DNA from: Bellilinea caldifistulae
GTDB lineage: Bacteria > Chloroflexota > Anaerolineae > Anaerolineales > Anaerolineaceae
Direction of reading: 5' to 3'
Assembly (NCBI RefSeq): GCF_001306055.1
Contig: NZ_LGHJ01000016.1
Coordinates: 180,001-212,000, forward strand
Length of the DNA: 32,000 nucleotides
The notes beneath the pieces were generated by a model, which saw only the letters and a program-made list of their open reading frames with translations, searched no databases and had not been told where the DNA came from. Of the stretch, positions 1-32,000 are shown piece after piece (positions within the stretch are counted from its first letter, which is position 1; every line of letters begins with the position of its first letter). A program made the translations under genes and the position numbers.

Positions 1-319
1 AGCCCTGATTAGAGCCACTTTTCAACAATTTGCTTTTTGGAAAAGGAACCATTCGATCCCCGTCATCGGTACTTCGGATAGAGCCAATCAAGATTACCAT
101 TTTTTCGAATATCCCCAACGGCTGGTATTGCTGATGGGCAGTGAGCGGCAAGGATTGCAAGAAAAACATTTTGCGATTTGTGATGAGAGCGTAGCAATTC
201 CCATGCGAGGTAAAAGCGATTCGCTCAATCTGGCTATTGCCACGGCGCTGTGCGTTTATGAAATCTTCAACCAGAGGCGGGAAAATCCGTACAAACGGGA
301 AGGTGTTGAAAATCCATGA
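1..319 (+). CDS. SpoU/TrmH-family RNA 2'-O-methyltransferase, C-terminal fragment (5' end outside window)
   Basis: Frame 2 is open from the window edge. The translation ...IPVIGTSDRANQDY...LVLLMGSERQGL...VAIPMRGKSDSLNLAIATALCVYEIF matches the SpoU C-terminal knot motifs (GsEg.Gl, IPM.G...SLN.a.A). Its stop overlaps the ruvA start (ATGA at 316-319). Confidence 0.75.
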   Translation, partial: ALIRATFQQFAFWKRNHSIPVIGTSDRANQDYHFFEYPQRLVLLMGSERQGLQEKHFAICDESVAIPMRGKSDSLNLAIATALCVYEIFNQRRENPYKREGVENP

Positions 320-894
320 TCGTATACCTACAAGGCGAAGTTGTTCGAACCGAGCGAGACAGTTTGGTCATTCAGCTGGGAAGTGTGGGTGTGAAGGTGT
401 TTGTGCCGACCACTACCGCCCGGCAGTCCCGTGCGGGTGATGTGGTTTTTCTGCATACTCATCTGGTGGTGCGTGAAGATGGCTGGTCGATATACGGATT
501 TGAATCCGAAACCGAACGAGATTTTTTCATCTTGCTTTTAGGGGTGAACGGAGTTGGCCCGCGAATGGCGCTTTCTATTCTCTCCACTCTATCAGTGGAT
601 AATATTCGTCAGGCTGTTTTCAGCGAACAAGCCGAATTGTTTGCGCGGGTGCCCGGCGTTGGAAAACGAACAGCTCAAAAAATTTTGCTGCATTTACAGG
701 GTAAAGTGGGCGAAGGGGGACCTTTAGAGCGGGCTATTGGCCTTATGGATGTGGACTTGCAGGTTTTGGAAGCACTGACTGGCCTGGGTTACAGTGTTGT
801 GGAAGCCCAAAGCGCAATTCAATCCCTGCCGCGGGATGCCTCGCCAGATGTTGAGGAAAGGTTGCGGCTAGCCCTCCAGTATTTCTCTAAATGA
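316..894 (+). CDS. ruvA: Holliday junction branch migration complex subunit RuvA
   Basis: 192 aa. N-terminal MIVYLQGEV..., two HhH-like segments (LLGVNGVGPRMALSIL and VPGVGKRTAQKILLHL), and a C-terminal domain III-like tail. Typical RuvA length and layout. Confidence 0.9.
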   Translation: MIVYLQGEVVRTERDSLVIQLGSVGVKVFVPTTTARQSRAGDVVFLHTHLVVREDGWSIYGFESETERDFFILLLGVNGVGPRMALSILSTLSVDNIRQAVFSEQAELFARVPGVGKRTAQKILLHLQGKVGEGGPLERAIGLMDVDLQVLEALTGLGYSVVEAQSAIQSLPRDASPDVEERLRLALQYFSK

Positions 895-924
895 AACCCG
901 CTGAATTTTGTCCACGCTTGTAAC

Positions 925-953
925 TGGACAAAGGTCTTTCTTTCTAGTATGAT
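925..953 (+). promoter_or_regulatory. Candidate sigma70-type promoter for the atpAGDC cluster
   Basis: TGGACA (925-930), 17-nt spacer, TATGAT (948-953), about 75 nt upstream of the atpA ATG. The -35 overlaps the 3' arm of an inverted repeat TTGTCCA(908-914)/TGGACAA(925-931). Motif match only. Confidence 0.35.
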
Positions 954-1029
954 TTAACCCGTTAATTAGACGAATTATTTCATTATTTGTCAGGAATGCC
1001 GTCAAATCTTACTTCTTTTCGGAGGCTCA

Positions 1030-2691
1030 ATGACCGACCTGATCAGACAATTAACCAGTGACCTTCAAGAAAAAATCGAATCTTATCAGCCGCATCTGGA
1101 AATCCGGAATGTTGGCACGGTGATTGAAGCCGGTGATGGTATTGCTCAGGTAGAAGGACTGGCCGGTGTGCAATCTCAGGAACTGGTGGAGTTTGAGAAT
1201 GGGGTGATGGGGATCGCCTTCAATCTCGAAAAAGATCGGGTTGGCGTTACTATCCTGGGAGATTACCTGACGGTTTCAGAAGGAATGCAGGTCCGCTCCA
1301 CCGGGCGGATTGCCTCGGTGCCAGTTGGAGATGGTCTGATAGGACGGGTAGTTAATGCACTGGGGGAGCCGATTGATGGGAAAGGGCCGATTGTTTTTAA
1401 CCGTTACCGGCCCCTGGAAAGAATTGCGCCCGGTGTGGTGGAACGACAGGATGTGGATACACCGGTACAAACGGGTATCAAAGCCATTGACGCCATGATT
1501 CCGATTGGAAGGGGGCAGCGCGAGTTAATCATTGGTGACCGTCAGACTGGCAAAACTGCCATAGCGATTGATACGATTATCAATCAGAAAGGCAAAAACC
1601 TGATTTGCATTTACGTGGCTATTGGGCAGAAAAAGGCTGCTATTGCGCGAACGATTGCCTTGCTGGAACGCTTTGGGGCGATGGGACATACAATTGTGGT
1701 CATGGCGTCGGCAGACGAACCGGCAGCCATGCAGTATATTGCTCCGTATGCAGGCTGTGCGATTGGTGAAGAGTTTATGGAAACCGGCCGAGATGCGCTG
1801 GTGATTTACGATGACCTTTCCAAACACGCCTGGGCATACCGTCAGATTTCCCTGTTGTTACGGCGTCCGCCAGGACGCGAAGCCTATCCCGGGGATGTGT
1901 TTTACCTGCATTCCCGCCTTCTGGAACGAGCAGCCCGACTGGCGACCCACTACGTGATTGTGCCGAAAACTTATGAAGGGGCAAAAGCCAAAGCCACTGA
2001 TGGTGTGGATGGAAAAGAGTACCGCGGCCCGCTGGCTAAACACGAGGCAGAACAAGCCTTGAAAACCCTTTCAGATGCCGATCAGTACAAAATACTGCCG
2101 GTTGAAGGAACGGGTGGCTCTTTGACGGCCTTGCCCATCATTGAAACGCTGTTGGGGGATGTTTCGGCGTATATTCCCACCAATGTCATCTCTATTACGG
2201 ATGGGCAGATTTATCTCGAGTCAAACCTGTTTAACGCGGGCATTCGACCGGCCATCAATGTGGGTATTTCGGTCTCCCGTGTGGGAGGGGACGCTCAAAC
2301 CAAAGCCATGAAACAGGTTGCCGGTCGGCTTCGCTTGGACATGGCTGCCTTCCGTGATCTGGCTGCATTCGCACAATTTGGGTCAGATCTGGACAAAGCC
2401 ACGCAGGCTCAATTAAACCGCGGTTTACGCCTACAAGAAATTCTAAAACAGCCTCAATATGAGCCGATGTCATTGGAAAATCAGGTGATGTCACTCTTTG
2501 CGGGGGTCAACGGATTTGTTGATCATGTGCCAGTTGACCGGGTTAAGGCCTGGGAAAGTGCCTTTCTGCGTTACATGGAGTCGTCTCATCCGGATATCGG
2601 AAGAGATATTCAGGACAAGAAAATGATCACACCCGAAACAGAAACCCGTTTACGGGAGGCTATTCAGGGTTTTAATGCGGGTTGGGTGTAA
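1030..2691 (+). CDS. atpA: F1 ATP synthase alpha subunit, with an internal insertion of about 40-50 aa
   Basis: 553 aa. Walker [44 protein letters not shown] lies 4 nt upstream of the ATG. Confidence 0.97.
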
Positions 2692-2716
2692 TAACCCCGG
2701 CGAATGAGGGATCAGC

Positions 2717-3619
2717 ATGCCATCTATTCGTGAAATGCGGCTGCGAATTCGCAGCATCAAAAATCTGGCTCAGGTGACGAAGGCGTTGGAAACCGTCAGC
2801 GCCAGCAAGGTGAGAAGGGCGATTCAAGCTAACGAACAAACCCGCCCTTATGCCAAAAAAGCCTGGGAAGTGCTGGTACATCTTTCCCGTCAACCGGGAC
2901 GAAAGAGCCTGCATCCTTTGCTGGCGGACAGGGAGGAAGCCAAAAAAGATTTAGTGGTGCTGGTTACCTCAGACCGTGGGTTAGCGGGAGCTTATAATGT
3001 CAATATCGTCCGGCATACGCTGATTGCAATGCGGGAACATGATGTGCCGGCTGTATTTGTTACGGTGGGGAGGAAAGGCCGGGATATGCTGATCCGACGG
3101 CGCAGGCCGGTGATTGCTGAGTTCAGTGGATTACCGGTCAATCCGTCCTTCAATGTTTGCGCTCCAATTGGTAAACTGGTGGTGGATGAATACCTGAAAG
3201 GCAATGTGGATGAAGTTTTCATTGCTTACACCGAATTCATCAGCATGTTGAAACAGGAACCCGTCATCCGCCGCTTATTACCACTAAAACCGGAAGAGAA
3301 TCCGACCATCCAGCAAATTCGTTCAGCGTCTATTTCAACCCGGGTGTTTTCTTACGAGCCCGGAGCAGAAGAACTGCTGGATGAAATAATCCCGCGCTTC
3401 ACCGCTTTGCAGATTTATCAAGCCATTTTATCCGCGCAGGCCAGTGAACATGCTGCTCGCATGGTTGCCATGCGCAATGCAACCGATAGCGCCAAAGAGC
3501 TGGTCGGCGCATTGCAAATTGAGTACAACAAGGCCCGACAGGCTTCAATTACAAACGATATTCTGGATATTACCGGAGGCGCGGAAGCGCTTGCTCAGGC
3601 AATGGCAGAAAGAGAATAG
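2717..3619 (+). CDS. atpG: F1 ATP synthase gamma subunit
   Basis: 300 aa. N-terminal IRSIKNLAQVTKALETVSASKVRRA and C-terminal ASEHAARMVAMRNATDSAKELV...YNKARQASITNDILDI are the canonical gamma coiled-coil ends. Confidence 0.93.
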   Translation: MPSIREMRLRIRSIKNLAQVTKALETVSASKVRRAIQANEQTRPYAKKAWEVLVHLSRQPGRKSLHPLLADREEAKKDLVVLVTSDRGLAGAYNVNIVRHTLIAMREHDVPAVFVTVGRKGRDMLIRRRRPVIAEFSGLPVNPSFNVCAPIGKLVVDEYLKGNVDEVFIAYTEFISMLKQEPVIRRLLPLKPEENPTIQQIRSASISTRVFSYEPGAEELLDEIIPRFTALQIYQAILSAQASEHAARMVAMRNATDSAKELVGALQIEYNKARQASITNDILDITGGAEALAQAMAERE

Positions 3620-3655
3620 GGCAATTTCTGAGAAATTGACGGAGGAATTTTTTAA

Positions 3656-5053
<1,398 letters not shown>

Positions 5054-5500
5054 GTGAGTAATCCCATGCCGATTCATTGTGAAATCATCTCTCAAGACCG
5101 AATCGTCTTTCAGGACGATGTGGATATTGTTGTGCTGCCGGGTGAAGAAGGGGTGATGGGGATTTTACCCAATCACGCACCTTTACTGACCACCTTGAAG
5201 TACGGGATTATCACGGTTCGCAAAAAAGGCGAAGAGCAATACTTCACGGTTGCCGGCGGTGTGGCGGAGGTGCTCCCGGAAGAAGTGGTCATTTTAGCCG
5301 ATGCGGCTGAAAATGTCATGGAAATCAATCTGGCGCGTGCCGAGGAAGCCCGCCGCCGGGCAGAGGAATTGCTCAGCAAGATTGGCGATGTGGACACGGA
5401 CGAATATCTGGCGGCACAGGCAGCATTGCGGCGCAGTACCTTGCGGATCAGCGCTGCACAAAGGTATCGCAGCGGGCAGCCCCGAATAGGCGGCGGTTAA
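5054..5500 (+). CDS. atpC: F1 ATP synthase epsilon subunit
   Basis: The ORF follows the atpD stop directly. It has an N-terminal beta-sandwich-like sequence (V.LPGEEGVMGILPNHAPLLT.L..G) and a C-terminal helical hairpin. The track start at 5054 is GTG; an in-frame ATG at 5066 (MPIHCEI...) is the more likely start. Confidence 0.9.
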   Translation: MSNPMPIHCEIISQDRIVFQDDVDIVVLPGEEGVMGILPNHAPLLTTLKYGIITVRKKGEEQYFTVAGGVAEVLPEEVVILADAAENVMEINLARAEEARRRAEELLSKIGDVDTDEYLAAQAALRRSTLRISAAQRYRSGQPRIGGG

Positions 5501-5576
5501 GACATATGGGGTATAATCAAATCAAGGTGCCATAGGTGGGCATCTCATCTTTGTGAATGGAAGGAAATAGAGCGAT

Positions 5577-6584
5577 ATGCCTGCATTTTCAAGGGAATTG
5601 GGCATTGATTTGGGCACGCTCAATACCGTAATTGCGGAAGGCAACCAGATTTTATTGCAAGAGCCAACCGTGGTTGCGATTGTGGTTGATGAACAAAAGA
5701 TGGTCGAATGGGGGCAGGCCGCCAGAGATATGATGGGCCGTGTTTCGGAGAGCATTGAGGTGGTGCGGCCTTTACGGCATGGTGTCATTGCCGAATTTGA
5801 AATTACCGAGAATTTATTGCAGTATCTTGTTAAGAAAATTTGCGGGCCGATGTTAATTTTTCGCCCCAGAATCATTATCACGGTTCCGTATGGGATTACC
5901 AGTGTGGAAACCCGAGCTGTGCATGAGGCGGGGTTGGGTTCAGGCAGCCGAGAAGTATTCTTGATAAAGCAGCCGCTGGCTGCGGCATTGGGAATTGACC
6001 TGCCGATCAATACACCTTCCGGCAACATGATCATTTCGCTGGGGGGTGGGACAAATCAGGTGGCCATCCTGGCAATGAATGATATTGTCACCGCGGAAAC
6101 CTCGCGCACCGGCGGTTTGTATATGGATGAAGCCATTATCAATTACGTCCGAAAGAAGTTTGGGGTGATCATTGGACAGACAACCGCCGAGCTGCTCAAA
6201 ATTCGGATTGGCGCTGCCATTCCTTTAGAACAACAACTGACAATGGAAGTGCAGGGACAGGATCAAGTGAGCGGTTTACCAAGACCTGTCAGTTTGACGA
6301 CCGATGATATTGTGGATGCTCTTCAGGAACCGCTGGATGAGATCGTTGCGCTGGTCAAACGGGTTTTGGAAAAGACTCCTCCCGAATTGATCTCCGATAT
6401 AATTGACCGCGGCGTGGCGCTTTGCGGAGGAGGTGCTTTACTGCGTGGAATGGATAAATTCCTGACCAAGTCGCTGGGTATTCCAGCCTATCTGGTGGAT
6501 AACCCCCTTACCTGCACAGCCGAGGGAGCCTGCCGTGCCCTGGCCATGCGGGATACGCTGCGGCGGAGTTTGATTAATTTTTAG
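5577..6584 (+). CDS. mreB: Rod-shape-determining actin homologue MreB
   Basis: 335 aa. Motifs LGIDLGTLNT, EPTVVA, PLRHGVIA, LGGGT, GVALCGGGALLRGMDK. No mreC or mreD follows; the next gene is convergent. Confidence 0.9.
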   Translation: MPAFSRELGIDLGTLNTVIAEGNQILLQEPTVVAIVVDEQKMVEWGQAARDMMGRVSESIEVVRPLRHGVIAEFEITENLLQYLVKKICGPMLIFRPRIIITVPYGITSVETRAVHEAGLGSGSREVFLIKQPLAAALGIDLPINTPSGNMIISLGGGTNQVAILAMNDIVTAETSRTGGLYMDEAIINYVRKKFGVIIGQTTAELLKIRIGAAIPLEQQLTMEVQGQDQVSGLPRPVSLTTDDIVDALQEPLDEIVALVKRVLEKTPPELISDIIDRGVALCGGGALLRGMDKFLTKSLGIPAYLVDNPLTCTAEGACRALAMRDTLRRSLINF

Positions 6585-6599
6585 GTGGCGGGTAGCCCA

Positions 6600-7253
6600 T
6601 TAATCCAAGTAGTAAGTCATGTGCTGAAGCTTGATGATCGGGTCAATGTTCTCCACATGAATATCGTCCGGTAAATTGAGACTGATGGGGGCGTAGTTAA
6701 GGATGGCGCGAATGCCGGCATCCACCAATTCTTCTGCTACCATTTGAGCAACGGATGCCGGAACGGTCAACATGGCTATCTTAATTCCCAATGAAGGGAT
6801 TATTCTTTTCATTTCCCGACTGTCTTGAATGATCAGACCGGCAACTTCCTTACCGATTTTTTCAGGATCATTATCAAAAGCCGCTGTAATACGGAAACCG
6901 TGTTCAGCGAAGCCTTGATAACGGGCAAGTGCGTTGCCCAAATCACCCATCCCAACCAGGGCAAGGTCCCAAATTCTGGTTAATTTTAAGATGGATTGCA
7001 GTTGTTCAACCAGAAAGGCAACCGAGTAACCTGTGCCTTGTTTGCCAAATTCGCCAAATTGAGAGAGGTCTTTGCGAATTTGCGCAGCAGAGATACCAAT
7101 GGCTTCACCCAGTTCCTGCGAAGAGGTGGTCTTAATCCCTTCGCGGTACATGTGCTCTAGGGCTTGAAGATAGCGGGGTAGCCTCCCAACGACAATATCG
7201 GGAACGGTTCTGGTGATCATTTGACCTCGCTGTTGATCAAGATTAGATTCCAT
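6600..7253 (-). CDS. rex: Redox-sensing transcriptional repressor Rex
   Basis: 217 aa. Winged-helix N-terminus (RLPRYLQAL...SSQELGEAIGISAAQIRKDLSQFGEFGKQGTGY) and a Rossmann domain (LVGMGDLGNAL, NYAP). Confidence 0.9.
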   Translation of the reverse strand: MESNLDQQRGQMITRTVPDIVVGRLPRYLQALEHMYREGIKTTSSQELGEAIGISAAQIRKDLSQFGEFGKQGTGYSVAFLVEQLQSILKLTRIWDLALVGMGDLGNALARYQGFAEHGFRITAAFDNDPEKIGKEVAGLIIQDSREMKRIIPSLGIKIAMLTVPASVAQMVAEELVDAGIRAILNYAPISLNLPDDIHVENIDPIIKLQHMTYYLD

Positions 7254-7289
7254 TTGTAATGGTTTAATTTTACATTAACTATCCATTTT

Positions 7290-7307
7290 TTGTGCGTATT
7301 TTCACAG
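7290..7307. promoter_or_regulatory. Candidate Rex operator in the rex upstream region
   Basis: TTGTGCG-TATT-TTCACAG compared with the Rex-box consensus TTGTGAA-N4-TTCACAA (recalled): 5/7 and 6/7 half-site matches with correct spacing. It lies 37-54 nt upstream of the rex start codon at 7253. Confidence 0.45.
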
Positions 7308-7343
7308 AAAAAATTAGCACATGGCTTTTTGCCATGTGCTAAT
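7308..7343 (-). terminator. Intrinsic terminator downstream of the Zn-metallopeptidase gene
   Basis: Perfect 13-bp stem, ATTAGCACATGGC (7313-7325) with GCCATGTGCTAAT (7331-7343), and a 5-nt loop. On the minus strand it is followed by a T-run (complement of A 7308-7313). It starts 24 nt after the stop at 7367. Confidence 0.6.
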
Positions 7344-7366
7344 GAAGGTTGAACCGAGGGATTGAT

Positions 7367-8074
7367 TTAGTCCCGATTACGCCCTGTCAGGAGAAATACA
7401 TAATAAAGGATGGTGGAAATTGCCTGAACGGCAGCCGCCACGTAGGTCAAAGCAGCTGCATCCAGTACGCTATTAACCCCGCGGATCTCCTCGTTGTAAA
7501 TTGCGCCAGAAGTGGATAACCAGGCTTTGGCGCGCCGGGATGCGTCAAATTCTACGGGCAAGGTTACCAGTGCAAATACTGCTGCCAGGGCAAACAATCC
7601 AATACCCAACCAGGCAATTGAAGTGCCAATTGTCGGTGAGAGGAAGAAACCGATAATAAAGATAATCGGCCCGAGCCAGCTCCCAAGTTGAACCCCGGGT
7701 ACCAGTGCGGTTCGGAGTTGAAGCATGGCATAACCGCTGGCATCCTGAATGGCATGTCCAGCTTCGTGGGCAGCTACACCTGCAGCAGCGACGCTGTTGC
7801 TTTGATAAACCTGCGGGCTGAGACGCAGTACTTTGGCGCGCGGGTCGTAGTGGTCGCTTAAGAAACCGTGGGATTGCTCAACCCGCACATTTGACAGGCC
7901 AACCGAATCGAGCATTCGGCGCGCAATTTGGGCACCGCTCAAACCGGCATAGGTTCGAACCCTCGAATATTTATTAAATGCACTTTGTACCCTGATTTGA
8001 GCCCAAAAACCCAAAATAAGAGCTGGCAGGGAAAAGAGGATGTATAAACCGTATCCTCCAAACATCAGGTCCAT
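7367..8074 (-). CDS. Membrane-associated neutral zinc metallopeptidase (YugP-like, Zn_peptidase_2-type)
   Basis: 235 aa. N-terminal TM segment, HEAGHAIQ (HExxH), and two C-terminal TM segments. Layout is typical of the YugP family. Confidence 0.8.
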   Translation of the reverse strand: MDLMFGGYGLYILFSLPALILGFWAQIRVQSAFNKYSRVRTYAGLSGAQIARRMLDSVGLSNVRVEQSHGFLSDHYDPRAKVLRLSPQVYQSNSVAAAGVAAHEAGHAIQDASGYAMLQLRTALVPGVQLGSWLGPIIFIIGFFLSPTIGTSIAWLGIGLFALAAVFALVTLPVEFDASRRAKAWLSTSGAIYNEEIRGVNSVLDAAALTYVAAAVQAISTILYYVFLLTGRNRD

Positions 8075-8186
8075 GTTCTAATCCTCCATGTTGACATTAT
8101 TATTTTCTTCTTTGTCCAGGTTACCGAAATCATTTATACCAGACAAGTATTAGTAGAATGTTAACAAAGGATAGATTAAAAATTAG

Positions 8187-8258
8187 TGCGCCCGCCGAGA
8201 CTCGAACTCGGGCTCTTACCTCCGGAGGGTAATGTGATATCCACTTCACTACGGGCGC
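8187..8258 (-). tRNA. tRNA-Arg (anticodon CCG)
   Basis: The reverse complement GCGCCCG-TA-GTGA-AGTGGATA-TCAC-A-TTACC-CTCCGGA-GGTAA-GAGC-CCGAG-TTCGAGT-CTCGG-CGGGCGC-A folds as a 72-nt cloverleaf with a 7-bp acceptor stem, a TTCGAGT T-loop and anticodon CCG. No CCA is encoded. Confidence 0.9.
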
Positions 8259-8284
8259 AAAAAAGACTATTTGAATGTGCCTAG

Positions 8285-8312
8285 ATTTTACCACGCTTTC
8301 GGATGAGGACAA
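8285..8312 (-). promoter_or_regulatory. Candidate promoter for tRNA-Arg
   Basis: On the minus strand: TTGTCC (8312-8307), 16-nt spacer, TGg-TAAAAT (extended -10; the -10 is 8290-8285). The -10 ends about 27 nt upstream of the mature tRNA 5' end. Confidence 0.4.
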
Positions 8313-8323
8313 GATTTTTAAAA

Positions 8324-9310
8324 TTAATTGATCAGGGGGCTTAATTGAGCTAATTCATTACGCAGTTGAGTGATGATTTTCTGATTCCCGCCTTCGTCAC
8401 CCATCCGCCGAAATTGATGTTTTTTATGGGCAAGTTCAGCACAAAGTTGATAAAAATGGGATATTGTGCGGAAAGTTGGTTTCCCCAGATATTTGAGGAG
8501 GGCTTTAATCCGGGCAATATTGGAAAAGGATTCGAGGTACTGTTCCATAGTAATGATTCCCAAATGCACCTCTTCTTTTAACTCGAACTGAATTAACTTT
8601 TTCTCTCGGTGAATGACATAGATAATGAAAATACTCAGCCCAATCCAACCGGTCCAGTCAAATATAGTTCCTACCACAATCCCAGCCACGCCTGGGATTA
8701 AGGCGGGTATGGTATTGTGGATACTGTGCAGTAAGATGGAAACGATCAGACCTGAGATTGGGTATAAAAATCTTTTCGGCCAATTGGGGGTTAAGCGAGC
8801 CAGTGCCAGACCAATTCCGAAGAATGCTGTATAGAATGGGTGCTGCCAGCCAACCAAAACCACCCGAATGAAAACCAAAGTGAATAAGCCCGGATAGCCA
8901 CTTTCCAAATACCCAAAGTTGTAAATATAGTAGGTGTTTTCGGTAGCCGCAAAGCCCAGGGCGGTGATTCCGGCGTAGACAATTCCGTCCAGCACAGAAT
9001 CGAACTCTTTGCGGTAAAAATAGAAGACGATTAGAACTGCCATACCCTTTAAAATTTCTTCAATCAGCGGGGCGATGACTGAACCGGTGGTTTGCTGAGC
9101 AATAAGTTCCGAACCGGTGAGGAAAAATATGCCTGCTCCCAGCAGCGTATTGATCAAGAAAGCAAAACCAGCAGCAATCACTGCACCCCATACGAAGGCA
9201 CCACCTAACAGGTGACGGGGTTCCTTTTCAAAGCGGTCCAGCCAGTAGACGAAAAAGGCGAACACCAGCATAGGTAAAAAGCCAAATATGACCGAAAGGA
9301 TAAAGCCCAT
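8324..9310 (-). CDS. PrsW-family intramembrane metalloprotease
   Basis: 328 aa, polytopic. Carries the PrsW signature motifs EEILKG and HSIHN, plus a soluble C-terminal tail. Confidence 0.8.
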   Translation of the reverse strand: MGFILSVIFGFLPMLVFAFFVYWLDRFEKEPRHLLGGAFVWGAVIAAGFAFLINTLLGAGIFFLTGSELIAQQTTGSVIAPLIEEILKGMAVLIVFYFYRKEFDSVLDGIVYAGITALGFAATENTYYIYNFGYLESGYPGLFTLVFIRVVLVGWQHPFYTAFFGIGLALARLTPNWPKRFLYPISGLIVSILLHSIHNTIPALIPGVAGIVVGTIFDWTGWIGLSIFIIYVIHREKKLIQFELKEEVHLGIITMEQYLESFSNIARIKALLKYLGKPTFRTISHFYQLCAELAHKKHQFRRMGDEGGNQKIITQLRNELAQLSPLIN

Positions 9311-9331
9311 TTTTACAAACTCCGCTTTGGG

Positions 9332-10351
9332 TTAAGTCGTTTCAAAAAGGCGGGCAATTTCATCTCGATTGAATTTATTCAATAACCTTTGACCGTCAGG
9401 TGTAATTTGATAGACAAGCGGATCTCCGTGATTTACTTTGCCGAAAATGGTGGCGGTAATTCCATTTTCTTGTAATGCTTTGACAATCGCCTGACTTGAA
9501 GAGGAGGAGGCTGCAATGATCAACGCACCAGAAGCGATGCTACCCATCGGATCCAATCCAAAAAAGTCACAAACTTTGCGCGATATGGGTGGAATGAATA
9601 TTTGGGAAGGTTCAATGATCAGCGTGTTCTGACTGGCGTATGCCAGTTCCCATAATGCAGTTGCCAGACCGCCTTCGGTTGGGTCGTGCATAGCATGGAC
9701 TTCACCGGCGTTGACTGCAATTTCTGCATCCCGGCTGACGGAAATGCCGGGGTCTATCAAGAAATTTTGGGCCTGGGTGATTTCGTCTGGGTTTAAGGCA
9801 GTCGTCAACCGATCGGGAAATTCTTTCGCCAAAAGGGCGGTAGCTTCGATGGGAATGCCTTTTGTCAAAATCAAGGCATCGCCTGGTCTGGCTCCGCGGG
9901 GGGTAATTAATTTTTCACGCGTGGTCTCACCGATCAAGGTTGTTACCAAAATTGGCCGGTCTAACCCACTGGTAATTTCCGTATGACCGCCAATCAAAAC
10001 GATGCCCATTTCCCGGCAGGTCTGGCTCACATCCGCAGTGATTTCGTGAACAAGGGAAGGGGTGGTCTTGTTTTCCGGAAGCAGCATGGTGAGCAGCATC
10101 CATTGAGGTTTTGCGCCGGTTGTTGCAATATCATTGGCGGCTATTTGAACAGCATACCAGCCAATTTGACGGGTTGCAAAAGTAATCGGTTCGCTTTTGA
10201 ATACCAAAGAGCGATCCCCAAAATCCACGACGGCGCAGTCCAAACCTATGCCGGGGCCCAAGATAACCCTTTCTGCGGTTGTGGGCAGGGTGTCAATCAG
10301 ATGTTGTAAATATTCATGGGGTAATTTACCGAGCGGAAAGGTAAAATTCAT
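9332..10351 (-). CDS. AIR-synthase-related protein (PurM superfamily; HypE/ThiL/SelD-like)
   Basis: 339 aa. Motifs GLDCAVVDF...FKSEPITF, ANDIATTGAKP, GGHTE and HDPTEGGLA are typical of the PurM-fold ATP-binding superfamily. The specific subfamily is not resolved. Confidence 0.75.
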   Translation of the reverse strand: MNFTFPLGKLPHEYLQHLIDTLPTTAERVILGPGIGLDCAVVDFGDRSLVFKSEPITFATRQIGWYAVQIAANDIATTGAKPQWMLLTMLLPENKTTPSLVHEITADVSQTCREMGIVLIGGHTEITSGLDRPILVTTLIGETTREKLITPRGARPGDALILTKGIPIEATALLAKEFPDRLTTALNPDEITQAQNFLIDPGISVSRDAEIAVNAGEVHAMHDPTEGGLATALWELAYASQNTLIIEPSQIFIPPISRKVCDFFGLDPMGSIASGALIIAASSSSSQAIVKALQENGITATIFGKVNHGDPLVYQITPDGQRLLNKFNRDEIARLFETT

Positions 10352-11115
10352 TTCTCCTCGTCTTTGATGGCGGCAAAGCGTTGAATGATGGGTTTAATGC
10401 GGTCATAATGTGAGCCTTTCCAGTAGATTTGACCGCAATCGGTGCAGCGACTGAATTCGTTGTAGTATAAACGGGTCAATGGCAATAATTGATCGAGGAT
10501 GGATTGTTTGTCAACCTTTTCCAGTAAGCCGTTGCAACGCGGGCAGCGGCTGAAAGGTTTGAGATATGCCCCGAGTTGAAAATGATTAATGACCTCGGTT
10601 AGTTGGGAGAGAGGATCGTCTTGCCGGACACAATAACCCCGCTGGATGATTTTTCTCTTTAACAATCCGCGGTCGCGGGTCAGCACAACTCGATTCTGCT
10701 CGACCGCGATGCTGGCAATTTGTTCATCATCAAATTGGTGGTTGTAGCAGGCATCAATGCCCAAAAGGCGCAAATAGGCGGTTAATTTTCCCAAATGATT
10801 GTCCAAAATGAATTTTGCAAAACGATCACCAAAATTTATTTGTTCGGTTTGCCATGGGTGGATATGAATATGATCGCCGCAAATGGGATGATAGGCTAAA
10901 TCAACCTCTTGCTGGTTGACTTTGATTTTTCCAATTTCGGGGTGAGGGACACCAATGGCTTCCACAATGTGTTTCAAAGAGGTTTTTTCGTGCAATTGAA
11001 AACGAACTAGGTGCGGATCGGCTTTGGATTTGAAAAAATCGGTCAAAGCCCCGTGAAAAATAACCGTAATCTCTCCACGGTACAGGGATTCAGTAGACAA
11101 ATTCTCGGATGTCAT
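10348..11115 (-). CDS. Beta-grasp (Ub-Mut7C) + Mut7-C PIN-like RNase domain protein with a C-terminal Zn-ribbon
   Basis: N-terminus ITVIFHGALTDFF...IVEAIGVPHPEIGKIKVNQQEV (Ub-Mut7C-like). Core FILDNHLGKLTAYLRLLGID...VVLTRDRGLLKR. Zn-ribbon CPRCNG...CTDCGQIYWKGSHY. The track start is 11169; the ATG at 11115 (MTSENL...) is more plausible and still overlaps the upstream gene by 26 nt. Its stop overlaps the downstream start (ATGA). Confidence 0.8.
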   Translation of the reverse strand: MTSENLSTESLYRGEITVIFHGALTDFFKSKADPHLVRFQLHEKTSLKHIVEAIGVPHPEIGKIKVNQQEVDLAYHPICGDHIHIHPWQTEQINFGDRFAKFILDNHLGKLTAYLRLLGIDACYNHQFDDEQIASIAVEQNRVVLTRDRGLLKRKIIQRGYCVRQDDPLSQLTEVINHFQLGAYLKPFSRCPRCNGLLEKVDKQSILDQLLPLTRLYYNEFSRCTDCGQIYWKGSHYDRIKPIIQRFAAIKDEEK

Positions 11116-12298
11116 AGCGGCTGATGTGGGGAGTTCCACTTTTCGACCCGAAAACCAGATTGGCTTCAATGGCTTCGCCTTGTTGAATGCGTTCAGCGGC
11201 GCTCAATGGCTGGAGTGATGTTTGATACGCTGTTTGGACATAAGGCAGATTCTCGTTTTCGACCAGCTCGGAAAAGTATATCAGGTCTTCGGCATCCAAT
11301 GGCATGGCGTTGATAAGTTGGCTCGTATCCTGAACATGGGCATCTGCGTAAGTTTTACCACCTGCGCCGAGCAGCACGATAATGCCAACGGCTACTCCGC
11401 CGGCTTTGATATTTCGGACGGCTTGAAGGACATCCTGTGGGGTGCCGGGCTTGTGTAAAAATTTTAGCAAGGGTTCGTGACCCGATTCCATACCGATATA
11501 AACCCGCTTTAAACCCATTTCGGCAAGGCTGGCAAAGTCCTGCGCAGTTTTGCGCTCTCCGCTGAAGCCATCCAAAAAGGCGAAGATTCCCCCCAGTCGT
11601 TCAACATCGAGTTCCGCGTGAACCACTTCGAGAAGGCTGATCAGGCGGGGCATAGGGATGACCAGAGCGTTCGCATCGCCCAGGAAAATTGTACGCCTGA
11701 GGCTGAGGCCTTCCCCCAAGAAAGCCTTTACCGCGCGGATATGCTCGCGGAATTCGTCTACGCGTTTGATACGAAAAGGGCGGTCGCGGTAGAAATCACA
11801 AAATGTACAGGTGTTGAATGAGCAGCCTTCTGCTGCCTGCAAAACGACGGAAATATATTGATCTGGCGGAAGAATACCAACCGGTTTGTAAACCTGATGA
11901 TATTTCTTGGCGTCTGCTACGGCAGATGAATTGTCAAACGCTGCCGCAATTTGCAAATCGTGCCAGCCTTTCTCATCCAAGGGCGGGTTGAATTTAATCT
12001 GATTGTTGCGCAGATCTGAAAGCAAGTCATTCAGCAGGATATGACCGCGTTGAATCAAATTGACGGACTCGTCCGGGGAAAGCCAACGGCGATGGCGGTT
12101 TTTATCGGGCGTCTGCCACTTGGCCACCACTTTGCCATCTAATCCACGGCGGTAAGATACTTCATTCACCAGCGCAGTCCACAACCGCCCAGCCAGGTCA
12201 TAACTAAATACCTCTTTGCTGCCAATGCTCACTGTCAGGCAGTTGGTTTTAATGCTGATTGTAACCGATTGATTCTTCCAGTAACCTTGATGAACCAT
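11090..12298 (-). CDS. Radical SAM enzyme with atypical Cx4Cx2C cluster motif and an N-terminal extension of about 150 aa
   Basis: 402 aa. Motif EGCSFNTCTFCDFY, confirmed on the DNA at 11798-11824. Downstream TIM-barrel-like elements are FLGDANAL, YIGMESG and IIVLLGAGG. Confidence 0.8.
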   Translation of the reverse strand: MVHQGYWKNQSVTISIKTNCLTVSIGSKEVFSYDLAGRLWTALVNEVSYRRGLDGKVVAKWQTPDKNRHRRWLSPDESVNLIQRGHILLNDLLSDLRNNQIKFNPPLDEKGWHDLQIAAAFDNSSAVADAKKYHQVYKPVGILPPDQYISVVLQAAEGCSFNTCTFCDFYRDRPFRIKRVDEFREHIRAVKAFLGEGLSLRRTIFLGDANALVIPMPRLISLLEVVHAELDVERLGGIFAFLDGFSGERKTAQDFASLAEMGLKRVYIGMESGHEPLLKFLHKPGTPQDVLQAVRNIKAGGVAVGIIVLLGAGGKTYADAHVQDTSQLINAMPLDAEDLIYFSELVENENLPYVQTAYQTSLQPLSAAERIQQGEAIEANLVFGSKSGTPHISRYDIREFVY

Positions 12299-12404
12299 AG
12301 ACCTAAAAGGGTTGAACGGTATAATATGCAGGTGTTCCTGAGGCTTTGTGAATTATATACCAATTGATCATCTGCTTATAGGATGGTAAAAGGAATCGGT
12401 TTTT

Positions 12405-13112
12405 ATGCGCATTCTGTTCATTCGACATGCTCAATCAACCAATAATTTGCTGTGGGATCAGACGGGCAGCAGCGATGGCCGTTCGAGTGACCCAACCCTA
12501 ACGGAATTAGGGATCAAGCAATCATTGGCACTGTGCGATTACTTTGGGCGCTATCTGGCATTGAATTCTAGAGGTTCATTTCCCGATACGAAAAACATCT
12601 ATCTTTACAGCAGTCTGATGTGGCGATCTCTTCAAACGGCCCAACCCATTGCGGATGAATACAGTTTGCCGATTTTAGGGTTGCGGGATTTGCATGAGGT
12701 TGGCGGGGTGTATCTCAAGGATCCTGAAACCGAGCTGAATGTTGGCTTGCCCGGCAAGAAACCAAGCGATCTCCAAAGGGCATTTCCTCGCCTGCAATTT
12801 GTGCAAGAACCGGATGAGCAAGGTTGGTATAACGCTGCTTATGAATCAGACGACCAAGCCCATGCCAGGGCAAAACGGTTGATGGACTGGCTGATAAATC
12901 GGCATCGAAATAGCCCTCACGTGGTGGTGTTGGTCAGCCATGGGGCTTTTTTCAATTATTTTATGAACGAACTCCTGGGGATCAACCCACCATACCGCGG
13001 ATGGTTTGTCATGAACAATACCGGTGTAACACAAATTGAGGTTGAGGAGGAAGAAATCTATGTTCTCTTTGTCAATCGGGTGGATCACTTGCCGGCTGAT
13101 TGGATAAGTTAG
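12405..13112 (+). CDS. Histidine phosphatase family protein (phosphoglycerate-mutase-like)
   Basis: 235 aa. N-terminal ILFIRHAQS (RHG-type catalytic motif) and a distal VSHGAF (His) motif. Confidence 0.8.
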   Translation: MRILFIRHAQSTNNLLWDQTGSSDGRSSDPTLTELGIKQSLALCDYFGRYLALNSRGSFPDTKNIYLYSSLMWRSLQTAQPIADEYSLPILGLRDLHEVGGVYLKDPETELNVGLPGKKPSDLQRAFPRLQFVQEPDEQGWYNAAYESDDQAHARAKRLMDWLINRHRNSPHVVVLVSHGAFFNYFMNELLGINPPYRGWFVMNNTGVTQIEVEEEEIYVLFVNRVDHLPADWIS

Positions 13113-13128
13113 AGCCTGAGTAAAAAAT

Positions 13129-14403
13129 TTATATGGCTTGTGGGGGCTGAGCATGAATGAAGGTCAATTGACGATTACGCCAGAACATCAGGAATCCGAT
13201 TAATTGCAAAGCCCCACCGACAATCAGGGCAACACCAATCCCGGCAAGGTCGGCAATGGCTGTGCCGATGAGCGGAGAGAGGATAGAAGAAACATATTGC
13301 AGACCTTGCGCAATGGAAACAAAGGTTGCGCTGTATTCGGTTGGTACGGTTTTCATCAACTCATCGAAGAAGACCAGATTCAAGCCGGCCTGAAAAATTC
13401 CGTTAATCCCTGCAAACAGGGTGATGAGAACGACATTGTGAGTGCTGGCAACCAGAATCGGGTAGATGGCTGCCCCAAAAGTCGTCCAGAGCAGGACATT
13501 CCGCGATCCACGCCGGCGCGATTGTTGAGTCCAAAAGAAGTAGCCCACAATCACAATGGCAGTTTGAGCCGTATTGATGGTGGCAATCCAGCTGTTGCTG
13601 GCCTGAACCTCGCGAACAAAGTAAAGTGGGAAAAGCGGTAAGGTCAAGGCTGCACCGGAGAGGAAGACAAAGCGTTTGATAACAAATGACTGGAAGGGTT
13701 TTTCCCGGCTTATAAGGGTAAGATATTCACCAATAGTTTGCTGAAAAGGTTTTTTCCCGATCTGGCTTGGTTTTTGAAAGTCGGGCAATTGAATATGAGA
13801 AGAGAAGTAATAGCTGATCAATCCCCCCACCGAAAGGAAGATAAAGATGACCTGAAAATTAGTTGGGAAGGCAATTCGATCCAAAAATTGACCGATCACG
13901 AAGACGGCCACTGCGGTGGTTACTCCCAAGATTGACCAGCGACGGGTCATCAACTCGTAGCGCAGATTGGGGCCGGCTACAGCGTTCATGACCACCGAAA
14001 AGGAGATGTTCAACAGCGTTTGAGGGATGGTTGCCAGAGCCCACACAACCAAAATGCCGGTAATTAAAGGCTGACCCTGCAGCAGGAAAGCCAGAGCGCC
14101 GGTCAGGGCATAACTCATGATGACACCCAGACGGGCAAGGCTGAACCATGGGATGATCTTTTTTTGATTTTGCAGAAACTGCCCCATTGGAATTGCCAGG
14201 ATCAAGCCGGCTAAGGCAGGCATGGAGGTCAACAACCCAATTTCGTATGAAGAAGCCCCCAATCGCGTGAGAAATACCGGTAAAAATGGAGCAGCAGCGT
14301 TGGCGAGCCCTACGCCAATGGCATCAATTTGAACATTGGTAAAATTTTTGGATTGGACTTTATCTAATTCTGCAGGATTTGAAAAGTATCTTTTTAGGTT
14401 CAC
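13129..14403 (-). CDS. MFS transporter
   Basis: 424 aa, with about 12 hydrophobic segments in two halves. Loop motifs are typical of MFS (for example the RRGSRNVLL-type cytoplasmic loop). Confidence 0.8.
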   Translation of the reverse strand: MNLKRYFSNPAELDKVQSKNFTNVQIDAIGVGLANAAAPFLPVFLTRLGASSYEIGLLTSMPALAGLILAIPMGQFLQNQKKIIPWFSLARLGVIMSYALTGALAFLLQGQPLITGILVVWALATIPQTLLNISFSVVMNAVAGPNLRYELMTRRWSILGVTTAVAVFVIGQFLDRIAFPTNFQVIFIFLSVGGLISYYFSSHIQLPDFQKPSQIGKKPFQQTIGEYLTLISREKPFQSFVIKRFVFLSGAALTLPLFPLYFVREVQASNSWIATINTAQTAIVIVGYFFWTQQSRRRGSRNVLLWTTFGAAIYPILVASTHNVVLITLFAGINGIFQAGLNLVFFDELMKTVPTEYSATFVSIAQGLQYVSSILSPLIGTAIADLAGIGVALIVGGALQLIGFLMFWRNRQLTFIHAQPPQAI

Positions 14404-14467
14404 AATGAAATATCCAGAAAGATCAATTCAAACAAGTTATGATTATACACTCCCCTAATTAAGTTTT

Positions 14468-16699
14468 TTACAACAGGATGTCATAATCGCCAATTTGAAT
14501 TGGCTCGGCGTTTTCAATCTGAATGTCAAAGCGAGCCCGCCATTGCAGTATCTGCCGGGCAAATTCCAACCATGGCTCGGTGGCAGGTTGAAGACCGGCG
14601 TTAATCCATTGATTGATTTTTTGAAGCCAATCGTGAAGATCGCTTTGAATAGGTTGAAAGAACAGGATCAATGGCTGAAAGTCCCAGATTACCACCCTGC
14701 CATCCGCGCTGGAACTGATCAGGGTATTACCATCCGGGATAAACCCCAATCCGCTGGCGGGTTGATTATGCAGTTCGATGGTGAGGAGCGGTTTCAAATC
14801 GGCTTCATGGCGGATTTGGATTTTTCCATCCAACCCCATGCCGCAAAGCAGCGGTAAAGTGGGATGGTAGACCAACTGGTTGATTGGAGTAGAAGACGGT
14901 GAGGGCAGTGTAAGAGGTTTGAAGGTCGAAAGGCTGAATTGCTGGATCGTGTGATTGCGGATTGCCACAGCAAATTTTTGGCGATTATTAATTGCCATTG
15001 TCAGAGGAGCATCCTCTAAGCCAGAGATGGAATGTATGCGGTGATTTCCATGGACAGAGATTATTTGACAGGTGCGGTCAGCGGTGGCACAGAGCAGTAG
15101 ATGATTGTCAGGCGTAATCAGTAGGGAAAAAATCTCATTCCCGATTTGAACGGGAGGACGTGCCGCCAAACCGCTTGGAAAGTGCCACGATTGAATCGCT
15201 CCATCAAAAGCGGCCGTATAGAATATCCTGCCATCGGATCGAAAGACCATCCCCCGGACTTGACCTTTATGCCCATCCAGTGTTTTTAGTAAGGCATGAT
15301 CCTGGCGGCGAAAAATGCGCAGGCGATGATCTCCACCAGCACAGACCAGATAACGCGCCTGTGGGTCGTAGATGATCAGCCGTGTCGGAGAAACCGGGCT
15401 TAGAAGGGGGCTTTGCCATTCAAGCGAGGTCAGATTAAGAAACTGAATAGAGGAGTCGAGGGAGCCAAAACCAATTTCCATTCCGAAGGGTGAAATCGCC
15501 ATGCTGGTGATACTGCCAGCAGGGGATTGGAGAATCGCTTTCCGGAAGACGGGAAGGGGTTTGGAGAAACAAACTGATGCCAGCCAAGCGACCTGATTGA
15601 GTTGAGGGTCATGCTCGAAGTTGATTGCATGTTCGCTGAGGTGATGAAGTAAATAGGCAGACCAGAACAAAGGAGCGCGAGATAAAAGGCGCAGCCAGAG
15701 CGGTTCTGATGGATTTAGCAGGATGGCTTGAACAACCCTTTCCCAATCCGCGGGGGTTAATTCCCATAAAACGACAGCAGAACGGCTGTCGGAAAGACGG
15801 GAAAGCCATTCGACATGACCGCTTATGCGTGCCTGAGACAGAATTTTTTGCCTTAAAGCCGGACTGGCAGATGAGTATGCCTCTACCAGCCACTGGTGGG
15901 TAAAGTCAAATGTTTCGTATTGATCCCATTGGTTTGAGAGAAAATAATAGAGGGCTTTTTCTGTCGGAACCGATGGTGAAAGATTTTTCTGTTGACAAAT
16001 TTGTCTGGCCGTCGGATCATCAAAATAGACTGCTAGCCTGCATAGAAAATCCACTGCAATGGTGTTCTCCGTTTCAGCCAGCGAGGATAATCGCTTAAGG
16101 ATGATTTGTTTCTCTGATTGGGAGGTTTGAGGATAGAGAGCCAGCAAGTGGCTTGGTTTGTCAGGTGTATTGAAAAGGAGCAGGCTAAGCAGGTGTGAGA
16201 ACCGTTGCCGGGCTGGAGATGGGGCAGATTCGATGATTTTCATTTGGGTTGAGGGTTGGGCGTGGTGAAAAAAATACTCGGCGAGAAGTTCGAGATTTTC
16301 GCTGGATTGCGCATAGCCACCATCTGGAAGGTATAAAAAGGAAAAAACGGCTTGCAAATGGGGGTTTGGACAGGGCAGGGGATTGAATTTTAAGTGTGTG
16401 ATTGCTGGTGGATAATCCCTTTCAATTGCAAGCCGGTACAGGCTGAGGATTGCTTCTGGGTTGTTTTGATGGCTTAACTGGATCAGTGCGTCAAGGGCAT
16501 CTTCCCTGATGATCGGCAGAGGGGCAAAAGCGCAGGCTTCTTCAATGAGAGCAATACTTTCCGGGTTTGGATCAGTCAATAGTATTCGAATGATCCCTCG
16601 TTGAATCAAACTCACAAGTTCTTCTTTGGGAAGAGACGGGAATTCGCTTACGGAAAGGAGTGTGCGACGGAATTCTTCGAAAAGACGCTGCTCACTCAT
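14468..16699 (-). CDS. Large repeat protein: helical N-terminal region of about 400 aa plus a C-terminal WD40 beta-propeller
   Basis: WD40-like repeats in the C-terminal ~330 aa, for example GHKGQVRGMVFRSDGRIFYTAAFDGAIQSWHF and SSSADGRVVIWDF. The N-terminal half is Leu/Ala-rich and predicted helical. The track start at 16705 is TTG; the ATG at 16699 (MSEQRL...) lies 2 nt after the upstream stop. Confidence 0.8.
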   Translation of the reverse strand: MSEQRLFEEFRRTLLSVSEFPSLPKEELVSLIQRGIIRILLTDPNPESIALIEEACAFAPLPIIREDALDALIQLSHQNNPEAILSLYRLAIERDYPPAITHLKFNPLPCPNPHLQAVFSFLYLPDGGYAQSSENLELLAEYFFHHAQPSTQMKIIESAPSPARQRFSHLLSLLLFNTPDKPSHLLALYPQTSQSEKQIILKRLSSLAETENTIAVDFLCRLAVYFDDPTARQICQQKNLSPSVPTEKALYYFLSNQWDQYETFDFTHQWLVEAYSSASPALRQKILSQARISGHVEWLSRLSDSRSAVVLWELTPADWERVVQAILLNPSEPLWLRLLSRAPLFWSAYLLHHLSEHAINFEHDPQLNQVAWLASVCFSKPLPVFRKAILQSPAGSITSMAISPFGMEIGFGSLDSSIQFLNLTSLEWQSPLLSPVSPTRLIIYDPQARYLVCAGGDHRLRIFRRQDHALLKTLDGHKGQVRGMVFRSDGRIFYTAAFDGAIQSWHFPSGLAARPPVQIGNEIFSLLITPDNHLLLCATADRTCQIISVHGNHRIHSISGLEDAPLTMAINNRQKFAVAIRNHTIQQFSLSTFKPLTLPSPSSTPINQLVYHPTLPLLCGMGLDGKIQIRHEADLKPLLTIELHNQPASGLGFIPDGNTLISSSADGRVVIWDFQPLILFFQPIQSDLHDWLQKINQWINAGLQPATEPWLEFARQILQWRARFDIQIENAEPIQIGDYDILL

Positions 16700-16701
16700 G
16701 G

Positions 16702-17274
16702 TCAACGGAAAATCAGCGGATCAATCCCGCTGAAAAGAAGTTCACCGCTTTGTTCGATAATGATTTCACCGGTTGGAACATGCAACAGGTCAGCCATCGA
16801 ATAACGGGAAGAAAAAAAGTGAATGGTCTTATTGCTGGAGCCAATCCAGAGATTTTCCGAAGGATGAGATTTGTCATAACGACCGGCAATCAGCACATCA
16901 ATCAACTCCGAAAGCTTATTTGAAGCCGGGAAAGTATTAATCTCTTCAGGGGTAAAGCCAGTAAAAAGGATTACGGAAAGGTGGGTTTTTTGGCGGATTT
17001 CTGCCAAAAAACGCAATAATGGCCTCAGCTGTTGCAGCGGCTCGCCGCCGCTGATGGTTATCCCTTCAATAGAAGGGCTGATTCGAAAAATCCGGGACAG
17101 TAACCCACTCAATTGGACTGATGCTCCGCCCGTTGGGGAATGTGTTTGTGGATTGAAGCAACCCGGACAATTCAGGGTGCAACCCTGCAACCAGAGGACG
17201 GCTCGTTTGCCGGGACCGTTCGAATAACTAAAAGGCTCAAAATGATGAATCCGCAGCGTCTCTGCCACACTCAT
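16702..17274 (-). CDS. NrdG/PflA-like radical SAM activating-enzyme homologue (small, 4Fe-4S/SAM)
   Basis: 190 aa. SNGPGKRAVLWLQGCTLNCPGCFNPQTH resembles the NrdG N-terminus (.GPG.R...F..GC...C.GC.N) with a canonical Cx3Cx2C motif. The later GGEPL is a SAM-binding motif. Confidence 0.8.
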   Translation of the reverse strand: MSVAETLRIHHFEPFSYSNGPGKRAVLWLQGCTLNCPGCFNPQTHSPTGGASVQLSGLLSRIFRISPSIEGITISGGEPLQQLRPLLRFLAEIRQKTHLSVILFTGFTPEEINTFPASNKLSELIDVLIAGRYDKSHPSENLWIGSSNKTIHFFSSRYSMADLLHVPTGEIIIEQSGELLFSGIDPLIFR

Positions 17275-17487
17275 TTATCCTTTGATTTCCAACGGCGGTA
17301 TCAAATTTGAATTACCGATAGGGGGTTCCTGGCTCTCAGCGGTCATTTTTCGCTCAAGGATGTGATTTCCCAACGCTTCTTCAAGAGCCTGAGTAATTTC
17401 CAGGCAGGTGTTTCCTTTTACTCCGCGGACGCTGATTTCAACCTTTCCGTTGGGGTGGATTGTCAATTCGATTTCCTGGATTTCCAT
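17275..17487 (-). CDS. DUF2997-like small protein
   Basis: 70 aa. IELTIHPNGKVEISVRGVKGNTCLEITQALEEALG fits my recollection of the DUF2997 pattern (I...I..dG.v...v.G..G..C...t..le..lG). Its stop TAA is directly followed by the ATG of the next gene. Confidence 0.6.
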   Translation of the reverse strand: MEIQEIELTIHPNGKVEISVRGVKGNTCLEITQALEEALGNHILERKMTAESQEPPIGNSNLIPPLEIKG

Positions 17488-17496
17488 GACAAAGTC

Positions 17497-17874
17497 CTAT
17501 GCCATTCGGCGTAACAGTAAGTGAATTTTACCAGCCTCGTCTTTCTCCTCGACAAGATAAAAGCCCTGTTCTTCGAGTTTTTGACGAGCGGCATGATAAG
17601 CATACCGCTGGTTGATTCGACGGACAAGGCTGGTCCGTTTGACTCCCATAACGCTGAACCAGTCCGCAACGATTTCGAATTTGCCTTGACGTCGTCGGAA
17701 TCCAATTTCTGCGCTCAGCGGAGGACGAACTTTGATCTCAACATCGGCTTGCTCACCGCCCAGGGAAGTAATCTTCAGTTCTCCCTGCTCGACCGGATAG
17801 CCCAAATCGCGCAGAGCCAGGAGTAAGATTTCCGCATCCACCCATTCCGTCTTGAATTTTGAGATGTGTGACAT
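17497..17874 (-). CDS. DUF1257 (Ycf35-like) protein
   Basis: 125 aa. The N-terminus MSHISKFKTEWVDAEILLLALRDLGY is characteristic of Ycf35/DUF1257 proteins (family recognised from memory). Confidence 0.7.
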   Translation of the reverse strand: MSHISKFKTEWVDAEILLLALRDLGYPVEQGELKITSLGGEQADVEIKVRPPLSAEIGFRRRQGKFEIVADWFSVMGVKRTSLVRRINQRYAYHAARQKLEEQGFYLVEEKDEAGKIHLLLRRMA

Positions 17875-17886
17875 TCTTTTACCTTG

Positions 17887-19488
17887 CTACGATAAACGAA
17901 TAACCGGTTGATTTTCCAATATGATAATCCCAGTTTGCAAATCGCGGGCAGTGATTGTCAATCTTTTTTGAGAATCGATGAAAAAAGAGATTTCAAAGCG
18001 AGGAATTGAGGGTTCAGCCGGAGGGTCAGCGATGAGAAATGTTGGGCAATGTTCATTGACAAAAAAATAGGTTCTCTCCTCGATTTGTTGGGAAGGAAGT
18101 TGAATGATCCTTGCCGAACCCTGCGGATCAAAAATCAGCTCAAGATTCTCCTGGGAGAAACCGCTTTCGCGTGAATTGCGTATTTCAAATATGGCCAGCC
18201 CCAGTTTCTGTTGACCCTCGTATGAGGCTTTGATCGTCAAATGCGAGATGGGCTGGGGGGTTGGATAAGATGTCCCGCTGGAAACAATTTTCTGGAAAGC
18301 GTATCGTCGGCTGTGTGGTTCAACATAACGGATGGCATAATCATGGCGCACATAATCAAGGATGTCCATTCCAGATGCAAACAGAGCCGCCCCTCTTGCT
18401 ACGGCGTCGAGAGGGCGTCTAACCTGGACAGGGGTAGATTCGAAGAAATTTTTTACATGTTGTTGAACGGCCGGTATCAAACTGCTGCCGCCAATCATCA
18501 ATACTGAGCTGATTTGGTCCTGAGAATATCCTCTCTCATAAGCCTGATTGAGAACATGGCGAAACAAATCGCTCACCTCATGGAAGAGATGGTTGCGTTC
18601 GAGGATGTTTTCAAACTCATCGCGGTTGAGGGTCAGGTTGATGAGCTTGTCATCACGAAGGCGGATGTCGCCGGTTGAGGCTTGTGGGTCATGTGAAAGG
18701 ACTTGTTTGACCCCTTCACAGGCGGATAGGATTTGGGTGCTTGCCTGCCTGACAAGAGGATGATCATCCGTGAGGGAAAACCGCGATAGTACTTCCTGAT
18801 AGAGCCATTGGTCAATCCGCATGCCTCCAATGTTTTTCCCAGCTTTTCCCAGCACCCGGCAGAGCGGTTTGTTTTTGTCTGTGGGTGATTCTTCCCCGAC
18901 AATGACCATTGCGGCGTTCATAGTTCCCCCGCCGAAATCAAAAACGAACAAAATTGTCCCGGGCTTAACCTGAATTCCGTAACCAATTGCAGCAGCGACA
19001 GGTTCGTCTATCAGGGAAATTTTGGGCAGGTGGTTGGATTCTGCCAGCGTATTCAACCAGTTGGTATAGAATTCAAAGGATTCAACTGGTGCGCTAAAGG
19101 CAACCCTGGCGGGTGAAATGGCCTGTTCTTCACGCAGCATCGTAAAAATGGTCGTTAGAAAGTCCTGGGCGGCTTTTGAAGGAGTTGTTTCGCGCTCATC
19201 CAACCGGATGCGGATGGGACTACGACTGAGAATATATTGTTTCATCCAGCGCATGGTACGGCGGGAGTCGCCCAGACCTTGTTGGAGAATTTGATTACCG
19301 ATCCAGAGGTGTCCTTCTGGTGAATAATGGATTAAAGATGGGATGAGAGGAATTTGCTCTCCATTTTGTGAAAACAGACGGCAGTAATCCGGAATTTTGA
19401 TCAGGGAAACCTGCTGGGAGTTTTCGTCCCAGCCAGCGATCAGGGTATTTGACGTCCCAAAATCAATTCCTAAAGCGGAAATTCCCAT
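17887..19488 (-). CDS. Divergent Hsp70-family ATPase (NBD plus truncated beta substrate domain, no helical lid)
   Basis: 533 aa. Motifs GIDFGTSNT, DEPVAAAIGYG, FDFGGGT, MIGGSSLIPAVQ and ARGAALFA, then about 155 aa ending in LTITARDLQTG, which resembles the DnaK SBD-beta motif. The C-terminal alpha-lid length is missing. Confidence 0.85.
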   Translation of the reverse strand: MGISALGIDFGTSNTLIAGWDENSQQVSLIKIPDYCRLFSQNGEQIPLIPSLIHYSPEGHLWIGNQILQQGLGDSRRTMRWMKQYILSRSPIRIRLDERETTPSKAAQDFLTTIFTMLREEQAISPARVAFSAPVESFEFYTNWLNTLAESNHLPKISLIDEPVAAAIGYGIQVKPGTILFVFDFGGGTMNAAMVIVGEESPTDKNKPLCRVLGKAGKNIGGMRIDQWLYQEVLSRFSLTDDHPLVRQASTQILSACEGVKQVLSHDPQASTGDIRLRDDKLINLTLNRDEFENILERNHLFHEVSDLFRHVLNQAYERGYSQDQISSVLMIGGSSLIPAVQQHVKNFFESTPVQVRRPLDAVARGAALFASGMDILDYVRHDYAIRYVEPHSRRYAFQKIVSSGTSYPTPQPISHLTIKASYEGQQKLGLAIFEIRNSRESGFSQENLELIFDPQGSARIIQLPSQQIEERTYFFVNEHCPTFLIADPPAEPSIPRFEISFFIDSQKRLTITARDLQTGIIILENQPVIRLS

Positions 19489-19509
19489 CCCGTTTGAGCC
19501 TGAACGCTG

Positions 19510-21048
19510 CTAACCTTCTGAACGGATATCCAGTTGAATCGGAACGAATTGATGTTCTGCTTCTTCGGTCTGTTGAAACGAAGCCGATTGAGCGCGGCCT
19601 TCTCGCAGCCAGTTGCGCAGCATGGTGATATTTTCCCGCTGAGAAACCGAAAGGGGTACCTGACGTTTGAGTGAGTAAAGGATGTCCTCGGTTGTAAATT
19701 CGCGTAGACCATCATTGAAACCAATATACATCGCATCAATCACCGCCTGTTCGATCTCCGATCCAACATATCCGCTGGAGGCTTCAGCCAGTCGGTCGAG
19801 ACGATAATCTTCCGGTAATCGGCCGCGTTTACGCAGATGAACAGCAAAAATTTCGCGCCGTTCTTCAAACGTGGGAAGATCCAGGAAAAAAATTTCATCA
19901 AATCTGCCTCGCCGGAGCAGTTCCGGCGGAAGGCTGGAAATATCATTGGCGGTGGCAACGACAAAGCAGGGAGCAGTTTTTTCCTGCATCCAGGTCAAGA
20001 TGGTGCCAAATACGCGGGTACTGGTGCCACTATCCAAACCTCCGTGAGCGAGGGCCTTCTCCATTTCATCAATCCAAACCACACAAGGAGAAACGGTCTC
20101 GGCCAGTTTAAGAGCTCGGCGGGTTCTTTCCTCCGATTCGCCTACCAGACTGCCAAAAAGGGAACCAACATCCAGGCGCAGCAAGGGTAAACGCCACAAC
20201 CCGCCGATCATTTTTGCAGTCAGACTTTTGCCGGTTCCGGGAATTCCGATGAGACCAATCCCTTTAGGAGCAGGCAAACCGTAAGCGCGGGCTTCCTGTG
20301 AAAAAGCGCGTTCGCGTAAGCGCAGCCAGTTCTTAAGCACACCCAGTCCGCCAACATCATCGGGGGTTTCGGTTACCGCGAAAAACTCGAGTGCTTCGCT
20401 TTCGCGGATGATTTGCTTCTTTTCCTCGGTAACCAGATCAATATCGCGGTCGTCTAATAAGCCGTCTTTGACAATGGATTTCGCGAACACCCGCTGGGCT
20501 TGAGAGGCAGTCAGTCCAATCGCCGCCTGAATCAATTTTTCTTTTCCCAATGGAGTCAGGTTGACTTTGACGCCGGGGGTCTGAATGAGCCGGTTGAGGA
20601 CTTCTTCCAGTTCTGAGAAGGTTGGAAGGGGAAAATCCACCAAAACGGCGTCGTCTTTCAATTCATCCGGAATTTTTGACGAGAGTGAGGTAATCAAGAT
20701 GGACTTTTTGGAAAACTTCAACCGCTGGCTGACATTTCTTAATTTGCGTTTGATCTGCGGATTGTTCCAAATTTCATGAAAATCTTTGAGAACAAAGAGC
20801 GCCGGTATGGCCGGATCAGCCGCTTCGATTTGTTCCAGTGCCGTGAGTGGATCGCGGGCAGTGTTTGGATTACCGCTGCCGACTAGAAGTTGAAATCCAT
20901 CGGCGGCATCCCAACTCAGAAGCCGGCGCTGGGTCTGTTCGCAAACCCGCTGAATTGTGGTTAACAAGCGTTCCTCTTCTGGGGTGACGAACACCAGTAA
21001 AGTGAAACGAGCTCTCAGGTATAAATCGAGTTGATCTTCTACATTCAT
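19510..21048 (-). CDS. Ycf46-like AAA+ ATPase (degenerate N-terminal domain plus classic-clade AAA C-terminal domain)
   Basis: 512 aa. Walker A GIPGTGKS, Walker [10 protein letters not shown], second region of homology [20 protein letters not shown]. The N-terminus [21 protein letters not shown] is typical of Ycf46-type proteins (from memory). Confidence 0.85.
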
Positions 21049-21154
21049 AAGATTTGATTTCTAATTCGTTCTTTTCAAGTGATTATAACGCATCCTTACT
21101 TTTCTTTCGGGTTGTGACATTTATCAACCAGAGCAGTGACAGAGGAATACTGAA

Positions 21155-21177
21155 AGTGAATTGGCTTTCACTATAAT
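21155..21177 (+). promoter_or_regulatory. Candidate -10 element with overlapping inverted repeat upstream of the AOR gene
   Basis: Perfect TATAAT at 21172-21177, 60 nt upstream of the ATG at 21238. The inverted repeat AGTGAA-N6-TTCACT (21155-21172) abuts and overlaps it. No convincing -35 was found. Confidence 0.3.
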
Positions 21178-21237
21178 TGAATTGAGGGAAAACGTGAAAT
21201 CCAATTCTTCCAAAATCTTCCAGATAAGGAGAGGCAG

Positions 21238-23403
21238 ATGATTAAGACCGACGTGGAAAAATTGCGGAGCGCACATAAATTGCTGGCAGAGTTTCGTTAT
21301 GACCTTCGCCCCGTGGTACGGGGGTATGCTAACCGAACGCTGTATGTCAATATCGGTGAAAACCGCATACAAAGCAAGTCGGTTGACGAGAAAATGAAAC
21401 GAACCTTCACTGGAGGAAGAGGTTTCTGCTTGTGGCTTTTGTGGAATGCTATCCGTGACGAGACCCGCTGGAACGATCCGGAAAATGAACTGGTCATTGC
21501 CGGCGGGCCGATTGGCGGAATTACGGCTTATCCGGGCAGCGGTAAATGTACGGTTGTGACAATTTCACCATTGACCCACACGGTAATTGATAGCAACAGC
21601 GGCGGTTACTTTGGACCATACCTCAAGTTTGCTGGATGGGATGCGCTTGAAATTCAGGGGAAAGCCCAGAACGATGTCATCATTTACATAGACGGAGATG
21701 AGGGGATTGTTCGAATTGAGGAATCTCCGCTTGAACCAGAGGACACCCATCTGATCAACCGGATGTTGACCGAAATGTATGCCGATGACCCCCGCGGACT
21801 GCGTGGAATCTCAGTCATTTCAGCCGGTCAGGCAGCCAATTACAACTCCATTTGCGGTTTGAACGTTAGTTATTATGATCCGCGCCGGGATGAAGTGCGG
21901 ATCAAGCAAGCTGCCCGGGGAGGTTGTGGACGGGTGCTGCGAGATAAAAAGATCAAGGCGGTTGTGGTGCGGTACAGCCAGGTCGGCGGCGACAGCAATG
22001 GGGTTGCCAACATGGACCTCATCCGAAAGGCTGGGCAACGGATCAACCGTGAAATCAGTCTGTTCGATGCTTCACAGAACGATATGCGGGGTACGGGCAC
22101 CCCCTATCTGGTTGAGATCATGAACAAGTTTAATTTGCTGCCCGTGAAGAACTTCCGTTATGGGCATCATGATGATGCGCACCGGGTTGCGGGAGATGTC
22201 TGGAAGCAGAAATTTGACATGCGTGGGCCGGATGGCTGCTGGTACGGCTGTACAATGTCCTGCGCACATGGGGTTTCGCACTACACGCTGCAAACCGGCC
22301 CCTATAAAGGAGAGGAGGTCTTCGTTGATGGGCCGGAATATGAGACACTCGGCGGGCTGGCTTCCAATCTGTGTATCTTTGACCCGGCGCAGGTTCTGGA
22401 AATGAATTTTTACGCCGATACGTATGGGATTGATAGCATCTCCCTGGGCAATTCGCTGGCATTTGCCATGGAATGTTACGAACTGGGTATCATCAACAAG
22501 GAAATCACGGGTGGGTTGGAATTGACATGGGGGAATTTTGATGCGGTTATGGAATTAATCCACCAGATGGCACGCGGAGAGGGTTTTGGCGTTGTTGTCG
22601 GTCAAGGTGTGCGTGCGATGAAGCGGCTGTTTACTGAAGATTATGGGGCGGACCCCACACTTCTAAATGACATCGGGATGGAGATTAAAGGGCTGGAAAT
22701 ATCAGAATACCTATCCAAGGAATCGCTTGCCCAGCAGGGTGGTTATGCACTCGCAACGAAGGGACCTCAGCACGACGAAGCATGGCTGATTTTCATGGAT
22801 ATGGTTCACAAACAACTTCCCACATTCGAAGCCAAAGCCGAAGCCCTGCATTATTTTCCAATCTGGAGGACATGGTTCAGTCTGCATGGATTATGTAAAT
22901 TGCCGTGGAATGACATCATTCCGGAAAGCAACAAGACTGCCAAGGAACCCGCAAAAGTACCGGAACATGTCGAAAATTACTGCTGGTTATACGAAGGAGT
23001 TACTGGCGAAAAGATTGACATTGACGGGATCATTGAACAATCGGAAAAGGTCTACAACTTCCAACGGATTTTCAATCTACGAATGGGATTCGGGACCCGC
23101 GAGCATGATTATCCGCCATATCGCGCGATGGGACCGGTAACACCGCCTGAGTATGAAGATCGCAGGGATTATTATGATGAGATTCTGACTAAAGAAGTCG
23201 GCGTAGATATCAGCGGTATGAGCACCGAACAGAAAATTGCCGAGTTGAGAAAATACCGGGAGAAACGGTATGACCGGCTGGTAGATGCTGTCTATCAGCG
23301 ACGTGGATGGACAAAGAAGGGTATTCCTACCCTGGAAACCATCCGGCGTTTGGGAATTGATTTTCCGGATGTGCTTGACTTAGTCCAAAAACATACCGGT
23401 TGA
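21238..23403 (+). CDS. Aldehyde:ferredoxin oxidoreductase family (tungstopterin) enzyme, long form
   Basis: 721 aa. AOR N-domain (RTLYVNIGENRI...FTGGRGF), GCWYGCTMSC cluster motif, YGIDSIS...AMECYE, GPQHDEAW. AAGGAGAGG lies upstream of the ATG. Confidence 0.9.
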   Translation: MIKTDVEKLRSAHKLLAEFRYDLRPVVRGYANRTLYVNIGENRIQSKSVDEKMKRTFTGGRGFCLWLLWNAIRDETRWNDPENELVIAGGPIGGITAYPGSGKCTVVTISPLTHTVIDSNSGGYFGPYLKFAGWDALEIQGKAQNDVIIYIDGDEGIVRIEESPLEPEDTHLINRMLTEMYADDPRGLRGISVISAGQAANYNSICGLNVSYYDPRRDEVRIKQAARGGCGRVLRDKKIKAVVVRYSQVGGDSNGVANMDLIRKAGQRINREISLFDASQNDMRGTGTPYLVEIMNKFNLLPVKNFRYGHHDDAHRVAGDVWKQKFDMRGPDGCWYGCTMSCAHGVSHYTLQTGPYKGEEVFVDGPEYETLGGLASNLCIFDPAQVLEMNFYADTYGIDSISLGNSLAFAMECYELGIINKEITGGLELTWGNFDAVMELIHQMARGEGFGVVVGQGVRAMKRLFTEDYGADPTLLNDIGMEIKGLEISEYLSKESLAQQGGYALATKGPQHDEAWLIFMDMVHKQLPTFEAKAEALHYFPIWRTWFSLHGLCKLPWNDIIPESNKTAKEPAKVPEHVENYCWLYEGVTGEKIDIDGIIEQSEKVYNFQRIFNLRMGFGTREHDYPPYRAMGPVTPPEYEDRRDYYDEILTKEVGVDISGMSTEQKIAELRKYREKRYDRLVDAVYQRRGWTKKGIPTLETIRRLGIDFPDVLDLVQKHTG

Positions 23404-23411
23404 TCAATCGT

Positions 23412-24080
23412 TTACCTTTCAGGCAGGATTTCAACCGATGTGACCAGCAGGGTGTTGCAGCCAGCATCCGCCCAGCTGCCTCGAAAATCACCCTGCTGGT
23501 CATAACGTGCAATATCCAGGATTTCAATTCCCTTGACCCGGACGGTATCTCCTTTGCGGATAACAGATAATTGATGGTAAATCTCTTCTGTTGAAGGAAC
23601 GGTATGTAATAAATTGATTGTCCCTGCTGGACGATTGGACTGATCGGTGTACCAGAAAAAGCGATGGTTGGAAACAGAGGTGCGCACCAGCGAGGGATCG
23701 GCAAATTCACCGCTGGTTACGAGAATATCGTGTGAAAGCAAAGGAAAAGCCCTTTCGTTAATTGGCGAGGCATGTCTGACTAAGCCTTCAAAAACAGCGG
23801 TGTTTTTCGATTCGTATCGAATTTTCCAGGTTTCGCCATTGCTGTCCTCCACCGAAGTAAAAGCAGAATCGATTTTCCAGGTGTCAAATTCGGGTACTGT
23901 GGTCCATAACAGGGTAATCTCGCCGGTTGAAATGGACCAAAATAAATAGCCAATCAGGAAAATCCCAATAAACAGTAAGGGAGAGCGAATCAGACACCCC
24001 AGCGGAATTAGAAGTAGCTGGCTTGTGGAGGGTTTTGGGGGTTCGCCAGTTGAAGGATTTACCGAAGGTTTATATTCCAT
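23412..24080 (-). CDS. Hypothetical protein with an N-terminal membrane anchor
   Basis: I chose the ATG at 24080 (MEYKPSVNP...). The track start at 24182 would run through the glmS leader. There is one TM segment (LLFIGIFLIGYLFW) and then a domain of about 170 aa with no motif I recognise. Confidence 0.55.
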   Translation of the reverse strand: MEYKPSVNPSTGEPPKPSTSQLLLIPLGCLIRSPLLFIGIFLIGYLFWSISTGEITLLWTTVPEFDTWKIDSAFTSVEDSNGETWKIRYESKNTAVFEGLVRHASPINERAFPLLSHDILVTSGEFADPSLVRTSVSNHRFFWYTDQSNRPAGTINLLHTVPSTEEIYHQLSVIRKGDTVRVKGIEILDIARYDQQGDFRGSWADAGCNTLLVTSVEILPER

Positions 24081-24085
24081 TGCGA

Positions 24086-24113
24086 TTGAATTATAGCAAA
24101 AGGCAGGTATAAT
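24086..24113 (+). promoter_or_regulatory. Candidate promoter for the glmS leader and glmS
   Basis: TTGAAT (24086-24091), 16-nt spacer, TATAAT (24108-24113). It lies about 55 nt upstream of the putative ribozyme cleavage site. Confidence 0.4.
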
Positions 24114-24167
24114 CAGGCATTGGAGGTGATAAGCATTACAAATCTGTGAAGAGAAACGGAAAAGACC

Positions 24168-24345
24168 AGCGCATGGCTTCACATCTCTGAGATCCGCGAG
24201 GTGATGAAGTGACGAGGAGGAAGGTTCCCTGCTGCAAAGCAGGGTTAACCGGTGAGAACAGAATAATGCATCTGGTCACCGGGAAAATCGAGGGATCAGC
24301 GGAAGCCTTCCGGGCGTTTTGACCGCCCATCTTTTCCTGAAACAT
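24168..24345 (+). ncRNA. glmS ribozyme: Probable glmS (GlcN6P-dependent) ribozyme; boundaries approximate
   Basis: It sits immediately 5' of glmS. AGCGC at 24168 resembles the A|GCGCC cleavage site. GAUGAAGUGACGAGGAGGAAGGUU (24203-24226) closely matches the Bacillus core GAUGAAGUGACGAGGAUGGAGGUU as I remember it. Hairpins follow at CCCTGC/GCAGGG (24227-24244), CCGGTGA/TCACCGG (24249-24282) and GGGCG/CGCCC (24312-24328). No covariance model was run. Confidence 0.65.
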
Positions 24346-24419
24346 GAATTGAGCAGTAAGTGAAAATCTCTTTCCCTGAGCGGGAAAAGAGAATTCTTGA
24401 AATGTTGAAAGGAGATATT

Positions 24420-26261
24420 ATGTGTGGCATTGTCGGCTACATTGGGGAACGCAATGCGACTCCGATTGTTCTCAATGGGTTAAAACGCCTGGAGTACCGG
24501 GGTTATGATTCAGCGGGGATTGCTGTTTTACAGAACGGCAGCATCGAAATTCGCCGAGATGCGGGAAAATTGAGTAAACTCGCCAGTCTGGTCGAAAGCC
24601 AGCCGTTAGAAGGCAACATCGGCATTGGCCATACCCGCTGGGCAACTCACGGAGAACCCAGCGCCCGAAATGCCCACCCTCACATGGGCAACAGTCGCCA
24701 GGTTGTGGTGGTGCATAACGGCATTGTTGAAAACTTCCTGGAGCTGAGAGAAGAACTCATGGAAGAGGGGGTGAATTTTAATTCCGATACCGATACTGAG
24801 GTGATTGTTCATCTGATCGAGCGTTTTCTAAGCGCTGGCACTTCGTTGGAAGAGGCAACCCGCCAGGCGTTGCGTCATTTGAAGGGTGCCCATGGCGTGG
24901 TGGTAATGTCATCCCTGGAACCGGATAAAATCATTGCGGCTCGCATCGGTAACGCCGGTGGTGTGGTCGTCGGTTTTGGCGAGAAAGAAATGTTTGTCGC
25001 CTCGGATATTCCGGCTATTTTAGATCATACCCGCCGAATGATTTTCCTGGATTCGCATCAGATGGCTGTTGTGACCCGCGAGAATGTGCGGGTGATGACA
25101 TTGGATGGTAAACCTGTTCAACCACAAGAACACCTGATCAGCTGGGATCCGGTAGCGGCCGAAAAGGGGGAATACCGCCATTTTATGCAAAAAGAGATTC
25201 ACGAGCAGGTGCGTTCACTGACCGACACGCTGGCTGGTCGTGTAGATTTTGATGAAGGACAGATCCGTTTGCCCCAATTAAACCTCACGCCCGACCTGGC
25301 AAGACGAATCCAGAAAATCATCATCACGGCTTGTGGTACGGCTGCTCATGCGGGCATGGTGGGCAAAGTGTTGATCGAGCGAATTGCTCGCATACCCGTT
25401 GAGGTGGATATCGCATCAGAGTTCCGTTACCGTGATCCGATTGTGGATCAAAACACGGTTGTGCTGGCGATCAGTCAATCGGGAGAAACCGCCGACACAC
25501 TGGCAGCGATGGATGAAGGGCGTAAACGGGGGGCGGTTTTGTGGTCCATTGTCAACGCGATTGGTTCCCAGGCGATGCGGATTGCGGATGGATATATTTC
25601 CATGCAAACTGGCCCGGAGATTGGGGTAGCTTCCACCAAAGCGTTTACCGCGCCGCTGGTGGATTTATATATGCTGGCGGTCTTGCTGGCGGACTTGCGC
25701 GGCGTGCTGGATTCGACCAGAAGGAAACAACTGGTCAGCGATTTGCGATTGATACCGGATCTGGTTGGGCGATGCCTCGATAGGGAAAATGAGATCATCC
25801 CGGTTGCAAGAGAAATGAAGTACATTCGTAACATGCTCTATTTGGGACGGGGAATCAACATGCCGATTGCGTATGAAGGGGCATTGAAACTCAAAGAGAT
25901 TTCTTACATCCATGCCGAGGCCTATCCGGCTGGGGAAATGAAACACGGTCCAATTGCGCTGGTGGATCGGGATATGCCGGTGCTGGCAATTGCCCCCCAG
26001 GATCCGTGGTATGAAAAGATGATCAGCCAGATTGAGCAAGCCAAAACCCGCGGAGGGAGTGTGATTGTGGTGGCAACCGAAGGGGATACACGGGTGCCAG
26101 AACTGGCAGATCACGTTTTTTGGGTGCCGCCAACGCCATGGCTGCTTTCCCCCGTGGTAACGGTCATTCCGCTTCAGCTGTTTGCCTATCATATTGCCTC
26201 TCTGCGGGGATTGGACGTGGATCAGCCCCGCAATCTGGCAAAAAGTGTAACCGTTGAATAG
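24420..26261 (+). CDS. glmS: Glutamine--fructose-6-phosphate aminotransferase (isomerizing)
   Basis: MCGIVGYIG has the N-terminal nucleophile Cys2. There are two SIS domains (SQSGETADT) and the C-terminal ...NLAKSVTVE. AAAGGAG lies 5-6 nt upstream of the ATG at 24420. The track start at 24360 is an upstream in-frame GTG. Confidence 0.97.
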   Translation: MCGIVGYIGERNATPIVLNGLKRLEYRGYDSAGIAVLQNGSIEIRRDAGKLSKLASLVESQPLEGNIGIGHTRWATHGEPSARNAHPHMGNSRQVVVVHNGIVENFLELREELMEEGVNFNSDTDTEVIVHLIERFLSAGTSLEEATRQALRHLKGAHGVVVMSSLEPDKIIAARIGNAGGVVVGFGEKEMFVASDIPAILDHTRRMIFLDSHQMAVVTRENVRVMTLDGKPVQPQEHLISWDPVAAEKGEYRHFMQKEIHEQVRSLTDTLAGRVDFDEGQIRLPQLNLTPDLARRIQKIIITACGTAAHAGMVGKVLIERIARIPVEVDIASEFRYRDPIVDQNTVVLAISQSGETADTLAAMDEGRKRGAVLWSIVNAIGSQAMRIADGYISMQTGPEIGVASTKAFTAPLVDLYMLAVLLADLRGVLDSTRRKQLVSDLRLIPDLVGRCLDRENEIIPVAREMKYIRNMLYLGRGINMPIAYEGALKLKEISYIHAEAYPAGEMKHGPIALVDRDMPVLAIAPQDPWYEKMISQIEQAKTRGGSVIVVATEGDTRVPELADHVFWVPPTPWLLSPVVTVIPLQLFAYHIASLRGLDVDQPRNLAKSVTVE

Positions 26262-26284
26262 TTTTTGAAGCGGTAAACGGGCTG

Positions 26285-26321
26285 AACGGTCTTCCCCGTA
26301 AGTGGGAAGACCGTTTTTTTT
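26285..26321 (+). terminator. Intrinsic terminator of glmS
   Basis: 12-bp perfect stem, AACGGTCTTCCC (26285-26296) with GGGAAGACCGTT (26304-26315), and a 7-nt loop. The 8-T run at 26314-26321 overlaps the 3' arm and ends the element. Confidence 0.75.
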
Positions 26322-26337
26322 ACATGTTCAGTTCTCC

Positions 26338-26949
26338 TTAGGGATTTTCGGAAAAAGAAGGCCGGTTAACCCAATTTTCCAGATCTTCGGGAAAACGATG
26401 ATTTTGTAGTTTGATGAGTAATTGATGAGGGTTTTCTTCAACCACGAATAGTTCACGATGATTGGAGTAAATGAACCCTTCTTTTTGAGCATGTTCAATC
26501 AAAGAAATCAGGGGGACGAAATAGTTATTGATATTCAACATTCCCAGTGGTTTGCGATGGATGCCAATTTGAGTCCAGGTAAGGGTTTCGAATAATTCGT
26601 CAAAGGTGCCAAAACCACCCGGCAAGGCGATAAATGCGTCTGCCAACCGGCTCATCAAGGCTTTGCGCTGGTGCATGTTCTCCACAATTCTTAATTCACT
26701 GAGTTGATTGTGAATTAACTGTGGTTGAAAAAGAGAGCGGGGCACTACTCCAATAACCATTGCGCCGGCGTTTAGAGCCGCATCGGCCAGAGCGCCCATC
26801 AAGCCGGTTTTTCCACCCCCACAAATAATCTGGATACGGTTTTTTGCCAGCATGATCCCCAATTCTGCGGCTCCGTTCAGATAAGAGGGGGAGAGGTGGT
26901 CGGCAGAGCCGGCGAATACACAGATTGAGTGGATGGTATGGATTGTCAT
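26338..26949 (-). CDS. LOG-family protein (TIGR00730-type nucleotide phosphoribohydrolase, often annotated 'lysine decarboxylase-like')
   Basis: 203 aa. Motifs VFAGS, GGGKTGLMGALA and PGGFGTFDELFE (PGGxGTxxE). Confidence 0.85.
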   Translation of the reverse strand: MTIHTIHSICVFAGSADHLSPSYLNGAAELGIMLAKNRIQIICGGGKTGLMGALADAALNAGAMVIGVVPRSLFQPQLIHNQLSELRIVENMHQRKALMSRLADAFIALPGGFGTFDELFETLTWTQIGIHRKPLGMLNINNYFVPLISLIEHAQKEGFIYSNHRELFVVEENPHQLLIKLQNHRFPEDLENWVNRPSFSENP

Positions 26950-27218
26950 AAGCCTATTTTATAGGAATTTTCGGTAAAAATGAGGGTATTGTTTGTATCA
27001 CCCCAAAGTACATGACATTCGTCCTAATTTGACTGTAATATCAGAATTCAGACCAATTTAATATTGTATTAAGATAACAGAGTCGGTATAATTTTCTCTA
27101 ATGAGGTTTTAATCTGATCCAAAGGAGGTGGTTATCTGCAGGAATTTTTATGAGGTATCCTGAGAATTTTTTTACACCCAATTTCCCAAAAAATTTTAGA
27201 GAAAGGATGGAGAGCAAT

Positions 27219-29405
27219 ATGACAAGAAGACTACTCAAAGGCTTCCTCATGGTCGCCCTGTTTGTAGTAGTTGGAGTTGTTTTAACGGCCTGTCAACAAG
27301 CAACTCCAGAGCCAACGCAGCCGCCCGCTCCACCACAACCAACTGCCGTGCCCTGTCCAACATCTGCACCCTGCCCGGCTGCACCAGATTTATCCAGCGA
27401 GGTGCCGTATTATGCTTTGTGGATGAATTCGGGACACGCGGATGCAACTGCTGAGGCCTTCCGCCACTGGGATAGCGAAAATCCTGCTGAAGTTCCTCCA
27501 ACTTGTGCCAAGTGCCACAGCAGCGCCGGTTTCCTGGATTATATCGGGGCGGATGGCAGCCAGGCATTTGCTGTAGATAAGCCGGCACCAACCGACACGG
27601 TTATCAACTGCAATACCTGTCATAATCCTTCTACCGAATCCCTCACCACAGTGAAGTTCCCCTCTGGTGTGGAATTGACCGGTTTGGGACGGGAAGCCGT
27701 GTGTATGACTTGCCACCAAGGCAATGCTTCAATGGTGCAGGTAGATGAAGCCATCCAAAAAGCCGGCGCGACGGATGAAGATGCGGTTGTCGGAGAACTT
27801 GGCTTTATCAATATCCACTACTACGCGGCTGCAGTCAGCCGGTACGGAGCTCAAGTCAAAGGCGGCTATCAATATCCCGGAAAATCTTATGATGTATTGT
27901 TTGAACATGTCTCCGGTGTGCAGGCTTGCCAGGATTGCCACAATTCTCACTCCCTGGAGTTGAAGACGGAGAGTTGCGTGAGCTGCCATCCGGGTGCCAA
28001 CTCGGTTGAAGGGGTGCGGGCAATCCGCATGGCGTCTTCTCTGACCGATTACGATGGAGATGGCGACATCAAAGAAGGATTAGCGGATGAAATCGCCGGT
28101 TTAAGGGATATGTTATACACCGCCATACAAGCGTACGCCAAAGAAGTAGCCGGTACGGCAATTGTCTATGACAAAAATGCCTATCCATACTTTTTCATTG
28201 ACACGAACGAGAATGGCAGTGTTGATGAAGGCGAAGCCATCTTCCCGAACAAATATGCCTCGTGGACGCCCCGTTTGGAAAAGGCTGCCTTCAACTTCCA
28301 GGTGGCAATGAAAGATCCCGGCGGTTATGCTCATGGTGGAAAATACATCATCCAACTTCTGTACGACTCGATTGAAAACCTGAACGAAAAACTTGCCACA
28401 CCGGTAGATTTGAGTATGGCGAATCGGGTGGATGCGGGTCACTTTGATGGTTCGGCTGAAGCCTTCCGGCACTGGGATGCGGAAGGTAAAGTTCCGAATG
28501 CCTGTGTCAAGTGTCACACGGCTGACGGCTTACCGCAATTCATTGCAGAAGGTGTCAATATTTCAATGATGCCTTCCAATGGCCTGCGCTGCGAAACCTG
28601 CCATAATGATCTGTCCACCTTCTCGTTGTACCAGGTCGAAACGGTCACTTTCCCCAGTGGTGCAAAGTTGGGGTTTGAAAACAGCCCGAATGACAACTTG
28701 TGTCTCAACTGTCACCAGGGCCGAGAATCGACCGTGAGTGTCAACCGAGCCATCGCGGGGTTGGAACCGGATACTCCCTCCGATAAATTGACCTTCCGCA
28801 ATGTTCACTACTTTGCTGCAGGTGCAACGCTATTCGGATCGGAGGCGCAGGGCGTTTATCAGTACGCTGGCAAAGAATATGCTGGCAAGTTTGAACATAT
28901 TCCCAATTATCAAGCCTGCTCGGATTGCCATGATGCCCACAAACTCACGGTTGAGGAGGGCGCCTGCCGGGCTTGCCATCAGGTAGAGGATGTTACCCAG
29001 ATTCGTCTCGAAGATCCGAAGGTGGATTATGATGGCGATGGGGATGTAAATGAAGGCATCAAGGGTGAAATTGACACTCTGGCCGAGATCCTCTATCAAG
29101 CCATTCGTACTTACGCTAAGGATGTAGCGGGTTCACCGATTGCATACTCGCCAACTGCTTATCCCTACTTCTTTGTGGATACAAACGAAGATGGGGTGGC
29201 ATCCCCCGATGAGGCGATCTTCCCCAATCGCTATGTATCCTGGACTCCGAGACTTTTGCAGGCGGCATACAATTACCAGTATGTCCAGAAAGATCCGGGC
29301 GGGTACGTGCACAACGGCAAATACATCCTGCAAGTGCTGTATGATTCAATTGTGGATTTGAGCAGCAAAGTGCAGGTCAATACGGCTAATCTCAAGCGGC
29401 CGTAA
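27219..29405 (+). CDS. Decaheme c-type cytochrome lipoprotein built from two pentaheme modules
   Basis: Ten CxxCH motifs: CAKCH, CNTCH, CMTCH, CQDCH, CVSCH, CVKCH, CETCH, CLNCH, CSDCH, CRACH. Lipoprotein signal MTRRLLKGFLMVALFVVVGVVLTAC (lipobox LTAC), followed by a Pro-rich linker. The track start is 27150. I prefer the ATG at 27219 (GGAG 6 nt upstream), with 27207 as an alternative. Confidence 0.85.
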   Translation: MTRRLLKGFLMVALFVVVGVVLTACQQATPEPTQPPAPPQPTAVPCPTSAPCPAAPDLSSEVPYYALWMNSGHADATAEAFRHWDSENPAEVPPTCAKCHSSAGFLDYIGADGSQAFAVDKPAPTDTVINCNTCHNPSTESLTTVKFPSGVELTGLGREAVCMTCHQGNASMVQVDEAIQKAGATDEDAVVGELGFINIHYYAAAVSRYGAQVKGGYQYPGKSYDVLFEHVSGVQACQDCHNSHSLELKTESCVSCHPGANSVEGVRAIRMASSLTDYDGDGDIKEGLADEIAGLRDMLYTAIQAYAKEVAGTAIVYDKNAYPYFFIDTNENGSVDEGEAIFPNKYASWTPRLEKAAFNFQVAMKDPGGYAHGGKYIIQLLYDSIENLNEKLATPVDLSMANRVDAGHFDGSAEAFRHWDAEGKVPNACVKCHTADGLPQFIAEGVNISMMPSNGLRCETCHNDLSTFSLYQVETVTFPSGAKLGFENSPNDNLCLNCHQGRESTVSVNRAIAGLEPDTPSDKLTFRNVHYFAAGATLFGSEAQGVYQYAGKEYAGKFEHIPNYQACSDCHDAHKLTVEEGACRACHQVEDVTQIRLEDPKVDYDGDGDVNEGIKGEIDTLAEILYQAIRTYAKDVAGSPIAYSPTAYPYFFVDTNEDGVASPDEAIFPNRYVSWTPRLLQAAYNYQYVQKDPGGYVHNGKYILQVLYDSIVDLSSKVQVNTANLKRP
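27429..28400 (+). repeat. Intragenic pentaheme module, copy 1
   Basis: GHADATAEAFRHWD...5x CxxCH...DYDGDGDIKEG...YPYFFIDTNENGSVDEGEAIFPN...KDPGGYAHGGKYIIQLLYDSI is collinear with copy 2. Confidence 0.7.
28434..29402 (+). repeat. Intragenic pentaheme module, copy 2
   Basis: GHFDGSAEAFRHWD...5x CxxCH...DYDGDGDVNEG...YPYFFVDTNEDGVASPDEAIFPN...KDPGGYVHNGKYILQVLYDSI. The period is about 335 aa. Divergence is at the protein level, not a recent DNA duplication. Confidence 0.7.
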
Positions 29406-29422
29406 GCCAGCCCAAGCAATTC

Positions 29423-29462
29423 AAAAAAAATCAAACCCTGCAATCAGCAGGGTTTGATTTTT
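29423..29462 (+). terminator. Intrinsic terminator after the decaheme cytochrome gene
   Basis: A-tract, then a 14-bp stem AAATCAAACCCTGC (29428-29441) with GCAGGGTTTGATTT (29447-29460) and a 5-nt loop, then a T-run. The shape is symmetric (bidirectional). Confidence 0.75.
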
Positions 29463-29633
29463 AGTGTCAAGTATCATTGCATAAATAGGATGAATTTCAT
29501 GGTTTTTCGTGAGTGACAGGAAAGAATTATTTGGAGTTTAATGTATAATTAATTTTGTTTACCAATCTTGTCTTATCGTAAATGTAGTGTTTCCCGGTGA
29601 TCGAATCCCTTTGGGTAAGGAGCATTCATACTC

Positions 29634-30938
29634 ATGGCTAACCGTTACAGATATTCTTCAAGGCTGCTTGTGGTTGCAATTGCCGTGGTGTTCGTTGCAA
29701 TTGGCCTGGCAGGAGTCGTTTCTCAAAATAAGCCACAAATAGTGTTGGCCGAAGCGCCTTTGGTAGAGAAAGGGCAATTGCCGAACAATGCGGCTTGTCT
29801 TTCCTGTCACATGGTTGAAGGCCAGGTTAAGGAATTTCCAAATGGGGACTTAATTTCGGTGGTAATTGCTCCTGAGACCTACGGTCTTTCGGCTCATGCT
29901 ACGTTAAGTTGTCAGGTTTGTCACACCAATATCAGCGGATATCCGCACCCTGAAAATTTGGCTCAATCCAGCCGGGATTACACTTTGCAATATCAGAATA
30001 CCTGCAATCAGTGTCATCCATCTCAGGCAACAGAACTATTAGACAGCGTTCATTCAAAAATAATGGCAGAAGGCAATTTGAATGCGCCCATTTGTGCGGA
30101 TTGTCATAATCCTCACGAACAACCGAAAATCAAAAAGGACGAGCAGGGCCGTCTGACGGCTGTCGAACATGCGCAATCTGCAATGGTGTGCGGACAGTGT
30201 CATAGCACGATTTACGAGGATTATGCCAAGAGCGTACATGGTACTGGTGTGTTGGTGGATAAAAATCCGGACGTGCCCTCTTGCATTGATTGTCATGGCG
30301 TTCATAGCGTAAGGGGGCCAATCGGTGGAGCAGCGTTCCGATTATCTTCTCCCAAGATTTGTGCGGACTGCCACACGAACGAAGAAATTATGTCCAAGTA
30401 TGGGCTTTCGACTCAAGTGCTGCAAACTTATATTGCAGACTTTCATGGAACAACGGTAACCTTGTTTGAAAAACTTGACCCGGATCAACAAATCAATATG
30501 CCGGTTTGTTACGATTGCCATGGCGTTCATGACATTCGCCGGGCGGATGATCCGGAAAAGGGATTGCAAGTCAAGCAAAATCTACTGGCTACCTGTCAGA
30601 AGTGTCACCCCGACGCTACCGAAAACTTCCCGGATGCCTGGTTGAGTCACTATATACCTGACCGCAATCGTTACCCGCTGGTGTATTGGGTGAATGAATT
30701 CTACAAGTATTTCATTCCAACGGTGTTGGGTGGCATGGGATTGTTTGTGGTCAGTGATATTTACCGACGATGGGTTGTAGATCGACGGAAGAAAAATTCC
30801 ATTCCTGCCGAAACCGTTGTTGAAAGCCAGAAGGAGACACAGGACAGTGACTCCCTTCAAGACCAACAGGAAATTAAATCTGTAGAAGAAGAAAATCAAA
30901 TCACTGATGAGAAACGGCAGGATGAGGAGAATTCGTGA
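29634..30938 (+). CDS. Nonaheme c-type cytochrome with N-terminal signal-anchor and C-terminal TM helix
   Basis: 434 aa. Nine CxxCH motifs: CLSCH, CQVCH, CNQCH, CADCH, CGQCH, CIDCH, CADCH, CYDCH, CQKCH. N-terminal TM LLVVAIAVVFVAIGLAGVV, C-terminal TM FIPTVLGGMGLFVVSDIY, and an acidic tail. AAGGAG lies upstream of the ATG. Confidence 0.85.
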   Translation: MANRYRYSSRLLVVAIAVVFVAIGLAGVVSQNKPQIVLAEAPLVEKGQLPNNAACLSCHMVEGQVKEFPNGDLISVVIAPETYGLSAHATLSCQVCHTNISGYPHPENLAQSSRDYTLQYQNTCNQCHPSQATELLDSVHSKIMAEGNLNAPICADCHNPHEQPKIKKDEQGRLTAVEHAQSAMVCGQCHSTIYEDYAKSVHGTGVLVDKNPDVPSCIDCHGVHSVRGPIGGAAFRLSSPKICADCHTNEEIMSKYGLSTQVLQTYIADFHGTTVTLFEKLDPDQQINMPVCYDCHGVHDIRRADDPEKGLQVKQNLLATCQKCHPDATENFPDAWLSHYIPDRNRYPLVYWVNEFYKYFIPTVLGGMGLFVVSDIYRRWVVDRRKKNSIPAETVVESQKETQDSDSLQDQQEIKSVEEENQITDEKRQDEENS

Positions 30939-32000
30939 TGAGCGAGAATCAGAAAACCTACACCCGCTTTAGTCTGGCTGAGCGAATTGAGCATATTGTA
31001 CTGATTGCCTCTTTCACCACCCTGGCAGTTACCGGTTTGGTGCAGAAGTTTGCTCAAAGTTCAATCTCGATTTCGATTATTGCTGCGTTGGGCGGAATTG
31101 AAATAACCCGCATCATTCACCGCGCCGCCGCGATTGTGTTCCTGGTACAGGCAATTTACCATCTGGTTGCGATTGGATATAAACTGTATGTTCAACGTAA
31201 GGAAGCCAGCATGCTGCCGGGATTTAAGGATTTGCAGGATGCTTTTCAGCATTTCCTTTACAATCTTGGATTGAGGAAAGAACGCCCCAAGATGGATCGG
31301 TATAACTTTGTCGAAAAAGCAGAGTATTGGGCGATGGTGTGGGGATTAGTGCTGATGGCCTTGACCGGGTTCATGATGTGGAATCCAATTGCCACAGCCC
31401 GCATTCTGCCGGGACAGGCCATCCCGGCAGCAAAAGTCGCTCATGGCGCAGAGGCTATTCTGGCAGTACTGGCTATTTTTATCTGGCATTTTTATCATGT
31501 CCACTTGAGAACTTTTAACAAAAGCATGTTCACCGGGAAATTGAGCCGGCATGAAATGGAAGAAGAACATGCGTTGGAATTGGAAAAAATCGAGAAGGGG
31601 CTGCTCCCACCGCCTCCCTCGCCGGAAGAATTAAAGCGAAGAAAACGAATTTACTACCCGGTTGCGGCTGTGTTGAGCCTGATTCTCTTGTTTTTTGTTT
31701 ATCGCTTTGTAACCTATGAGCAAACGGCAATTACGACCATTCCGCCGGTTTCAGCCCAATCAGAGAATGTATTTGTTCCGCAAACTCCCACTCCACTGCC
31801 TACTCGGCCACCAACGCCCACGTCGATCCCCACTCCGGCAGGACAATCTTTTGAAGGGCCGCTGAGTTGGAATAACGGCATTGGTCAGATTCTCGTTCAA
31901 CGCTGCGGCAGTTGTCATGGGGCAATGGGCGGTTTGGCTCTGAATAGTTATGAGACCGCCATGAAAGGTGGAAGGTCGGGTGCGGTGATTGTAGCCGGGG
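30938..32000 (+). CDS. FdnI/HydC-like b-type cytochrome (4 TM) + extra TM + Pro/Thr linker + C-terminal c-type heme domain (3' end outside window)
   Basis: Not in the ORF track because no stop lies in the window; I translated it by hand. MSENQKTYTRFSLAERIEHIVLIASFTTLAVTGL...IIHRAAAIVFLVQAIYHL...AEYWAMVWGLVLMALTGF...AHGAEAILAVLAIFIWHFYHV...(TM5) VAAVLSLILLFFVY...PTPLPTRPPTPTSIPTP...QRCGSCHGAMGGLALNSYETAMKGGRSGAVIVAG. The ATG overlaps the upstream TGA by 1 nt (TGATG). Confidence 0.8.
   Translation, partial: MSENQKTYTRFSLAERIEHIVLIASFTTLAVTGLVQKFAQSSISISIIAALGGIEITRIIHRAAAIVFLVQAIYHLVAIGYKLYVQRKEASMLPGFKDLQDAFQHFLYNLGLRKERPKMDRYNFVEKAEYWAMVWGLVLMALTGFMMWNPIATARILPGQAIPAAKVAHGAEAILAVLAIFIWHFYHVHLRTFNKSMFTGKLSRHEMEEEHALELEKIEKGLLPPPPSPEELKRRKRIYYPVAAVLSLILLFFVYRFVTYEQTAITTIPPVSAQSENVFVPQTPTPLPTRPPTPTSIPTPAGQSFEGPLSWNNGIGQILVQRCGSCHGAMGGLALNSYETAMKGGRSGAVIVAG

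Follow-up and report, generated by a model that had tools for sequence, protein, structure and literature searches.

Gene organization of the locus

The window analysed here, a stretch of 32,000 nucleotides from Bellilinea caldifistulae (Chloroflexota), packs six open reading frames, all on the minus strand, into positions 14468-21048 (Table 1). Re-examination confirmed the block and the spacings given in the initial annotation: from the AAA gene onwards, the junctions measure 21, 12, 9, 0 (TAAATG) and -4 nt, the last being a TTGA overlap that becomes a gap of 2 nt when the ATG start is used. One terminator-like hairpin was found within the block, where none had been reported, at the 3′ end of the radical SAM gene (minus strand, 16733-16713). 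Its stem is not kept in the closest relatives, and terminator-like sites are no more frequent than chance (7 found, 10.5 expected from shuffles); the hairpin is most easily explained as incidental to the SGIDPL codons. The confirmed spacings and the lack of conservation of the sole internal hairpin point to a real operon, for which co-transcription is predicted.

A consensus scan of the spacer upstream of the operon found a sigma-70-like site (TTCACG-17-TATAGT, minus strand, 21198-21170), which is a candidate only, because promoter-like sites overall occur at chance level (10 found, 8.5 expected from shuffles). The flanks consist of ordinary chromosomal genes (MreB, Rex, PrsW, AIR-synthase-like, Ub-Mut7C, AFOR and GlmS), and Pfam annotation of the window ORFs found no mobile elements there, which bears out their earlier description as housekeeping-like. 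The MFS gene follows the cluster in nine loci, all of them Anaerolineae, and a family HMM found no relatives of it beside the system outside Anaerolineae.

Table 1. Features of the operon and its borders in the window
Feature	Position	Strand	Remarks
MFS transporter	13129..14403	-	Pfam MFS_1; 64 nt downstream; lineage-specific neighbour, not a core part
Helical/WD40/C-terminal-tail protein	14468..16705	-	745 aa from TTG; 743 aa from ATG at 16699
C-terminal tail of helical/WD40 protein	14471..14638	-	W-L-x-F...W-R-x-R-F-D-I...G-(E/D)-(F/Y)-D-I-x-L
Radical SAM enzyme, glycyl-radical-activase type	16702..17274	-	190 aa; CX3CX2C at codons 32-39 (17158-17181)
DUF2997 protein	17275..17487	-	70 aa; Pfam DUF2997, 60 bits (cut-off 24.1); G-x-x-C loop
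DUF1257/Ycf35-like protein	17497..17874	-	125 aa; Pfam DUF1257, 69 bits (cut-off 22.2)
Lidless Hsp70-like ATPase	17887..19488	-	533 aa; nucleotide-binding domain and beta-sandwich substrate-binding domain; Pfam HSP70
Tandem AAA ATPase, 'Ycf46-like'	19510..21048	-	512 aa; degenerate N-terminal AAA-like domain and active classical AAA domain
N-terminal domain of AAA protein	20314..21048	-	approximately aa 1-245; AAA-like fold, P-loop lost
Divergent intergenic region	21049..21237	.	189 bp, common to AFOR gene; candidate operon promoter on minus strand

Components of the system

Profile annotation with Pfam, a check proposed in the initial annotation, returned every domain call again for all six proteins. 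In the AAA protein, AAA and AAA_lid_3 match residues 266-456, and the family keeps Walker A (GIPGTGKS), Walker B (WIDEMEK) and an RxGRFDE motif. Pfam finds no match in the N-terminal region (approximately aa 1-245), and hhalign aligns this half of the family with the C-terminal AAA half (probability 85.8%, E 5e-6, 131 columns). The protein is thus predicted to be a tandem of a degenerate N-terminal and an active C-terminal AAA domain with conserved ATPase motifs. It shares 70-77% identity with orthologues of other phyla. In pore loop 1 (S/G-L-V-G-E-S-E) the usual aromatic residue is missing, which leaves threading uncertain.

The Pfam match of the Hsp70-like protein falls in its nucleotide-binding part, and its phosphate-binding motifs (DFGTSNT and DFGGGT) align with those of Hsp70 nucleotide-binding domains. 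Aligned with structures of mitochondrial Hsp70 and of DnaK, the sequence matches in the nucleotide-binding domain, in the linker and at the end of the substrate-binding domain (PPAxPxIPxFEIxFxID); a helical lid is absent because the chain stops about 13 residues beyond that end. The family comprises 244 clusters (50% identity) at E<1e-30. That this Hsp70 has no DnaJ or GrpE nearby holds for the window, in which no GrpE-like ORF occurs anywhere and none of the annotated ORFs was recognized as a J-domain protein, but not generally: a divergent GrpE gene adjoins the Hsp70-like gene in 17 of the 36 system loci, as a seventh component that the window version lacks.

Both small proteins are well conserved across phyla, DUF1257 at 40-51% and DUF2997 at about 52-57% identity. 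The DUF1257 protein, identical to B. caldifistulae BECAL_01826, has invariant M1 S2, D71 W72, R90 Y91 A92 Y93, Q103 G104 F105 and a C-terminal LRRM(A), with a near-invariant H3; its AF2 model (pLDDT 88.6) has no match in the PDB at E<=0.001. An alignment of 34 DUF2997 homologues shows an LG motif and an invariant cysteine, Cys28 in the window (codon 17404-17406), within the conserved G-x-x-C loop.

The radical SAM protein matches Fer4_12 (110 bits)/Radical_SAM in Pfam and carries the activase N-terminal motif, CX3CX2C and GGEP. It scores 113.4 bits against NrdG (TIGR02491), under the cut-off of 126.1, and its sequence match to PflA (40 bits) includes the N-terminal RIHxFE...GPG.R...QGC...C..C.N motif. 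PflA is also the best fold match of its model (3cb8, E 1.5e-6). It is assigned to a large system-specific subfamily of PflA/NrdG-type activases, with thousands of members and a predicted activase activity; the idea of a stray NrdG was rejected, given this subfamily. The earlier remark that no glycyl radical enzyme lies nearby stands: the canonical glycyl-radical signature is missing from all window ORFs of at least 100 aa and from every system protein of the window, and about 20 radical-SAM-containing loci hold no NrdD or PFL-type enzyme.

In the helical/WD40 protein, WD40 matches cover approximately aa 395-700, and Pfam finds none in the N-terminal ~390 aa. Full-length orthologue matches come from Verrucomicrobiota, Planctomycetota, Desulfobacterota and Armatimonadota, and propeller-less versions retain the N-terminal helical part and the tail. 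With 21-36% identity it is the fastest-evolving component (36% against a Bellilinea sp. MAG, compared with 84% for the AAA protein), and WD40 paralogues are multiplied in some loci (L070, L086 and L093). By its sequence, the protein represents a system-specific, fast-evolving family. The tail glycine, Gly739 in the window (codon 14489-14491), is present in 28 of 28 aligned C-terminal tails from about six phyla.

Distribution across phyla

The system was found in at least seven phyla (Chloroflexota, Desulfobacterota, Verrucomicrobiota, Planctomycetota, Acidobacteriota, Armatimonadota and Cyanobacteriota, including a cyanobacterial plasmid). Loci were retrieved with three separate seeds, the Hsp70-like, DUF1257 and radical SAM proteins. 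With the Hsp70-like family as the only seed, 80 genome loci were obtained; about 30 of them have DUF1257/DUF2997 no more than 10 kb away, as do nearly all members with enough flank of the window's own Hsp70 subfamily, a linkage spanning Chloroflexota, Desulfobacterota, Verrucomicrobiota, Planctomycetota, Armatimonadota and one Cyanobacteriota MAG. Look-ups seeded on DUF1257 (3/3 loci) and on the radical SAM protein (4/4 loci), both made with precomputed Pfam labels independent of our own HMMs, also recovered system genes.

The initial annotation had considered the triad of AAA, DUF1257 and DUF2997 genes to be unusually interleaved with the three others; Hsp70-DUF1257-DUF2997-radical SAM-helical/WD40 is in fact the commonest arrangement. 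Gene order varies, as in Verrucomicrobiales (L014, DUF1257-DUF2997-rSAM-AAA-WD40-Hsp70) and Planctomyces (L025, DUF2997-rSAM-WD40-AAA-DUF1257-GrpE-Hsp70), and in cyanobacteria the genes are split into DUF1257-AAA and DUF2997-GrpE-Hsp70 units. In Thermanaerothrix (L002), there is no adjacent AAA gene. The adjacency of DUF2997, radical SAM and helical/WD40 genes is nearly constant, and nearly every locus with a radical SAM gene has it directly after the DUF2997 gene. The recurrent components are the tandem AAA protein, the lidless Hsp70-like protein (with GrpE in many relatives), DUF1257 and DUF2997, joined in about half or more of the loci by the radical SAM activase and by at least one helical/WD40 protein with the conserved tail. 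The machine is modular, with between a third and a half of the loci lacking any given one of the radical SAM, helical/WD40 and GrpE genes.

Proposed function and alternative explanations

Confinement to close relatives had been named as an outcome that would speak against a functional association; instead, the same six families co-localize, in differing orders, in at least five phyla, which supports the view that they form a functional unit rather than a chance adjacency. The best explanation of the whole, to which we would give about an even chance, is that B. caldifistulae carries a copy of a widespread multi-component system, a self-contained ATP-driven remodelling complex with a stress or surveillance output. 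The two-motor remodelling machine first proposed remains the most economical molecular reading and gains strength because distant Hsp70-like proteins occur as Rosetta-stone fusions to WD40 or to HEAT repeats.

Gene context and sequence suggest how its steps might proceed. The proteins would assemble into one complex with the helical/WD40 protein as scaffold or recognition subunit; the Hsp70-like protein would clamp a defined peptide segment of a partner, possibly the tail of the helical/WD40 protein or the C-terminus of DUF1257, both invariant, and the AAA ring would remodel or unfold the bound subunit or client. DUF1257 and DUF2997 may be dedicated small subunits coupling both motors. The split of the cyanobacterial genes suggests one small protein per motor, in which case DUF2997 could stand in for the absent J-protein. 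The radical SAM enzyme would take hydrogen from one of the system's own proteins rather than from a classical glycyl-radical enzyme, candidate sites being the DUF2997 G-x-x-C loop and Gly739; systems that lack the radical SAM gene conserve these residues to the same degree, and they may be purely structural. What the system delivers is probably not bulk protein folding but a regulated response in stress or surveillance, whose trigger may be biotic (phage or mobile DNA) or abiotic (redox, oxygen, iron).

Two further explanations carry little weight. A fortuitous adjacency peculiar to this lineage, bringing together a spare NrdG, a spare DnaK paralogue, a Ycf46/Ycf35 set and a generic WD40 protein, could draw on the fact that the whole Anaerolineae neighbourhood is syntenic, unrelated flanking genes included, so that conservation within Anaerolineae alone would prove little. 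It is refuted by the cross-phylum neighbourhood analysis, in which the families recur together with rearranged order and unrelated flanks and three independent seed families recover the same set, and the Hsp70-repeat fusions also oppose it; its probability is negligible. A RiPP-like peptide-maturation cluster, in which the radical SAM enzyme would act on a DUF2997 precursor that the ATPases process and the MFS transporter exports, would account for the small ORF directly upstream of the radical SAM gene and the transporter downstream in the window. This is very improbable: DUF2997, with its invariant internal cysteine, is no hypervariable core peptide, about half of the loci have it without a radical SAM gene, the enzyme is of activase type with no SPASM/twitch or RRE domain in Pfam, NCBIfam or fold searches, and the MFS neighbour is restricted to Anaerolineae.

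A vertically inherited biogenesis, repair or stress module is a more serious, if still doubtful, contender. It would elaborate a Ycf35/Ycf46 function on a client encoded elsewhere (e.g. an Fe-S, redox or radical enzyme), the radical SAM protein activating an external glycyl-radical enzyme and the chaperones aiding its maturation or recycling. HscA/HscB, which act on IscU, and the Hsp70-fold reactivases of B12 dehydratases are precedents, and the high conservation of the AAA and DUF1257 proteins, the same syntenic chromosomal position across Anaerolineae genera whose Hsp70-like proteins are only ~47% identical, and a DUF2997-DUF1257 pair close to a gene annotated as ferredoxin in cyanophage P-SSM2 fit it. 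However, in none of the phyla does a client gene recur beside the system, the radical SAM subfamily goes with DUF2997 and not with any glycyl-radical enzyme, the spread is patchy outside Anaerolineae and Cyanobacteria with some copies plasmid-borne, and a fast-evolving subunit with multiplied paralogues is unexpected for a fixed housekeeping scaffold. These last features, together with shuffled gene order and swapped accessory modules, speak for an anti-phage or conflict system of a 'chaperone-thresholded' type, a contender just as doubtful, in which fast-evolving WD40/HEAT/FGE-sulfatase proteins would detect the invader, assembly would be gated by the two ATPases, and the radical SAM protein and/or DUF1257/DUF2997 would deliver a toxic or protective output. 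An FGE-sulfatase protein lies within or adjoins the cluster in five loci, in one beside a reverse transcriptase, which suggests a diversity-generating retroelement. A Pseudanabaena plasmid copy sits among RelE and PIN toxin genes, a Geminocystis plasmid copy (AAA, DUF1257 and DUF2997 only) adjoins AbiLi/RloB, zeta toxin and Ssp genes, one locus (L088) adjoins transposase, recombinase and primase genes, and another (L089) is followed by a HEPN gene. Yet no recognizable nuclease, protease, TIR or pore effector recurs, PADLOC returns only a generic AAA match, 21 loci outside Anaerolineae have heterogeneous flanks with strong defence matches in a few only, and defence islands do not usually show synteny of the kind seen in Anaerolineae. 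Conservation of the AAA, DUF1257 and radical SAM proteins is also strong, Ycf35/Ycf46 relatives are common in cyanobacteria and plastids according to the literature, and the DUF1257 subtype of the window does not occur among 2.9 million viral contigs.

Comparison with known systems

Profile libraries place the set in no characterized pathway or defence system, and no description of a system of this composition exists in PADLOC, NCBIfam or the searchable literature; the system is apparently undescribed so far. A literature link is cyanobacterial: the clustering of DUF2997, ycf35 and fed7 is conserved, and Fed7 has a DnaJ-like protein as binding partner (PMC4284462); ssl1263, fed7 and ycf35 are co-regulated by SigD as part of its stress regulon (PMC8875361), a point that also favours the biogenesis or stress module. 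These data suggest a link to Hsp70 and redox biology. Known glycyl-radical sites are buried, in a loop within a large barrel, whereas the tail glycine of the helical/WD40 protein lies 7-12 residues from the C-terminus, a difference that speaks against this glycine as a radical site. The tandem AAA architecture, for its part, resembles that of the FtsH-ternary conflict systems (PMC7159879), a likeness that counts for the anti-phage reading.

Organization of the operon

The initial annotation had described six tightly spaced minus-strand genes, and both the ORF coordinates and the gaps were confirmed (see table). The co-oriented genes are separated by 21, 12, 9, 0 and −4 nt, the last value being an overlap that becomes a gap of +2 nt from the ATG start; a gene for an MFS transporter follows 64 nt downstream of the operon, and a candidate promoter lies upstream of it. 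Every domain call made from the sequence was likewise reproduced by Pfam profile HMMs. The statement that the block contains no hairpin terminator had to be amended, as the radical SAM gene has one terminator-like hairpin within its 3′ end. Terminator-like sites are not enriched over shuffles, and since the stem of this hairpin is not kept in close relatives, it was rejected as a terminator; the reading of the six genes as one operon stands. BECAL_01826 of Bellilinea caldifistulae, an anaerobic filamentous member of the Anaerolineae, has the same sequence as the encoded DUF1257 protein.

Coordinates of the operon genes and of other features in the window and in related records
Feature	Record	Position	Strand	Remark
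AAA ORF	window	19510-21048	minus	first gene of six
Hsp70-like ORF	window	17887-19488	minus	
DUF1257 ORF	window	17497-17874	minus	
DUF2997 ORF	window	17275-17487	minus	
Radical SAM ORF	window	16702-17274	minus	
Helical/WD40 ORF	window	14468-16705	minus	
Candidate promoter	window	21198-21170		
Hairpin in radical SAM gene	window	16733-16713		rejected as terminator
AIR-synthase-like, Ub-Mut7C and 402-aa radical SAM genes	window	9332-12298	minus	in a row, overlapping as called
Multihaem cytochrome gene	window	27150-29405	plus	751 aa
DUF1257 gene	Treponema succinifaciens plasmid pTRESU01 (L094/L095)	8218-8625		
DUF2997-DUF1257 pair	Prochlorococcus phage P-SSM2 (L004)	147491-148070		adjacent and overlapping
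FGE-sulfatase-domain gene	Armatimonadetes MAG (L085)	5206-7017		

Two further features of the window lie apart from the operon. The genes for an AIR-synthase-like protein, a Ub-Mut7C protein (ubiquitin-like plus Mut7-C RNase) and a second radical SAM protein form a trio that is also adjacent in Thermanaerothrix (locus L002), while Longilinea (locus L001) has only the Ub-Mut7C and AIR-synthase-like pair; the trio looks like a second conserved module. The multihaem cytochrome, with cytochrome c7, c3 and MtrC-like matches, is encoded in a strict anaerobe.

Conservation of the gene set across phyla

Within the Anaerolineae the entire region is syntenic, unrelated flanks included, so that evidence from other phyla is needed. 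A genome scan seeded only on the Hsp70-like family (12-sequence alignment, A2) gave 80 loci from many phyla, which were annotated with HMMs built from the window's own proteins. As the HMM termed ‘N-terminal helical’ spans the entire helical/WD40 protein, its labels mean membership of the helical/WD40 family, and domain-level statements about this protein come from a separate comparison of full-length and propeller-less versions. The same families recur in the relatives in rearranged order, as in Verrucomicrobiales (locus L014, DUF1257-DUF2997-rSAM-AAA-WD40-Hsp70, rSAM denoting the radical SAM gene) and Planctomyces (locus L025, DUF2997-rSAM-WD40-AAA-DUF1257-GrpE-Hsp70). They are also found in a deltaproteobacterial MAG (L009), Planctomycetota (L034), Acidobacteria (L023), Armatimonadota (L010), a Cyanobacteriota MAG (L017) and filamentous cyanobacteria (L039, L070, L074), and the cyanobacterial Pseudanabaena plasmid pPg_01 carries GrpE-Hsp70-DUF1257-(two inserted genes)-DUF2997-AAA-repeat protein. 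When the Hsp70-like proteins were clustered, the window's own subfamily was accompanied by the system in almost every member with enough flank, and a large cyanobacterial clade was found mostly standing alone.

Loci seeded on other components, as read from precomputed Pfam labels, had system genes in three of three cases for DUF1257, including Desulfobacterales (locus L086, AAA-WD40-WD40-GrpE-HSP70-DUF1257-DUF2997-Fer4_12), and in four of four for the radical SAM protein. Among the 36 loci with DUF1257 or DUF2997, a sample biased by the Hsp70 seed, the Hsp70-like gene was present in 34, the repeat (helical/WD40) protein in 25, AAA in 23, the radical SAM gene in 18, a divergent GrpE (PF01025, 25-30 bits) adjoining the Hsp70-like gene in 17 and an FGE-sulfatase in 5. 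This co-localization across phyla bears out the earlier proposal of a unit rather than a chance adjacency, co-occurrence not being confined to close relatives. A system-level assignment was not found in the PADLOC and NCBIfam profile libraries, and literature searches on the DUF and Pfam numbers, on ycf35/ycf46 and on Hsp70/GrpE anti-phage systems returned no description of the gene set. It is a real, widespread multi-component system, which appears to be undescribed so far. Its components evolve at sharply different rates: compared with other phyla, AAA is 70-77% identical, DUF2997 52-57%, the radical SAM protein about 50%, DUF1257 40-51%, Hsp70 40-46% and the repeat protein 21-27%.

The two ATPases

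Catalytic or nucleotide-binding motifs are conserved in both ATPases, as they are in the radical SAM protein. The Hsp70-like protein matches Pfam HSP70 (PF00012) with 106.8 bits, and its DFGTSNT, DEPVAAA, DFGGGT and GGSSLIP motifs align to Hsp70 structures in the manner of an actin-fold nucleotide-binding domain. Residues 372-413 and 485-520, after the interdomain linker, align to the substrate-binding domain of mitochondrial Hsp70, in keeping with a beta-sandwich substrate-binding domain; the C-terminal alpha-helical lid is absent, the protein ending 13 residues past the last substrate-binding beta-strand motif. Members of the family are about 530 aa long and form 244 clusters (50% identity) at E<1e-30, and distant Hsp70-like proteins carry C-terminal fusions to WD40 propellers or HEAT repeats, which are a Rosetta-stone link to the repeat protein. 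The earlier remark that no DnaJ or GrpE lies near the Hsp70 gene holds for the window: no GrpE-like ORF was found there or in its closest relatives, and no DnaJ domain among the annotated window ORFs. A J-domain protein was not seen in any of the 36 related loci either.

Other Hsp70-like proteins were met outside this gene set. In five loci of Aggregatilineales/Anaerolineae (L019, L029, L030, L032, L036), genes of a second subfamily have, 6-21 nt downstream, a shorter ORF (189-374 aa) that matches the same Hsp70-like HMM, with neither DUF1257 nor DUF2997 nearby. Loci L040 and L081 encode sister proteins of about 920 aa, a size at which Hsp70-like representatives have HEAT repeats at the C-terminus.

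Two AAA units lie in tandem in the AAA protein. The N-terminal ~245 residues, left unannotated by Pfam, form a degenerate AAA-like domain, which matches the C-terminal half in hhalign (probability 85.8%, E 5e-6) and has lost the P-loop, the Walker A, Walker B and arginine motifs being kept in the C-terminal half. Pore loop 1 reads S/G-L-V-G-E-S-E throughout the family alignment, without the aromatic residue that substrate-threading classical AAA proteins typically have. The AAA domain and the family-specific degenerate N-terminal domain recur in the cyanobacterial proteins encoded beside DUF1257, the set with which this putative Ycf46-type ATPase was compared (44% identity over 97% of its length). 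Against models of known systems it scores 72 bits with PADLOC IetA and 65.7 against a cut-off of 510 with the NCBI IteA model.

The small proteins DUF1257 and DUF2997

DUF1257 (PF06868) scores 69 bits, the cut-off being 22.2. Both of its ends are invariant, the protein beginning with MSH (M1 and S2 invariant in the alignment, H3 nearly so) and closing with LRRMA, and it contains a QRYAYH motif; virtually all Ycf35 proteins are reported to have MSH (PMC13060386). A Foldseek search with its confident AF2 model (pLDDT 88.6) brought up a single viral homologue, which is unnamed, and nothing in the PDB at E<=0.001, so that no clue to function comes from the fold. When the PDB was searched by sequence, both DUF1257 and DUF2997 returned chance-level matches only, and a scan of viral contigs with the DUF1257 alignment found nothing. 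DUF2997 (PF11211, 60.1 bits against a cut-off of 24.1) has an invariant cysteine in a G-x-x-C loop. Residues of DUF2997 that might track the presence of the radical SAM gene were sought, and no such signal was found, since relatives within the subfamily that have no radical SAM gene show variants of the VRGVKG loop too.

Both families also occur in other settings. On the T. succinifaciens plasmid, the gene for a DUF1257 protein (33% identical, E 6e-6) has tail sheath/tube genes on one side and baseplate V/PAAR genes on the other, well inside a cluster resembling a contractile tail or injection system. This quite different context for the family is a hint that DUF1257 may serve more generally in assembly or loading. 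In phage P-SSM2, purM and a carbamoyltransferase gene separate the DUF2997-DUF1257 pair from a gene annotated as ferredoxin, and the pair therefore travels without the ATPases.

The radical SAM and helical/WD40 proteins

The top NCBIfam match of the radical SAM protein is NrdG (TIGR02491), with 113.4 bits, below the cut-off of 126.1. Its CX3CX2C, GGEP and activase N-terminal motifs are all invariant in the subfamily alignments, its sequence aligns to PflA residues 5-152, and its AF2 model (pLDDT 76) is a partial TIM-barrel closest to PflA, matching 3cb8, 8fo0 and 3c8f (E ~2e-6, probability 1.00) ahead of QueE. The gene directly follows DUF2997 in nearly all loci that have it. The initial annotation had noted that no glycyl radical enzyme lies nearby, and this extends to the relatives: no such enzyme (NrdD, PFL-like or GrcA) was found in the window or in about 20 radical-SAM-containing loci, no canonical RVxG[YFW] motif in a scan of the window, its system proteins included, and no NrdD near four subfamily members that were looked up. 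Members of this very large subfamily, thousands in the protein database, are automatically named ‘anaerobic ribonucleoside-triphosphate reductase activating protein’, which is probably a systematic misannotation affecting thousands of entries.

The helical/WD40 protein scores 78.4 bits with WD40 (PF00400, cut-off 27) and matches many propeller families at residues ~395-700. It represents a system-specific family, the orthologues from other phyla aligning end to end, and its propeller-less versions retain the N-terminal helical part and a C-terminal tail of ~80 aa. The tail ends in G-(E/D)-(F/Y)-D-I-x-L, with the glycine invariant in all 28 of 28 sequences. Proteins with an FGE-sulfatase domain are encoded inside or beside the system in the Armatimonadetes MAG (L085) and in loci L020, L023, L026 and L034; in L085 a reverse transcriptase gene (RVT_1) comes next, suggestive of a diversity-generating retroelement.

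Proposed mechanism

The two-motor remodelling or surveillance machine of the initial annotation is partly supported, the single unit being upheld by the cross-phylum evidence; the single complex and the subunit roles are what we infer. The six proteins would form one complex in which the helical/WD40 protein serves as scaffold or recognition subunit, the Hsp70-like protein (plus GrpE where present) and an AAA ring act as the two motors, with DUF1257 and DUF2997 as small subunits dedicated to the complex. The cyanobacterial genes are split into DUF1257-AAA and DUF2997-GrpE-Hsp70 units, a hint that each motor may have one small protein, DUF2997 standing where the J-protein would be. The activase keeps company with DUF2997 and the helical/WD40 gene, and in no case with a glycyl-radical enzyme; the simplest assumption is therefore that it acts on a protein of the system, an idea weakened by the equal conservation of the candidate glycine and cysteine where the radical SAM gene is absent.

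Taken further, these elements can be joined into a J-protein-independent Hsp70 machine, a joint reading that we consider improbable. DUF2997 and DUF1257 (Ycf35), as a new co-factor pair, would couple the lidless Hsp70/GrpE motor to the tandem AAA (Ycf46-type) motor, and the PflA/NrdG-type activase would place a radical on one of the system's own subunits, at the G-x-x-C loop of DUF2997 or the invariant C-terminal glycine of the helical/WD40 protein, yielding an oxygen- or attack-sensitive switch under the control of two chaperones. If this were true, plastid ycf35 and ycf46 would also gain a biochemical context for the first time.

Biological role and significance

A role in biological conflict and one in stress or maturation carry similar weight. 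The system is patchily distributed, its accessory modules are swapped (WD40, HEAT and FGE-sulfatase, once with a reverse transcriptase), the repeat protein diverges fast and has expanded paralogues, and some loci lie beside plasmid, toxin-antitoxin, Abi, Ssp, HEPN or transposase genes, all of which would suit a conflict role; such a role sits less easily with a strongly conserved core, deep synteny within the Anaerolineae and the heterogeneous flanks of most loci, and neither a recurrent effector nor a PADLOC match speaks for it. [quoted passage not shown]

Ycf35/DUF1257, and apparently Ycf46, are ‘conserved hypothetical’ proteins kept in cyanobacteria and plastid genomes, and together with DUF2997 they previously had no biochemical context. 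In seven phyla these families are now tied to Hsp70/GrpE, a tandem AAA protein and a glycyl-radical-type activase without its glycyl-radical enzyme. The gene set is a candidate novel type of chaperone-driven system, immune or stress-related. This raises the questions of which component binds which, whether a small protein replaces the J-domain and what the activase's hydrogen donor is.

Comparison with known systems

PADLOC-DB 2.0 yielded no complete system, its only matches being IetA (a generic AAA) and weak hits to PDC-M61B and HEAT-ARM, with none for DUF1257, DUF2997 or the radical SAM protein. The AAA protein has its top PADLOC hit in the anti-phage system IetAS; the likeness is limited to the generic AAA core, and the IetS protease is lacking. 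With the PflA-PflB/GrcA and NrdG-NrdD pairs, the radical SAM protein shares the activase N-terminal motif, CX3CX2C and GGEP, its top HMM being NrdG and its top structure PflA; unlike these activases, it scores under the NCBI NrdG cut-off, has no glycyl-radical enzyme or RVxG[YFW] motif in its operon and has DUF2997 and helical/WD40 as constant neighbours. The cyanobacterial and plastid set of ycf35, ssl1263, fed7 and ycf46 has the same DUF1257 and DUF2997 families, N-terminal MSH included, but this housekeeping set is described with ferredoxin and not with Hsp70, GrpE, radical SAM or WD40.

The nearest functional analogy is the DnaK/GrpE-ClpB bi-chaperone. As in DnaK-GrpE(-DnaJ)/ClpB, an Hsp70-family ATPase with nucleotide-binding and beta-sandwich domains, a GrpE-type factor (in many relatives) and an AAA+ protein are encoded together, which suggests that the Hsp70 hands substrates to the AAA+ ring. 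However, the window lacks the dedicated J-domain co-chaperone and GrpE of a canonical DnaK system, the system having no J-domain protein; its Hsp70-like protein is without a helical lid and is fused to WD40 or HEAT in some lineages; its AAA protein has one active classical domain behind a degenerate one, in contrast to the two active rings and M-domain of ClpB; and DUF1257, DUF2997, the radical SAM and the helical/WD40 proteins have no counterpart.

The nearest described gene-neighbourhood class is that of the chaperone-based NTP-dependent conflict systems (Kaur, Burroughs, Iyer, Aravind 2020), the text of which does not name DUF1257 or DUF2997 (PMC7159879). Its Hsp70-containing systems are centred on GTPases and tubulin, and its radical SAM enzymes are SPASM-fused or related to those of Memo-Ammecr1 systems, unlike the NrdG/PflA-like subfamily found here. 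The FtsH ternary systems of this class require a MoxR AAA+/vWA chaperone/co-chaperone pair, and none of the loci studied has one: neither the window nor the related loci with Pfam annotation yielded a MoxR or vWA family, and the second chaperone is Hsp70/GrpE. Yet their classical AAA protein has two FtsH-type domains, the N-terminal one inactive (PMC7159879), and the system described here has the same tandem of inactive N-terminal and active C-terminal AAA domains, as well as large alpha-helical and beta-propeller proteins, a radical SAM enzyme as in some FtsH ternary versions, and filamentous or otherwise complex bacterial hosts.
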